A DNA stretch of 64,000 bases, from positions 64,001 to 128,000 of the forward strand of contig CAXXJS010000040.1 in assembly GCA_963662665.2 (NCBI GenBank), read 5' to 3'. The stretch is from Candidatus Latescibacterota bacterium. Its GTDB lineage: Bacteria; Latescibacterota; UBA2968; GCA-2709665. A model generated the notes under the pieces. It was not told the DNA's origin, made no database searches, and saw only the letters and a list, made by a program, of their open reading frames with translations. Positions 1-64,000 of the stretch are shown here, in pieces. The translations under genes and the position numbers were made by a program. Position 1 is the first letter of the stretch, and each line of letters begins with the position of its first letter.

Positions 1-777
1 GTGTTCGGACGCGCACACCAGATCCACGTCTCCGTCCTTGTCCACGTCACCGGCGTCCACGCCGATCAGAGGGGGCAGGTCCACGCGAATCGGCACTTCC
101 TCCCAGGGCGTCGATCCGCGGATTTTCTGACGAAACCACCCCACTTTGTCGCCTGACTCCGATATGGAGGTGACCACGATGTCATCGAGATTGTCTCCGT
201 CGACGTCCGCAACCACGGCCCTGACCGGAAGCTCGAGCAGTTTCGAACGAAGGCTGAGCTTATGCCAGTCTTCGCCGTTGGAAGTCTCGTATATTACGGT
301 CTCGCCCGACAGATAGCAGGGGACGACAATGGCCGTATTTCCGCCGGCGGTGCGACGTACCACAACGGCGTCTTTCGGCGTAACCTGCCGATCGTCCAGC
401 GGATGGATACGAAACGCCAGTCCTGAATCGGGTTGGTCGGCCACGTTCTCCAGCCAGTAGACCATGCCGTATTCACGATCCCCACCCGGGTTCCGTTCCC
501 CTCCCGATTGAAAGGCGACCACGAGGTCCAGGTCGGCATCCCCGTCAAAGTCGGCCGCGTGGATGCCGTAGGAATTGGTCCCGGAAAGGGTTCCGCTTTC
601 GGCCTCCCGGAGGTCGATAACCCGCCACCTCGCGGCCGCATCGGCGCCCAATCCCCGGACGTTGGGACTGAGTGCCAATATTTCAGGAGGAACCTGGGCT
701 GCAGCGGGTTTGGCGACGGCGCAAGCAAAGACCGCGACCATTCCCACGAAAAATGCCCGGAAGCCGAAGTACGACAT
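1..777 (-). CDS. FG-GAP/VCBS repeat secreted protein (3' end runs off window)
   Basis: Not in ORF track; read manually. ATG at 777 overlaps upstream TAA, signal-peptide-like start MSYFGFRAFFVGMVAVFACAVA, then FG-GAP repeats AADFDGDADLDLVV, VYWLEN, AGDVDKDGDVDLV. Confidence 0.85.
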   Translation of the reverse strand, partial: MSYFGFRAFFVGMVAVFACAVAKPAAAQVPPEILALSPNVRGLGADAAARWRVIDLREAESGTLSGTNSYGIHAADFDGDADLDLVVAFQSGGERNPGGDREYGMVYWLENVADQPDSGLAFRIHPLDDRQVTPKDAVVVRRTAGGNTAIVVPCYLSGETVIYETSNGEDWHKLSLRSKLLELPVRAVVADVDGDNLDDIVVTSISESGDKVGWFRQKIRGSTPWEEVPIRVDLPPLIGVDAGDVDKDGDVDLVCASEH

Positions 778-2009
778 TATCGCCTCCCGGGCATCTTCGT
801 ATTGTGGATGCGCCCGCCGATTCCGCCCAAATCCGCCGGCATCTGTCCGGAAGTCCGATCCACGCCCGGTCGGAAGTCAGGAACCGTCACGACCCTGCTG
901 CCTTCCTCGATCGAATCTACGGCCAGCACCGCCGGGGCCATCGAATCCATCACTCTGTAAACGTCGAACGCGAGTGCCTTGCCTCCCAGGATCGCGTCCC
1001 GAAAATACATGTGCACATAGTAGTCGGCATCGCCGTGCCCGCTGTCCCGCGCCTCCGGGGGCGCGTCGGTCCGGCGGTACTGCCAGTCGACCTCCATCCA
1101 ATCGTTCATCTGTGTGTCCGCAAGCCACAATTTCGGCTTCTCTTTTCCGGACCGCCGCCATTCCACGCTTCCCTTCGTCCCGATCATCTGCCACCAGTGG
1201 TGGTCTCCGCTCGGCCTGGGCTGGTTGAACCCGTTCAGCATCCGGATCAACGTATCTTTCTCCGTCTTCATCAGCGCCACCTGGATATCGGCGTTGAGCA
1301 TTTCCGGCGTCGTATAGCTCGGTGGCGTGGTGCTCATTGCCGTCACCTCCATCACGCGGTCGTCGAGGATCTTCAGCAGAATACTCAGGTCGTACGAAGC
1401 CGAGATAATGTAGGGCAGATAATGCGGGCTTGCGGGTTCGGCCTCCGGGTGGTCGGAAAGCGCCTCAACCGGATACTGCTTGCCCGTGTTGAAATCCTGA
1501 AACCACTGATGGGTGCCGTAGTAACCCAGATACTGACCCTCGGCGTAAGTGATTTTTCCCAGCATCCCGTCGTCCACCAGTGTCTTCCAACCGTCCACGA
1601 ACCCCCAGAACCGCGTCTGCTCCGCCAGGCTGTAGACCAGCCCTGTACGCTCCACGTTCGTTACGATACGCCAGCACTCCTCCATCGTATAGGCCGCCGG
1701 CACCTCGCTGTTGACGTGCTTGCCTGCCTCCAGCGCCTCGGCGGCCATGGTTCCCTGCTCCAGTTGCCTCACCACCAGCGCCACCGCGTCCATGCCCTCG
1801 TACGCCAGGAAATCATAATAGTTGCCGAATACGCGCACGTCGTCGCGATAGGCAATCTCCGCCAGCGCCCGCTCCTGCAGCGGCTCGATCCAGTCGTAGA
1901 TCGCCGTGATCCGGTAACCGGGGGCGCTCTGAAGCAGCCGGATCCAGTGCAGCCCGCGGTGGCCCAGCCCGGCAACGCCGATTCTGATCTCGTCCATGGT
2001 CTTCCCCAT
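777..2009 (-). CDS. Gfo/Idh/MocA family NAD(P)-dependent oxidoreductase
   Basis: IRIGVAGLGHRG Rossmann motif, AGKHVNSEVP (EKP-like), C-terminal GHGDADY; close paralog of 6229..7419. Confidence 0.9.
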   Translation of the reverse strand: MGKTMDEIRIGVAGLGHRGLHWIRLLQSAPGYRITAIYDWIEPLQERALAEIAYRDDVRVFGNYYDFLAYEGMDAVALVVRQLEQGTMAAEALEAGKHVNSEVPAAYTMEECWRIVTNVERTGLVYSLAEQTRFWGFVDGWKTLVDDGMLGKITYAEGQYLGYYGTHQWFQDFNTGKQYPVEALSDHPEAEPASPHYLPYIISASYDLSILLKILDDRVMEVTAMSTTPPSYTTPEMLNADIQVALMKTEKDTLIRMLNGFNQPRPSGDHHWWQMIGTKGSVEWRRSGKEKPKLWLADTQMNDWMEVDWQYRRTDAPPEARDSGHGDADYYVHMYFRDAILGGKALAFDVYRVMDSMAPAVLAVDSIEEGSRVVTVPDFRPGVDRTSGQMPADLGGIGGRIHNTKMPGRR

Positions 2010-2062
2010 TCGTGTTGACGTTCACGCTTGCTCAGATTCTTTCATCGGAGATGGAAACCACG

Positions 2063-2980
2063 TTACAATGGAAACCGCTCACAGCCCAGCGCCTGCGCCA
2101 TCGCCCGGATGTGCGACGGACCCGCGCCGCAGCACGCGCCGATGAAGTTGATCCCCTCGGCCTTCGCCTTCAACGCGTATTGGGCCATCTCGCTGCCCGA
2201 TACGATCATCGACTCGCGAATCGCCGAATTGTTGGGGCCGGCATTCCGATAGCCCTGAGGCTGATAGGCGATGGGGATATCCACCGCCTCCCGCATCGCC
2301 AGGACCCCCGGCCACATGGTCATCGAATCGCCGGAGCAGACCAGGCCGACGATATCCGCGCCCTCGTCCGCCAGGACCCTCGCGCATTCCGCCGGCGTGG
2401 CGCCGTCCTGTGTCCGGCTGCTCGAGCCCATCAGCACCATCGCGGGCACGTCGATTTTCTTGCACCGCGACAGACACAGCCGGGCTTCGTCCAGCCGCGC
2501 GAACGTTTCCGGCACGAGAAGCCCGGCGCCCGCGTCCACCATCCAGGAGATGTGCTCGTCCCACTCCGCGCAGGCCCGCTCGCGGGCCTGCGCATTGTCT
2601 GGCCTGTATATGTACGGCCCCGTCCAGGACCCTGCTGCCGTCTGGTTCAGGCACCCGGCGACCAGGGCTTCACCGCCGGAAGCCTCCAGGGCCAGCCGGA
2701 TTGCCGTACGGGAAATCTCCTCGAGGCGCGCGCCCTCGCGGCTCGGGCGGTCGCCCGGTCTGTAGCGGCGTTCGAGTTGCGACCGGCTCGTCCACCACGT
2801 CTGCGCCTGCAGCACATGGGACCCGGCGCGGAAGAAATCCTGATGGATCTGACGCAGCGCGTCGGGATCTTCCAGGATCATCGCCGGGGTATCGTACCCC
2901 CGCCACCTCGCCTCGATGATCATCCCCCCGTCGCTGAGAACGACGCCCTCATCCAGCATATTCAATATGTCCCTGCCCAT
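2063..2980 (-). CDS. Homocysteine S-methyltransferase (BHMT/HMT) family protein
   Basis: VVLSDGGM, H-x-DFFRAGS, PETF, GLVC and FIGACCG Zn-ligand motifs; start moved to ATG 2980 behind AGGAGG. Confidence 0.88.
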   Translation of the reverse strand: MGRDILNMLDEGVVLSDGGMIIEARWRGYDTPAMILEDPDALRQIHQDFFRAGSHVLQAQTWWTSRSQLERRYRPGDRPSREGARLEEISRTAIRLALEASGGEALVAGCLNQTAAGSWTGPYIYRPDNAQARERACAEWDEHISWMVDAGAGLLVPETFARLDEARLCLSRCKKIDVPAMVLMGSSSRTQDGATPAECARVLADEGADIVGLVCSGDSMTMWPGVLAMREAVDIPIAYQPQGYRNAGPNNSAIRESMIVSGSEMAQYALKAKAEGINFIGACCGAGPSHIRAMAQALGCERFPL

Positions 2981-3061
2981 CCTGGCCCTCCTGTACAAGA
3001 ATCGTCCCCAAGTTCCAATACAACGTCCGACGCCGCTTAGCAGCAGTCCCCTCGTTGCTTA

Positions 3062-3988
3062 TTATCGCGGCCGGAGTTCGATGTACTTCCGCTCGCAGTC
3101 CAATGCCTGCGCAATCGAACGGAGGAGTCGCACGACCACCCCGTCCGATCCGCCCAGAAAACGGATATCGTGCGCAATCGCCTTTAGCGCGTACTGACCC
3201 AGCTCCATCCCGTAGACGTGCATGGCTTCCCGCATGTTCTTCCAGTGCGGCCTGTTGGTGCGATACCCGTTCGGCAGAAAGGCGATCGGCACGTCCACCG
3301 CGTCCCGCATTTCCAGCACCACGGGCCACAGGTCTTCCGGCTCCCGCATGCCGCCCCCACCCACGACGTCCGCGCCGTCGCCGGCCAGGACACGCGCGCA
3401 TTCGGCAGGCGCGACACCGTCGGCGGTCACTTCGTCCTCTCGAAGCCCGGGCTTGTTCAACCGCCCCTCCGGCAGTGCGACGTCCATCGATACCACAACC
3501 GGCAACGCGCTGTTCTTGCAGCAAGCCAGCGCCAGGCGCGCCTCGTCAAGCCGGTTGAATGATTCGCAGACGAGCAGATCCACGCCCGCGTCTGCCAGTG
3601 TTCCAACCTGTTCCTCCCACTCTGTCCGGGCGCGATCCGCGGATCCCGGGTCGTCAGCCTGAAAGGCCCCCGTTGGCGCCAGCGTCCCCGCCACGAGCGC
3701 CTCCCCTCCGGCCGCACCCTTCGCCAGCGCCACGGCCCTCCGGTTCAACTCGCCGACCGCGTCCCCTTTTCTCCGTTCGCCAAGCCCGGTTCGCGTACAC
3801 CGGCCCGTTAGGGACCGGATCACGCCGGCGCCTGCCCGGAAGAAATCCTGGTGGACCAGCCGCACCGCATCCGGGAAGTCCTCCAGTACCCACGGCGCCG
3901 GATATCCCCGCAGCCTCAGTTCCTCAACGTTTCCACCGTCTCCCAGCACAAACCCTTCCTCAAGGGCACCAAGAACGGACTCATCCAT
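3062..3988 (-). CDS. Homocysteine S-methyltransferase family protein lacking Zn-binding cysteines
   Basis: VLGDGG, VHQDFFRAGA, CESF present, but VVGGGG replaces GxNC and FLGGSDG replaces GGCCG; start ATG 3988 behind GGAGAGGAG. Confidence 0.8.
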   Translation of the reverse strand: MDESVLGALEEGFVLGDGGNVEELRLRGYPAPWVLEDFPDAVRLVHQDFFRAGAGVIRSLTGRCTRTGLGERRKGDAVGELNRRAVALAKGAAGGEALVAGTLAPTGAFQADDPGSADRARTEWEEQVGTLADAGVDLLVCESFNRLDEARLALACCKNSALPVVVSMDVALPEGRLNKPGLREDEVTADGVAPAECARVLAGDGADVVGGGGMREPEDLWPVVLEMRDAVDVPIAFLPNGYRTNRPHWKNMREAMHVYGMELGQYALKAIAHDIRFLGGSDGVVVRLLRSIAQALDCERKYIELRPR

Positions 3989-4203
3989 AAAACCGCTCCT
4001 CTCCTTTAACCATCTCATAAAACGCGTCAGAAAACCGGGTAGAGGGTAGACGTTAGACGGTAGAAGAAATCCTTGCTCTGCATCCTACTCTTCCCTGCCT
4101 CCGGCACGAAAAGAAACCTCACAAGGCAGGCAATCTCTCCCCTCTCCCGTCTTACGTCTCACCCGGTGGTCGGACGGCCGGGGGGAGGGGTGCCGTCGCT
4201 GCA

Positions 4204-6207
4204 TCAATGCCAGCTGTGTACCCTGTGCCCCGCGTGCGGGAACCAGATCGCATCCACAACCGAGCCCGCGATCACCGCCAGGATGTATCCCGTCAGGACC
4301 CCGATAAAGAAGGGCAGCGATCGCCTATAGAATGCCGTGCCGCCAATCCTGAGCATAAGGAATTTTATCAGCCACGCGACCAGGAGGGTGAGACTCTCCA
4401 GTCTGGTGAATATCGTGCCCGAAAGCGCGAACCCCACCGGGTGCAGTCGCCACCGGGGCAGCCGGTATCGCATCAGGTTCAGGGCCGTCATCACAACGAC
4501 GCCCGCGAAGAACAGCCAGTATTCCACGGCCAGGATCGGACGGGGGTTGCGCAGCGCGTCCACCGCCAGGGTGTAGTTCCATTCACCCTCGTGAAGAATC
4601 AACCAATTCGGTTGAAAATTGTACCCACCCATGGTGTAGGCCAGCCACACCGTATGGAGCGTCGAAACAACCGTGCCGACCATAAATGAACCGAAGACCC
4701 CCCAGAAAAGGCGCCGCTTGCCTTCCGGGATAAAATCGCCAAGACGGTTCACCTGCGCGATCACCGGCAGCGCGAAACTCCTGGGGTGGTTAACCGTGAA
4801 CGGCAGGAGGCTGGAGGCGGCGTTTGTGGAAGGACCCAGCCTGTGCGCCCCGCCCAGCGCGAACAGCGCGTAGTCCCAGGCCACCGCCGGCGGATCCACG
4901 TAGACGAGCCCGGAGTCGGCCACCACCTTCGCCACGCCCACGTACGTGATAAACATGGCCGGCGTCAGAACCAGAATCATAGCCGGCTCGATTCCGATCT
5001 GCGCGAGCCATGCCACAATGTACACGCAGCAGACAATCAGCCCGATCACGGCCGCACGATAGGATATCCACTCCCTGCTGTCATCCAGCGCGGACCCGCC
5101 CGGGCGAACCGCCTTCCGGAAGACCTCGCGCAGGTGCCCCCTGGAAATCCAGAGCCACCAGATGACCAGCGCCGCGAAGGCGCCGGCCGTCTGGAACTTG
5201 TAGCTCGTCAGGTTGTACGGGCCGGCGCCGTAGTGCGGGGACGTTGCCACCACGCCCAGTCGATTCAGAAGGCCGGCTTCAATCATATACAGGACGTCGA
5301 AGAACCAGATGCTGAAGAGCACTTCGAGATTGGCGAAATACGAAAAGCAAATGACGAATATGCTCAGATAGACGCAGAACGGGGGATAGTGTTTGGGCAG
5401 GAGATCCCACACGTATTGCATCCGGGTGTTCATCACCTTCGGAAAGGCGGGATAGAACCAGTGCACCATATTCAGCCAGAGAATCCCCGACGTCAGCCCG
5501 AACCCCGCCCAGAACGCCTTTCCTTTCATAAATTCCGGCAGCACCCGCGCCCCGGACCCGCTCCGGTTCGCCATCTCCAGTACCGGCGTCAGTGCCGGGT
5601 ACACCAGCTTTTCGTGGTCCGCCCACTGGCGATGCAGGATCACCGACACGCAGACGCAGGCGAACCCAAGGACGGCGATGAAGCCGAACCACCACAACAA
5701 CGGCCCCCACCAATCGTGCCAGGGAAGGGACATCCCGTTCGGGAGCCCTTCGAAGAACATGGTGATGGAATGCCGTTCGTCCGTTGATATCAGCCAGCCG
5801 GGGAGATGCGGGTGCAGATATTCCGACCACCGGTTCTCGGGCGTGGCGAAGTAGTAGGGAGCCACCAGCTGGCTGACGAGATATCCACTGATTCCGTAGG
5901 TGGGGCCCATGGCGCTTATCAGGGCCATGCCGAAAATTGTGATCCACTCCGCCGGAGCCAACACGAAACGCCGGCCGAACCATCGGGCAAGCGCGGCGCA
6001 GATCAGAATAGCCAGCAGAAAGAGCAGAAGGTCGCCCATCGGGATCAGGCTGATGGCCATGTACGACCCACGCTGGACGTAACGCATCGTATTGGCAAGC
6101 AGATTGACGGCTACGGACAGCCCGAGCCCGAATACGACCGCGCGAGTCGTTACGCCCGGGCTCGCGCGACGCCGGTTCCGCGGTTCTGCCGTGCCGCCGT
6201 TGGCCAT
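4204..6207 (-). CDS. DUF6785/DUF6784-like polytopic membrane protein (putative OPT-like transporter)
   Basis: 667 aa with many hydrophobic segments; motifs APYYFATPENRW, ILHRQWADHEKLVYP, WRLHPVGF, PFFIGVLTG recalled for this family. Confidence 0.7.
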   Translation of the reverse strand: MANGGTAEPRNRRRASPGVTTRAVVFGLGLSVAVNLLANTMRYVQRGSYMAISLIPMGDLLLFLLAILICAALARWFGRRFVLAPAEWITIFGMALISAMGPTYGISGYLVSQLVAPYYFATPENRWSEYLHPHLPGWLISTDERHSITMFFEGLPNGMSLPWHDWWGPLLWWFGFIAVLGFACVCVSVILHRQWADHEKLVYPALTPVLEMANRSGSGARVLPEFMKGKAFWAGFGLTSGILWLNMVHWFYPAFPKVMNTRMQYVWDLLPKHYPPFCVYLSIFVICFSYFANLEVLFSIWFFDVLYMIEAGLLNRLGVVATSPHYGAGPYNLTSYKFQTAGAFAALVIWWLWISRGHLREVFRKAVRPGGSALDDSREWISYRAAVIGLIVCCVYIVAWLAQIGIEPAMILVLTPAMFITYVGVAKVVADSGLVYVDPPAVAWDYALFALGGAHRLGPSTNAASSLLPFTVNHPRSFALPVIAQVNRLGDFIPEGKRRLFWGVFGSFMVGTVVSTLHTVWLAYTMGGYNFQPNWLILHEGEWNYTLAVDALRNPRPILAVEYWLFFAGVVVMTALNLMRYRLPRWRLHPVGFALSGTIFTRLESLTLLVAWLIKFLMLRIGGTAFYRRSLPFFIGVLTGYILAVIAGSVVDAIWFPHAGHRVHSWH

Positions 6208-6228
6208 GAGTCCCCCATGCGGTCACAT

Positions 6229-7419
6229 TCAGAGCAGCCCCACGCCGCCCGGGTCCGCCGGGGCCTGCCCCGCAGCCCGATCCCGGTTCGGGCGAAAGTC
6301 GGGAACCCGCATCAACCGGCTCCCCTCCTGTATCGAGTCTATCGCCCGTACCGCCGCGGCAACCGTATCCATGGCCCGGTACACGTCAAATGCCAGCGGT
6401 TTCCCTTTGAGGACGGCGTCTCGAAAGTGCATATGCACGTAGGAGTCCGCGTCGCCGTGGCCGCTGCCGCGCGCCTCAGGCGGCGCATCCGTGCGTTCAT
6501 AGCGCCAATCCACCTCCGTCCAGTCGTTCATCTGTGAATCCGCAAACCAGACTTTCGGCAATTCGCGGCGCGAACGCCGCCACTCCAGGCTCCCCTTCGT
6601 GCCAATCATCTGCCACCAGTGGTGATCTCCATGCGGGCGCGGCTGTGTATGACCATCCAACATGCGAATCAACGTATCCTTTTCGGTCTTCATCAGCGCC
6701 ACCTGCACGTCCGGCTTTCCGATTTGCGGATGCGCGTAGCTGGGCCTTTTTGTGCTCATCGCCGTTACTTCCGCCACGCGGTCGTCCAGGATCTTCAACA
6801 GGATGCTCAGATCGTACGAGGCGGCTATGATGGGCGGGGTGTCGTGGGGAAACGTGGGCCTGGCCTCCGGATGGTCGGACAACTCCTCGATGGAATATTG
6901 TTTCCCCGTGCCGTAGTCCTGGAAAAACTGGTGTGTGCCGTAATACCCGACGTATTGACCCTCAGCGTAGGTGATTTTGCCCAGCCTGCCGTCGTCTACC
7001 AGGCGCTTCCATCCATCCACGAACCCCCAGAAACGCGTCTGCTCGGCGAGGCCGTAGACCAACCCCGTACGCTCCACGTTGGTTACGATGCGCCAGCACT
7101 CCTCCATCCTGAACGCGCCCGGCACCTCGCTGTTCACGTGCTTGCCCGCCTCCAGCGCCTCCGCCGCCATGCGTCCCACCTCACGCTGCCTCACCACAAG
7201 CCCCACCGCGTCCATTCCCCGGTACGCCAGGAATTCCTCATAGTTGCCGAACGCCGCCACGTCGTCCCGATAGGAAATCTCGGCAAGGGCTCGTTCCTGC
7301 AACGGTTCGATCCAGTCGTAGACCGCCGTAATCCGGTAACCTGGAATTTTCTGGAGCAGCCTTATCCAATGCAGCCCCCGGCCGCCCAGGCCCGCGATCC
7401 CAATGCGTATTTCTTCCAT
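6229..7419 (-). CDS. Gfo/Idh/MocA family oxidoreductase
   Basis: IRIGIAGLGGRG, AGKHVNSEVP, GHGDAD; long stretches identical to 777..2009; start MEEIRIG at 7419. Confidence 0.9.
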   Translation of the reverse strand: MEEIRIGIAGLGGRGLHWIRLLQKIPGYRITAVYDWIEPLQERALAEISYRDDVAAFGNYEEFLAYRGMDAVGLVVRQREVGRMAAEALEAGKHVNSEVPGAFRMEECWRIVTNVERTGLVYGLAEQTRFWGFVDGWKRLVDDGRLGKITYAEGQYVGYYGTHQFFQDYGTGKQYSIEELSDHPEARPTFPHDTPPIIAASYDLSILLKILDDRVAEVTAMSTKRPSYAHPQIGKPDVQVALMKTEKDTLIRMLDGHTQPRPHGDHHWWQMIGTKGSLEWRRSRRELPKVWFADSQMNDWTEVDWRYERTDAPPEARGSGHGDADSYVHMHFRDAVLKGKPLAFDVYRAMDTVAAAVRAIDSIQEGSRLMRVPDFRPNRDRAAGQAPADPGGVGLL

Positions 7420-7449
7420 GTTCGCCCTTCCGGAACCCGTTTGCAAACT

Positions 7450-8196
7450 TCAATCGAGTTGAAAACGGATGTAGATAAACATGCGCACCTCAACAGCCTC
7501 CTGGTTCTGGTACCCGGGGAGATACCGGAAACCCGACAGGGCGTCCAGAGATGCTTTGTGAAACTGCTCGTGCCCTTTTTTTACCACGCCGTCTTTGACC
7601 CGGCCGTCCTTACCCACGGTAAACTCCATCAGGACGACACCTTCCAGTCCCGCACGCCGGGCCTCTTCAGGATACGCCGGATCCACCTGTTTGAGCAGTC
7701 TGGGTTTTCGTTCCACCAAACGCGACGGGTAGACCACTTCCCCGTCCACTTCCTCATCCCGAAACGGGGCCGGGACCAGGGAGTCCGAGGGCGCAGAAAG
7801 GCGTATCGATACCGCGTCGAAGTCGAGCTCGGCGGTTGCGGCAACCTTCATCTCTTCGGGCAGCAGGTCGCGACTATCGGTTTCGAGGGGCACCGGCGGC
7901 CGTACAAGAGGCGGGACCCTCATGCCCTGTCGGGTTTCCGGTACCTCTGTAACCTGGATCAGTATCGGATGTTTCACGGAGGCTGGCGTGCGGAGCCTGA
8001 AAGCCGGGAAAGTAAAGGCGACGGCCGCGTGAAGGGCGAGCGAAATCCCGACGCACAGGGGGAAGACCTTTCGATACTTCGCCTTCAAGTCCGCTTCGGG
8101 ACGCCTGGTGCGGATGACATTTCCGGTTATCCAGGGTCTGGGAGGCAGCTCCTGTGGCATCGTACCCTCCACGCTGCCTGAACGGCCGGCGTACAT
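7450..8196 (-). CDS. tonB: Energy transducer TonB
   Basis: N-terminal TM with SLALH, Pro-rich linker, C-terminal YPEEARRAGLEGVV..FTVGKDGRV TonB_C domain. Confidence 0.88.
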   Translation of the reverse strand: MYAGRSGSVEGTMPQELPPRPWITGNVIRTRRPEADLKAKYRKVFPLCVGISLALHAAVAFTFPAFRLRTPASVKHPILIQVTEVPETRQGMRVPPLVRPPVPLETDSRDLLPEEMKVAATAELDFDAVSIRLSAPSDSLVPAPFRDEEVDGEVVYPSRLVERKPRLLKQVDPAYPEEARRAGLEGVVLMEFTVGKDGRVKDGVVKKGHEQFHKASLDALSGFRYLPGYQNQEAVEVRMFIYIRFQLD

Positions 8197-8240
8197 GGGC
8201 TCATCGCGCGTTCAGGGTGCGCGCCGCGAATCAATGCCGA

Positions 8241-11012
8241 TTATCGGGGTGCTTTTCTCACCCAGAACAGCCCTTCCTTGGTCGCCTGATGACCACTGTT
8301 TACGTCCTTTACGGTCATGCGGACCCTGCGGCGCCCCGGGGCTGCCTCCCCGATGTCAAGCGCCACATAGTCTGAAACCGACGGCTCGGCGCCCGTTTGT
8401 TCGTACCTCACGGTAACCGCCGATTCCGACCGTCCCAGGACCCTCGTCTTCACGCGTGAAAGGCTGGCCCCGCTCTCGTCGGTGCTGTAAACCTCATAGG
8501 CCACCTCGTAGCGCGTGGCGCCAAAATCGTCCTGCGCGAGGTTGTAGATTTCGAAAAAGACGAATACGTGCTGGCCCGCGTTGAATACATGCGAAGGAAG
8601 CGGTGTGATGTTCCATTTTCCGCGGACGAACCGGGGGTCCGATCCGGGCATTGCCACCTCCACCCGCCGGGCAACGAACAGATCGCTCAGCTTCAGCCGT
8701 TCGCCTGAGTAGTCTTCCACGGACAGCTTTTGCGAATAAGCCTGGAGGCGATTCGTATTGTGGCGCTGAACCTGCACGGCCAGTTCGTATTCCCCCGGCA
8801 GAACATCCAGGAGGTCCACCCTGTCCAGTAACGCCCGGTCACGCCGCCGCCCCGAAACCGGCACGTCCAGATCCAGCTGTAAGGCCAACACCTTTTTGTA
8901 TCGGCCGTCCATGAGCGCCACCCGCCGATTGACCACTACGTCATTGTCCGTGTCCGTGGGAAGAGCGACGTTCTCAATGGGAATGCCCACGTTTACCTGG
9001 ACCTCGGTGCCATCGTTTTTCCCACGGAAAGTGACCACGTCGTAGCTGAAGTCGAGGGGCTCGAAAGCCGTCAGGCTGAATCGCTCCGGCTCCTCTCTGG
9101 ATACAGCAGCGATCCGTGTTGATGGTGCGAGTTCCGCGAGCCGCTGCATCAGGCGCACGTAGGCCATCTGACCCACGTGAGGGTCCTTATCGAGGTTCTT
9201 GAGATCCTGGCTGCTCACGCCCGGCACCGGCGCATAGTCGTATACACCTGAGTTCCGTTCATCCGTGAACGCGACTTCCAGACCCTTTCCCACGTCCGCG
9301 TACACCCAGACCTCCCAGGGTACCGACGCCCAGTTGTGCCCCGTCGTAACCGGCTTCCATCCGCTCAACCCGATGGCAAATTCAGGATCCAGATCGATGC
9401 CCGCCTGTATGGGAGAATCTTCGAGGTCCACCAGTTCCTGCGGCGCCGCAGCCGGATTGCCTCCAGCGCCCGGGTCGGCCTGATCGGGCGCAAACACCGC
9501 GAGGCCGAGTTCGTCGATTACGGCCGACTGCAAGTCGCGCCGGACGTCTTCGCTGGGTTCCAGAAAGGAACCCAGATCGGTACGAATGGGAAATACGGGC
9601 CCAACGAAGCTGATGCCCACGCCCTGGGCGCCATAGAGCTGGTAGGCCATATTGTCCTGAACGCGTTCAACGGCGGGAGGAACCTTCGGATTAGGCTGCA
9701 GCGAAGAGGACCGGTAGTCCGGCGCCCCGTACCGGATGTACACCTCTCCTCGCCGGTCCCAGGGCCACTTCAGCGTTCCGTACTTCGTTCGGGCATACCA
9801 GACCCGTCGATTGTGCTCCACCCGTCGCATCGCTCCCCGTGACGCCTTGAACGGGTCGTGGCGGAGCCAGAAGCGCTGCAGAAATGCCGTCCGCTTTTCG
9901 GGGGGTGTATTGCGATAGGCTTCGATTTCCCGGGGCAAGCCCACCAGCGACACATCCTGGTAAAGCGCCTGCTCTTCGGGATCGAGGCTTTCGATGTAGA
10001 TCTCGAACGCGCGCAGCGCGCCTTCGTAATTGCCCCTCGCCATCAACGCTTGCGCCAATAGCGGCAGCGCGAGGTCGTTGGTCATCAGGGAAGCAAGTGT
10101 TTCGACCTCTTTGAATTTTTCCTTCTCCAGCAACTCTCCGGCAAATGCCAGCGCCGCCGCCTGGTCCGCCGGCTTCAGTTCCAAGTATTTTTCGAAGTAA
10201 ACCATGGCGCCCTGCACGTTGCCCTCCTCCCGGTGGGCCTCGGCCAGCAACAGGTGGGCGGGCGCTATCCGGGCGTCGTATTGAAGCGCACGGTCCGCGG
10301 ACTGTCTCGCCCCCGGGCGCCCGGTTTCCTGATAGACGCGGGCAAGCAGATAGTGCGCCCGGGCATACGTGGAATCGGCACGCAGCGCGGCTTCCAGATG
10401 GGGCAAGGCGTCCGCCGCGTTACCTTCCAGTTCGAGGGCTACCCTGCCCAGACCGCAGTGCGCCGCGGCCAGTTCCGGGTCGAATTCCACCGCCCGTTCG
10501 AACGCGGTGCGCGCGCTGTCCGCCGCACCTGCTATCAGATGCGCCCGTCCGACCTGCTCGAGAGCCCGGGGCATATAGGTGTACGACCACGTATACGTGG
10601 AGTCGGCACGCAGCGCGGCTTCCAGATGGGGCAAGGCGCCCGCCGCGTCACCTTCCAGTTCGAGGGCTACCCTGCCCAGACCGCAGTGCGCCGTGGCCAG
10701 TTTCGGATCGAACCCCACGGCGCGTTCAAATGCCGACCGCGCTTCGCGAGCCATCCCCACCCGCAGATAGAGCATGCCGACCCGGTTCAGAACGAGTCCG
10801 GCGTGGTCCGGATGGTCGACAAGCGCCCGTTCCAACGCTTTCGCGGCCGCCACTACCGCCGGCACGTCACGGGCTTTCAGTCCCCTCGCGTACACGGCAT
10901 CCAGTTCAGACCAGGGCGTTCCGGCAGCCGGCGCGTTTGCCGGCCATTGCCCGGCGACAATCAGCGCGCCGCAAAGGAAAAGGCGCGCAAGCAGCCACCG
11001 CGGATCACCCAT
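8241..11012 (-). CDS. TPR repeat + GWxTD-domain protein
   Basis: Signal peptide, TPR repeats, FWLRHDP...EHNRRVWYA...WDRRGEVYIRYGAPD...WEVWVY signature of the GWxTD domain. Confidence 0.8.
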   Translation of the reverse strand: MGDPRWLLARLFLCGALIVAGQWPANAPAAGTPWSELDAVYARGLKARDVPAVVAAAKALERALVDHPDHAGLVLNRVGMLYLRVGMAREARSAFERAVGFDPKLATAHCGLGRVALELEGDAAGALPHLEAALRADSTYTWSYTYMPRALEQVGRAHLIAGAADSARTAFERAVEFDPELAAAHCGLGRVALELEGNAADALPHLEAALRADSTYARAHYLLARVYQETGRPGARQSADRALQYDARIAPAHLLLAEAHREEGNVQGAMVYFEKYLELKPADQAAALAFAGELLEKEKFKEVETLASLMTNDLALPLLAQALMARGNYEGALRAFEIYIESLDPEEQALYQDVSLVGLPREIEAYRNTPPEKRTAFLQRFWLRHDPFKASRGAMRRVEHNRRVWYARTKYGTLKWPWDRRGEVYIRYGAPDYRSSSLQPNPKVPPAVERVQDNMAYQLYGAQGVGISFVGPVFPIRTDLGSFLEPSEDVRRDLQSAVIDELGLAVFAPDQADPGAGGNPAAAPQELVDLEDSPIQAGIDLDPEFAIGLSGWKPVTTGHNWASVPWEVWVYADVGKGLEVAFTDERNSGVYDYAPVPGVSSQDLKNLDKDPHVGQMAYVRLMQRLAELAPSTRIAAVSREEPERFSLTAFEPLDFSYDVVTFRGKNDGTEVQVNVGIPIENVALPTDTDNDVVVNRRVALMDGRYKKVLALQLDLDVPVSGRRRDRALLDRVDLLDVLPGEYELAVQVQRHNTNRLQAYSQKLSVEDYSGERLKLSDLFVARRVEVAMPGSDPRFVRGKWNITPLPSHVFNAGQHVFVFFEIYNLAQDDFGATRYEVAYEVYSTDESGASLSRVKTRVLGRSESAVTVRYEQTGAEPSVSDYVALDIGEAAPGRRRVRMTVKDVNSGHQATKEGLFWVRKAPR

Positions 11013-11044
11013 ACGCCGTCATCTCCTCGGGAAACAGAACACTG

Positions 11045-11190
11045 GTGTCCTGTCCTAAAAATATCTCACCATTCGACCGCCGATTCATCCCGTCTCGCTA
11101 CGTTGGGCCGACCTGCCCAGGTCGGAGGTGCCTTGCGAGCCGGTCGACTCGACGGCCAAATTTAGGCAACTTATTTCTGGGACAGAACAC
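11045..11190. mobile_element. MITE-like element, copy 1
   Basis: Terminal inverted repeats GTGTCCTGTCC / GGACAGAACAC; first ~60 bp nearly identical to 28479..28641; no transposase. Confidence 0.75.
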
Positions 11191-11255
11191 TAGGCGGCCC
11201 TGTCGCGTTAACCAAAGCCGCCTAGCGGTTTGACTCGAACTGCGCTTCCTTGCGA

Positions 11256-12230
11256 TCAGAACGACCCTGTCACGGAAAACCGCAGGGTCGCACCATTGTC
11301 GGGGAACTTGTCGAACTTCACGTAGGCAAAATCCGCCTGTACGTGATGAATGCCGCGCTGCAGCCGGACGCCTGCACCGGCAGTGACGTCCTGCACGTCG
11401 TAGCCCAGCTTGTAGCCGGCCCGAAGCGCGACGATGTTCCGCAGCCAGAGCTCCGCCCCCGCGTGCATCCGACGCTCGACGCTCACGCTGTAGAGCGCCT
11501 CGATCGCTCCAGTCAGGGAGACGTCGTCACCCCGCTCCCCGTAGACCTCCGCCGCGGTCGCCATACTGAAGAAAACAGGCATCTTCCCCTTGATGGCTTC
11601 GTCGGTCAGGAGCACCAGGTCCTTTCCGAAGTTGCGCAGCGACATGCCGATACGCAGACTTCGGTATCCGGTATGGTAGAAGGTACCGACCGCCAGGTCG
11701 AAGACGCGGTAGTCGTAGCCCCTGTCCAGTTTTTCCTCGATAACCCGCGCCTGGAACCCCACGGAGAAGCGCTCCGTAAACTGCCTGGCATAGACTCCGC
11801 CAACCGCCCAGCTTCCGGTGTCCAGGATCCGGCCCGTCCCCTCCGGACTGAATATGGTAGTTTCCTCGATATCGCCTGTGTCGAACGCCACCAGGCTGAC
11901 TGCCAGAGCGCCGTAGTCGGTATTGACGCCGATCGCCGCAGAGTTCAATTGGGAATCAAGGAGCCACCTGGTGTTTGTGAACGCAAACTGCAGCCGGTTG
12001 CGGGTCATGGCCGTGAGCCCGCCAGGATTCCAGAAAACGGAATTGATGTCGTCCGCCACGGCAACGTAAGCGTCTCCCATCCCTGCGGCGCGTGCGCTCT
12101 GGGATATTTCGAGGAAAGCCGCGTAGGTCTCGCCCACCGGGGTCTGGTTGGAAATTTCGGCCAACGCCGGGGCGCCGAGAACGAGGACGCCCACAAGCGC
12201 CGTAAAGCCGATCCGATAAATGCGCCTCAT
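11256..12230 (-). CDS. PorV/PorQ-family outer-membrane beta-barrel protein
   Basis: FLEISQSARAAGMGDAYVAVADD..SVFWNPGGL signature; C-terminal beta strand ending in Phe. Confidence 0.82.
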   Translation of the reverse strand: MRRIYRIGFTALVGVLVLGAPALAEISNQTPVGETYAAFLEISQSARAAGMGDAYVAVADDINSVFWNPGGLTAMTRNRLQFAFTNTRWLLDSQLNSAAIGVNTDYGALAVSLVAFDTGDIEETTIFSPEGTGRILDTGSWAVGGVYARQFTERFSVGFQARVIEEKLDRGYDYRVFDLAVGTFYHTGYRSLRIGMSLRNFGKDLVLLTDEAIKGKMPVFFSMATAAEVYGERGDDVSLTGAIEALYSVSVERRMHAGAELWLRNIVALRAGYKLGYDVQDVTAGAGVRLQRGIHHVQADFAYVKFDKFPDNGATLRFSVTGSF

Positions 12231-12240
12231 GGCGACCTCC

Positions 12241-14769
12241 TTAGCGAATGATGACCAGCTTTGCGCCCTTCACCTCGCCCTGGGATTCGGATAACAGGGA
12301 CTCGACGGTGACAAAATAGACGCCGAAGGTCAGCTGCGTGATATGCGTTCTGTTGAACTGGAAGAAGGCCGCCTCACCCTCTGTCTGCGAATCGTGGTCT
12401 ACCTCGCCCACCAGGTCGCCGGCCACGGAGAAGATCCGGATCTTGGCCTTTCTGGGCACGTTCAGGATGCGGATCTTGGTTGAGCCCTCGTACGTGTGCG
12501 GCGACTCGGGGATATAGGGGTTCGGCACAATGAGAATGTCCTTTTCCAGCCGGTCCGCAGTTGCGGTGGGTACCTGAACCGGGCTGTCTGGCGCCGACCC
12601 CGTAGGGGGCAGATAGTAGGTGGAAACGTCTCCGATGCCGGACTCGAAGGCCCGGACCCCGCCCTCCACGGTGGCGCCGGTAACCCGGCTGGCGAATCCG
12701 GTGTTGGCGCTACCCTGGTAGGAACGCACGGCATAATAGTACTGGAATCCCGCGAGCGACTCCGTGTCTTCGTACTGATATTCCGCCGAGCCGTTCGCCG
12801 GTACGTCCTGGATCATTTTCCAGATGCCGGGCTGGGTCTCGGACTGGTACACCCGGTAGCCCGCCACGTCTGACTGCCCGGTATCCGGGTTGATCGACTT
12901 CTCGGGGTCGCCCTTCCAGGTGATCAGATTGCGGGCATTCTCGGAGGACGTCACCGTCGCGTCCACGTCGGGGGGCTGATTGGGCAGGTCGTAACCCAGC
13001 GCGTAGGCCTCCCTGGCCTTTTGCAGGTGGTTGAGCAGGTTGGTGAACGCGGCCCCGTTCTCCTCCTTCTTGAGTTCGCTGGTGTCGCCCGACTTCTGGT
13101 AAGCCCGGAAATTCTCCGTAACCGGGGCGGCCGCAACGTAGGCGAATACGAATTTCACCTTCTGGCCGGGCGCCAGGTCGTAAGGGCCGTAGGTTTCCGC
13201 CGGGGTATAGGCGCCGGAGATTCCGTGCCGTCCCTCCCATTCCCACGAGGGGATCGGCATATACGGCATGGGGCCGACAGGGACCTCGGGAATCGGAAGC
13301 AACGGCACACCGAGGTTGGGGTTGCCGGACCCCCGGCTCGGGCGCTCCAGGAGCGGCTCGTTGAAGTAGGACGGGTCCGGCGTGCTGACGAGCATCTGGT
13401 ACAGCGTTTCGTGGTTCATCTCATTCGGGTTCGGTTCGTCCGTGAGGAACCCGATGGCGTCCGACGCGCTGGACGGATATCTATACAGAAAATGGAAGAA
13501 ATTGTACGCGAACGGCTGCTCCGGTACCTTCGGCGCCTCGTAGGTCTCAGGATCGCCCGCGAACCCGTCCGTCGGGTCCACGTCCAAGGGGGCCTTGCCG
13601 ATCCAGGCCGGCGAGGTGACGTCTCCAACGCCGGTCAGGCTGGGGAAGGTGCACTGAGCGCACCTGTGTTCGGAGCGGTACGGGTCTCCGATATCGTCGG
13701 ACAGCGGCCCTGTAAGGCAGAAGTTGTCCCAGTCGTACTGGTAGGTCAGCCGCAGGCCGCGGGCGGAGGCCGGACCGTCGTAATTCGGCGCCTCGGTATA
13801 CTTGATCTTGTCGTCCTGGGAATTGTCCAGGGGTCCGAAATTACTGCTGCAGCCGTCTCCCGTGCCGTAGTCGGAATAGTAGGCCCTGTAACTGGTACGG
13901 GAGACGCCCGCGGAAGACGTCATGAACCGGTGATGGAACGAAAAATAGACATTGCTGAGATTGTGGCCGCCGCCCGCAAGATCGGCCGCCCGGTCGCCGT
14001 CCGTATCGCCGGTGTTCTCGAATACCCACTCCGTGATCACGAAGTCGTCGTAGTCCGGGTGGTTCCAGGCAAAGGCCGCCTTCTCACCGGTGATGCCCAG
14101 CCCGGTGGTCCACTTGCTCAGAACGATGTCTTCCGGAAAGTTGTCCGCGGAAACGTCGTTGTACTGGCCGATGCGGTAGTTCAGAATCTCCCTGGGTTCC
14201 AGCGCGTCCAGTTCAACACCGGTGCCGGGCCACCAGTTGCCCATGGAACGCCCCGAATTGGGGCTGACCACGTCGTTGCCCAACCCGGCGTACTTGCCCT
14301 TGAAGTCCACGCCGGGATCCACCGCCATCGCCACCACGTCTTCGCTTTCCTCCATCGCCGAGATGAGCGGGTCGGCCCAACTCACCTTCGCCTCGCCGTT
14401 CAATTTCGTGGCGATCCACCATCCGTGCCCACGCCCGTTGTGCGACGTGAGATCCACGTGCATGCTGCCGGCGCTGCGCTGTTCCCCGTAGTAGGCCGAA
14501 AAGTCGTTCGTTCCGCCGCCGCCCCAGCTGATCAGCGCAAACCCCGGATAGGCCAGGTCCAGGTAAAGACCGGCATAGTTCCCTTCGACCGGCCGCGCGC
14601 CCTCCGCACCGGTGCTTAGAAAACTGTGCCAGAGGGTGCCGCGCGCAAGGTGCCGGGGCGTGAGCGACTCACCGGCCAGGTTGGAGACGGTCGCCCTCTG
14701 ACCCTCGGCCGGAATCCAGAACACGCCTGCGATCAATAGCGCGCCAATCAATATGAATATGCGTCTCAT
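12241..14769 (-). CDS. Large secreted protein with FN3-like domain and T9SS C-terminal sorting-like domain
   Basis: Signal peptide; DVAGYRVY...YYYAVRSY FN3-like; C-terminal IVPNPY...KIRIFSVAGDLV...GVYFV...KLVIIR. Confidence 0.75.
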   Translation of the reverse strand: MRRIFILIGALLIAGVFWIPAEGQRATVSNLAGESLTPRHLARGTLWHSFLSTGAEGARPVEGNYAGLYLDLAYPGFALISWGGGGTNDFSAYYGEQRSAGSMHVDLTSHNGRGHGWWIATKLNGEAKVSWADPLISAMEESEDVVAMAVDPGVDFKGKYAGLGNDVVSPNSGRSMGNWWPGTGVELDALEPREILNYRIGQYNDVSADNFPEDIVLSKWTTGLGITGEKAAFAWNHPDYDDFVITEWVFENTGDTDGDRAADLAGGGHNLSNVYFSFHHRFMTSSAGVSRTSYRAYYSDYGTGDGCSSNFGPLDNSQDDKIKYTEAPNYDGPASARGLRLTYQYDWDNFCLTGPLSDDIGDPYRSEHRCAQCTFPSLTGVGDVTSPAWIGKAPLDVDPTDGFAGDPETYEAPKVPEQPFAYNFFHFLYRYPSSASDAIGFLTDEPNPNEMNHETLYQMLVSTPDPSYFNEPLLERPSRGSGNPNLGVPLLPIPEVPVGPMPYMPIPSWEWEGRHGISGAYTPAETYGPYDLAPGQKVKFVFAYVAAAPVTENFRAYQKSGDTSELKKEENGAAFTNLLNHLQKAREAYALGYDLPNQPPDVDATVTSSENARNLITWKGDPEKSINPDTGQSDVAGYRVYQSETQPGIWKMIQDVPANGSAEYQYEDTESLAGFQYYYAVRSYQGSANTGFASRVTGATVEGGVRAFESGIGDVSTYYLPPTGSAPDSPVQVPTATADRLEKDILIVPNPYIPESPHTYEGSTKIRILNVPRKAKIRIFSVAGDLVGEVDHDSQTEGEAAFFQFNRTHITQLTFGVYFVTVESLLSESQGEVKGAKLVIIR

Positions 14770-14830
14770 GAAATTTCTCCCTGCCTGTTTGTGCCGGGAC
14801 GGCCGGGCCGCCCCGGCATCGTATCTATTC

Positions 14831-17800
14831 CTAGAAGCCGATCCGCACGCCCGCGTTCACGTATCTCGGCGTTCCGCCGCGCCTGAAGTTCGAGTCGCCG
14901 TACTTCAGATAGTTGGTGTCGTTCGGCGTGGGCTTCTTCAGGCCCCATCGGACGTAATTGGACCCCGAAGACGGGTCGTAAAAGGTGTTGAAGAGGTTGA
15001 ATACCTCCACGTACATCGTTGGGGTGGTTGTACCAATCCGGAACGACTTCTGGAAGTTCAGGTCCGTCCGAACGAAAACCGGCCGGTTCCGGGCAGTCTG
15101 TACGCTCGTTCCCGGAAGGGTGATCTGGAATTGCTGCCCGTTGTCCAGCCGCCAGACCACGTTGGCCTGGATGCCGCCCAGAATCTTTGCGCCGCCCACG
15201 TCTCCGCCCGGCCCCCAGTCCATTGGCGTGGACCAGAGGAACTGGAAGGAGGCATTCGTGGTTGGCGGCTGCCCGCGGAACGCGTCCACCTGGCGCCAGA
15301 CGTCCGCGAACCAGAGGTTCTGCATCTCCTGCTTCTCGGATTCGCTCAGGCCGGGATATTCATGCCAGGGACGTATCGCATCGATCCGGTTTGTTCCCCA
15401 CGCCCCGACGAACGTCGTCCCCTCCTGTTGCTTTTTCCGGATCACTTCGTTCGCCCTGTGGCCGATCGTCCGGATTTCTTCGTCGGTCAGACGGACAATT
15501 TCGTCGTTCGCATCGACCGTGAAGTATTTCGAACTGGCAATGTAGTTGGAGTCGGGGTACGTCCAGACCTGAAGCTGGGATCCGCCCGACCAGTTGAAGA
15601 GCGCCCAACTCACGTCCAGCCCAACCCGGAAGGAGAAATTGTGGGAGAAGGCCTTGGTGAAACCGACTTCGATTCCCTTGGTTTCGAGGCGGGCGTTCGG
15701 ACCCCTGTGGCCCACGTAGGCGAGGGTCTGGATGGGATCCTGGAACCGGTGCACGCCACCGGAACCGACCCGCTCGGTCCGGCGGTAGTAGGTGGACAAC
15801 TCCACCACGAAATCGCTGATGAAGTTCCACTCGCCGGTCACCTCGAACTCGGCGGTGTTCGGCAACCCGCCCGGATCCTGGTAACCGCCGTCCAGTCGCC
15901 ACTGACCGCCGCCGATCCAGTTCAGATCGAACCAGACGTCATCCAGTTCGGGGTGGTTCTCGGCGTCGGAAGTGGTCCAGGGCTCCAGCCACAGCAGGGA
16001 AAATTGCGGTGGCTTGTAGTACACGCCGTATGAGTACCGCACGGTGGACCGATCTGTGATCGGATGGGACAGGCCGATCCGCGGCGACAGGCTCGTCATC
16101 GGCCGGGTCTTCGCCAGCGGCACCCGCCCCGTGCGCCAGGCCTTATAGGTTCTCCAGCCCGGCAATGCCTTCATAAAGCCGGACAACGTCCGCTCGGGCC
16201 CGCCCCAGAAGCTGTCGAAGCGCAGGCCGGCGTGCAACACCAGGCCCTGGAACTCCAGCTTCTCGTCCACGTACGCCGCCAGCCGGTTCACCGTATACCG
16301 CTTGCCCGGTTCGCTGTTCCCGGCCATGATCTTGATCGTGGCGTTGGTCGCGCTGGACCGGTTGTAGTCCCAGTTGAGGTTGTTCATATTCTGGAACACG
16401 AACCCGGCCTTGAACAGATTCCGCCGCGTAAGCTGTCCGGTGAAGTCGTACCGGAGGTTGTACCTCTGGTTGTCTTCCACCACGATGCGCCTGCGGTCCC
16501 TGTCTATATTGAATTGACCCAGTTTGTCCCGTCGCCAGGACGTCGTCGTGGAAGGTACGTCTTCGCCCGGATCGGTCTTCGTACCGTAGTATCCCACCTG
16601 GAATTCGTGGAACATCCGGGGGTTGATGCTCTGCGTTCCCGTTACGTAGAAAATCCGGTTGACCCGGTTCTGCTGGTACCCTGTCGTGCCGTTGATGAGG
16701 AAGAGGTTGCCCCCCACCGACCTGTTGGCGTCTCCAAAGAACGTCGGCTCGTTGGACTGGTTGAAGCCCACCTTGACCTTGAGGTTGGGCGACGGGGTAA
16801 AGCTGACTTTTCCGAAGATGCTATGCTGCCGCAGCCCCGTCAGCGTGGGCGCGGGCAGATTCTGTTTGGAGCGGCTGGTCTTCCCGCTCACCACAAAGGT
16901 GGCGTTCTCGCCAAGCGGGCCGGTGACCCAGCCTTCCACGAAGTGCCCGACGGAACCCTCGTAGTCCTGCTTGACGTGGATCTGCTGTCCGGTTTCCGGA
17001 TCTTGCTCGTTCACCCATTCCGGATTGTTCCACTGCAGCCGGTCGCGCCAGTACCCGTTCGCCCCGCCCCGCTGCCCCGGCGTGGCTTCGTACACGTTCG
17101 GACCGCGGTGCCGTTTCCCCGGCAATTCCACCCGAAGGTCCAGGCCGCCGCGGTAAATCCGCGAGCCCTCCCGGCTGATGATGTTTACCACACCCGCGGG
17201 CGACGACGCCTGCGAGGCATCCGCCCCGCCCCTGACCAGCCCCATCTCCCCGACGGCGGTTACCGGCAGGTTCGAGTACTGCCTGGGGGCCGTCTGCTGG
17301 GACGTATCCAGGTTCATCAATTCAATGCCGTCGAAGGTCCAGGTCTGCGCCGCGCGCATCGAATAATAGCTCATGTGACGGATGCGCACGCCGTTGCCCG
17401 GGCTGTCGTTCACGTTCGTGCCCACGGCGTACTGCAGGTGCTCCCGGATCCCTCTGATGATGGGTACCTGTTCGATTTCCTGCGAGGATATCTTCGCCTC
17501 GCTTGAAGTCCGGTCCACCTCCACCAGCGGCCGTTCGGCCCTTACCACGATCTCGGCGGCCTCCAGCGCCGATTCCCGGAGCGTGAAATCGGACACCGTT
17601 GTCAGGCCCGCCGCCACCCTGACCCGCTCCCGCACCACCGCCTCGTAACCCACTATCGATGCCTTCAGGGTGTATAACCCGGGCTCGACACCGATAATGA
17701 CGTAATAGCCTTCGCTGTCGGACGTCGCTCCGAATCGCGTCCCGTCGACCACCACGTTGGCTCCCGGCAAGGCGCCGCCGTCCGGGTCGGTCACCTGTCC

Positions 17801-17893
17801 TGTAATCTTGCCGTAAAAGGTCTGGGACTGCGCCGGCCCCGCCAGCAGGCATAACGCCGCAATTGCGCCCAAAATCGTTAGTCCACGCTTCAT
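14831..17893 (-). CDS. TonB-dependent receptor with carboxypeptidase-regulatory-like N-terminal domain
   Basis: Start MKRGLTIL at 17893 behind AAGGAG; GKITGQVTD..ALPGANV; GVVNIISREG plug; SPRIGLSHPIT; ends PRYVNAGVRIGF. Confidence 0.88.
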   Translation of the reverse strand: MKRGLTILGAIAALCLLAGPAQSQTFYGKITGQVTDPDGGALPGANVVVDGTRFGATSDSEGYYVIIGVEPGLYTLKASIVGYEAVVRERVRVAAGLTTVSDFTLRESALEAAEIVVRAERPLVEVDRTSSEAKISSQEIEQVPIIRGIREHLQYAVGTNVNDSPGNGVRIRHMSYYSMRAAQTWTFDGIELMNLDTSQQTAPRQYSNLPVTAVGEMGLVRGGADASQASSPAGVVNIISREGSRIYRGGLDLRVELPGKRHRGPNVYEATPGQRGGANGYWRDRLQWNNPEWVNEQDPETGQQIHVKQDYEGSVGHFVEGWVTGPLGENATFVVSGKTSRSKQNLPAPTLTGLRQHSIFGKVSFTPSPNLKVKVGFNQSNEPTFFGDANRSVGGNLFLINGTTGYQQNRVNRIFYVTGTQSINPRMFHEFQVGYYGTKTDPGEDVPSTTTSWRRDKLGQFNIDRDRRRIVVEDNQRYNLRYDFTGQLTRRNLFKAGFVFQNMNNLNWDYNRSSATNATIKIMAGNSEPGKRYTVNRLAAYVDEKLEFQGLVLHAGLRFDSFWGGPERTLSGFMKALPGWRTYKAWRTGRVPLAKTRPMTSLSPRIGLSHPITDRSTVRYSYGVYYKPPQFSLLWLEPWTTSDAENHPELDDVWFDLNWIGGGQWRLDGGYQDPGGLPNTAEFEVTGEWNFISDFVVELSTYYRRTERVGSGGVHRFQDPIQTLAYVGHRGPNARLETKGIEVGFTKAFSHNFSFRVGLDVSWALFNWSGGSQLQVWTYPDSNYIASSKYFTVDANDEIVRLTDEEIRTIGHRANEVIRKKQQEGTTFVGAWGTNRIDAIRPWHEYPGLSESEKQEMQNLWFADVWRQVDAFRGQPPTTNASFQFLWSTPMDWGPGGDVGGAKILGGIQANVVWRLDNGQQFQITLPGTSVQTARNRPVFVRTDLNFQKSFRIGTTTPTMYVEVFNLFNTFYDPSSGSNYVRWGLKKPTPNDTNYLKYGDSNFRRGGTPRYVNAGVRIGF

Positions 17894-18116
17894 ACGCCAA
17901 CTCCTTCGCTGAAGAACCCATCGACCATTCCACCGGTCAACGCCAGGAAACGGGCGCCGCCGGATCGGATATGCGGATGGAAAGCTCAGTGTACGGTCAA
18001 ACCCTCGAATTCGCCTTGTATAGTGATCCTCTCCATAGGCAGTCGTCCTCATTGAAAAACCGGTTAGAGTGGATTCAAGCAATCCTCAATGTCCCGTCAC
18101 GGAAATACGTTGTCTA

Positions 18117-18782
18117 TCACTCACCTGCGCCGAAGTCTCCGGCGAAACCGATAAAGTCCTGAAAGTCTACGGTTCCATCTCCGTTCAGGTCGAATATCGG
18201 ATTGAATTCTGCTTCTCCCCGGGTGCTGCCGAATGCCGCAGCGAAGCTTGAGAAGTCCGCAAAATCGACTTTCCCGTCTGCGTTGAAGTCGGACCGGATT
18301 CGCGATTGCACCGGAACGCTGCTGAAGATTCCAGGGTTACTGAGGGACAGCAACCGGCCCGGCGCCGGGTCGCCGGGCTGCCATGAACCCACAGGATCCC
18401 CGAGTTCCATTCCATTCGTGAATCCGTCCCTGTCCGAGTCGAGCTGCGCCAGGCTGGGGCCCCACGTCACGTTTCCGGAATAACCGGCCTGGGACAGGAA
18501 CCCTCTCTTTACGGTAACGCCGAAGGAATTCAGCGGTCCGCCGCCGCTTGTGTACGTGTGGCAACTCGCGCAGATCCCGTCGCCCTCGTTTATGGCTTCA
18601 TGCGTGGTCTCGGAAAGCGGAATATCCAACCTGGTGGTTGTTCTGCCCCGGTCGACGTGGCATGTGCGGCAGCGGGCCGCGCCGGCGTTTGGGACCTGAA
18701 ACACCCGTTTGGGCCGCGCCTCGGCGCCCCAGCGGACCAGAATTACGACGAGAAGAATGGCAGATGCGATCCGGGAGTTCAT
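18117..18782 (-). CDS. Secreted c-type cytochrome-like protein (2 CxxCH) with temptin-like and dockerin/EF-hand-like domains
   Basis: CRTCH and CASCH motifs; GGGPLNSFG...DSDRDGFTNGMELGDP; C-terminal DFNADGKVDFADF / DLNGDGTVDFQDF pair. Confidence 0.72.
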   Translation of the reverse strand: MNSRIASAILLVVILVRWGAEARPKRVFQVPNAGAARCRTCHVDRGRTTTRLDIPLSETTHEAINEGDGICASCHTYTSGGGPLNSFGVTVKRGFLSQAGYSGNVTWGPSLAQLDSDRDGFTNGMELGDPVGSWQPGDPAPGRLLSLSNPGIFSSVPVQSRIRSDFNADGKVDFADFSSFAAAFGSTRGEAEFNPIFDLNGDGTVDFQDFIGFAGDFGAGE

Positions 18783-19520
18783 TTAACGTATGAAGTACTT
18801 GATTCCGACCATCAGGTTGAAACTGAAAATCGGAAACGTCTTCTTCAGGTCCCAGTCTTCGTAGGGCCTCAATTCGCCCATCGATACGTTCCACCGGACC
18901 CTGAAGTCCACCAGAAATTGATCGGACGTCCGGCGGTAGAAACCCAGCCCCGTGTTGATGGACAGCGCCATGTCCTCGTCCACCGTGGTTTCCACCATGC
19001 CCTGGGAATCCGTCCTGATCTGTTCGCCCACCTGCCCCGGCCAGATCAGACCCGAAACCTCGTGTGTATACTTGAGAAAGCCGATACCGGCCGCGACGTA
19101 GGGAACGCTCTGCCCGGCCTCGTCGGGCTTGAACGTGCGCAAACCGTTGACCACGATGCCTCCGATCCACATACTGGCCTCGGCGCCCGGGCTTTTTACC
19201 GAGGAACCGTTTGCCGCGCCCAGGCCGTTGTGCCAGGTGAACGACCGGTCGGACAATCCGGCGTCGGCAAGTGGCGAGTACGTCACTTCGACTTCCGTCA
19301 TCGTTCTGTCGGACACCTGATACGTCAACTGCCCTACGAACGCCGGCGAGATATTGTACCAACCCTTGAGCGGCCCCGCCGGCCGCAACATGGATCCGTG
19401 GACGCCAAGCGCATAGCGCATCTCCTGTGCGTACGGTGCGGACGTGATGCCGAGTCCGAACAGAATAAACGCGCCCAGGACCGGGACGAGCGCCAATCTG
19501 AGAATGCCCGTTTCTCTCAT
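18783..19520 (-). CDS. Outer-membrane beta-barrel protein (OmpA-like barrel)
   Basis: Signal peptide, alternating strands, VPYVAAGIG motif, C-terminal MVGIKYF. Confidence 0.7.
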   Translation of the reverse strand: MRETGILRLALVPVLGAFILFGLGITSAPYAQEMRYALGVHGSMLRPAGPLKGWYNISPAFVGQLTYQVSDRTMTEVEVTYSPLADAGLSDRSFTWHNGLGAANGSSVKSPGAEASMWIGGIVVNGLRTFKPDEAGQSVPYVAAGIGFLKYTHEVSGLIWPGQVGEQIRTDSQGMVETTVDEDMALSINTGLGFYRRTSDQFLVDFRVRWNVSMGELRPYEDWDLKKTFPIFSFNLMVGIKYFIR

Positions 19521-19939
19521 AACTTCGGACCTCCTTTACGAACTGCGGCCGTGTTTGACCCGTATGACTGAACTCATAAGGAAGGATTCCAATGTTGATA
19601 AGTCGCCTCAGGAATCCGTGGTCGGCCATCCATGATTCGGACCACCAATACTCAATATAAGTCTCGTTTCGAAAAAAACAAAAAGAAAATTGACTACCTT
19701 TTATTAGTCGGATTTCAGTGGCATGAAATGCGTCTCCGCCTCACGCGGCCATTTGCGTCGCACGCCCGGAAACCTCGCCAGCCGGACATTTTTTGTTTGT
19801 TACGTCCTGGCGTCCGGAAGTATCTTTCGCAAGGGTCCGGTGTCCTGTCCCGGGAAATATCCAACCATCCGGCAGCCCGTTGCCAGGACAGCACACTCGG
19901 CAAGCCCGGAGGTTTGAAACGCAGGAAAGGACGGATCTG

Positions 19940-21667
19940 ATGAAGCGTCCCGAGGCGTACGTCCGGAAAACGCTTCTATTCATTACGGCGTTCTGCGCTG
20001 CTGCACTGTGCTTCGACTTGAACGTTGAGGCAACGGGAATGCCGCCGGCCGCACGGAAGGCGCTCGAGGCCGGATTGGCGCATGCCGGCGCCGGCCGGCT
20101 GGGAGAAGCTTCGCGGGAATTGGCCCGCGCGGCGGAATTGGCGCCGGAATGGGCGGAGATCTGGCACAACTTCGGCATCCTGAGCGCTCAGATGGGCAGA
20201 CTGGAGAGCGCTTCGGAAATGCTGGAACGCGCCGCCGGCCTTGAACCGGATTACCGGCACACGCACGTTGTCCTGGGAGCCGTCTACCAGCGAATGGGCC
20301 GACTGGCGAAGGCCGAGCGCGCATATCTGCGCGCGGCCCACCTGGCGCCCGACCTGCCGGACGCCCACCGCGCCCTGGGACTCCTCGCAGTTGCACGTAA
20401 CGACCTCGCCGCCGCGGCGGCGGCGTTCCGGCGCGCGGTGGAACTGGCGCCCGGCAGCGCGGAACTTCGGTACAGGCTGGGCGCGGTCGAGTTGAAGAGA
20501 GGCAACGGGACGGAAGGGGAGGCCGCCCTGAAACGCGCGGTGGCCCTGAAACCAGACCTTCTGCCTGCCTGGCTGGAACTGGCGGCCCACTACAAGCGCC
20601 GTCGTCACCTGAACAGGGCGCTTGAAACCTACCGACTCGCCGTGTCCCTGGACCCCGGTTCGTCGACCGCTTGGCAGGGGCTGGGAGACGTTGAAGCCGC
20701 TACGGACAACCCGTCCGCGGCCGCCGACGCCTTCCGCAGGGCCGAGGAGGCGGACGCCTCGAACGTAGACGCGCCGTTTCTGCTGGGCCGGGCGCTACTC
20801 CTGCTCGGACGTGCGAAAGAGGCCGTCCCCGCGTTTCACCGGGCCATCCGGCTGGCGCCCGACTTTGCGGACGCGCGGTCGGCGCTTGCGGAGGCATACG
20901 CCGTTCTCGGGGAGGATCTGAAAGCCGTAGATTCGTACCGTGAGGCCGTCCGGTACGCGCCCGCGCATACAGGCGCCCATTTCGGCATTGGCGACGTTCT
21001 GCTGAGGCTGGGCCGCCTGCCGGAAGCCGAAGCGGCATTCCGGCGTGCAATCGCGCTGGATGCGGAGCATGCCCGGGCACGCTACGGCCTGGGACGCGCC
21101 TGCATCCTTCAGGGACGTACGGAAGAAGGAAGACGGGAACTGGAGGAATTCGAGCGGCTGTCCAGAGAAGGGCACAGGCTGGATGTTCTGGAGCGGGCCG
21201 TACTCCGTCGCCCCGAAGACCCCGAATTACACGATCGCATCGGGCGGATCTACGCTTCCCGGGGCCGTATCAGAGAGGCCGCCGCCGCGTTCGGCCGGGC
21301 CGCGGCGCGGGACAGTACGTTTACGGGGGCGCACGTCCGGCTGGCCGCGGCGGCAGCGGAAGCCGGCGACCTGGATACCGCCGAGCGGGCGCTGAAACGG
21401 GCAATACGGCTCTCCCCGTCGCCGGGCCACTTTCTGGCCCTGGGCGCACTCTACGAGCGCCGGCGGCGGTGGCGGGAGGCTGCGGCCGCGTTCGAGGAGG
21501 CGATTCGACGGGACGCGCACATTCTTGCGGCCCACAGGTCGCTGGCCGCGCTCTACAAGCGGTCGGGGCGCATCGATGAGGCCCGGCAGGCGCTGCGGCG
21601 CGTCCTGGCGCTCGATCCGTCGGATGGAGACGCCGCCGCGGACCTCTCGCGACTTGAAAAAGACTGA
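19940..21667 (+). CDS. Tetratricopeptide repeat protein
   Basis: Many 34-aa A..LG..A...F.RA..L.P repeats after a signal peptide; start ATG 19940 behind AGGAAAGG. Confidence 0.88.
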   Translation: MKRPEAYVRKTLLFITAFCAAALCFDLNVEATGMPPAARKALEAGLAHAGAGRLGEASRELARAAELAPEWAEIWHNFGILSAQMGRLESASEMLERAAGLEPDYRHTHVVLGAVYQRMGRLAKAERAYLRAAHLAPDLPDAHRALGLLAVARNDLAAAAAAFRRAVELAPGSAELRYRLGAVELKRGNGTEGEAALKRAVALKPDLLPAWLELAAHYKRRRHLNRALETYRLAVSLDPGSSTAWQGLGDVEAATDNPSAAADAFRRAEEADASNVDAPFLLGRALLLLGRAKEAVPAFHRAIRLAPDFADARSALAEAYAVLGEDLKAVDSYREAVRYAPAHTGAHFGIGDVLLRLGRLPEAEAAFRRAIALDAEHARARYGLGRACILQGRTEEGRRELEEFERLSREGHRLDVLERAVLRRPEDPELHDRIGRIYASRGRIREAAAAFGRAAARDSTFTGAHVRLAAAAAEAGDLDTAERALKRAIRLSPSPGHFLALGALYERRRRWREAAAAFEEAIRRDAHILAAHRSLAALYKRSGRIDEARQALRRVLALDPSDGDAAADLSRLEKD

Positions 21668-21686
21668 ACGGCTCCGCCGGACGAGG

Positions 21687-21715
21687 CCGGCGCCCGATTC
21701 CGGAATCGACGCCGG
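21687..21715. terminator. Hairpin between convergent genes (possible bidirectional terminator)
   Basis: CCGGCG-cc-CGATTCCGGAATCG-a-CGCCGG inverted repeat between stops at 21667 and 21716; no U-tract. Confidence 0.35.
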
Positions 21716-22993
21716 TCATCCCTCGGGCGGCGTGAGCCGGCCGTAGAAGACCTCGTTGCTGTTTTGTTGGGACGGCCCCGTCCAGTAACAGTCCACAAAT
21801 GGCTCATGGGTTCCGCCCGCACGCGTAGTGTTCGTAAAAAAGTGCCACAGCCTCGACGGCATTTCCAGCCGTACGGGTTCGCTGATCCGGTCCCACCGGC
21901 CGGCTTCGCCGGCCGCGTACCACACGCCCTCCGCGTTGCCCCGCCCTCCTCGGGTGAGGAAATAGTGAAACCGCCCGTCCGGGTCCTGGTAGACCCGGCC
22001 GCCATTGAAATTGCCAATGCGGAAGTGACTGAACGGCCCGCCAGGATCCCCCACCGCGTGAAAGAGAAAGCTGTTTCCCGGATCCTGGCCCCTCCCCGCC
22101 CATACAGTCGTGGCGGGCTGCCGGTTTTCGTAGTACGTCAGGTGTACCCGCCCCTGCATATCCATCATCAGGTCCTGATGATCGGTCGTCCCTCTGGCCC
22201 TCCCGTCGAACGTATCCGACACATCGCTGATCACCGTCATTCGCCAGTCATCCGGGGTTTTGAACACGTCCGGGCAGTAGTAATAGTAAGCCTTCAGAAC
22301 GGGGTAGATGCCGCGGGGTGTCTCTACGGAACTGATGGCGCCGGTCTCCGGGTCCCTCAGCTTCACCGTCTGGTTGGGATACTGCCCGCCCTCCACAAAA
22401 TAGTCGTCGCTGGAAATCGCATGCGCCTCGGAGCCGTTGAGGACCACGAAGTTGTAGCCGCGGTTCTGCTCGTGCTTCACGCTACCGGAGGCCATTGGGC
22501 GATAGCCGTTCTCCGGGTCCAGCACGTACCACGACATGGTTGGCAGCCCGCCGGCAACGAAGATCCGGCCCGAGGCGTCGATTGACGCGCCGAAACGGCT
22601 GTCGGCCGTGGCGTATTCCTGAATTGTGAATCTTTCAACCTGGCCGGGGGGGTCGAAGATGGCGTGGTAACTCGCGTTTGCGCCCGCAATCACGTGCAAC
22701 CGTCCCGTGCCGTCCACGATCAGGTTGCCGTTCTGCGGCACGGGAGGCATCGGAGGGCTGGCCTCCCACCGCCCGTCGCCCTCGCGCCTGAACACCACCA
22801 GCGACATATCGTCCCTCCAGCTGAGCGCATAGACGTCGTCGCCCGCGCGGACGATGTTGGACTGGTTGTATCCCCAGCAGCTCGCGCCGCTGCCGCCTGT
22901 CTGCAAATACCCCGCCGTGTCCGTAATCATCTCCACGTGGAAACACGGCGCTTCCCGCGGTCCGTAAGTCACGTGGACCCGTTCCTGTTTCAT
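21716..22993 (-). CDS. Hypothetical protein, probable beta-propeller (BNR/sialidase-like fold)
   Basis: ATG 22993 overlaps TGA of the upstream ATPase; repeated D..GR.H/F blade motifs (DGTGRLHV, DASGRIFV, DMQGRVHL, DPDGRFHY). Confidence 0.6.
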   Translation of the reverse strand: MKQERVHVTYGPREAPCFHVEMITDTAGYLQTGGSGASCWGYNQSNIVRAGDDVYALSWRDDMSLVVFRREGDGRWEASPPMPPVPQNGNLIVDGTGRLHVIAGANASYHAIFDPPGQVERFTIQEYATADSRFGASIDASGRIFVAGGLPTMSWYVLDPENGYRPMASGSVKHEQNRGYNFVVLNGSEAHAISSDDYFVEGGQYPNQTVKLRDPETGAISSVETPRGIYPVLKAYYYYCPDVFKTPDDWRMTVISDVSDTFDGRARGTTDHQDLMMDMQGRVHLTYYENRQPATTVWAGRGQDPGNSFLFHAVGDPGGPFSHFRIGNFNGGRVYQDPDGRFHYFLTRGGRGNAEGVWYAAGEAGRWDRISEPVRLEMPSRLWHFFTNTTRAGGTHEPFVDCYWTGPSQQNSNEVFYGRLTPPEG

Positions 22994-23949
22994 CCGGTTC
23001 CTCCTTCCGTAAGAAAACACGCGACGCGATGTCCGGGCTCGATCTGCTTGAGTTCAGGCGACTCCTCGCTGCACCGGTCGATGCGGTAAGGGCATCGCGG
23101 ATGAAACGCACAACCCGTCGGTGGATCCATGGGACTGGGTACCTCCCCCTCAAGGATAATCCGCTTCGTTGGCGCCTCCGGATCCAGCCTGGGCGCCGAC
23201 GCCAGCAGAATCTGCGTGTACGGATGCCGCGGCGATCCATACAGCGCTTCTGTCGGCCCTGTCTCCACCAACCGCCCCAGGTACATCACGCCCACCACGT
23301 CCGACAGGTGTTCCACGACTCTCAGATCGTGCGAAATGAACAGGTACGCCAGGCCGAAGCGGTCCTGCAGAGATTCCAGAAGGTTCAGAATCTGGGCCTG
23401 GATGGAAAGATCCAGTGAGGAAACCGGCTCGTCGCATATCACGAAACCCGGTTTCAACGCCAGCGCCCGGGCGATCGCAACGCGCTGCTGCTGCCCGCCG
23501 GAGAACTCGTGCGGAAACGTGTCCGCCAATCGCCGCCCCACGCCAACCAGGTCAAGCAGCCGGCCAACCTCGTCCTCCCGTTCCCGCTTTGTGCCCACCC
23601 CGTGGATCTTCAGTGCGTCCCCCACGATGGCGCCCACGCTCATCATCGGGTTCAGGGACGCCAGCGGGTCCTGAAAGACAATCTGCATCTGCCGCCGCAG
23701 CGCACGCAGTTCCCTGCCGGAGAGCGAGCGCACGTCCCGGCCTTCGAAATAAACACGTCCCGCGGTGGGCTCGTACAGCCGGAGGACCGCGCGGGCAAGG
23801 GTCGACTTGCCGCTGCCGCTTTCCCCGACCAGGCCGAAGGTCTGGTTCCGGTGGATCCGGAACGTCACCCCGTCCACCGCCTTCACCACGTCCCGGCCCT
23901 GGTAGAAATACATCTTCAGGTCCACAACCCGCAACAACGGTTCCGACAT
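22990..23949 (-). CDS. oppF: Oligopeptide/dipeptide ABC transporter ATP-binding protein (OppF-like)
   Basis: GESGSGKST, FSGGQQQR, ICDEP, HPYT, GCAFHPRC; start MSEPLL at 23949. Confidence 0.92.
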   Translation of the reverse strand: MSEPLLRVVDLKMYFYQGRDVVKAVDGVTFRIHRNQTFGLVGESGSGKSTLARAVLRLYEPTAGRVYFEGRDVRSLSGRELRALRRQMQIVFQDPLASLNPMMSVGAIVGDALKIHGVGTKREREDEVGRLLDLVGVGRRLADTFPHEFSGGQQQRVAIARALALKPGFVICDEPVSSLDLSIQAQILNLLESLQDRFGLAYLFISHDLRVVEHLSDVVGVMYLGRLVETGPTEALYGSPRHPYTQILLASAPRLDPEAPTKRIILEGEVPSPMDPPTGCAFHPRCPYRIDRCSEESPELKQIEPGHRVACFLTEGGTG

Positions 23950-24203
23950 AGCCCCGCCCGTGAATGCATCGTCGTTCCGGTATGGAGATCGGGAATAGGT
24001 ATTGAAACCCAAATAGACGCGACGTATATTGGACTTGCAGCCTCGTGCGTTCTGATTTGTTCCCGGCATCCCCCGCACGACGTCGAAAAGTAGGCCCGGG
24101 TACCCCGGGACGCAAGCACAATCAGGGCCTCCGAACCCTGCGGACACACCGGGAGCGACGCGACCGCGTACACACAGCGGATCGATACTGAAAGGATCGT
24201 CTC

Positions 24204-26531
24204 ATGGCCGTAGACATCACGCTGGCGAACGAAATCCGGGTACCGCGCCGTGGAGAGTGGCTGTGCAGGGGACTGCCGTTCGCGGAGGGATCTTTGACGG
24301 ATTCCGCGAGGCTGACCCTGAAAGACGAGACCGGCCAGGTCCTGCCTCTCGCTTCGGAAGCATTGGCCCGATGGCCGGACGGGTCCCTGAAGTGGGTGCT
24401 GCTTCAGTTTCCGGTACACTTCGACCGCAATGGTCGGAAGCATTATGCGCTGACGTGGGCGGAGGACTCGCGGGAACCCGATACCGGTCCCCGGATTACC
24501 ATTTCGGAGACCGAGGCGGGAATCGAGGTTGACAACGGCGTTCTGCGATTTGTACTTCCCGCTTCCGGAAAGGCGTTTCTGGTGGAGTGCAACAGGAGAG
24601 ACAGGGCGTGTATCCGGACGGTAAGCGCACAGATCGAAGACGAAGCGGGCGTTGCATTCTCGAGCCGGCTCGAGGGAGAACCCCGCATTGAGAGAAACAC
24701 CGGGAAGATGCTGGTTGTGAGCAGGAAGGGCACGCACCGTGACGAGGCCGGTCGGAAGCTGTTTTCACTCGTTTTCCGGGTTACGGTATTCGCCGGTGCG
24801 GAGGACCTGGAGGTGGAGTACCAGTTCATCCACGATGAGCCCTACCGGGAAGTTCCCGAACGGCTGAAACTGGCCCAGGGTATCGGTACGCCGAGCGTGG
24901 ACCTGGAAAGTCCACGCCTGCGACAGCTGCGGGCAGTGCGGCTTGTTGTGGAACACGCTATCGGCGACGCCGACGAATTCGCAACCTGTCCCATTGCCAC
25001 GGTTGGGAACCAGGGCCTGATCACGTCGGCCCGACCGATTCGGGGTCTGTTGACCGACGCCCCGCGTACGGCCATGTATGACGCCATGATCGACGCCGAC
25101 GTGGACGACGGCGAGACACAGATCGGCCGGTCGCACGGGTGGATTTCCGCGGGGGACGGCGAAGGCGGGGTCGCGGCCTCGGTCCGGAAGTTCGTCCAGC
25201 AGTGGCCCAAGGGGTTTTCCGCGGACGCCGGCAGAATCGTTCTGGACCTATGGCCCGAGGCGGCGGGGCCACTGGCGATTTTCCAGGGACAGGCCAAATC
25301 GCATCAGGTCAAGCTGCGGGCGTACACCGGCAAAGCCGCCCCGGCGCGGCTGGCGGACTGGCACTTCGCGTATCAGTTTCCCGTTGTCTTCTCGTCTCCG
25401 GACTGGTTTATCGACTCCGGCGCGGTCGGGCCCGTGTTCCGGTATCAGCCGGAAAAATACAGGGGAATCGAACAGAAGTTCCGCCTGGAATTCGAGCAAT
25501 TCCTGGGATACGACCGGCGGCTGGGGATGATGGACTACGGCGACTACGAGCAGCTGATGAGCGCATCCTGGGGACGCGCGGATTTCATGGCCAATTGTGA
25601 GCACGATTTCGGCCAGACCGTGTACCTCCAGCTTGTACGCACCGGCAATTACCTCTATCTCGACGCCTTCGAATCCGCGATCCGGCACGTGATGGACCTT
25701 GACGTCATCCACTTCGACGATCACTTCGACGAACAGGGCGGATGGACCTCCCATGGCGCCTTTCACGTGGGGGCGGACGGGAAGCCAAACTGCCACCTCT
25801 CTCACATGTGGGCGGAGGGATTTCTGTCGTACTACTATTATTGCGGGTATACTCCGGCGTTGGAATCCGCGCGCGGCGTGGCGGATCTGATCTGCAGGAA
25901 GGTGGCGGCGGGCGGCGGAAGGCGGGGGGCGCGGGACCGTGGATGGCCGTTGATCGCGCTGTGCAGCGTCTATCGGGCTACGGGGGAAAAGCGGTACGCG
26001 AAGGCCGCGAAGACGATTGCGGCTTCTTTTTCCGAGGGACCGGACCCGCTGGAACCCAACGGCGGCTGCAGCGGCGGCTGGGGCCCCATCCCCTACCAGC
26101 AGGCGGTGATGGGCAGCATTGCCGCAACCGGGCTGGCATACCACTACCAGACCTTCGGCAGTTCCCCCAGCAGGGATTCGTTCCTGAGGTTGTGCGACTT
26201 TCTGGCAAGCGAGGACGTTCGCACGCCGGAAGGGCTCTACCTGTCCATGCCGGGAAACGAGACGCCGATGAGCTACATCGGTTTTTCCGCCCTCCGGGAA
26301 AGTATCGGTTACGCGTGGGAAATCACCGGTGACGAGAAGTACGTGCACGCCGGTCTGCGGGACATCGAAATGAACATGATTTCCACCTTCCCGTCCGTAG
26401 GGCATTTCGACAAGACGAGATTCGGGTACGAGGTCGTCCGCGCGACAGGCGACTCCATCAGCGTCATCTGGCGCGACCTGCTTCGATTTTTCGACTACGC
26501 GGACCGGGCGGGGCTACTGCGCGACTTCTGA
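24204..26531 (+). CDS. YetA/PcRGLX-like exo-rhamnogalacturonan lyase family protein
   Basis: N-terminal GLPFAEG...LARWPDGSLKWVL, LGMMDYGD, RHVMDLD, HMWAEG..YYYY.G motifs recalled for this family. Confidence 0.7.
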   Translation: MAVDITLANEIRVPRRGEWLCRGLPFAEGSLTDSARLTLKDETGQVLPLASEALARWPDGSLKWVLLQFPVHFDRNGRKHYALTWAEDSREPDTGPRITISETEAGIEVDNGVLRFVLPASGKAFLVECNRRDRACIRTVSAQIEDEAGVAFSSRLEGEPRIERNTGKMLVVSRKGTHRDEAGRKLFSLVFRVTVFAGAEDLEVEYQFIHDEPYREVPERLKLAQGIGTPSVDLESPRLRQLRAVRLVVEHAIGDADEFATCPIATVGNQGLITSARPIRGLLTDAPRTAMYDAMIDADVDDGETQIGRSHGWISAGDGEGGVAASVRKFVQQWPKGFSADAGRIVLDLWPEAAGPLAIFQGQAKSHQVKLRAYTGKAAPARLADWHFAYQFPVVFSSPDWFIDSGAVGPVFRYQPEKYRGIEQKFRLEFEQFLGYDRRLGMMDYGDYEQLMSASWGRADFMANCEHDFGQTVYLQLVRTGNYLYLDAFESAIRHVMDLDVIHFDDHFDEQGGWTSHGAFHVGADGKPNCHLSHMWAEGFLSYYYYCGYTPALESARGVADLICRKVAAGGGRRGARDRGWPLIALCSVYRATGEKRYAKAAKTIAASFSEGPDPLEPNGGCSGGWGPIPYQQAVMGSIAATGLAYHYQTFGSSPSRDSFLRLCDFLASEDVRTPEGLYLSMPGNETPMSYIGFSALRESIGYAWEITGDEKYVHAGLRDIEMNMISTFPSVGHFDKTRFGYEVVRATGDSISVIWRDLLRFFDYADRAGLLRDF

Positions 26532-26548
26532 CCAACTCCGTTCCCCCT

Positions 26549-27520
26549 TTACGCGTCATGGTGCCAGCAACTGACGGAATGGTCGTCTGATATCCGGGTG
26601 ATTCCGGGGTCCTCTTCGCGGCACACGTCCGTCGCGCGGGGGCAGCGCGGGTGGAAGCGACAACCGGACGGCGGCCGGGTCATGTCAGGCGGTTGCCCGG
26701 GGATGGTATCCAGACGCCCCCGGACCATCTTCGCGTTTTCCAGCAGCCCGATGGAGTACGGGTGCCGAGGCGCATCCAGCAAGACGCGCGTTGGCGCAAT
26801 TTCCGCCACCCTTCCCGCGTACATGACGACGATCCGGTCGCTGAACTCCACGGCCAGACCGAAATCGTGCGTAATCAGCACGGTGGACATTCCGTAGGCC
26901 GACTTCATCCTGTTCATCAGATCCATGATCTGCGCCTGCGTCGTGACGTCCAGCGCCGTGGTGGGTTCGTCGGCGATCATCAGCTTCGGCTCGCAACTCA
27001 GCGCCATCGCGATCATTACCCGCTGCTTCATCCCTCCGGAGAGTTCGAACGGGTAGTTCCGGTAACGCGACGCCGGCGCCGGAATGCCCACCTCTTCCAG
27101 GAGCGAGACCGCGCGTTCGTACGATCGCTTCCGATCGGCGCGCCCGTGCCACTGAATCGGTTCGGCAATCTGCGGTCCGCTGCGCATCGTGGGATTGAGG
27201 GACGTCTGGGGGTTCTGGAAAATGAACCCAATGTCGTTTCCGCGCACTTCCTGAAGCGCTTTCTCGCCCAGTTCAAGCAGGTTTCGCCCCTCGAAGAGCA
27301 CCCTCCCGGCTTCGATCCTGCCCCGCCCTCCAACGAGTTTTACAACCGACAGCATGCTCACGCTCTTGCCGCTGCCGCTCTCCCCCACAATACCCACGCT
27401 CTCCCGCCTGCGCACCGCGTAGGATATCCCGTCTACCGCCCGCACCACGCCGTCGCGGCGGTAGAAATAGGTCGTGAGATTCCGGATATCGAGGAGAATG
27501 GACAAGGGTACACCTCGCAC
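26549..27520 (-). CDS. oppD: Oligopeptide/dipeptide ABC transporter ATP-binding protein (OppD-like)
   Basis: GESGSGKSV, LSGGMKQRVMIA, IADEPTTALDVT, GCRFHPRC. Confidence 0.92.
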   Translation of the reverse strand: MRGVPLSILLDIRNLTTYFYRRDGVVRAVDGISYAVRRRESVGIVGESGSGKSVSMLSVVKLVGGRGRIEAGRVLFEGRNLLELGEKALQEVRGNDIGFIFQNPQTSLNPTMRSGPQIAEPIQWHGRADRKRSYERAVSLLEEVGIPAPASRYRNYPFELSGGMKQRVMIAMALSCEPKLMIADEPTTALDVTTQAQIMDLMNRMKSAYGMSTVLITHDFGLAVEFSDRIVVMYAGRVAEIAPTRVLLDAPRHPYSIGLLENAKMVRGRLDTIPGQPPDMTRPPSGCRFHPRCPRATDVCREEDPGITRISDDHSVSCWHHDA

Positions 27521-27532
27521 GGCCCGTCGGAC

Positions 27533-28432
27533 TTACTCCTTTGGATTGAACGCGTCGTTCAACCCGTCACCCATATAGGTAAAAGAGAGCAGCGCAACCG
27601 CAAACGTGGCGGCCGGCCACGTCAGCTGATAGGGAAATCCACGGAAATTCAGACTTCCCACCTGGATCAGGACCCCCCAGCTCGGCCGGGGAGGCATCAC
27701 GCCCAGCCCGAGAAGACTCAACGCCGACTCGGTCATCATCAGGCCGGGTACCATAAACGCGATCGCGACAATCAGCGGACCCAATGAATTCGGCAGGACG
27801 TAACGCCGGATCACGTATGGATGGGTTGCTCCCAGCGCCCGCGCCGACTCCACGTATTCAAGGTTTTTTATTGATAACACCTGCGCGCGCATCAACCTGG
27901 CGAACCCAACCCAGCTGGTTGCCGCGATGGCGATGAAAATCGTAACGATGCCTCTGCCGAGCACCGACACGAGGATGATGCTGAACAGAAACCCGGGGAA
28001 GGCATACATCACGTCCGTAAACCGCATCAACACGTTGTCCACAACACCGCCCGCGTACCCCGCGACCGCGCCGACCAGGCCACCGATCGCCACCGAAATC
28101 ACCGTGGCCCCGAACGCAACGGCCAGGGCCGTCTGAAGGCTGAAGATCAGGCGGCTGAAGATATCCCGTCCCACCTCGTCCGTCCCGGCGATATGCCGCC
28201 AGGACGGCGGCTGGTACGCGTTGTCCAGGTCGATCTGGTTATACCCGTACGGCGCGATGTAATCCGCCAGGGCTGCCGCCAGAACCATCGCAACCACAAA
28301 CCCCAGGCTCAGCACCGCCAGACGGTTCGACGCGAATCGCTGCCAGACGGCGCCCCAGTACGAAATCCGCGGCGCGGGCGACGACTCACCTGCATCGGAC
28401 ATCTGACTGCCGACCGAATTCAACGCAGCCAC
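27533..28432 (-). CDS. oppC: Oligopeptide ABC transporter permease (OppC-like)
   Basis: GTDEVGRDIFSR, EYVESARALGA (EAA loop), LSLLGLG..PP.PSWG; GTG start behind AGGAGGAG. Confidence 0.92.
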   Translation of the reverse strand: MAALNSVGSQMSDAGESSPAPRISYWGAVWQRFASNRLAVLSLGFVVAMVLAAALADYIAPYGYNQIDLDNAYQPPSWRHIAGTDEVGRDIFSRLIFSLQTALAVAFGATVISVAIGGLVGAVAGYAGGVVDNVLMRFTDVMYAFPGFLFSIILVSVLGRGIVTIFIAIAATSWVGFARLMRAQVLSIKNLEYVESARALGATHPYVIRRYVLPNSLGPLIVAIAFMVPGLMMTESALSLLGLGVMPPRPSWGVLIQVGSLNFRGFPYQLTWPAATFAVALLSFTYMGDGLNDAFNPKE

Positions 28433-28478
28433 GCGTTATCTCCTCCTGTATAATCATCCCTTGTTCTGCCGGTAATTC

Positions 28479-28641
28479 GTGTCCTGTCCTAAAAATATCT
28501 CACCATTCAAACGCCGATTCATCCCGTCTCGCTACGTTGCCTTCACTCACCGACCTTGCACAGGTCGTCTGCGCTCAGACGCCTTGCGAGCCGGGCGACT
28601 CGTCGTTTTTATTCAGGCAACCTATTTTCGGGACAGAACAC
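28479..28641. mobile_element. MITE-like element, copy 2 (overlaps oppB stop)
   Basis: Same TIRs GTGTCCTGTCC / GGACAGAACAC and shared internal sequence with 11045..11190. Confidence 0.75.
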
Positions 28642-29596
28642 CCGCCCGTATGCGCGGATCGATCAGCGCGTACCCGATATCCACCAGCAGATTCATCAGC
28701 ATAATCAGAAAGCCGAAAAAGAGCGTGGAAGTAATGATCATCGGGTAATCCCGGGTCCCCGCGGCGGCCACGAACAGCTTGCCCAGGCCGGGAATATTGA
28801 AAATCTCCTCGATAAAGGCGGTGCTGACCATCAGATTGGCGAACTGCGGACCGGTAATGGTCAGCAGGGGGATCAGCGAGTTCCGCAACGCATGGAGAAA
28901 CACCGCCTTGTTCCGGTCGCCCCCTTTTGAGAAGACCGTCCGGACGTAGTCTTCTCCCATTTCCTTGATGAGACTCACCCGGACGTACCGGGCGATACCG
29001 GCAACGGGCTGGAAGACCATCGCCAGCACGGGAAGCACCGCGTACTCCCACGTTCCCCATCCCGACGTGGGAAACAACTGAAGCGTCACGGCGAAGAAGA
29101 CGATCACCAGCAGGGCGATGACGTAAGACGGGATGCAGATGCCCAGCATCGAAACAAACATGGTCGCGCGGTCGATCCACGTATTCCGGTACAGCGCCGC
29201 CCCGATGCCCATGGGAATGCCGATCAGAAGCGCGAGAATCATCGGCGAGAAGGCAAGAACGAACGTCCGTGGAAAGGCCCTCGTCATCATCTCCTGTATG
29301 GTCGTATCCGGGTAGCGGAACGACGGCCCGAAATCCAGGGCGGCCGCATGCCGCAAATAGATCAGAATCTGTTTCCAGACGGGCGTATTTTCCCCGTAGC
29401 GCTCCTCCCATAGCATGAGGGTCTGGCTCTTTTCCTCGAACTGACTCAGCCGGCTGCCCGTTACCTGCTGGTTCATCAGCCGTTCGATATTGAAGAAATC
29501 GCCGGGCGCGGCGTGCATCAGGTAGAACGTGATAACCAGAATGGCGATGAGGCTCAGGACAATCTGGCCGACACGACGAAAGAAGAACATCATCAT
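28622..29596 (-). CDS. oppB: Oligopeptide ABC transporter permease (OppB-like)
   Basis: LDFGPSF, DYVRT..SKG, HALRNSLIP, IFNIPGLG, RDYP, YALIDPRI. Confidence 0.92.
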   Translation of the reverse strand: MMMFFFRRVGQIVLSLIAILVITFYLMHAAPGDFFNIERLMNQQVTGSRLSQFEEKSQTLMLWEERYGENTPVWKQILIYLRHAAALDFGPSFRYPDTTIQEMMTRAFPRTFVLAFSPMILALLIGIPMGIGAALYRNTWIDRATMFVSMLGICIPSYVIALLVIVFFAVTLQLFPTSGWGTWEYAVLPVLAMVFQPVAGIARYVRVSLIKEMGEDYVRTVFSKGGDRNKAVFLHALRNSLIPLLTITGPQFANLMVSTAFIEEIFNIPGLGKLFVAAAGTRDYPMIITSTLFFGFLIMLMNLLVDIGYALIDPRIRAGVLSRK

Positions 29597-31587
29597 AACG
29601 ACTCTCCATCCCGGGGCGGGTCCGACAACAACCGCTGCCGGGTGTCGTCAATGTCGATCCACTTCAGGTACATGGGATTCGCCCACCAGTAGGCGCAGAA
29701 TTTCAACCCCTTCACGTAGGGCTTGACCAGGGCCGTGGCGTTGGCGACGTGAAGCGGAAAATCCCAGCTGAATGCCTGCACCAGGCGGTGCACTTCGCGG
29801 TTGATCTCAGCCTGCCGGGCCGGGTCCGTAGCGTAGTGCGCTTCCTGGCGCATCTCCTCCAGGCGCCAGCGAAGGTCGCTGGTGTGCGACCACTGAAAAT
29901 GGTATTGTCCGACCTGGAGGAGCGTGACATTGAGCGCTTTCCAGCACCAATCCAGGTTCGCGTCCGGTTCGTGCGCCGCCCGCAGGATCTCGTCCGCCGA
30001 TTGCTGCCAGCCGCTCGTCGCCTCCTCCGCCTGCCGCCGCAGGTGGGGACCGTGTCTTCCGTTTGCGAAAAGCGCCATTACCGAGTCCGCGTACGCCCCG
30101 ACCCGGCGGCGTAAGGGTTGAAAGTCGTCGACATTTTCAACCTCTTCGAACTGAGTCATACCCGACCTGATCTGCAGGATCCTGCGTTGTCCCTCCCACC
30201 AGGCGCCGTAGATGCCAGGGTCGTCCGTCCATTGTACGTTTTCGATCCACTGCGTGCCGTAGATGGGATTGGGCCACGGCGCCCCGGACGCCGCAAAGCA
30301 CATCCCGGCATACCCGGAAGGATTCAGGGAAACCCGCTTGTCGGCATACACCCCCAGTTCCTGATTGTCGATCCTGAACCGGATGCCCAGGTTCTCTTCC
30401 AGCATGGCGGCGATTACCACGAACTGCGACACCATCTCGGGCGCCAGGTACGACGGGACCAGAATCACCGATTCGGGGAAGCCCTCTCCGCCCGGATATC
30501 CCGCCTCGGTCAGCAGGCGCCGGGCTTCGTCCAGGTCGAATCTCAGCCCCAGTTCCGGGTCCCAATCCGGCATCGCGGGGGTGGAGAGCATATGCATCGG
30601 CGTCTCACGCCCGAGGAAGATCGTCTCCACAATCCGGCGCTTGTCGAAGCCGAGCGCAATCGCCCGCCGGACGCGGGCATCCCAGTAGACCGGATGCTTC
30701 GAGAACAGGAATCTTACGTAGGAGAGTCCGCTCGTCGGCGTCCATACCAGTTCGCCGCTCAGTACGGGATGGTTTTTCGCGTAGTAGATATCGGCGATCG
30801 TCGGCAGCAGTGCGAAGTCGATCTCTCCGCTCTGGTAACCCTCCAGGGGTCTGCCCGCGAACCGGCTGTTTATCCGCTCCAGATTGCCCCGGTGAAGGTT
30901 GTACCGTGGATTCGGCTCCAGGATGATATGGGAATTGAGTTCCCACTCCACGATCCTGTACGGCCCGTTTCCCTGGTAGTTGGGCAGCTTGTGCCACGCG
31001 TCTCCGTACTCTTCCAGTGAGCCCCGGTGAATCGGAAACATGCTTCCCGTGACCATCGCGTTCAAAAACGCCGGGTACGGTCTCGCCAGACGGAAGCGCA
31101 GCGTGAAGTCGTCCGGCACGTCCACGCCGACCTCCTCCTCGCGTGCGGCCCCGTTCCTGAAATCCATCGCCTTGACCACGTACTGCAACGGCGTATCCCA
31201 GAGCCATTTGCTCTCGCGCCCGGGTTCCATCTGATAGATGAACGCGGCCCTGTAGTCCCTCGCGGTGACGGACGTACCGTCGTACCAGCGGTTGTCCCGG
31301 CGCAGAACGAACGTATAGGTGAGTCCGTCTTCCGAGACCTCCCAGCGCTTTGCCTGTGCCGGAATCAACGCTCCTTCCGGATCCAGTTGAACCAGACCTT
31401 CTTTCGTGCCCAGCGTGATCTGTGCGTACATCCCCCCCGTGTACAGATAGCTGTTCAACGTGCTCACGGGCGGCCCGATGTACCGGATCTCGCGCAGCCG
31501 TCCGGCCTGCGCCGACGTAACGAAAAGCACAGCGACAAGGATTCCGCACGCGAAGCCCCCCGGCCACCCCGTGCTCCCGCGTGTCAT
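29593..31587 (-). CDS. oppA: Peptide ABC transporter substrate-binding protein (family 5, OppA-like)
   Basis: AKRWEVSEDGLTYTF.LR..W.DG..VTA.D, GNGPY, DARVRRAI, ARRLLTEAGYPGGEGFP; ATG 31587 overlaps upstream TGA. Confidence 0.88.
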   Translation of the reverse strand: MTRGSTGWPGGFACGILVAVLFVTSAQAGRLREIRYIGPPVSTLNSYLYTGGMYAQITLGTKEGLVQLDPEGALIPAQAKRWEVSEDGLTYTFVLRRDNRWYDGTSVTARDYRAAFIYQMEPGRESKWLWDTPLQYVVKAMDFRNGAAREEEVGVDVPDDFTLRFRLARPYPAFLNAMVTGSMFPIHRGSLEEYGDAWHKLPNYQGNGPYRIVEWELNSHIILEPNPRYNLHRGNLERINSRFAGRPLEGYQSGEIDFALLPTIADIYYAKNHPVLSGELVWTPTSGLSYVRFLFSKHPVYWDARVRRAIALGFDKRRIVETIFLGRETPMHMLSTPAMPDWDPELGLRFDLDEARRLLTEAGYPGGEGFPESVILVPSYLAPEMVSQFVVIAAMLEENLGIRFRIDNQELGVYADKRVSLNPSGYAGMCFAASGAPWPNPIYGTQWIENVQWTDDPGIYGAWWEGQRRILQIRSGMTQFEEVENVDDFQPLRRRVGAYADSVMALFANGRHGPHLRRQAEEATSGWQQSADEILRAAHEPDANLDWCWKALNVTLLQVGQYHFQWSHTSDLRWRLEEMRQEAHYATDPARQAEINREVHRLVQAFSWDFPLHVANATALVKPYVKGLKFCAYWWANPMYLKWIDIDDTRQRLLSDPPRDGESL

Positions 31588-33296
31588 GGACCGGACTCCC
31601 CTTCTCTTACAACGATCTCCCGATTGGCGCCTATGCTCCCCACTCTGTCCACCGTACCTCCGGGCCATCGAACCCTTACCGAATCGACGGTTGTGTACTG
31701 ACCTAGCCCGAAATGGAGTCGGAAATCGTTCTGGGACAAATAACTGGACCCACTCCGGACCTCGCGGACCTGCCGTCGGCCACCGGCCCATACCGTCACG
31801 CGCGCGCCGATTCCGTTCCGGTTGGACGAACGCGCGGCGCCGTTTGAAAGTCCCGGATGCTCCCCGGCGGATCCGATCAGTTTCACCCGCAGCCATCGGT
31901 TCCGGTTGCCAACCTCGTTTCTGAGGAGCCGCGCCGCGCCGTTCACCGTAAGAATGAATACGTCCACGTCGCCGTCGTTGTCGTAGTCCCCGAAGGCGGT
32001 ACCGCGGCTGGCGCCCGGCGTGGACAGGTCGTCCTTCGCTTCGCCCGTCACGTCGACGAACCGCCCCTCTCCCGTGTTACGGAGCAGGATGGCGGGTTGC
32101 CGGTAAACACTTCCCACCAGGTCTGCGTTGTCGAGTACGTGGCCATGCGCCATCAGAAGATCGGGCCAACCGTCATTGTTGTAATCCAGAAAGCCGATTC
32201 CCCACCCAACGTGGGGTATCGTGGGCGTTCTGACCCCGGATATCGACGAAATTTCCGTAAATAGCCCGCCGCCCTCATTGCGGTACAACCCGGCGCCTTC
32301 CAGTCGAAAATTGGTTACGGCCAGGTCCGGACGACCGTCCCGGTTGAAATCGCCGAAGTCCGCGCCCATGCTGGACTGCAGGTCGCCCGTTCCGCTGTAG
32401 GCCACCCCCGACAGAAGGCCCCTCGCCTCGAAACTCCCGTCGCCTCGATTCAGGTAGAGAAAATTGGGGGTCATATCGTTGGCCACGAAGATATCCACGG
32501 TCCCGTTGCCGTCGACGTCTCCGCACGACGTCCCCATTCCCTTGCCGTTGGGATTGAAGACGCCGGCCCGCTCTGTCACGTCCGTGAACGTCCCGTTGCC
32601 GTTGTTGCGATACAGGCGATCCGCCGCCCCCTTGAAGTTGTCGGGATGCGGGTAGAACCTGGCGTCCTCCGCGGGACTCGCGGAACGGGAAGCGTAGGGC
32701 CTTAACCGCGACTGTGTCGAGGAGATCGAGTAGGCAACGTAGTTTGCCACGTAGAGGTCCAGGAATCCATCCGCGTTGTAGTCCAGGAAAGCGCATCCCA
32801 CGCTCCACGTTGAATCCCCGGCGACGCCGGCCGCGCCGGCAACGTCCCTGAACGTGCCGTCTCCGTTGTTCCGGAACAGGCTGTTCGGCCCGTAGCACGT
32901 CACGTAGAGGTCGTTGTGCGCGTCATTGTCGAAGTCGCCCACGCAAACGCCCATACCGTAGGCTGTTTCGCCCACTCCCGCGAACCGCGTCACGTCCGAG
33001 AACGCGCCCGCGCCGGCATTCCGGTATAGCCGGTTTACAGGGCGCGGCCCTGCATATCCGGGCAACGCCCCGCCGTTGACGGCGAATATGTCCAGTCGAC
33101 CGTCATTGTTATAGTCCAGAAACGCGACCCCGGACCCCATCGTTTCCACGAAATATTTCTTGCCCGTCCCTCCGTTGACGTGCCGGAAGTCGATGCCCGA
33201 TGCCGCCGTCACGTCGACGAAGCGCGGCGAATCCGCCCACAGCGCTCCGCCCCGAAGGATCGAGAGAAGAAATATCCCGAAAACAACGTGATTCAT
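31584..33296 (-). CDS. CRTAC1-family protein (FG-GAP repeats + ASPIC/UnbV domain)
   Basis: ETMGSGVAFLDYNNDG, repeated D.DNDG..D motifs, C-terminal GIGARV...SGSSYLSQ...LHFGLG..VRWPGG; start MNHVVF at 33296. Confidence 0.9.
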   Translation of the reverse strand: MNHVVFGIFLLSILRGGALWADSPRFVDVTAASGIDFRHVNGGTGKKYFVETMGSGVAFLDYNNDGRLDIFAVNGGALPGYAGPRPVNRLYRNAGAGAFSDVTRFAGVGETAYGMGVCVGDFDNDAHNDLYVTCYGPNSLFRNNGDGTFRDVAGAAGVAGDSTWSVGCAFLDYNADGFLDLYVANYVAYSISSTQSRLRPYASRSASPAEDARFYPHPDNFKGAADRLYRNNGNGTFTDVTERAGVFNPNGKGMGTSCGDVDGNGTVDIFVANDMTPNFLYLNRGDGSFEARGLLSGVAYSGTGDLQSSMGADFGDFNRDGRPDLAVTNFRLEGAGLYRNEGGGLFTEISSISGVRTPTIPHVGWGIGFLDYNNDGWPDLLMAHGHVLDNADLVGSVYRQPAILLRNTGEGRFVDVTGEAKDDLSTPGASRGTAFGDYDNDGDVDVFILTVNGAARLLRNEVGNRNRWLRVKLIGSAGEHPGLSNGAARSSNRNGIGARVTVWAGGRRQVREVRSGSSYLSQNDFRLHFGLGQYTTVDSVRVRWPGGTVDRVGSIGANREIVVREGESGP

Positions 33297-33312
33297 TCCG
33301 TAACTTCCCGCC

Positions 33313-34443
33313 TCACCGGCTGCTGAGCAGGGTATGGACCGCCCGTTTGAACACGTGAATCGCGCGCCTGGCGGCGCCGTGCGGACCGGCCGTGGCGACG
33401 TTGATCTCATAGAATACGCTGGGGATTCCAAGCCTCCGGGCCATCTGATAGCACATTGTATTCTCACGATGCACGTTGGCCGCACCGTGCGTGGACATGC
33501 CATGGGTCTCCAGCCGCATCGTATCGCAAAGGGCCTGGTACAAACGGGCGCGATCGGGATGCTCAATGACGGGGTCGACCACCTCGTACCATCCGTCGTA
33601 AGGGTATTCTCCGTTTTCCCGCCAGCCCACGAAGGCATGGATATTCATCCACATCGCCGGCCGGTCCTTTACTAGCTTGTCCCACAGCAGGCGACTCTCG
33701 TGGGCTTCGGGCGCCTCCGCTTCCGGGTCGTCGCCGAATGCCCGGTACATGTCCAGCCCCTCGGCATTGAACGCGTTCCTGCCCCTTACGTTTCCATCGG
33801 GATTGACCGCCGGCAGGACCTCCACCTGTACCTGCTCCCGAAGGGCGACGGCATCGGGCACGAGAGACGTGATGAAATCTGCAATGCCCAGCATTCCCCA
33901 GGTGCCGGAGAATTCGATCGCGTGTTGTCCGGCCACGCACAGAATCCCCGGCTTGCCGGGCGTGCCGGCCCGGACGCCGGTGATGTCCCGGCCTTGCACC
34001 GACGTGCCGATGGTAAAGGCCTCACACCGGTCCCCTCGTTCATCCGCCAGCTTTCGGAGTGCGTCCCGGGTATCGCTGTAGGGCGCGGGCCATGCGTTCG
34101 TGACCCGAATCGTCTCGTTCGCCTTCAGATTCAGGCGGACCAACAGAGGTTCTTCCGAATTCCGGACCCGTTCGCGGTCGAGCGGCTTGAAGCGGCCCTC
34201 TCCCCGAGACTCGACCCACACCGTGGTCGGAAGACTGACCACGAATCCCTCGGGACCAAATCGCGAGTCCGGCCACACTTCCACGGTCACAACCGATGCG
34301 GGCCCGTCATTCCGGACGTCAAAGCAGAAGTAGTAACAGTACGTGGCCTTGTCCCCGATGACCTCGAGCCGAAACCGGTCGATTGCGATCTGCCGGATAT
34401 GCTTCGCGTTACCGCATTCGAAATCAGCCGAGATTGAAGTCAT
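33313..34443 (-). CDS. M14 family zinc carboxypeptidase-like protein
   Basis: ADFECGN N-terminus, IGTSVQGRDI, GQHAIE (HxxE), VNPDG, NIH third ligand; start 34443. Confidence 0.8.
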   Translation of the reverse strand: MTSISADFECGNAKHIRQIAIDRFRLEVIGDKATYCYYFCFDVRNDGPASVVTVEVWPDSRFGPEGFVVSLPTTVWVESRGEGRFKPLDRERVRNSEEPLLVRLNLKANETIRVTNAWPAPYSDTRDALRKLADERGDRCEAFTIGTSVQGRDITGVRAGTPGKPGILCVAGQHAIEFSGTWGMLGIADFITSLVPDAVALREQVQVEVLPAVNPDGNVRGRNAFNAEGLDMYRAFGDDPEAEAPEAHESRLLWDKLVKDRPAMWMNIHAFVGWRENGEYPYDGWYEVVDPVIEHPDRARLYQALCDTMRLETHGMSTHGAANVHRENTMCYQMARRLGIPSVFYEINVATAGPHGAARRAIHVFKRAVHTLLSSR

Positions 34444-34497
34444 CCAGGATCTCCCCTGAACGCGCATGGATGACACGCGTTCGTGTGATGGACGGCA

Positions 34498-35625
34498 TCA
34501 GAAATATCCGGTTCCCACGGGCGGCCGGGCGTACGCCACCTCGATGCGGCTGGGAACCCCTGTACCGTTCATCGAATTCACGCCCCTGCATTCCAGGGAC
34601 TGAATTCCCTCCCGCATCGGCCAGTCGAAACGCTCCCCACAGAGATTCCAGACCCCGTCGTCGACGCGGTATTCGTAGTGGTCGAAAAACGGCATACAGT
34701 GTGAAAGCGTGACCGCCAGCCTGGCTTCCTCCTCGTCCCACGAAGGCCGGGTGGAAATGTGCACCAGATTCACCGCCCAGTACAAATCCGGTAGATTGGA
34801 GGTCCATCGAACCGGGCCAAGCGGTCTGAAATGACTCACGAACGTGGGCAGACACCTGCGGTCCACCCATTCCCAGGTCAGGCGATCCGTCAGGACACGG
34901 ACCCGGGCATAGTAGTCCATCACCCTGTTTCGCAGAAACCTCGCGAACAACTGGCGGTTGACGTCCGCGTCATAGTCTTGCCGGCAGGTGGGGTCCCGGA
35001 GGGCGAGCCGGACGTGCCTGGCGTCGGGAACGACGAATTCGGGCTGATCCTGCACCATTTCAACCTCATCCGCGGCGCCGTCCAGCCACGCTTCCCGGAT
35101 CTCCAGCGCGTTCAGCGGCGTACCGTCCCGTTCGTAGTGGACGTTGATGTCCGGGTCCATCATCACCCACTTCCGGTGTTCGTTGGACCAGACCTCCGCA
35201 ACCGCGTGTCCCACGTTCCATATATTGTAGTCCCGTGGCGCCTCGCAATCTTCAATGGAGACCGCCACCCTCCGCGCGGGCCAGCCCAGCGCGGTTGCCG
35301 AATCCACGAACACCCGGGCGTAGGAACCGCAGAAGAAACGTTCCCCCATGCTCACGGCTTCCAGAATTCCCAGGCCATCGTCAACTTCCGGGCCGTTGTA
35401 CCAGAGCCCGTGGTCCCACTGTTCGCGGACCCATCGCTTCAGCGCCAGAAACCCCTCGAATTCCGTTTTGCAGCCTGCCACGACGTCCGCCAGCCCGTAG
35501 GCTTCCCTGAGGCGCGCAATTCTCGGCGCATGCGGGTCCCCGTAATCGTGGCAGGTATAGTCCCCGGTGAAGTCCGGGACGTCATAGGAGACAACGCGGA
35601 ACTCACCAGGACACCTCTGACTCAT
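34498..35625 (-). CDS. Transglutaminase-like (Cys-His-Asp) domain protein
   Basis: FFCGSYA, GHAVAEVWS, WVMMDPD triad pattern; start MSQRCPG at 35625 behind GGGAGG. Confidence 0.78.
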   Translation of the reverse strand: MSQRCPGEFRVVSYDVPDFTGDYTCHDYGDPHAPRIARLREAYGLADVVAGCKTEFEGFLALKRWVREQWDHGLWYNGPEVDDGLGILEAVSMGERFFCGSYARVFVDSATALGWPARRVAVSIEDCEAPRDYNIWNVGHAVAEVWSNEHRKWVMMDPDINVHYERDGTPLNALEIREAWLDGAADEVEMVQDQPEFVVPDARHVRLALRDPTCRQDYDADVNRQLFARFLRNRVMDYYARVRVLTDRLTWEWVDRRCLPTFVSHFRPLGPVRWTSNLPDLYWAVNLVHISTRPSWDEEEARLAVTLSHCMPFFDHYEYRVDDGVWNLCGERFDWPMREGIQSLECRGVNSMNGTGVPSRIEVAYARPPVGTGYF

Positions 35626-35639
35626 GAGGTCCTCCCGAT

Positions 35640-36554
35640 TTACCCGGTTCGCACCGGCTTCCCGAGCGCCTCGGCCATCGCGCGGACGTGGGACGGACCG
35701 GCGCCGCAACAGCAACCCACGAAGTTGATCCCTTCCGCCCTGGCCTTCAGCGCGAACGCCGCCATATCGTCGGGGGTGACGCCATTGCGATGCCGGCGGA
35801 CGGCATAGCCGACGTTTTCGGTATCCTCCATCTGCCTGAATCCCTTCGGCTGGCAGGCGATCGGTACATCCACCGCTTCCCGCATCTCGAGCGCCGTCGG
35901 CAGCATCTGTTCCGGGTCCCCGATACAGACGGTCCCCACGATGTCCGCGCCGTCGTCCACGAGGGCGCGGGCGCACTCCGCCGCGGTGGCGCCGTCCCGT
36001 GTCGCCTTATTGCTGCCGATGCCCACGAGCGCCATCGTCGGCAGGCCGGTTTTCTTACAGCTTTCCACGCACAGCCGCATCTCGTCCAGGCGGGAGAACG
36101 TCTCCGGGATCAGGAAGTCGGCGCCGGCGTCGACGAGAATTGCGATCTGTTCTTCCCATTCGGCCTGCGCGCGTGCGCCCGACGAAGGATCCTCCGGATT
36201 GTAAACCTGGTCTCCCAGACGGGAACCGGTCATCGTGGATACGAGACAGCCGCCTACCGGCGTCTCCCAGTCCGATCCCTCCTTGGCCGCCCGAATCCCG
36301 GTCCTGTTGATCTCGTCCACGCGGTCTCCCCATCCGTATTTCTCCTCCAGCTGAGCACCCGAGGTAAACCACGTCAGCGCCTGGAGCACCTCGGCACCCG
36401 AATTGTAGAAGTCCCGGTGGATCTGCTGAAGCACATCCGGGTGGGAGCCGATGATGCCGGGCACATCGTAACCTCTCCAGTTCGCCTCCAGGAACATCCC
36501 CCCGTCACCAAGGACGATCCCGTCGTTCAACATATCCATCAGATTCCGCGCCAT
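35640..36554 (-). CDS. Homocysteine S-methyltransferase family protein
   Basis: IVLGDGGM, IHRDFYNSGA, PETF, VGTVC, FVGCCCG. Confidence 0.88.
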   Translation of the reverse strand: MARNLMDMLNDGIVLGDGGMFLEANWRGYDVPGIIGSHPDVLQQIHRDFYNSGAEVLQALTWFTSGAQLEEKYGWGDRVDEINRTGIRAAKEGSDWETPVGGCLVSTMTGSRLGDQVYNPEDPSSGARAQAEWEEQIAILVDAGADFLIPETFSRLDEMRLCVESCKKTGLPTMALVGIGSNKATRDGATAAECARALVDDGADIVGTVCIGDPEQMLPTALEMREAVDVPIACQPKGFRQMEDTENVGYAVRRHRNGVTPDDMAAFALKARAEGINFVGCCCGAGPSHVRAMAEALGKPVRTG

Positions 36555-36569
36555 ATCACTTTCTCCTCT

Positions 36570-37505
36570 CTATCGAAGCTGGTAAGGTCCGGCCCGATCC
36601 GGCATCGCCGTCGGTTTCCCGATCGCCTCGGCCATCGCCCGGATATGGTACGGCAGGGCCCCGCAGCATGCACCGATGAAGCCGACGCCCATATCCCAGG
36701 CATCCCGGGCGTAGTCGGCCATCTCGCGCCGGGGTTGGTGCCGGAGCTCGAAATGAACGCTTGAGCCCGACGCGATCTCCCGCGTATACTCCGCGCCGTT
36801 TTCCAGCACGTACGCGAGGGGTTGAGCGCAGATGGGCACGTTTACCGCACTCATCATCTTGCCGAGGATATCCCTGTACATATACCAGGGCCGCCCGCAA
36901 TTCACGCCCACCACGTCGGCGCCCTGGTCCACGAGCCGTTTCACCGCCTCGTCCGGCAGATACCGGTCGGCGGTATATTCGCCGGATTTGTACTCCAGCG
37001 TTACGACGGCGGGAATTCCGGCGCTCTTGATATAGGGCAGTCCCAGCGACGCCTCCTCGACGGAATAAAAGGTCTCCACGATAAACAGGTCCACCCCCGC
37101 CGCGGTCTGCTGTCCCACGCGCCGCTCGAAGAACGCCTGCGCATCGCGCCTTTCCGTAGCGGAGATCGGCGATCGCCTCTGGTACGGCCCGATGCCGACC
37201 GGGCTGAGCGTACCCGCCACGAACCGGTCCTGTCCGGCGGCCTCTCTCGCAAGCTCGACCGCGGTACGGTGGAGTTCGTCATCCCGTTCCATCCTGCCCA
37301 CGCCCCAGGCCATGGCCTGCAGCACCTCGGCGCCCGCAAGCGCGAATTCCCTGTGCAACTGGAGCAGACCCTCAGGGTGATCCAGTACAGCCCACGGTAC
37401 GCCTTTGGCGAAACTGCCAAGGCATCGCCGTTCAAGCTCCAGATAATAACCGCCGTCGCCAAGTACCGGCCCCTCGTTCAGACGATCCAGAAAACCCGAT
37501 GCCAT
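36570..37505 (-). CDS. Homocysteine S-methyltransferase (BHMT-like) family protein
   Basis: VLGDGGYYLELERR, LHREFALAGAEV, VETF, VGVNC, FIGACCG..PYHIRAMAE. Confidence 0.9.
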   Translation of the reverse strand: MASGFLDRLNEGPVLGDGGYYLELERRCLGSFAKGVPWAVLDHPEGLLQLHREFALAGAEVLQAMAWGVGRMERDDELHRTAVELAREAAGQDRFVAGTLSPVGIGPYQRRSPISATERRDAQAFFERRVGQQTAAGVDLFIVETFYSVEEASLGLPYIKSAGIPAVVTLEYKSGEYTADRYLPDEAVKRLVDQGADVVGVNCGRPWYMYRDILGKMMSAVNVPICAQPLAYVLENGAEYTREIASGSSVHFELRHQPRREMADYARDAWDMGVGFIGACCGALPYHIRAMAEAIGKPTAMPDRAGPYQLR

Positions 37506-37529
37506 TGCAATACCTCCTGTTGGGGTCGC

Positions 37530-38744
37530 TCAACCCGGAAACTCGCCGGCGTTTCGTTTCACCGAGGGTCTGAAATCCGGCACTTCCAGACAGGCGCTGC
37601 CCTGCTCCACGGACTGAACGGCCACAATGGCCGGCGCCGTGAGTTCGGCCGACCGGTATACGTTCAGCGGCGGGTCCGAATCGTCCTGGATGGCGTCCAG
37701 AAAGGACGAGAGGGCGAAATAGTCCATATTCCCGTGTCCGCTTCCCCGGGCTTCCTCGGGAAGGTCTTCCGGAGAATACTTCCACTCCATCGCCCGCATG
37801 GATTCCTCTCCGGAACTCTCCAGCCACATCTTCGGCGTATCCACGCCCCGAGATGCGCCGTAGATCTCCGCGGATCGGGCGGTCTCCACCTTCCCTGTGG
37901 TCCCCTCCAGGTGCCACCAGTGGTGATCGCGGGGCGTCGCGTACGTAAACCCGGCAGCCATCCGGACGATCGTATCGTTTTCCGTGTGCATCATCGCCAC
38001 CTCGATATCCGATGCGGGGATCCCTTCGTAATAGTAGCTCTTGGGACGTGTGGCCATGCACGTCACCCGCGTCACCCGGTCCTGCAGAACCGACAGGATG
38101 GGACCAAGATCTGTGGCCATGTAAAGGATCGGGTGAGGAAACCAGTTCCACATTCTGCTCTTCGCGGCCCCTGGATGAGTGGGGGCTTCGTCCAGATGGA
38201 CACGCTCGCCCGTCTTGGAATCGACCCAGAACCGGTCCGGCGTCATCCCGTGAAGATACTGCCCTTCGGCGAAGATCACGTGGCCGAGTTGGCCATGTCG
38301 GACCAGTTTTCGCCATGCCTTCACAAACGGGTGGTACATCACCTGCTCGGCCATCTGGAACTTCAGCCCGCTCCGCTCCACCGCCACCACCACCCGCCAC
38401 AGATCGTCCATATCGTACGTCAGCGACACCTCGCAGCACGCGTGTTTTCCTGCCTCGATGGCCCGGCAGATCAGGTCCGGCTGATCGTGAGGCGCCGTGA
38501 CGATCGCCACCGCGTCGATATCCGCCTTCGCCAGCATCTCTCCGTAGTCTGTAAAGCACGCGATATCCGGATCGCCGGCCTCCCGGTACGCCTGCCCAAC
38601 CAGGGCGTCGATTTTGTCGCAAAGCGCCGTCACGCGGCACGTCTTGATTCGCAGCAGGTTCTTCATCCATGACAGCCTGCCGCGGGGTCCCAGCCCTGCG
38701 ATTCCGATCCGAACCGGTTTCTGTTTGGGCATCAGAGGCCTCAT
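37530..38744 (-). CDS. Gfo/Idh/MocA family oxidoreductase
   Basis: RIGIAGLGPRG, AGKHACCEV, FAEGQYLH, GHGNMDY. Confidence 0.9.
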   Translation of the reverse strand: MRPLMPKQKPVRIGIAGLGPRGRLSWMKNLLRIKTCRVTALCDKIDALVGQAYREAGDPDIACFTDYGEMLAKADIDAVAIVTAPHDQPDLICRAIEAGKHACCEVSLTYDMDDLWRVVVAVERSGLKFQMAEQVMYHPFVKAWRKLVRHGQLGHVIFAEGQYLHGMTPDRFWVDSKTGERVHLDEAPTHPGAAKSRMWNWFPHPILYMATDLGPILSVLQDRVTRVTCMATRPKSYYYEGIPASDIEVAMMHTENDTIVRMAAGFTYATPRDHHWWHLEGTTGKVETARSAEIYGASRGVDTPKMWLESSGEESMRAMEWKYSPEDLPEEARGSGHGNMDYFALSSFLDAIQDDSDPPLNVYRSAELTAPAIVAVQSVEQGSACLEVPDFRPSVKRNAGEFPG

Positions 38745-39123
38745 TCCCGTTACGTTGAGCTTTTTGCTTACCGCTCCCGTACAGCCTTTATCGGCGCTTT
38801 GGAGCTGCGTTCAATGTAGAAACAGGTGTCCGCTTTCCCGTTACCTTTCTTTTCCCTTTTAGATTCTCCCCCAACCACTTAACGTCCCCAATTTCCCTGC
38901 CCTTTTTCTTTCTCGCCAAAGAAAAAGGGCCAAAAAGAACGGCGCCGCTCAGACGCCGCGGGGCTGTTTTTCCGTGAACCAACTCAGTGGCACAGACGAG
39001 CGACCGCGGCCTGAGTACCCAATTGGACTCACGCTGCTTCTGAGCTGTACGGATTAACACGGAAAAACCCCCATCTCCGCCACCGGGCGGGTGATGGGAA
39101 AAACCGTGCGATCGGGCGCGACC

Positions 39124-39225
39124 TACCCCCTGACCCCCTTCCCAAGGGAAGGGGGGAACTGTCATCAACTGAAGACATCTCGCTTTGCTCCCCCTCTCCC
39201 TTGGGAGAGGGGGTTGGGGGGAGAG
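39124..39225. repeat. REP-like palindromes
   Basis: CCCCCTTCCCAAGGGAAGGGGG and CCCCTCTCCCTTGGGAGAGGGG hairpins in a non-coding region. Confidence 0.6.
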
Positions 39226-39468
39226 GTCCAGCTTTTTGCCGACGACTGATCGCTCTGTTTGAGGGGGCCGGGGGAGAGGTCCCGGGATCGAGGGCATCCT
39301 GCCCTCGACGCGCCCCGTCCGGTCCTTCCGTTTCACGGCGTTGATGTCGATGGGTTCGGTCTTGATTCAAGCTGATGGCTGAAAGCTGATAGCTGTTCTT
39401 TGCTGCTCTTCAAAGAGAAACGGCAGCCGGAAATCAGGCTGCCAGGTCTGTGTGTTACGTTCCAAGGA

Positions 39469-40044
39469 TCAATGGTGATCGTGCCTGGAGGAGACATTGG
39501 GATCGGGATCTTTACTTGCTCCGACGAACCGCATCAGTTCGCGTCTCTCTCTGACTTTTCGGGGATTTATACTAATGGATACGAGGCGCCTGCGCCTGTC
39601 GAGGTCGAGATACACGCCCCGGGTTGCCGAAACTCGTTCGTGGACGTCGCCGTTTCCCTCACCGATCTTTACGGTCGCCTTCGATTTGAACGATCCAGGT
39701 GACTTGCCGATGCCTGTTCTGATGAGACCCTTCAGTTTTTCGTAATTTACCTCTTCAGGCAGATTATCGTCCATGATCAGCGCGGCGCAATGTTGAAGTG
39801 CTTTGATTGCTTCCCGTGCCGTGACCGAACCGGTTTCCATCTTCTTCAGTATTTCGGCTAATCCGGCGCGATGTAAGGCAATCTCCTTTTCGGATAGACC
39901 GAGCTGTAACTCCTTTCTGCCTCGTCGAGGAGAAGGATCGGGCAGAAGCTCCGCTACACCAGGCAGATATTCGCGGAAGCCTTTCGGGTCCTCACGGTAC
40001 CTGGCGTGAAGCAGTTCGATGAGTTTTCTTTCGTGGATGCTCAT
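39469..40044 (-). CDS. Hypothetical protein, possibly antitoxin-related
   Basis: 191-aa ORF; GVYLDLD...LVSISI resembles DUF2283 and the tail FVGASKD.DPNVSSRHDH resembles antitoxin C-termini (by eye). Confidence 0.45.
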   Translation of the reverse strand: MSIHERKLIELLHARYREDPKGFREYLPGVAELLPDPSPRRGRKELQLGLSEKEIALHRAGLAEILKKMETGSVTAREAIKALQHCAALIMDDNLPEEVNYEKLKGLIRTGIGKSPGSFKSKATVKIGEGNGDVHERVSATRGVYLDLDRRRRLVSISINPRKVRERRELMRFVGASKDPDPNVSSRHDHH

Positions 40045-40601
40045 CTGATCCGCGCGTTTCTCAACGTGATCGTCGTACCGGTGGTGAAGACCGTCAATTC
40101 TCGTGTAAGTTGCGGGTCAGCGATTTACGGGCAAATTTAAGGATGTCACCGGCATATCGCAGGCCCTGCTCGCTCTGCCTGGGCGAACCAGTCCCTCCAT
40201 CGCTGCGCCATCCTGCTTACTCCAACCCTGTTTAATTCTAAACGCGCATACCACTAAATCCGGCGGTCATTTCGCCCCGAATTCCGTTACTTTGGATGAC
40301 CATGTTGCGGAAAAACTAAAATATCCCTAATTCCAAACTTAAGCAAGGGGAAATGACCATCCATAGCCGTAAGCAGAGGCATGAATGCGCATCGACCCAA
40401 CTGGCTATCGTGACCTGCCTGGCGCTCATCGACACATAAAGCATTGACGGCGGTTAGACAGATATTTAACTTTAACCTCGATTCCACGTTTTTCCGGTGT
40501 GTTCCCTCGGATATGATCAGGAAGGATAAAGGAAGAAGGAAAAACGAAGAAGGAAGAAGGAAAAATCGTGTAATTGATGGGCTGAATGAGGTGTTTGCGG
40601 A

Positions 40602-40982
40602 ATGAAGGAAAAAGGTAGAAGCAAGAAGGAAGAAGTGGCTGATCTTCGGACTCGGACGAAGGAGTTTGCACTGGGGATTATTCGCCTGTATTCAGGTCTT
40701 CCCAGGCGGACGGAGGCTCAAGTAATTGGTAGGCAGATGATTCGCTCCGGAACGTCGGTGGGGGCAAATTACCGTGAGGCATATCGCGCGCGGAGTAAAG
40801 CGGAGTTCATCGCAAAGGCTGGCGAATGTTTAAAGGAGATTGAAGAAACCGGCTATTGGCTCGAGCTGCTCGTCGACTCAGGAATCGTCTCCGAGGAGCG
40901 ACTTGCAAGCCTGACAAATGAATGCAGTGAATTGACCGCGATTTTCGTCGCTTCAATTCGGACGGCAAAAAGCAACCAATAG
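40602..40982 (+). CDS. Four helix bundle protein (23S rRNA IVS protein / TIGR02436 family)
   Basis: DLRTRTKEFAL.IIRLY..LP, IGRQMIRSGTSVGANYREA.RARSKAEFIAK, E.EETGYWLELL. Confidence 0.9.
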   Translation: MKEKGRSKKEEVADLRTRTKEFALGIIRLYSGLPRRTEAQVIGRQMIRSGTSVGANYREAYRARSKAEFIAKAGECLKEIEETGYWLELLVDSGIVSEERLASLTNECSELTAIFVASIRTAKSNQ

Positions 40983-41201
40983 AGAAGGAAGAACGAACAA
41001 GGAAGAAGGAGGAACGAGAAAGGAGGAAGGAAAACGAGAAAAGAAAAAGCAGAAGGAGGAACGAGGAAGGAAAAAGGGAAAACCGCGTGATGTAGTATAG
41101 ATGATATGGGCGTTTTTCCTGCTTTTATTTCTTCCTTCTGCATTCTTACTTCTTCATTTTGTCTTCTTCCTTCTGCATTCTTCCTTCTTCCTTCATGTTC
41201 C

Positions 41202-41463
41202 AGTAATCGGCAGGCAGATGATTCGTTCCGGAACGTCGGTGGGGGCAAATTACCGTGAGGCATATCGCGCGCGGAGTAAAGCGGAGTTCATCGCAAAGGC
41301 TGGCGAATGTTTGAAGGAGATTGAAGAAACCGGTTATTGGCTCGAGCTGCTCGTCGACTCAGGAATCGTCTCCGAGGAGCGACTTGCAAGCCTGACAATT
41401 GAATGCAGTGAATTGACCGCGATTTTCGTCGCTTCAATTCGGACGGCGAAGAGCAACCAATAG
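41202..41463 (+). pseudogene. 5'-truncated second copy of the four helix bundle gene
   Basis: Near-identical to 40721..40982 (offset 481 bp) but lacks the first ~40 codons; preceded by a pyrimidine-rich tract. Confidence 0.8.
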
Positions 41464-41874
41464 AGAAGGAAGAAGGAAAAACGAAGAAGGAAAAAGGGAA
41501 AACCGCGTGATGTAGTATAGATGATATGGGCGTTTTTCCTGCTTTTATTTCTTCCTTCTGCATTCTTCCTTCTTCGTTCAGATTGAATACGGGCGACAGG
41601 CTACGCGCTTGTCCTGCTCTTATTTCTGCCTTCTTCCTTTTTCCTTTTTCCTTCAAATCACGGCTGAAGGTTGCTCTTGCTGCCATACGCATAACCCCGA
41701 TGGACGATCTCATCGGGGTTTTTCTGTGTCGCACAACGCGACGGATTCGTCGCGAAATGCGTCACTTTGCGATCCGGGCTGAATTGACCAACAACGTCGA
41801 TTTTCATATATTGGTTTTCCGGCTAATTGACTCCGTTCAAGGAAGTTTGCTTGAAGTCTTCTCTAAATGGCGCT

Positions 41875-44800
41875 ATGAGGATTATATCCAACATAGGTAC
41901 GGACCGAGTCGTTGATCTCATTCAACCACTCCTGCGGCCCGGAAATCACATTGACGTCGCTTCCGAAGCGTTGTCCCTCCACGCGTTCGGCGAACTCGCG
42001 AAAAACCTTTCACGACTGGCGAAGACGCGCCTTGTCCTCCCGCCTGCCGACGCGGATCTTTCCCTCTTTGGCGCAGAAGCGGACAGAGCCGCCCGCAACA
42101 GGTTACAGGGCCGCTGGCTGGCAGAAGGTTGCGCGGAGTGGATCAAAAACGCCGTCGAAGTACGACGCGCCAACCGCGCCGTCCCGCAGGGCGCGATCGT
42201 TCTGCGCAACGGCGACGGGATTCCACAACAGGCCCTGATCGGCTCGTTTTCGTTTTCCACGGACGGACTTGGCCTGGCTCCCGGGAATCCCCTCAACCTG
42301 ATTCAGGCATCCGAGACACCCGAAGAAAGCGAGCTTCTTTGCGAATGGTTCGATAGACAATGGTCTTCGATGGACGCGGACGAAGTCGCTAAGACCGGTG
42401 TGGTGGACCTGCTGCGTACTCTTTCGTCAGAACGCGACCCACACAGCATCTACGCGCTAATGCTGTATCACCTCTTCCGGAATAAGGGTGAGGAACTGGA
42501 CGAAGAGCAGGTTGTCAATGCGGCCACGGGTATCCGTAATACCGCAGTGTGGAAGAAGCTCTTCAAATTCCAACGCGACGGCGTTGTCGGCGCCATCGAA
42601 AAACTCGATCGCTTTGGCGGTTGTATCATTGCTGACAGTGTCGGACTTGGAAAAACGTTCGAGGCGCTGGCAATCATCAAGTATCATGAGTTGCGCAATG
42701 ACAGAGCTCTGGTTCTCTGCCCCAAACGACTTCGCGATAACTGGAGCCTTTATCGGGCGAATGACCGCCGCAACTTCCTGGCCGACGACCGTTTCAACTA
42801 CGATATCCTCAACCATACGGACCTGTCGCGCGAAGTCGGCTTATCGGGCGATATCGACCTCGCGCACGTGAACTGGGGCAATTACGACCTCGTCGTCATT
42901 GACGAGTCCCACAATTTCAGGAACAAGCGCACGCCGCGGCAGGGTGGTGAGACGCGTTATGATCGTCTGATGCGGCGAGTCATTCGCGAAGGTGTGAAAA
43001 CACGTGTGCTCATGCTTACCGCAACGCCGGTCAACAACCGAATGGCGGATTTGCGCAATCAGATCGCCTTTGCAACCGAGGGCAACGACACCGCCCTGGC
43101 CGATGAGGGCATCGAGAGCATCGACGCAACCACCCGACTGGCGCAGAGGCAGTTTAATCGTTGGCTTGACCTCGACGAATGTGAGCGCACGCCGATGCAG
43201 CTCGTGGAGATGCTGGGGTTCGACTATTTCACGTTGCTGGACCGGCTCACCATCGCCCGATCCCGCCGCCACATCGAAAAGTACTACGGAACACTGGAGA
43301 CAGGGCGTTTTCCGGAGCGTCTGAAGCCGATAAACGTCAAGCCGGACGTGGACCTGGCCGGCGTATTCCCCTCCATCCGGGAAATCAACCTTGAAATCCG
43401 CCGGCTGAACCTTGCGGCCTATGCACCCCTACGCTACGTATTACCTCACAAACGGCCGGCGTACGACGAAAAGTACAGCACTAGACTCCAAAGCGGCGAC
43501 GGCTTTTTCCATCAGGTGGACCGCGAAGAAAGCCTGGTCCAACTCTTGCGGGTCAACGCATTGAAACGCATGGAGAGTTCCGTAGCCTCCTTTACACTTA
43601 CCGTCCAACGCCAACTGGCAGACGTGGAAGCGATTCTTGAGCGGATTGAGAAGAAGGATGACGAACTGGAAGAACGCGAAATTGCCGATATCGACATCGA
43701 AGATCCTGCATTCGAGAGTCTGCTGGTGGGGCGTAAGGTCAAGGTGCTGCTCAACGACGTTGACCGAATTCGCTGGCGGCAGGACCTCATCGAAGATCGG
43801 AATCGGCTCGCTACGCTCCACGCAGCGGCACGACAGGTTACGGCGTCACGCGACGCCAAACTCGCCGAACTGAGGGCGATAATCGAATCCAAGTGCCGCG
43901 ATCCCATCAACCCAGACAACAGGAAAACAATCGTCTTCACAGCCTTCGCAGATACGGCAAGATACCTTTACAGGGAACTCGCGACCTGGGCTCGGGATAC
44001 GCTTGGCGTGGACTCCGCACTCGTTACCGGAACGGGAGGAAACCAGACGACGCTGCCACTTCGAAAGGACTTGGCCACTATCCTGACCGCTTTTGCACCT
44101 CGGACCAAGGAGCGTCCCGACGATCTCGCGGACGAAGGCGATCTCGATTTGCTAATCGCGACGGATTGCATTTCCGAAGGCCAGAACCTCCAGGATTGCG
44201 ACTGGCTCATCAACTATGACATCCACTGGAATCCGGTACGCATTATCCAGCGCTTCGGGCGAATCGACCGGATCGGATCGCCAAACGATCGCATTCAACT
44301 GGTTAATTTCTGGCCGAACATGGAGCTCGAGGAGTACCTCCGACTCGAGCAGCGGGTAAGCGGGCGTATGGTTTTGCTCGACATTTCCGCAACAGGCGAA
44401 GAGAATCTAATAGAGCAACAGTCCGGTGATCAGATGAACGACCTGGAATACCGGCGCAGGCAACTCCTCAAACTGCAGGACGCCGTCATCGACCTGGAAG
44501 ACTTGTCATCCGGCGTTTCTATTGCCGACCTTACCCTGACAGACTTCAGAATCGACCTGGCCGACTACCTTCGGGACGCTAAGGAAGACCTTGAGATGAT
44601 GCCACCTGGCGTTCATGCAGTTACAACCACCACCGACACTGACATACCTCCAGGCATCATCTTTTGCCTGCGAGCTGAGGACGCCGCCGCAACACGACCG
44701 CTCGAATCGGGCTATCCGCTTGCGCCCCATTATTTGGTCCACGTCAGTGATGACGGCACTGAACTCATGCCCTTCACGCAGGCGAAACAGATCCTCGACC

Positions 44801-45066
44801 GGCTGAAGCGAGTTTGTATGGGTCGCGACCTGCCGGATCTGGACGCGTGTGCACGTTTTCGCACGGCAACGCGAGCCAACGAAGACATGCGCGAGCCGCA
44901 ACGGCTTCTGGCTGCAGCTATTGGTTCGATCGTTGGGAAGAGCGAAGAACGCGCGGTCGCCAGCTTGTTCTCCCCCGGCGGAACCCAGGGTACGGTTAGT
45001 GAATTCGCGGGGATCAACGACTTCGAGGTCGTCGCCTTTCTCGTGATTCTGGATGGAGAGGATTGA
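41875..45066 (+). CDS. SNF2-family helicase associated with type III R-M loci
   Basis: IIADSVGLGKT (Walker A), VIDESHNFRN (DExH), LTATP, TDCISEGQNLQ, QRFGRIDRIG; start MRIISN at 41875. Confidence 0.9.
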   Translation: MRIISNIGTDRVVDLIQPLLRPGNHIDVASEALSLHAFGELAKNLSRLAKTRLVLPPADADLSLFGAEADRAARNRLQGRWLAEGCAEWIKNAVEVRRANRAVPQGAIVLRNGDGIPQQALIGSFSFSTDGLGLAPGNPLNLIQASETPEESELLCEWFDRQWSSMDADEVAKTGVVDLLRTLSSERDPHSIYALMLYHLFRNKGEELDEEQVVNAATGIRNTAVWKKLFKFQRDGVVGAIEKLDRFGGCIIADSVGLGKTFEALAIIKYHELRNDRALVLCPKRLRDNWSLYRANDRRNFLADDRFNYDILNHTDLSREVGLSGDIDLAHVNWGNYDLVVIDESHNFRNKRTPRQGGETRYDRLMRRVIREGVKTRVLMLTATPVNNRMADLRNQIAFATEGNDTALADEGIESIDATTRLAQRQFNRWLDLDECERTPMQLVEMLGFDYFTLLDRLTIARSRRHIEKYYGTLETGRFPERLKPINVKPDVDLAGVFPSIREINLEIRRLNLAAYAPLRYVLPHKRPAYDEKYSTRLQSGDGFFHQVDREESLVQLLRVNALKRMESSVASFTLTVQRQLADVEAILERIEKKDDELEEREIADIDIEDPAFESLLVGRKVKVLLNDVDRIRWRQDLIEDRNRLATLHAAARQVTASRDAKLAELRAIIESKCRDPINPDNRKTIVFTAFADTARYLYRELATWARDTLGVDSALVTGTGGNQTTLPLRKDLATILTAFAPRTKERPDDLADEGDLDLLIATDCISEGQNLQDCDWLINYDIHWNPVRIIQRFGRIDRIGSPNDRIQLVNFWPNMELEEYLRLEQRVSGRMVLLDISATGEENLIEQQSGDQMNDLEYRRRQLLKLQDAVIDLEDLSSGVSIADLTLTDFRIDLADYLRDAKEDLEMMPPGVHAVTTTTDTDIPPGIIFCLRAEDAAATRPLESGYPLAPHYLVHVSDDGTELMPFTQAKQILDRLKRVCMGRDLPDLDACARFRTATRANEDMREPQRLLAAAIGSIVGKSEERAVASLFSPGGTQGTVSEFAGINDFEVVAFLVILDGED

Positions 45067-45824
45067 TGGCGACCTTCGATACCCTGGCGGCGCTGGCTCT
45101 GCCGGAAGGGGCGCTTGTAAATAAGCGAGTACCAAAGTCGCTTTTGATCGACAACGGCGCGCCCACCGCCGCCGACCGGCGACGCATCCGTGAAGGAATC
45201 GAGGAACTCCGATGGGTAGCGGCACTAAAACCAACGACCATCGGCGTGGCCGAATTCCGCGACGGCACCCGCGAATATCTCGAGATCGCCGTTCTGAATC
45301 TTATCCTTCGGCCCGGGGCGGATGCCGCCAGACTTGCCGAACTGGTCCATCGGGCCGTACCTTATCCGATACTTCTGGTTGTTACAAATGGCGACACTCC
45401 TGATATCTCACTGGTACACAAGCGATGGTCACAAGCCGAAGCCGGCAAAACGGTGATCGACGGAGACATAATAACCTCAGGCGATCTGGATGGCGGCTCG
45501 GATGAATCGACGACCGCGTTTCGCGGTTCGCTCGCGCTCGACCGCCAACGCCGCACCACACTCCACGACCTTTATCAGGGTTGGATCGATACAGTGGAGG
45601 CCCTGAACGCTGCGCGGGTCACCGGCGAATTTACGATGCCCACCTCCTCTACCGCCGCCGCGGAGCGCTCAGCGGCGGTGCGAGACTATTGGCAACTCGA
45701 AACCAGAATCGCCGAACTGCACGGTGAGGCCAAAAAGGAAAGGCAAATCGCCAAGAAAGTCGAGATTAACCTGGAACTGGCACGTCTACGGGAAAAACGC
45801 AGCGCCGTACGTGCAAGGTTGTAG
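45066..45824 (+). CDS. DUF4391 domain-containing protein
   Basis: LP....VNKRVPK, EIAVL, VHRAVPYP, C-terminal AKKERQIAKKVEINLEL; TGATG coupling to the helicase; usual position upstream of mod. Confidence 0.8.
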   Translation: MATFDTLAALALPEGALVNKRVPKSLLIDNGAPTAADRRRIREGIEELRWVAALKPTTIGVAEFRDGTREYLEIAVLNLILRPGADAARLAELVHRAVPYPILLVVTNGDTPDISLVHKRWSQAEAGKTVIDGDIITSGDLDGGSDESTTAFRGSLALDRQRRTTLHDLYQGWIDTVEALNAARVTGEFTMPTSSTAAAERSAAVRDYWQLETRIAELHGEAKKERQIAKKVEINLELARLREKRSAVRARL

Positions 45825-45960
45825 AACGGCCCCACCTGACCTGCCAAGAGAAGCGGCGAATTCAGGATCTCGGGTGACGTGCGTCATTGAGAACTCAAAT
45901 TGCTTCTTTCGCTTTATGTACCACATTCGCAATTGGACCAGACGCAGTACAGGACACTTC

Positions 45961-47475
45961 ATGGCTAATCCCAAACACGTCGAATGGCTGCGCGAAGATG
46001 TTGAGGAATGGAATGAACGACGTAAACAAAGTGACTTTGACCCGGATTTGGAAGGCGCCAATATTCCCGAAGAGTTTGGAAAAGGCGGCAGGGTCGAAAA
46101 TCCAGGGGCTGTAATCCGGCAGAAGCTTTTGGGAAAAAGCGACGATCGTGTCAATCTCTCCAGTATTGATCTAAGCGGCGCCAATCTTCGTAATGCCATT
46201 CTTACGGACGTCAACCTTTCAGGCGCGAATCTTCGATGCTCAGATCTTAAGGGATGCGAGCTTAACGGTGCCATCCTCAATAACGCGGACCTTGATTTCG
46301 CAGACGTCCGCGGCACGGAATTCGGGTTTTGTGCGCAGCTACGAGGAGCCAAAATTTCCGGTGGACAACTGCATTCCGTGGAATTCGAAGACACGTCAAT
46401 GTGTGGGACCGACTTTAGTCAAGCTGACCTAACTGATGCGATACTCGCCAACCGCAATTTCGCCGGCGCGGAGTTCAGGTACGCAAAACTCGAGGGAGCG
46501 AATCTATTCTGTACACAACCGTGGAAGGCTGCCATCTTTTCTGCAGGAAGCAATTACGCAGAACCACGCCTCGTCAATGAGACCGGTAAGATTGTGGACA
46601 GCGTCCAGAGCTTTATTGAAGAATGCGCGGCAATAAGGAGCGAATTCTCGGATCGAGTCTTGTACTTTCGTGGCGAACCTGAAGTATTCCCGGATCTACG
46701 CCCCTCCATTGTGCGAATGGAAAAAGGGAAGTATTCACATCTACAATCTGAAGCCAAGATGATAGTCGACCTAATGACGCGACGGCCTGACGAATTCGAC
46801 CAATTCAATTCGGCACTCTCGCACTGGGTTCTCGCTAGACATCATGGACTTCCCACACGCCTGCTCGACGTAACTCGGAATCCACTAGTCGCATTGTTTC
46901 ACGCGTGTAGCCGAAAATCTGAAGAATCTGCCGAGAAATCAGGACGGATGCATGTCTTCGGGGTGCCCGAAGACCTGATAAAACCGTTCAATAGCGACAC
47001 GATAAGTGTAATTGCGAATTTTGCTAAACTCGCGTGCATCGAACAAAAGCAACTGCTTGGCAAGAAAAAGGAAGATTCGCCGGATGATGTCGATCCTGGT
47101 GGTCCGGAGTGGGCGGGGTCTTATTCTAACGCGCTAATGCGCCTTTATCATTTAATTCGTCAAGAGAAACCTCACTTTCAGGAAAGAATCGACCCACGAG
47201 ATTTCTTTCGGGTATTCGTGGTTGAACCCCAGCAATCATTTGAGAGAATCCGGGCCCAATCCGGTGCGTTTCTTATTTCCGCGTTTCATGAGTCGTTCGA
47301 GCCGAAGAAGATTATAGAATGCAACGACGGAACTCCAATTTACGATTACTGTGTACTCGAGGTGCCTCAGGATTGCAAACGACGAATAATAGAGGATCTT
47401 AGCCTTTTGAACATTACACCCGAGGCATTGTATCCTGGCCTGGACGAAACAGCACGTGCAGTCGCACAGCGATAA
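45961..47475 (+). CDS. Pentapeptide-repeat + FRG domain fusion protein
   Basis: MANPKH..WL..WN..R, A(N/D)L pentapeptide repeats, then LYFRGE, ARHHGLPTRLLDVTRNPLVALFHA, RIRAQSGAF, LYPGLD. Confidence 0.88.
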   Translation: MANPKHVEWLREDVEEWNERRKQSDFDPDLEGANIPEEFGKGGRVENPGAVIRQKLLGKSDDRVNLSSIDLSGANLRNAILTDVNLSGANLRCSDLKGCELNGAILNNADLDFADVRGTEFGFCAQLRGAKISGGQLHSVEFEDTSMCGTDFSQADLTDAILANRNFAGAEFRYAKLEGANLFCTQPWKAAIFSAGSNYAEPRLVNETGKIVDSVQSFIEECAAIRSEFSDRVLYFRGEPEVFPDLRPSIVRMEKGKYSHLQSEAKMIVDLMTRRPDEFDQFNSALSHWVLARHHGLPTRLLDVTRNPLVALFHACSRKSEESAEKSGRMHVFGVPEDLIKPFNSDTISVIANFAKLACIEQKQLLGKKKEDSPDDVDPGGPEWAGSYSNALMRLYHLIRQEKPHFQERIDPRDFFRVFVVEPQQSFERIRAQSGAFLISAFHESFEPKKIIECNDGTPIYDYCVLEVPQDCKRRIIEDLSLLNITPEALYPGLDETARAVAQR

Positions 47476-47575
47476 GCTCAGGAATAACCCGCGGCAGGGA
47501 AGGAACGATTGTTTTCCAAAAGCGCATTGCTGAAGCGCGCTACCTTAGAAATCGTCTATTGAAGAGGAAAAATGC

Positions 47576-48851
47576 ATGAGACAGATCGCCAATGGAGACC
47601 CAGAATCTCGCTCGGCTGACGTAATTGCCGAGAATGTCGACCAGATAAAGGCGCTGTTTCCCGAGGCAGTAACCGAAGGCAAGATCGACTTCGATATACT
47701 CAGGCAGCTTCTTGGTTCAGAGGTCGATGAACGCGAGGAGAAATATGGCCTTAACTGGTATGGCAAACGTCAGGCACGGCAACTCGCTCTGACGCCATCG
47801 ACTGGAACCCTACGCCCATGCCCGAAAGAGAGCGTCGATTGGGATACAACACAGAACCTGATGATCGAGGGCGACAACCTCGAGGTGCTTAAGATCCTGC
47901 AGAAGAGCTTCGCCGGAAAGGTAAAGCTGATTTATATCGATCCGCCGTACAATACTGGAAAGGAATTCGTATACCCTGACGATTACCGTGACAACATGCA
48001 GAACTACCTCGAAATGACGGGCCAATTGGACAGCGAACGACGAATTCTATCTTCGAATACCGAGGCGACCGGGCGTTTTCATACTGCATGGTTAAACATG
48101 ATGTACCCGCGTTTAAAGATCGCGAGAAACCTACTCTGCGCTAGTGGTGCGATCTTTGTAAGTATTGACGAGAATGAGATTCCAAACCTCCGACTAATAT
48201 GCGATGAGATTTTTGGAGAGGAATGTTTCGTTGCCGTGCTGACCATACTCTGCAATCCGAAGGGGCGTTCTCAGGACAAATATTTCGCGACAAACCACGA
48301 ATATGCATTGGTCTACAGCAAGAGTCAGCTACCGAAGGGATCTTTCTCCGTCGCGAAGAGTGTCAAACAGATAGATAGTGAGTACCGTGAAGAAGATAAC
48401 TTAGGTAAGTACCGCCTGCTCGAACTTAGAAATACTCACCGTGAATTCGGGAAACACAACCGTCCCAATCTCCACTACCCGCTATACTTGGACGACGTCG
48501 GGCGGGTGTTTCTTGAAAGAGGCAGCGGCCGAGTAATGGTTCTGCCCTTGTGGAATGATGGTTTTGAGGGTTGCTGGACCTGGGGTCGATCGAAAGCAAA
48601 GGAACAGAGATCGTTGTTAATTGGACGTAAGGTCGGAGGACAGTGGAAGGTCTATCGCAAGAGTTACGCTAGCGGTGTCAATCAAATGCTAAAAACCATC
48701 CTAACGGACAACTCCTACTTTACGGAACGCGGCCAACGGGAGTTTAACGAGCTTTTCGATACGAAAGGGAAGCTATTCCAATCACCGAAATCCCCGTACC
48801 TAATTGCGCAGTTTTTGCAAACCGCGACGATGGACCGCGATTTAATCCTAG
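47576..48851 (+). pseudogene. mod: Type III R-M methyltransferase Mod, 5' part (interrupted by IS1182)
   Basis: LFPEAVTEGKIDFD.L, IEGDNLEVLK.LQ, IYIDPPYNTG (motif IV), H..WLNMMYPRL, FQSPK; natural frame ends at the CTAG insertion site. Confidence 0.9.
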
Positions 48852-50483
48852 GAGTCTGCGCCGCAGGAAAATTCATTTCAATGGACATGTAGTTGTAGGT
48901 ATAATGGGTCGTGTAGTTGGTATATGTCAAGGGTATCGTTGTGTGTTATGTCAGGGGAGGGAGCGATCCATGCCGACAACGTTTCGACCGTATCACCCGG
49001 ACCAGATATTGCTGTTGGCGCCGGATCTTCGGGAGTGGGTGCCTGAAGGTCATCTGTCGCACCAGGTGAGCGATCTGGTGGATTCCCTGGATCTGGGGTC
49101 GTTCTACGCGCCCTATGAAGGCGATGGTCGTCGCAACGCGCCATATGATCCATCGATGATGTTGAAGGTATTGATCTATGGGTACGCGACGGGAGTGTAT
49201 TCGTCTCGAGCGATCGCTGGGAAGCTGGAGGAGGACGTGGCGTTTCGTATGTTGGCGGCGGGCAATTTCCCACAACACCGGACGATCTGCGAGTTTCGGC
49301 GTCGTCACCTGGAAGATTTCGGGCGTTTGTTCGTGGAGGTGGTTGGTGTGGCACGGGAGATGGGCCTGGTACGTTTCGGGACGTTATCTTTAGACGGCAC
49401 GAAGGTACGAGCGAAGGCCAGCAAGCGCAAGGCCATGAGTTACGAGCGGATGTTGAAGGAACAGGCTCGTCTGGAGAAAGAGATCGGGGCGTTGCTTTCG
49501 GGTGCTGTGTCGATTGATGCCGAGGAGGATGCACGTTACGGCGTGGATGTTCGTGGCGACGAGTTGCCGGTCGAGTTGCAGCGCAGGCAGGCTCGTCTGG
49601 CGGCGATCAGGGCGGCGAGGGAGCGTCTGGAAGCATCGCAACGAGCCGTCGACGATGCGCGCGGGCGCAAACCGGGTCAGAAGCGCAACCCGAAGGGCGG
49701 GCGGCCTTACAAAAGAGCCTATGGCGAGCCCGACCCGAAGGCTCAGAGCAACTTCACGGACCCCGAGTCTCGGATCATGAAGACGAGCGCGGAGGGGTTC
49801 CAGCAGTGCTACAACGCGCAGACGGTGGTGGACGCCGAGCGTCAGATCATCGTGGCTGTGCATCTGGGGTCACAGGCCACCGATCAGGGCTTTATGCTCC
49901 CCTTGCTGGATGGTGTGCAAGAGACATTCGGGGTCAAGCCGGACGCGGTTCTGGCGGATGCGGGCTACTGCAACGAGGAGGACCTGGCCACGCTTGAGGA
50001 GCGTGGCATTGATGGTTACGTGGCGCTGGGGCGGGAGGGCAAGGAAAAGGTGGACGTCGATTCGGAGACGCTTCCGGCGACCCATCGCATGGGCGAGAAG
50101 CTCACCAGCCCGGAAGGTCGGGGCCTGTATGCGAAGCGCAAGTGGCTCTCGGAGGCGCCCAACGGATGGATCAAGGAGGTATTGGGCTTCCGGCGCTTCA
50201 GCTTCCGGGGGCTGGAAAAGGTGCGTGCCGAGTGGGATCTGGTCTGCCTCGCGTTGAACGTCAAGCGGATGGCAGCGTTGTCGATGTGTTGAAGCATGGG
50301 TTCGGGTGTCCTGTCCTTATGGACTCGACATACGGGAAACCACGATCCCTGGAATCTCGCCCTCAACACGCCTGCCTGCAACGATCACCGTACCCAAAAC
50401 TCATCATACCACTCCCAACATAACGACCAACCCGACTCACGGACACACCTCGCCCTTTGTAAAAACTCCTGCGGCGCAGACTC
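48852..50483 (+). mobile_element. IS1182-family insertion sequence
   Basis: Perfect 17-bp TIR GAGTCTGCGCCGCAGGA / TCCTGCGGCGCAGACTC; CTAG duplicated at 48848-48851 and 50484-50487. Confidence 0.92.
48970..50292 (+). CDS. IS1182-family transposase
   Basis: YDPSMMLKVLIYGY.TG..SSR.I, P.HRTI..FR, LDGTK, NFTDPESRIM, YNAQ, ADAGY, E...GWIK...GFRRF..RG. Confidence 0.92.
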   Translation: MPTTFRPYHPDQILLLAPDLREWVPEGHLSHQVSDLVDSLDLGSFYAPYEGDGRRNAPYDPSMMLKVLIYGYATGVYSSRAIAGKLEEDVAFRMLAAGNFPQHRTICEFRRRHLEDFGRLFVEVVGVAREMGLVRFGTLSLDGTKVRAKASKRKAMSYERMLKEQARLEKEIGALLSGAVSIDAEEDARYGVDVRGDELPVELQRRQARLAAIRAARERLEASQRAVDDARGRKPGQKRNPKGGRPYKRAYGEPDPKAQSNFTDPESRIMKTSAEGFQQCYNAQTVVDAERQIIVAVHLGSQATDQGFMLPLLDGVQETFGVKPDAVLADAGYCNEEDLATLEERGIDGYVALGREGKEKVDVDSETLPATHRMGEKLTSPEGRGLYAKRKWLSEAPNGWIKEVLGFRRFSFRGLEKVRAEWDLVCLALNVKRMAALSMC

Positions 50484-51167
50484 CTAGATTTCTTTGCAGG
50501 TTCAGGAACAACGGGACAGTCTGTTATGGCTCAGAATGCAACAGACGGCGGAAATCGTCGGTACATTCTAGTGCAGTTGCCGGAGCCGCTCTACGATTGC
50601 AACGAAAACTTGATGGACGTGTTTGAGCATTACGAACACCACGGAACACCACACACTATTGCAGAACTGACTAAAGAACGCTTGCGTCGGGCCGGTGACA
50701 GAATTAAAGATGATTACGCGAGGTTTTCGGGGGATATTGGGTTCCGCGTCTTCAAATTAGATACCTCAAACTTCCGTGCATGGGAGCCGGAAAGCGACGA
50801 TCTGGAACATACTCTACTCGACAGCATCGACCACATTAAGCCGGATCGAAGTGAAGATGACATTCTCTATGAGCTTCTATTAAAACTTGGACTCGACGTG
50901 TGCGTTCCGATCGAGACTCGTACTATTGTTGGCAAGGCCGTTCGCTCCGTCGGTGCAGGTACGTTAATGGCGTGCCTTGACGAGACGATCGCCCGCGAGG
51001 ACATCGACGCACTAGCCCTCGGTATCGTCGAGTGGTACAAAGAGCTCTCGCCAGCGGGCGGCAGCACTGTTTTCTTCCGCGACAGTGCATTTGCCGACGA
51101 CGTCGCCAAGACGAATCTTACTGCTATCCTTAAGCAGCACGGTCTAGGGAATGTGCGAAGTTTGTAA
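50484..51167 (+). pseudogene. mod: Type III R-M methyltransferase Mod, 3' part
   Basis: Resumes with LDFFAGSGTTG (motif I), RRYILVQLPE, TKERLRRAG, GFRVFKLDTSN, FRDSAFADDVAKTNL. Confidence 0.9.
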
Positions 51168-51215
51168 CCAACGTTGAATATTTCGAGGAATTGAATGTCT
51201 CGGGAGTAACGACCA

Positions 51216-51992
51216 ATGGGCCATGAAAGAGTCGATTCCTTGCCGCGGACGGTAAGATGGCGAAATATCGTTGCTGACATCGCGGGGTTGGAAAGTGGCG
51301 GGGACGCGACCATTTCTGACATCGCCGAACGAACTCTAACGAATGTACGGACGAGATATAACGGTATCTACAAGGATTCAGGTGTACACGCCGCGTTCGT
51401 CTACCTCCTGTCGTTAGCCACGTTTCGCCATAATCGACCTGAAGCTCGTCATGCAGTTGGAATCGACCTTGACGAAAATCCATCGTACTTCCGAATTGCC
51501 GCACAGCTCAATACTTGGGTGTCTAGCCATATCGGTTCAAGTGAGTACGGCGAGATAGCAAGGCGCGCCGGTGGCGACGCTATTGTCCGTTGGACTCAGC
51601 GAATGACGAAACAGGACGATCTCTTTGACGATCCTGCCCGTGCCCAAAGGGTATGGGACGCCGCATCTGACGCGGAAGGATTCTGCGAGATTGCGAGAAT
51701 CTTTTTCGCCAAGTTCACTGAACGGTACTTGCTCTATTTCCTCGAACGTGAGGCATCGGCAGAATCCCCTTCTCTTGACGCCCGAGAGCAGTTTTCCGAG
51801 CAACTAAGTATTCACGTTGATAAGATTTCGAGGCACGCGTACGAGACGTCAAAAATTGGCCAATCATTCGCCGCCGGTTGGTTTAACAATCACGCACGAT
51901 ACAATCATCCTTCGGACGAAGAGGTCGAACAGTTTCTATCTCTCTCGTTCGGGAAACTCCAGGAGGAACTGTATCGGGAGGCTTCTCTGTGA
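51216..51992 (+). CDS. Hypothetical protein, putative partner of the QueC-like enzyme (QatB-like position)
   Basis: 258-aa ORF starting MGHERVDSLPRT; its TGA overlaps the GTG of the QueC-like gene (GTGA). Confidence 0.75.
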   Translation: MGHERVDSLPRTVRWRNIVADIAGLESGGDATISDIAERTLTNVRTRYNGIYKDSGVHAAFVYLLSLATFRHNRPEARHAVGIDLDENPSYFRIAAQLNTWVSSHIGSSEYGEIARRAGGDAIVRWTQRMTKQDDLFDDPARAQRVWDAASDAEGFCEIARIFFAKFTERYLLYFLEREASAESPSLDAREQFSEQLSIHVDKISRHAYETSKIGQSFAAGWFNNHARYNHPSDEEVEQFLSLSFGKLQEELYREASL

Positions 51993-53842
51993 ACGCGTCC
52001 CGACCAGTGTTAGTTCTTGCTAACGGTGCCACGGATCCCGACAATGGGGCTCACCCGCTAATACTGGACTACAAGCCTGACGATGCTGGGCGACTAATGC
52101 ATATCGGCCTGCCGTCTTTCATTGGTAATTTGTTTCACATTCCCGACCGTACACTCGACTTGCTCGAAATTGCAGCCTATGTATTTACAGCAGATCGTTT
52201 GCTGCACCGGGGCCAATCAAATGCGGTCGAGTATCACAGTTGGTCCCGATCGATTGAGTTTCATGTTCGAGTACGTGATTTCGACTTTTGGAACACCGAT
52301 TCAGTTAAGCAAGCACTATCAGATGTCCTTTTGTTTATGACGGGAGACGCCTTAATCACATTCCACTTCCAACCTGGACACTGTACTCCTCCGACGGGTC
52401 TATTTGACAGTAGTGAGTTTTCGCTAAAAGGCTTGGCCGAAGCAACGGTTACATTATTCTCTGGTGGAATAGATTCGCTTTCAGGAGCATTGGATCGCTT
52501 GAACGAAACAGACTCCAAAGTGCTTCTGGTTACCCATCAGTCGGGGGTAGCAAACATGCGCACACAACAAGCACTTGTCCGTAGGTTGCAACAAGAATTC
52601 CCACGAAGAACCCAACATTATCGATTCAGATGTACTCTTCGCGGCCAGCGCGCTGTCGAAGAGACACAGCGATCCCGTTCATTCTTATACACATCTATAG
52701 GATATGCAATAGCATCAGCGTGGAAAAACGATCATATGTTCATTTACGAGAACGGTGTTACAAGTATCAACCTCAGCAGGCGAGAGGATCTAGCGAATGC
52801 AAGAGCAAGTCGTACGACCCATCCTCGAACCATCTGGCTGCTTGAAATGCTATTTGGTCTTCTTCATGAATCTGAATTCAGAATCCATCTCCCATATCTT
52901 ACCCTCACAAAACGAGACGTCGTAAAACGTCTTTCCAACAACGCCCCAAACTTGCTATCGAGTACTGTTTCGTGTACTCGCACATTTAAGACCGAGGGCC
53001 AATCGACGCACTGTGGATCATGTTTCCAGTGCATCGATAGACGAATCGCAACCTACGCGGCGGGTGTTAATCAGCTTGACCACCAGGGTTTGTACTCACG
53101 CGATATTGTCCATAACCCGATCGAGGACCGTGCTGCTAGGACGATTACCGTAGACTATCTCAGGCAAGCAAGACGTTTCACCGAATGGAACTTGGCGAAA
53201 TTCGAACACTATTACCTCAGCGAGATAGCCGAATTAATCGGTTGTTTACGAGTCGGAGACACAGAGGAACAGCAAATTGAGATGGTGTGGGGCCTGTTAC
53301 AGAATCACGGGGAACATGTGCGTGAAGGTGTACAAAATATGTTAGTGAACCGGTGTGATCCGTTAGAGCCGCTTACTGACAATTCCCTACTGGCGTTGGT
53401 AACGTCTGGAGAGCATACAAAACCAGAGGTCCTTCGACTTGCACAATCATTAGTGCAGATCTTGGAATCGAGCGTGGGCGAGATGTTCCGCCGTGACCGC
53501 CCCCAAGACGAGAATGATCTAAACACGAAACTCGCCGCATTGCTTCGAACCCACGAGCCACGGCTTACGAGTGAGCATCCTACGGAATCGTTCGCTTGCG
53601 CTGGCGTGGTTCCTGATCACGAATTGCATTCCTCAAGTTTATTGTTGGAAGCAAAATACATTAGAAAGTCAACCTCACCCTCAAAGGCTGCGGAAGGTAT
53701 CGCTGCGGATTTGACTAAGTTTCCGGCGAACTGCTTCATTCTCTTTATCGTTTACGATCCAGACCACGCCATTAAATCTGATTATCAGTACCGTATGGAC
53801 ATTGAGACTCATGGTAGAAATGTGGTGGTCATTGTGCGATAG
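51989..53842 (+). CDS. QatC/QueC-like PP-loop enzyme fused to a C-terminal PD-(D/E)XK nuclease-like domain
   Basis: DLLEIAAYVFTADR N-domain, LFSGGIDS PP-loop, EETQRSRSFLY, YENG, SRTTHP, C-x12-C-x2-C-x2-C-IDRR; C-terminal ENDL...VPD...LLEAK...FIVYD. Confidence 0.82.
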   Translation: MNASRPVLVLANGATDPDNGAHPLILDYKPDDAGRLMHIGLPSFIGNLFHIPDRTLDLLEIAAYVFTADRLLHRGQSNAVEYHSWSRSIEFHVRVRDFDFWNTDSVKQALSDVLLFMTGDALITFHFQPGHCTPPTGLFDSSEFSLKGLAEATVTLFSGGIDSLSGALDRLNETDSKVLLVTHQSGVANMRTQQALVRRLQQEFPRRTQHYRFRCTLRGQRAVEETQRSRSFLYTSIGYAIASAWKNDHMFIYENGVTSINLSRREDLANARASRTTHPRTIWLLEMLFGLLHESEFRIHLPYLTLTKRDVVKRLSNNAPNLLSSTVSCTRTFKTEGQSTHCGSCFQCIDRRIATYAAGVNQLDHQGLYSRDIVHNPIEDRAARTITVDYLRQARRFTEWNLAKFEHYYLSEIAELIGCLRVGDTEEQQIEMVWGLLQNHGEHVREGVQNMLVNRCDPLEPLTDNSLLALVTSGEHTKPEVLRLAQSLVQILESSVGEMFRRDRPQDENDLNTKLAALLRTHEPRLTSEHPTESFACAGVVPDHELHSSSLLLEAKYIRKSTSPSKAAEGIAADLTKFPANCFILFIVYDPDHAIKSDYQYRMDIETHGRNVVVIVR

Positions 53843-54087
53843 GCACCGAGCGGATTGAAGCCTGCTGCGTAAGGAGTATGTACAATTGCCAGGCGCGAGG
53901 TTCGAGATAGGAAAGTTTGTACTTCCACTCCCAACTCCGGGTGATCAATACGGCCTTTAGTCCCTCTCGTTGCCGAAAAATTGTCGATTTCGGTCCAAAG
54001 TTACCCGCACTTTACACTGGTTTCATCGATTGCAAGGTTCACCGCGATCTGCCATGCCGGAACCATTAACCAACGCCAAAGAGAGTT

Positions 54088-55095
54088 ATGACAGATAGTG
54101 CGTATTACTATCCGGCACCGTATTGGGCAATGAGGGAAGGAGGGTGGATTAAGTCGCTCCTTCTGTTCTTCGACGAAGTCGCAATCTTGCTGCCGGACTA
54201 CATGTATGGACGTCATGTACAAGCGGATCCTACCCTTGCCGGTCCACTTGAGGATCTCGGATTATTAAAGGTGCTCGAACCAAACAATTGGGTCGATGCG
54301 GAGGCCACGAATCAGCTTGCAGAAATTGTCGTTGACCTGCTTACAAATGGCGCATTCGATGACCTTCCAAAGGCAGTATATTTCGCGGAATTGTCGCAGT
54401 CAAGAATTGGTTACGGTGCCGACGTCAACTTGGCAAGTTTTCTGGTTGCGGAACTCAGGACAAGAGGACTTGCGCGCACGAGCGAGGACGGAGTTTCAAT
54501 TCCCCTTCATCCCGCTGTCCGAACGACCATACTCGTCATTCTCGCACAGCTCTCTCGGGTAACCGGAGCCAAGCGCGGGATGATCGTACATCCAACAACG
54601 AACTATGCTGAAGCTGTTCGTGACCTAGTCGAGACGTTGTCAAGAGATCGCATGCCATCGCGCGAAAACGTAATCAAGCTTGATCTTGAACCCGTAACAT
54701 TTGATTTGGAGACGATTCCACTTGACGACGTCCTACAGTTCCGCACTGAACACAAAGATGCGCACCGAACATATATGCGTAATCTCAGAGGCTTCATGGC
54801 TGAACTCGCCGAGCTCGAAGACACCAAGGTACGAGAAGCTATACTTTTAGAGCGCCGTCAAGAAATCGCTGACGCAGCCCACGAAATCCAGCGGTCTACG
54901 CGAAGGGAACTCGGCAAGGATTTGGGCTCGTGGTCGTTAGGTATTGCGGGCGGTTTTTGGTCATTGGCCTCTGGCGACCCAATCGGCCTAGCACTCACCG
55001 CAACTGGCCTCATTTCCGGAATCGTGTCCAGATCTCCGAAGCAAGTCGGCGCGTATTCCTACTTGTTCGAAGCGAGTAACACTTTTGCGAGATAG
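54088..55095 (+). CDS. Hypothetical protein, DUF6236-like, with C-terminal hydrophobic hairpin
   Basis: AYYYP...WIKSLLLFFDEVAILLP N-terminus; IPLDDVLQFR; C-terminal WSLGIAGGFWSLASGDPIGLALTATGLISGIV. Confidence 0.6.
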   Translation: MTDSAYYYPAPYWAMREGGWIKSLLLFFDEVAILLPDYMYGRHVQADPTLAGPLEDLGLLKVLEPNNWVDAEATNQLAEIVVDLLTNGAFDDLPKAVYFAELSQSRIGYGADVNLASFLVAELRTRGLARTSEDGVSIPLHPAVRTTILVILAQLSRVTGAKRGMIVHPTTNYAEAVRDLVETLSRDRMPSRENVIKLDLEPVTFDLETIPLDDVLQFRTEHKDAHRTYMRNLRGFMAELAELEDTKVREAILLERRQEIADAAHEIQRSTRRELGKDLGSWSLGIAGGFWSLASGDPIGLALTATGLISGIVSRSPKQVGAYSYLFEASNTFAR

Positions 55096-55295
55096 CGGGT
55101 TTTCAGCATCCAAAAAACCGGAAAATCTAAAGAGCTTAGAAGAGATTTACGTCTACGTTAGAATCCGGCACAAACGACGAGGCCCTGTCTGACACGACCG
55201 CCCGTGGGAGGGTCATTACTATCGAGTTCAATGTCTTGGACGCTTCCGTACCTTGAGACATGAAATTAGCCTTACCCAATGTCTCCGACGCCATG

Positions 55296-55501
55296 ATGCT
55301 GATCGCGTGCCTCGACGAGACGATCGCGCGGAAGGATGTCGAACCGCTGGCCCTCGGTATCGTCGAGTGGCACACAGGGCTCTCGCCCGCCCGAGACAGC
55401 ACTTTGTTTTTCGCGACAGTGCAGTTGCCGACGACGTCGCCAAGACAAATCTTGCCGCTCTCCTAAAACAGCACGCTCTGGAGAATGTGCGCAGTCTGTA
55501 G
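55296..55501 (+). pseudogene. Degenerate duplicate of the mod 3' end
   Basis: Encodes ACLDETIARKDVEPLALGIVEW and, after a frameshift, FRDSAVADDVAKTNLAALLKQHALENVRSL*, matching ~50962..51167. Confidence 0.85.
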
Positions 55502-55582
55502 GACGATCCATTATCCGGCCGTAACCGATTCTCCACGAGTCTCATTTTCGGTGAGCGAGTTCGTTCTAGTACCCTTTGACGG

Positions 55583-56251
55583 CTAAAGCACGGCGTAGTC
55601 TGGATACAGCTTTCTCAGTTTGATGCGAGCATCGTCGGTCGTGAACCGCCAATGGACGGCCTTGCTATTGTTGTTGCGATCATTCGTCCAAGCGGAAGTC
55701 TGCTCTTTGAGTGAATCGATATCGGGGATGCGCTGCTTCAAGCATTGGTTGCTCAAGACACTCAGTTCGATCTCGGCGATGTTGAGCCAACTCCCGTGTT
55801 TGGGCGTGTAGTGGATTTCGAGACGCCTGGCCAGACGGCGAGCTTCTTCGGGTGAGAACGCCTCGTAGAGTGCCGCGGGCGTGTGCGTGTTGAGGTTATC
55901 ACACACCAGGACGACGGTTTCGGCTTCACGGTAGTCCGTATCCAGAAGCTCCTTGATCTCCTGGGCCCAGTCCAGTGCGGTCTTGCGTTGTCTTACACGG
56001 ACCTTGCGCCAGCACGAAAGCGGTTCAGTGAACATGAAGTTCACGGCGGTTCCGTTACGTTCATACTCGTAGTCGTAGCGTTCAGGTTTGCCCGGACGTG
56101 TAGTGACCGGAACACGCGTCTCCTTGACCAACTGAACCGGGTGTTCGTCCATATTGACAACGGGCCTCAGGGCGTCGTACGGCCGCTGATAGACATCCAG
56201 GATATCCTCCATCGCGGCGACAAACGCGGCGTTTTGCTTGGGCGGAATCAC
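55583..56251 (-). CDS. IS630 transposase, DDE part (OrfB)
   Basis: VVNMDE, YDYEYERNGT, VCDNLNTH, HYTPKHGSWLNIAEIELS. Confidence 0.9.
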   Translation of the reverse strand: MIPPKQNAAFVAAMEDILDVYQRPYDALRPVVNMDEHPVQLVKETRVPVTTRPGKPERYDYEYERNGTAVNFMFTEPLSCWRKVRVRQRKTALDWAQEIKELLDTDYREAETVVLVCDNLNTHTPAALYEAFSPEEARRLARRLEIHYTPKHGSWLNIAEIELSVLSNQCLKQRIPDIDSLKEQTSAWTNDRNNNSKAVHWRFTTDDARIKLRKLYPDYAVL

Positions 56252-56262
56252 CCAGCACGTTC

Positions 56263-56718
56263 TCAGGTGAGGCCTAAGTTTGTTTTTTTAAGCGTTCGCT
56301 GCACCGTCCGGTATGAGATGCTATCGACGATCTCCAGGGCTACGAGCTCATCGGCCAAAAGCTTCAGCGTCCACCGCTTACGTCCCGTTGGAGGTTCACT
56401 GCAAGCCAACGCGATCAATCGGGCTTCCTTAGCACCATCCAGCTTTCTTTCGGTGGGAGGATGGGCGCGCTTCTTTCGCTCAAGGGCCGAATCCAGGCCC
56501 TCCAACACAAAACGCTTCCGGATGCCCTCAACCGTAGACCGATTGCACGAAAAGGCCTCCGTGATCTGCCGATCCAGCCAGGCCGGACCCTCTGCATCGG
56601 CCTTGAGAAGCACATGCGCGTGCCTGATTCGGTACGCTTGCGTCTTGCCTTTGCTTACCAGATCCTGCAGCCGTTCCCGTTCTTCGGGACTCAGACGTAC
56701 GACGTATTTCTTCGGCAT
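56263..56718 (-). CDS. IS630 transposase, HTH part (OrfA)
   Basis: KYVVRLSPEERERL, LIALACSEPP.G..RWTL.LLA, ends near an A7 slippery run (TLKK). Confidence 0.88.
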   Translation of the reverse strand: MPKKYVVRLSPEERERLQDLVSKGKTQAYRIRHAHVLLKADAEGPAWLDRQITEAFSCNRSTVEGIRKRFVLEGLDSALERKKRAHPPTERKLDGAKEARLIALACSEPPTGRKRWTLKLLADELVALEIVDSISYRTVQRTLKKTNLGLT

Positions 56719-56976
56719 GCCGATGGCTCCTTCGTCTTCAGGGGAGACATCGAACTATAAGCACGCCCAGTCTTAGAAGTCAATAGGTACTAGTGGCGAT
56801 GAACATGCTGCCCTTGCTAAGGTGTGTGAGAAATATTATGACACGTTTCTGAAGACAGATTTTCACATTTTTCTTGCGACGCCCAGCAATTCCATCAATT
56901 CGCCCCGAATCCGTGGGTGGTTAACGGGGTCTTCCCAATCCCTTCTGACGTTCAGGGTCTTCTATTCTAATCGGCT

Positions 56977-59952
56977 ATGAAACTTCATTTTGAACCAAAT
57001 CTCGAATTCCAGCTTCAAGCGATTGATGCCGTCTGTGACCTTTTTCGCGGGCAAGAAATCTGCCGAACCGACTTTACGGTCACGAGGGAAGCGGTGGGGT
57101 CCCAGGAACGTCTTGGATTTGACCAGAGCGATCTCGGCATTGGCAACCGGCTGACCCTTCTGGATGATGAGATCCTGGAAAACCTCCGCGCCATCCAGCT
57201 TCGGAACGGACTGCCTCCAACAGACCATTTGGACTCTGGTGATTTCACTGTGGAGATGGAGACCGGCACAGGAAAGACGTATGTGTATAGCCGTACCATT
57301 TTCGAACTGAACAAGCGTTACGGGTTTACCAAATTTGTAATTGTCGTGCCATCAATCGCTATCAAAGAGGGTGTCTACAAGTCGCTCCAGATTACCGAGG
57401 AACACTTCAAAGCACTTTACTCAGGCGCGCCATTCGACTATTTCCTCTACGATTCAGCCAAACTTGGCCAGGTGCGAAATTTTGCAACCAGTCCACAAAT
57501 TCAAATCATGGTTGTGACCGTCGGCGCCATCAACAAGAAGGATGTCAACAATCTATACAAGGAAAGCGAGAAGACGGGTGGCGAAAGGCCTATCGATCTT
57601 ATCAAAGCGACCAATCCGATTTTGATCGTCGATGAGCCTCAAAGCGTAGACGGAGGTTTGCGAGGTCGGGGCAAAGAGGCACTTAGCGCCATGAATCCTC
57701 TCTGCACGTTTCGCTACTCTGCAACGCACGTCGACCGACATCACATGGTGTATCGACTCGATGCAGTCGACGCATACGAGCAAAAACTGGTGAAGCAGAT
57801 CGAAGTGGCAGCCGCCACAGTCGAAAACGCGCACAACAGGCCCTATGTCCGGCTGATTTCAACGAGCAACCGTAGCAGAACGGTGAGTGCCAGGGTCGAA
57901 CTCGATGTTGAAACGCCCACCGGAGTTCGACGTCGGGAAGTCAACGTGCTTGATGGTGACGATCTCGAACAAACAACACGACGCGCTGTGTATCGAAATT
58001 GTCGGATCGGTACGATCTGCGCCGGGAGGGGTAACGAACTGGTTGAGCTGAGAGTACCCGGCGACGAGGAATACCTGCGTCCCGGTGAATCCTGGGGCGA
58101 CGTGGACGTACTTGCCGTTCAACGAGAAATGATACGCCGTACCATCCGGGAACACCTCGACAAGGAGCGACGTCTCAGGCCACAGGGCATAAAGGTGCTC
58201 AGCCTGTTTTTTATTGACGCGGTAGATCGGTACCGTGCGTACGATGAAGACGGGAATGCAGTCAAAGGCGTGTATGCCGAAATATTCGAGGAGGAGTATC
58301 GCCGTTTCGCAAAACATCCGGATTACCGCACGTTATTCGGAGAGGTCGATCTCGATAGAGCCTCGGACGAAGTCCACAACGGCTACTTCTCGATCGATAG
58401 GAAGGGCGGCTGGACGGATACTGCGGAGAACAATCAGACCAACCGTGACAACGCCGAGCGTGCGTACAATTTGATTATGAGAGAGAAGGAGCAACTGTTG
58501 AGCCTCGACACACCGCTCAAGTTCATATTCTCCCATTCCGCATTACGGGAAGGATGGGACAACCCCAATGTATTCCAGATTTGCGCTCTGCGCGACATAC
58601 GGACAGAACAAGAAAGGCGCCAATCCATTGGACGGGGACTACGCCTTTGCGTTAACCAGGACGGCGAGCGGCTACGCGGTTTCGATATCAACACGCTGAC
58701 GGTCGTAGCGATGGAAAGCTACGAGGAATTCGCGGAGAACCTGCAACACGAAATCGAGAAGGATACAGGGATACGCTTCGGAATCGTCACTTCCCACGAA
58801 TTCGCGTCGATTCCGGTTATTGACAAGGACGGCGAGATTACCGCGCTTGGGATTGACGCGTCGGAGGAATTGTGGGAACATCTGAAGGAAGCTGGATATA
58901 TCGACGCAACTGGTCGCATACAGGACTCGCTCCGCAAGGCGCTGAAAGAGGATACGTTCCTCGTACCAGAACTTTATGCTAAACAACAGACTGAGATCTC
59001 CAAAGTGCTACGTAAGCTCGCGGGGCGTCTCGACATCAAAGACGCAAACGAACGTCGGTCGGTGCGAACCCGGCAGGCTGTTTTCCAAAGCGCCGAATTC
59101 AAGTCGCTCTGGGACCGGATAAAATACAAGACAACCTATCGAGTTGTGTTTGACAACGAAAACCTGATTAACCAGTGCATCGATGCGCTTCAGAAAGCAC
59201 CTGCAATCCCAAGTACAAGGCTCCAGTGGCGGAAGGCCGATATCGCTATCGGAAAGGCCGGGGTCGAAGCCACTGAGAGACAAGGTGCCGCGACGGTTAC
59301 GTTGAACGAGGCAGACATTGAGCTGCCCGATATACTCACAGACCTCCAGGATAGAACGCAGCTCACACGGAGGAGCATCCACCGAATCTTGTGCGAAAGC
59401 GGACGGCTTGAAGAATTCAAGCGCAACCCTCAGCAGTTTATCGATCTGGCCGATCAGGCTATAAACCGCTGTAAAAGGAAAGTTTTAGTCGACGGAATCA
59501 AGTACCAGCGCCTGGGCGACGATCATTACTACGCACAGGAACTGTTCCAAAACGAAGAGTTGACGGGCTACTTGAAGAACATGCTTGATGCAACAAAGTC
59601 AGTCTACGACAAGGTCGTTTACGAATCCGGCGTGGAAGCTCAATTCGCCGATGATCTTGAGAACAACACGGCTGTTAAGGTGTATGCCAAGTTACCGGGG
59701 TGGTTCGAAGTGCCTACGCCTCTCGGTGGGTACAATCCCGACTGGGCAGTATTGATCGATTCCGAAGAAGGAGAGCGGTTGTATTTTGTCGTGGAAACGA
59801 AGGGAAGCCTGTTCACCGATGACATTCGAGACGCCGAGAGTGGCAAGATTAAGTGCGGCAAAGCGCACTTTAATGCGCTCAAGGTAGGCGAATCGCCGGT
59901 TCGATACGAAGTGGCGACCAGTTTCAGCGACTTGCCTACATCTGCAGGTTGA
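56977..59952 (+). CDS. res: Type III restriction endonuclease Res subunit
   Basis: VEMETGTGKTYVY, IVDEPQ, YSAT, HSALREGWDNPNVFQIC, C-terminal YNPDWA...VETKG nuclease motif. Confidence 0.93.
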   Translation: MKLHFEPNLEFQLQAIDAVCDLFRGQEICRTDFTVTREAVGSQERLGFDQSDLGIGNRLTLLDDEILENLRAIQLRNGLPPTDHLDSGDFTVEMETGTGKTYVYSRTIFELNKRYGFTKFVIVVPSIAIKEGVYKSLQITEEHFKALYSGAPFDYFLYDSAKLGQVRNFATSPQIQIMVVTVGAINKKDVNNLYKESEKTGGERPIDLIKATNPILIVDEPQSVDGGLRGRGKEALSAMNPLCTFRYSATHVDRHHMVYRLDAVDAYEQKLVKQIEVAAATVENAHNRPYVRLISTSNRSRTVSARVELDVETPTGVRRREVNVLDGDDLEQTTRRAVYRNCRIGTICAGRGNELVELRVPGDEEYLRPGESWGDVDVLAVQREMIRRTIREHLDKERRLRPQGIKVLSLFFIDAVDRYRAYDEDGNAVKGVYAEIFEEEYRRFAKHPDYRTLFGEVDLDRASDEVHNGYFSIDRKGGWTDTAENNQTNRDNAERAYNLIMREKEQLLSLDTPLKFIFSHSALREGWDNPNVFQICALRDIRTEQERRQSIGRGLRLCVNQDGERLRGFDINTLTVVAMESYEEFAENLQHEIEKDTGIRFGIVTSHEFASIPVIDKDGEITALGIDASEELWEHLKEAGYIDATGRIQDSLRKALKEDTFLVPELYAKQQTEISKVLRKLAGRLDIKDANERRSVRTRQAVFQSAEFKSLWDRIKYKTTYRVVFDNENLINQCIDALQKAPAIPSTRLQWRKADIAIGKAGVEATERQGAATVTLNEADIELPDILTDLQDRTQLTRRSIHRILCESGRLEEFKRNPQQFIDLADQAINRCKRKVLVDGIKYQRLGDDHYYAQELFQNEELTGYLKNMLDATKSVYDKVVYESGVEAQFADDLENNTAVKVYAKLPGWFEVPTPLGGYNPDWAVLIDSEEGERLYFVVETKGSLFTDDIRDAESGKIKCGKAHFNALKVGESPVRYEVATSFSDLPTSAG

Positions 59953-60156
59953 TGATCCAAAAGGCATCTGCAAACGAGTGGCCAGCGACTCAAAAAGCGT
60001 TACCGAAAGCGCAAATGTCGGCGATTCGCCGAACCAAAAAGCAACACGAAGTGCCGGCGTAGTGTCAAGCCACGGCGGCATTGAGGTGATCCCGATAAAA
60101 TTCGCCGACTCGGCCAATTTACCGGGGCGAGTAGTGCAAATGAGAGAAAACATCCA

Positions 60157-60708
60157 ATGTCTGACAGTAACAATCAGGATGTGAAATGGAACGCGGAATT
60201 CATGATGGACAACGCACGGTCGTTGCAGCGTGTTGTGCAGGACATCGAACGAGATACGAAGCAGTCTTTGGAATCGGATCTGCTCCTTTTCAAAGGACAA
60301 CTACTGGCGGGTCCAATCCTATTGTCATTGGCGGCGGAAATCGCACTGAAGGCACTGCTGTGTTGGGAGAAAAACAAAACCCCTATCCAGACCCATGACT
60401 TGCTGAAGTTGTTCATGTCGCTGGAAGAGAGCACACAAGAGTTACTGGAAGCAAGAATGCGGAAGGTAAGCCCATACTCGATACGTGCAGACCAGCCGGG
60501 CATGCAAAACCTGAATCCCGACGTTCAAGAGATGTTTTCAGCAAAGATGCATCCCCTGCGCGACGTTTTATGTTCTCACCGTGACTCGCACACACATTAT
60601 AGGTACCTCTACGAGAAGCATGGAGGCCGGTTCGAAATTGGTGAAATCAATCATGCACTAAACGTGATATTTGACGTCTACTACGAGAGGCGTCGTGATT
60701 CGCCTTGA
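60157..60708 (+). CDS. HEPN-domain-like protein
   Basis: LAAEIALKALL...THDLLKLF..L...YRYLYE pattern typical of HEPN folds. Confidence 0.65.
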   Translation: MSDSNNQDVKWNAEFMMDNARSLQRVVQDIERDTKQSLESDLLLFKGQLLAGPILLSLAAEIALKALLCWEKNKTPIQTHDLLKLFMSLEESTQELLEARMRKVSPYSIRADQPGMQNLNPDVQEMFSAKMHPLRDVLCSHRDSHTHYRYLYEKHGGRFEIGEINHALNVIFDVYYERRRDSP

Positions 60709-60829
60709 CGATGTGATGAATTGCTGGCTGCAGCCATTGGTAGATCTATTACCGTTCGCTGTCTCGCCGTCTCACGCTCGGTATCCAACAACCCTTCACG
60801 CATATCCAGTCTATAATGCAAATCGAGAA

Positions 60830-61030
60830 ACTCCGAAACGCAATCCCATCGGGGTCTCTTGTCGTTCCAGCGACGAAATCACAAGCATCCGCGACCTGTC
60901 AAGCAAACGGCCAGCGACGTAAATCCCACCACCACCGTCGCCGGGCCCTTCGACCCTTCGACAGGCTCAGGGCAACGCATGCTCAGGGACCGGCTCGGCT
61001 TCTGCGACTCCTCCTCACGGGGGGAGTGAT
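60830..61030. repeat. ~200-bp dispersed repeat with REP-like CCCTTCGACA(A/G)GCTCAGG, copy 1
   Basis: ACGGCCAGCGACGTAAATCCC...CCCTTCGAC..GCTCAGGGACCG.CTCGGCTTCTGCGACTCC...GGGGAGTGAT recurs at ~63435..63652. Confidence 0.7.
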
Positions 61031-61103
61031 TAGACCGTCAAACGGGCCCGCGCCTTGTTTTCTAACTGTCAAGCTGCGCCTGTCTGCTGAATGCTGGCGC
61101 ACA

Positions 61104-61510
61104 CGCGACCTGTGCCGCGAACACGGAGTGGCAGAGCCGCTGATCGAAGTGTCAGACTCGTGGGTGACGACGACCTTCAGGCGTCCGATAACCAAGTCTG
61201 AGGAGGAAGCTGGGGACAGGTCGGCACCAGGTCGGCACCAAGTCGGCACCAGGTCACCGCACAAGTTACCGCACAAGTTACCGCTCAGGTTGTATGGCAT
61301 TGCAGGCTACCCCGCTTTGCGAAGGAGATTATGGAGTTTCTTGGATTGAAACACCGGAAGACGTTCCGGGTAAACTACCTCCAGCCGCTAATGGAAGCCG
61401 GATGGCTGGAGATGACCATACCGGACAAGCCGACCAGCAGCAAACAGAAATATCGGCTCACGGACAAGGGACGGCAACTCCTGGCGGAATTGCGAGAGGA
61501 CGATGTCTGA
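61104..61510 (+). pseudogene. C-terminal fragment of HATPase_c_4 / Fic-C winged-helix regulator (frameshifted)
   Basis: RDLCREHGVAEP, then in another frame LGLKHRKTFRVNYLQPLMEAGWLEMTIPDKPTSSKQKYRLT. Confidence 0.7.
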
Positions 61511-61739
61511 AGACGGCGCATGGAACGAGACACTGGTTGATGATAAAGTGACCTATCACATCGAACTGGATGGGCGGCTCTTACTCGTTGAAAACGTCCC
61601 GGCTCGACTCAATGTCGAGACAGGCGAGAAGTACTTCTCACTGGAGACCGTTGAGCGCTTGCAGCGAGTCGTGTGGGAGAGATGCCGTCCTGTTCGAACC
61701 ATTGAGACCCCTGTGTATGGGTATGCCTCCCTCGCCTGA
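61503..61739 (+). CDS. YgiT-type zinc finger (MqsA-like) small protein, Cys-less variant
   Basis: VTY..ELDGRLLLVENVPAR....TGEKYFS.ETVERLQ...P.R.IETPVY. Confidence 0.75.
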   Translation: MSEDGAWNETLVDDKVTYHIELDGRLLLVENVPARLNVETGEKYFSLETVERLQRVVWERCRPVRTIETPVYGYASLA

Positions 61740-61740
61740 A

Positions 61741-62161
61741 GGTACCGGCATCCGGCGTATCCGGGACCTGTGCCGCGAACACGGAGTGGCAGAGCCGCTG
61801 ATCGACGTGTCCGAGTCGTGGGTGACAACTATGTTCGAAAGGCCAACCTCACCGGTGGGAATCCGCCGAGGGGCTAAGGCAAGAGTCAAGGCAAGAGTCA
61901 AGGCAGAAATCGAGGGCAAAGGGCATAGAACAACGAATTCTATCGATACTCCGACACACTCCCAGGTCCAGATCCGAGATCTCGATCGGTTTGGGCCACA
62001 GATCCGTATCGGGCCGGCTCAATCAGGCGATTCGCCTCTTGATGGAAGACAAGCTGATCGAATACACAATTCCAGAAAAACCCAACAGTCGGTTGCAGAA
62101 ATACAGACTCACCGAAGCAGGCAAGAGTCGACTGGCAGAATTGGAAGAAGGGCGATCATGA
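61741..62161 (+). pseudogene. Second C-terminal HATPase_c_4 / Fic-C fragment (frameshifted)
   Basis: GTGIRRIRDLCREHGVAEP, then in another frame LIEYTIPEKPNSRLQKYRLT; shares DNA with 61104..61180. Confidence 0.7.
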
Positions 62162-62300
62162 AACCCATCACCTCACACCTGACCAAAAGCGGATTTGATT
62201 CACTACGAAAGTCGCGAAAGTGCGCGAAATATACGGATGGAAAAATCGTCCACAGCCATTGGCGAAATGTATCCTTCACACTGTAGCTCGAATGTTATGC

Positions 62301-63170
62301 AGAGGAGGCCGAGAGGCTGGCCAAGCGTCCGCGCACAGGTTCGTCTTCAAAGGGCCTGTGCTACACGTCCAATAGAGAAGACGGGAGATTCTTCGACTCC
62401 GCTCAGAATGACATGCGTTGCGATAACCATTGGCGAACCGATGAGCCCACACCTTCGGCGAAACTGTCATCCAGAGGAGGCCGAGAGGCTGGCCAAGCGT
62501 CCGCGCACAGGTTCGTCTTCAATGGGCATGTGCTGCACGTCCAATCGAGTAGACGGGAGATTCTTCAACCCCGCTCAGAATGACATGCGTTGCGATAACC
62601 ATTGGCGAACCGATGAGCCCACACCTTCGGCGAAACTGTCATCCCGAGGAGGCCGAAAGGCTGGCCAAGCGTCCGCGCACAGGTTCGTCTTCAAAGGGCA
62701 TGTGCTACACGTCCAATAGAGAAGACGGGAGATTCTTCGACTCCGCTCAGAATGACATGCGTTGCGATAACCATTGGCGAACCGATGAGCCCACACCTTC
62801 GGCGAAACTGTCATCCAGAGGAGGCCGAGAGGCTGGCCAAGCGTCCGCGCACAGGTTCGTCTTCAATGGGCATGTGCTACACGTCCAATCGAGAAGACGG
62901 GAGATTCTTCGACTCCGCTCAGAATGACATGCGTTGCGATAACCATTGGCGAACCGCTGAGCCCACACCTTCGGCGAAACTGTCATCCAGAGGAGGCCGA
63001 AAGGCTGGCCAAGCGTCCGCGCACAGGTTCGTCTTCAAAGGGCATGTGCTACACGCCCAATCGAGAAGACGGGAGATTCTTCGACTCCGCTCAGAATGAC
63101 ATGCGTTGCGATAACCATTGGCGAACCGCTGAGCCCACGCCTTCGGCGAAACTGTCATCCAGAGGAGGCC
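62301..63170. repeat. Tandem array of five ~172-bp units containing REP-like palindromes
   Basis: GAGGAGGCC motif recurs at 62301, 62473, 62645, 62817, 62989, 63161; each unit carries GAGATTCTTCGACTCCGCTCAGAATGACA (slightly varied in unit 2). Confidence 0.95.
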
Positions 63171-63434
63171 GCCATGCCGACGGAGGATCTACTGCAGCAT
63201 CGGATCATCCCCGTGCGATTTGCACGTTTCGATACCTGAGCGGCAGCACGTCAACGGCAGCCGAATAACCCTCCCTGCCGATGAGATCCTTGAAGACCTC
63301 CGCGATACCCGGCCTGGAGTCCGTGCTGGTACGGAAGGTCGCCTCCAGGCGAAAAACGATAAGTGGAATCGTAAATGACGCCCGGTCCTGATCCGACCTC
63401 TGCTGTCACACTTACAGGTTCCGTTGCTCAACGC

Positions 63435-63652
63435 GAGACTCCGAAACACGGTCGTTTCGGGGTCTTTTGCAATTCCAGTGGCGAAATCATAGGAATCCTG
63501 GATCTGTCTTGCAGACGGCCAGCGACGTAAATCCCCCCACCGCTTCAGCCGTCCTGCCTGCCGCGCTCCGCTTGGCCCAGGCAGGCGCCGGGCCCTTCGA
63601 CAAGCTCAGGGACCGACTCGGCTTCTGCGACTCCCCCTCAGGGGGGAGTGAT
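63435..63652. repeat. ~200-bp dispersed repeat, copy 2
   Basis: Homologous to 60830..61030, with an extra CCTGCCTG...CAGGCAGG hairpin. Confidence 0.7.
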
Positions 63653-63714
63653 TGCGCGAAAGCCGGTGTTTTCATTCGATCGCCTTAACGCCCGTCCCGG
63701 TAAATGTTCCGTTA

Positions 63715-63875
63715 ACAGTCCGTTGAAAAAGTCGCTCTGCAGGCGAGGCCGAGACATTGTGGTCGAAGACAAGGCGCGCGACCGCGTCGAATCGAGGATT
63801 CGGCGAGGGAGCGCAACGCAGTATTTCGGCCACAAGGGCCGGACGCAGCCCGGATGGACTTTTACAACGGGCTGT
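63715..63875. mobile_element. MITE-like element with IS-type TIRs
   Basis: ACAGTCCGTTGAAAAAGTC / GACTTTTACAACGGGCTGT inverted repeats (2 mismatches in 19 bp); no ORF. Confidence 0.7.
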
Positions 63876-63917
63876 AAAGGTTTCGTTGATGCGGTTGTCA
63901 GGAAGAGAGGGAAGCCC

Positions 63918-64000
63918 ATGGATATCGCGGGGATTCGCGGCCAGATGCCGGGCCTTAAACACGGCGTTTACCTTAACACCGCTGGAATCGGTCAGTCGCC
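63918..64000 (+). CDS. Aminotransferase class V-fold PLP enzyme (5' end only)
   Basis: MDIAGIRGQMPGLKHGVYLNTAGIGQS matches the class V N-terminus IR..FP......YLN.A; purine-rich RBS upstream. Confidence 0.65.
   Translation, partial: MDIAGIRGQMPGLKHGVYLNTAGIGQS

Follow-up and report, generated by a model that had tools for sequence, protein, structure and literature searches.

An effector-fused relative of the QatB-QatC core as a candidate two-gene anti-phage module in a Latescibacterota bacterium

Two overlapping genes of a Latescibacterota bacterium, ORF258 and ORF617, probably form a self-contained anti-phage module (a probability of roughly 0.7) that is a relative of QatB-QatC, the core pair of QatABCD, itself an anti-phage system that Gao et al. 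are said to have reported in 2020. The best reading of the pair is an undescribed variant of the QatBC core with a fused effector, for which we infer both a role in defence and gating of the effector. Structures of QatB-QatC are available (9y01, 9y02, 9vlk and 9zee) and, according to the portions of PMC13279940 that were consulted, defence can be achieved by QatB and QatC without the other Qat proteins, the canonical QatC reaction is unresolved, the manner in which QatB modification restricts phage is likewise unresolved, and the activity could not be reconstituted in vitro. Since ORF258 is QatB-like and QatBC-only defence is described in those portions, the pair is regarded as a variant of the QatBC core and not as a wholly new system. 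Thus, of the distinct QueC-based defence module proposed in a preliminary description of this DNA, the QatC-type enzyme, the coupled partner and the lack of QatA and QatD were retained, and the separateness from Qat was reduced. No description of the ORF258/ORF617 family was found in the literature, where the QatC neighbourhood tables of PMC13329287, a source available in part, may list fused forms, nor was one found by term searches of the accessible parts of the Qat papers PMC13279940, PMC13376578 and PMC13639016.

A coupled gene pair within a defence island

Positions (Table 1) refer to the window, i.e., the whole stretch of 64,000 nucleotides that was analysed. The coordinates of the open reading frames given in the preliminary description were exact, and the coupling of the 258- and 617-residue genes was read directly from the sequence as a GTGA overlap between the GTG start of ORF617 (51989-51991) and the TGA stop of ORF258 (51990-51992), with GGGAGG 8 nt upstream. 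An ORF258-type gene was located directly upstream of the ORF617 homologue in 80/80 related loci from many phyla (one of them, L029, interrupted), a recurrence of the pair that exceeds chance, and start and stop overlapped by 4 nt in 47 and by 8 nt in 10 of 79 pairs. A scan of positions 50400-55700 for promoters and terminators gave counts no higher than chance and was uninformative.

Table 1. Features of the ORF258/ORF617 locus and its flanking DNA
Feature	Position	Strand	Description or basis
Inverted repeats (21 nt) of the insertion sequence in mod	48848-68 and 50467-87
ORF258	51216-51992	+	258 aa, ATG start (ORF list)
ORF617	51989-53842	+	617 aa, GTG start (ORF list)
QatC-like module, ORF617 residues 53-384	52145-53140	+	PADLOC, PDB alignments, Foldseek
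PD-(D/E)xK nuclease domain (DpnII/MboI type), ORF617 residues 506-616	53504-53836	+	PF18742
ORF335	54088-55095	+	335 aa, ATG start (ORF list)
Diverged copy of mod 3' end	55302-55500		200 bp
IS630-type element	55583-56718

The absence of QatA, QatD and a CD-NTase was upheld by a search of the genome, which is 92% complete. Thus, a KAP NTPase of the QatA type was absent from the locus contig and found on one other contig only, a TatD protein of the QatD type was absent from the locus contig and found on two other contigs only, and SMODS/CD-NTase had no match in the genome. The unit therefore is without the KAP NTPase QatA and the TatD nuclease QatD by which a QatABCD operon is recognised and without the adjacent CD-NTase substrate of type IV CBASS. 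Routine co-occurrence with QatA or QatD was not seen among homologous pairs either; neither family was among the 25 most-matched PADLOC families, which places QatA matches at no more than 3 of 145 upstream neighbours and QatD matches at no more than 2 of 142 downstream neighbours.

The window around the pair is a defence island, as first described. Neighbours in other loci were mostly restriction-modification (R-M) genes, DRT genes and integrases; in tallies of the most frequent families, which are raw counts, the commonest neighbour clusters of the 80 loci were integrase (9), HsdM (8), type ISP (7), HsdR (6 and 4), Schlafen/AlbA (6) and HsdS (5), and PADLOC families of the nearest neighbours were led by type I, II, IIG and III R-M, Drt4, Drt6, mad2 and PDC-S02.

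Homologues of ORF258 numbered 833, and full-length homologues of ORF617 at least 120, with identities of 48-90% among the matches listed, which include relatives of 90% and 75% identity. A search with patterns derived from the ORF617 clade indicated that a relative is encoded in at least 499 stretches from a collection in which 185,579 species are represented by a single genome each. The family occurs in many phyla and in one MAG labelled as an archaeon, and its distribution is patchy; among 168 genomes from the phylum, 4 had fused homologues, and within the genus there was just one further fused homologue, with 49% identity. A metagenome scan for closer relatives returned only copies of 44-50% identity.

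A QatC-like enzyme with an exchangeable C-terminal domain

The enzyme module of ORF617 is homologous to QatC. The PADLOC QatC model PDLC02214, which is without a curated cut-off, matched the module listed in Table 1 (4.4e-47), as did the solved QatC chains 9vlk (4.8e-26) and 9zee (1.9e-21), while the score with NCBIfam QatC model NF041925 was 187.8 bits, under the 280-bit cut-off. An AF2 model of ORF617 (pLDDT 81, pTM 0.84) was aligned by Foldseek with 9y01_B (E 1.6e-16, TM (target) 0.74) over 484 columns that take in both QatC-specific extensions, N- and C-terminal, around the QueC core.

The QatC-type signature noted earlier was borne out in full, the translation of ORF617 containing DLLEIAAYVFTADR, SGGIDS, EETQRSRSFL, ENG, RTTHP and a Cys4 zinc site (C329-x12-C342-x2-C345-x2-C348). 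N-terminal extension motifs, RxRSF, SRTTHP and P(x)4TK were also noted in the module, together with the SGGIDS PP-loop. In the accessible part of PMC13329287, the signature set of QatC comprises an SGGxDS PP-loop, D(x)4R...WxR, RxRxxxF/Y, ExG, HP, P(x)4TK and a four-Cys zinc site. Each of these was found in ORF617 (D69(x)4R74...W85-x-R87, R228-x-R230-xxx-Y234, E254-x-G256, H278-P279 and P302(x)4T307-K308) and all were invariant in 23 sequences. Compared with the set quoted there, the spacing from D69 to R87 was 3 residues longer and the cysteine spacing was x12 as opposed to x19; where QatC has two invariant Thr residues, ORF617 has Ser274 in place of the first. The view that the enzyme is not a queuosine-pathway QueC was also sustained, as ORF617 scored 18.8 bits with the canonical QueC model TIGR00364, under its cut-off of 150.3, and other contigs of the same genome carried two canonical QueC genes. 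Moreover, the deazaguanine-binding positions of ORF617 form a QatC-type S/T-R-T-T-H-P loop, where Tyr and Asp are described for QueC and Cap9 in the consulted portions of PMC13279940.

The preliminary description was right about the QatC-type half of the 617-residue protein but had missed the fused nuclease domain at its C-terminus. This domain scored 43.1 bits with PF18742 (cut-off 27, E 4.1e-11) and contained the motif E529 ... P542-D543 ... E554-x-K556, of which E529, D543 and E554 were conserved in 64/64 and K556 in 63/64 sequences. The PD-(D/E)xK domain is likely the effector of ORF617. Like DpnII/MboI endonucleases, the last 110 residues of ORF617 exceed the PF18742 cut-off and keep E...PD...ExK; unlike those enzymes, they make up the C-terminal part of a larger enzyme with a regulatory role, and no cognate methyltransferase is conserved adjacent to ORF617 homologues.

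The nuclease end was reached in 63 of the 80 related loci, and in sister proteins the nuclease was exchanged for a TIR, PNP-like phosphorylase or trypsin-like domain. Thus, a TIR domain was detected with Pfam in 5 of 10 variant loci scanned, and 48 non-nuclease relatives included proteins with TIR (4), PNP_UDP_1 (2), Trypsin_2 (2) and AAA+ (1) domains. The C-terminal tails at three loci (L051, L064 and L072) had no PDB sequence relative, no Pfam domain at E <= 0.01 and no membrane helix predicted by a simple hydropathy scan. On a FastTree tree built from core columns only, with effector columns left out, the nuclease label required 6-10 changes and a PNP-fused protein (P0382) was among the nearest relatives of ORF617, the clade of which stood apart from four canonical QatC proteins with a support of 99.

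A predicted all-helical partner that invariably begins with Met-Gly

In the AF2 model of ORF258 (pLDDT 78), residues 1-30 fell below 50 and the remainder formed 11 helices, i.e., a disordered N-terminal tail followed by an all-helical domain. A Foldseek search with this model against 350,542 PDB chains ranked the QatB chains 9y02_A and 9y01_A first and second, with probabilities of 1.00 and 0.99 that were accompanied by otherwise weak values (E 0.055 and 0.072; TM 0.39-0.55, among them 0.47 and 0.55), and the next-best chain had a probability of at most 0.21. By sequence, ORF258 matched nothing in Pfam, PADLOC (E <= 0.1) or NCBIfam, and the precomputed Pfam field was blank for all 120 ORF258 homologues among the matches listed; canonical QatB carries PF28083. 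Because the PADLOC QatB model had no match across the whole genome even at E <= 10, and because hhalign of 26 ORF258-family with 26 canonical QatB sequences gave a probability of 1%, sequence homology of ORF258 to QatB cannot be claimed. A relationship to RahU, raised by a PDB sequence search, was dismissed as a chance match (E 0.57).

The features that ORF258 does share with QatB are the position of its gene directly upstream, the helical globular domain and the disordered Met-Gly tail. The start of ORF258 reads MGHER...LP....W, in which M1, G2, H3, E4, R5, L9, P10 and W15 were invariant in 26 sequences, and an MGxxR start was present in 76/76 assessable (intact) partners, 64 of them with MGHER. 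This start parallels the MGTS start of QatB, Gly2 of which is essential according to the consulted portions of PMC13279940, and differs from it in the motif itself and in the spacing from Pro to Trp. ORF258 is presumed to act as the QatB counterpart and substrate of ORF617.

Complex prediction for ORF258 with ORF617 gave a score of 0.91 in three runs (best of 3 controls, 0.00), which, as QatBC complexes have already been solved, may reflect likeness to these and not independent proof; the score mark was reached by 58/80 solved complexes and by 2/110 mismatched pairs. At least 87% of contacts were common to the three runs, and pLDDT of ORF258 was at least 87. The predicted interface on ORF617 comprised loop 264-274 and helices 381-417, which correspond to the loop and the C-terminal helices described for QatC. 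Residues 1-11 of ORF258 were predicted to lie against ORF617 residues 77-86, 226-227, 258, 261, 330 and 345-350, which places the N-terminal tail, in the prediction, in the QatC-like active-site region.

The pair resembles QatBC in that its enzyme belongs to the QueC family and has the loop, the motifs and both terminal extensions specific to QatC, in that the overlapping gene upstream encodes a helical protein of approximately 260 residues with a disordered Met-Gly tail, and in that a 1:1 complex is predicted to use the same surfaces. The pair differs in the nuclease (TIR, PNP-like or protease in relatives) fused to the enzyme, in the score of the latter under the NCBIfam QatC cut-off and in a partner without detectable sequence homology to QatB. 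Cap9 of type IV CBASS, which carries out N-terminal deazaguanylation of a CD-NTase (10.1101/2025.04.06.647259; PMC13279940, both available in part), is comparable as an ATP-dependent QueC-family enzyme that acts as an immune switch on the exposed N-terminal glycine of its partner. In contrast with ORF617, however, Cap9 as described in the consulted portions of PMC13279940 is minimal (approximately 185 residues), retains canonical QueC substrate residues, has a CD-NTase as substrate and needs Cap10 and a signalling pathway.

Proposed mechanism and alternative explanations

In the predicted complex, ORF258 would bind the QatC-like half of ORF617 1:1 and its flexible tail would thread into the PP-loop active site. 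Removal of the initiator Met would expose Gly2 of ORF258. For the chemistry we infer, by analogy with Cap9 and the model proposed for QatC, that ORF617 would use ATP to activate a carboxylate, which for Cap9 is 7-carboxy-7-deazaguanine, and would join it to the amine of Gly2. Infection would then alter the modification state of ORF258 and so might gate the fused nuclease, which would cut DNA and stop phage replication, possibly at the expense of the cell. Sister lineages would have retained the sensor pair and exchanged the nuclease for a TIR, PNP-like or protease effector. The general proposal that a covalent mark, a deazaguanine-type nucleobase or other, on Gly2 of the partner licenses an interchangeable fused effector (nuclease, TIR, nucleosidase or protease) is tentative, and we consider it possible rather than probable.

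The tight coupling of two genes, a toxin-like nuclease domain, integrases and mobile DNA nearby and the patchy distribution would also suit a toxin-antitoxin-like or addiction module in which ORF258 inhibits the nuclease by binding and the QueC-like domain is a scaffold, with no dedicated anti-phage role. This explanation is unlikely, since the PP-loop, all QatC active-site motifs and residues 1-5 of the partner are invariant, which favours a reaction catalysed at the tail over simple inhibition, and since exchange of the effector for a TIR, PNP or protease domain is typical of immune sensors; it also overlaps with the anti-phage reading, as many such pairs are themselves abortive-infection systems. 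A dpd-like, modification-dependent restriction system, in which a 7-deazaguanine derivative made by the QueC-like domain would serve to modify DNA and the nuclease would cleave DNA that is either unmodified or modified, could account for the fusion of a QueC-family domain to a restriction-type nuclease, and the canonical QueC genes of the host could supply precursors. Both the low TIGR00364 score and the QatC-type loop argue against such a system, as does the lack of a conserved transglycosylase or other third gene, and the invariant Met-Gly partner would be left without a role; this explanation is very unlikely.

The location of ORF258, ORF617 and ORF335 on the same strand between mod and res, together with a partial ORF335 homologue just downstream of the pair at locus L009, might point to a three-gene system or to a module accessory to the type III R-M genes on either side. 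That homologue, however, was the only one in the 80 related loci and lay on the opposite strand, no neighbour cluster recurred as a third gene in more than 9/80 loci, and a gap of 245 nt separates ORF617 from ORF335. ORF335 was therefore rejected as a member for want of conservation, and the unit was reduced from the three genes first proposed to ORF258 and ORF617. ORF335 matched no Pfam, PADLOC or NCBIfam family and had no PDB relative; its ESM Atlas matches were to DUF6236 clusters (score 0.98, with low recognition value), a lead only. With regard to the R-M genes, the pair does lie between mod and res, but the locus is not intact. Thus, mod is split by an insertion sequence into halves that align with a single type III methyltransferase profile, at its positions 5-413 and 427-620, and between ORF335 and res are the IS630-type element and the copy of the mod 3' end (Table 1), a foreign remnant that marks a recombination scar. 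Among the related loci, the C-terminal part of mod was matched in 0/80, its N-terminal methylase domain weakly (22-34% identity) in 5/80 and res in 1/80. The type III R-M locus, originally noted as the setting, is thus incidental, and an explanation that depends on it or on ORF335 is very unlikely.

As a candidate two-gene anti-phage module, the ORF617 family retains the sensor pair of QatBC and couples it to an explicit, assayable effector, which is a nuclease or, in relatives, a TIR, PNP-like or protease domain. Such fusion provides a direct readout of the upstream reaction, as DNA cleavage or NAD loss, from a two-gene construct that is simple for genetics, and the built-in effector of ORF617 could help explain how Qat kills. 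If the proposal of a mark on Gly2 is true, the family would be a missing link on the purpose of the QatBC reaction and would represent a general immune logic, parallel to and independent of CBASS, in which N-terminal tagging gates an effector.

The coupled gene pair and its relation to QatB and QatC

Inspection of the sequence confirmed the positions, lengths and plus-strand orientation of three ORFs of the preliminary description, together with the GTGA overlap through which ORF258 and ORF617 had been considered translationally coupled. The GTG start of ORF617 occupies 51989-51991 and the TGA stop of ORF258 51990-51992, with GGGAGG located 8 nt upstream. Of 79 related pairs, 47 showed a 4-nt start/stop overlap and 10 an 8-nt one. 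The pair is real, intact and widespread.

Assignment of ORF617 to the QatC type of enzyme, as opposed to the QueC of queuosine synthesis, was upheld. The PADLOC QatC model matched residues 53-384 (4.4e-47), and the canonical QueC model scored 18.8, far under its cut-off of 150.3; two ordinary QueC genes were found elsewhere in the same genome. The NCBIfam QatC model gave 187.8 bits, under its cut-off of 280, and solved QatC chains matched the same residues (9vlk, 4.8e-26; 9zee, 1.9e-21). Every QatC-type motif claimed for ORF617 was present in the translation, and the QatC signature, as defined in PMC13329287, was present and invariant in an alignment of 23 sequences. Ser274 is a conservative change at the first of the two threonines that PMC13279940 describes as essential in P. 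aeruginosa QatC. In a search of PDB chains with an AlphaFold2 model of ORF617 (pLDDT 81, pTM 0.84), QatC 9y01_B ranked first (E 1.6e-16, TM 0.74), and the match covered 484 columns; both QatC-specific extensions are therefore present in ORF617.

ORF258 matched nothing in Pfam, PADLOC, NCBIfam or PDB sequences, and 833 homologues of it were found. In 80 related loci drawn from a species-representative genome collection, the QatC-like gene was in every case immediately preceded by an ORF258 homologue, locus L029 being interrupted. An MGxxR start was found in all 76 partners with an assessable N-terminus (MGHER in 64), the 5' part of the other four being missing or cut by contig ends; N-terminal M-G-H-E-R, L9, P10 and W15 were invariant in 26 aligned sequences. 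According to PMC13279940, QatB has a disordered tail and an essential MGTS N-terminus, loses defence in a G2D mutant, and with QatC alone protects against lambda-vir. The invariant Met-Gly start of ORF258 parallels that of QatB. An all-helical model of ORF258 (pLDDT 78, low confidence at residues 1-30), compared with 350,542 PDB chains, retrieved as its top two matches QatB 9y02_A (probability 1.00, E 0.055) and 9y01_A (0.99, 0.072), with TM values of 0.39-0.55, and all further matches had probabilities of 0.21 or less. In contrast, homology to QatB was not detected at the sequence level: the PADLOC QatB model found nothing across the genome at E <= 10, and hhalign of the ORF258 family against 26 canonical QatB sequences gave a probability of 1%. 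For this reason, we regard ORF258 as a QatB counterpart and not as a member of the QatB family.

The fused nuclease and its replacement by other domains

Residues 506-616 of ORF617 form a DpnII/MboI-type nuclease domain (PF18742, 43.1 bits, cut-off 27), a fusion absent from the preliminary description. Its motif, E529...P542-D543...E554-x-K556, was conserved among 64 sequences at E529, D543 and E554 (64/64 each) and at K556 (63/64). The end of the nuclease was reached in 63 of the 80 related loci, and a TIR domain stood in its place in 5 of 10 variant loci scanned, each TIR locus being accompanied by an MGH-type partner. Across 1.84 billion cluster representatives, 3869 relatives were found at E <= 1e-3, with 828 of them passing E <= 1e-30. 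Of 48 listed relatives with a match ending short of the nuclease domain, 4 carried TIR_2, 2 PNP_UDP_1, 2 Trypsin_2 and 1 a sigma-54-type AAA+ domain, the remainder having no Pfam domain. At related locus L064 (11378-11968), an unannotated 197-aa tail replaces the DpnII-type domain. This tail, which shows a D...ExK-like pattern by eye and matched nothing in Pfam or the PDB, may be a different PD-(D/E)xK nuclease.

In a FastTree phylogeny restricted to the core (residues 50-450 of ORF617; 401 columns, 96 rows; supports local only), a single 62-row clade (support 99) contained all nuclease and TIR forms and excluded the only four canonical QatC proteins in the tree, which come from the same phylum. 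Within this clade 6-10 changes of the nuclease label were needed, and a PNP-fused protein, P0382, was among the nearest relatives of ORF617. A further 28-29 QatC-like proteins, about 600-700 aa long (P0464-P0509), clustered with canonical QatC, apart from the ORF617 clade; their C-terminal regions mostly lacked a Pfam domain. Two relatives looked broken. At L029 (6621-11383), the partner ORF, lengthened to 452 aa, stands about 2.3 kb away from the remainder of the enzyme gene, and in genome G060 of the phylum (L096, L101) the enzyme appeared split into pieces 1-556 and 549-617.

Literature searches did not find the term QatC-like, returned only unrelated papers for QueC with DpnII, nothing beyond a general review for QueC, anti-phage, TIR domain and fused, and none for PP-loop, QueC and conflict systems; term searches within three papers on Qat, the paper on the QueC family and the survey of TIR proteins found fused forms in none of them. 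ORF258 and ORF617 are a variant of the QatBC core with a fused effector, apparently not described before.

Extent of the unit and its genomic setting

The unit is the two genes ORF258 and ORF617. A three-gene system including ORF335 was rejected, a homologue of ORF335 having been found in only 1 of 80 loci, where it was partial (L009, 12172-12531; 52% identity), closely followed the pair and was encoded on the other strand. ORF335 had no family match; its link to DUF6236 clusters in the ESM Atlas is a lead only. Membership in a type III R-M unit was likewise discarded, with the C-terminal part of mod in 0/80 loci, res in 1/80 and weak methylase-domain matches in 5/80. Beyond the partner gene, all-against-all clustering of neighbouring ORFs placed each family in at most 9 of the 80 loci. 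The commonest clusters were phage-type integrase (9), HsdM (8), type ISP enzymes (7), HsdR (6 and 4), Schlafen/AlbA_2 (6), HsdS (5) and YhcG nucleases (4), with sulfatase as one housekeeping family (5/80). An R-M, Schlafen or YhcG cluster was present in at least 25/80 loci, a lower bound set without a background control.

The reported absence of QatA, QatD and CD-NTase genes beside the pair was borne out: in this genome (92% complete), KAP NTPase and TatD genes lie on other contigs and a CD-NTase was sought and not found. Among related loci, QatD did not rank with the 25 PADLOC families matched most often by 142 downstream neighbours (at most 2 matches), nor QatA with the corresponding 25 for 145 upstream neighbours (at most 3). 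According to PMC13329287, qatA or qatD accompanies only about one third of its QatC cluster. The view of the pair as a distinct, compact QueC-based module is partly upheld, the pair being compact but nearer to Qat than had been suggested. Distribution was patchy: of 168 genomes examined in the phylum, 4 had fused homologues and 5 had canonical QatB, and the one other copy in the genus was only 49% identical.

Features of the defence island (41.8-60.7 kb of the window) around the pair
Feature	Coordinates	Strand	Remarks
HKD-SNF2 helicase	within 41827-47475		upstream of pair; PADLOC C3a139, 1.2e-115
DUF4391 protein	within 41827-47475
Pentapeptide-repeat + FRG protein	within 41827-47475		candidate system PDC-S15, 5.8e-70
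Type III mod	47576-51167		split by IS of ~1.6 kb
IS in mod	48904-50292 (DDE_Tnp_1 transposase)		perfect 21-nt inverted repeats 48848-48868, 50467-50487
ORF258	51216-51992	+	258 aa
ORF617	51989-53842	+	617 aa
ORF335	54088-55095	+	335 aa
IS630-type transposase	55583-56718	-	two ORFs: DDE_3 (222 aa), HTH part (151 aa); between cassette and res
res	56977-59952		looks intact
HEPN-domain ORF	60157-60708		183 aa; just downstream of res; PF05168, 5.2e-05

Both halves of mod matched one PADLOC MTase_III model, at profile positions 5-413 and 427-620. Between ORF335 and the IS630-type element lie about 200 bp (55302-55500) that duplicate, in diverged form, the 3' end of mod (80-85% identity to 50967-51166). 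This copy and the IS630-type element suggest that the pair was brought in by recombination, of which the remnant is probably the scar.

Predicted complex and proposed mechanism

A complex of ORF258 with residues 1-480 of ORF617, each with its own alignment, was predicted in three runs and compared with three controls. The score was 0.91 in the three runs as opposed to 0.00 for the best control; of 80 solved complexes 58 attained this mark, as did 2 of 110 mismatched pairs. At least 87% of contacts were common to the runs and pLDDT of ORF258 was at least 87. The predicted interface on ORF617, loop 264-274 and helices 381-417, corresponds to the published loop and C-terminal helices of QatC, and residues 1-11 of ORF258 were placed against ORF617 residues 77-86, 226-227, 258, 261, 330 and 345-350. 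The prediction supports binding of the two proteins, and its passing score may reflect likeness to QatBC because QatBC complexes have already been solved.

On the architecture and homology established here, we infer a chemistry, a trigger and a gating step for the pair. ORF258 would dock on the QatC-like module, its Gly2 tail reaching into the PP-loop site. The enzyme would carry out an ATP-dependent ligation onto Gly2, on the pattern of Cap9 and of the model put forward for QatC. Infection would alter the ligation state and so may release the fused nuclease.
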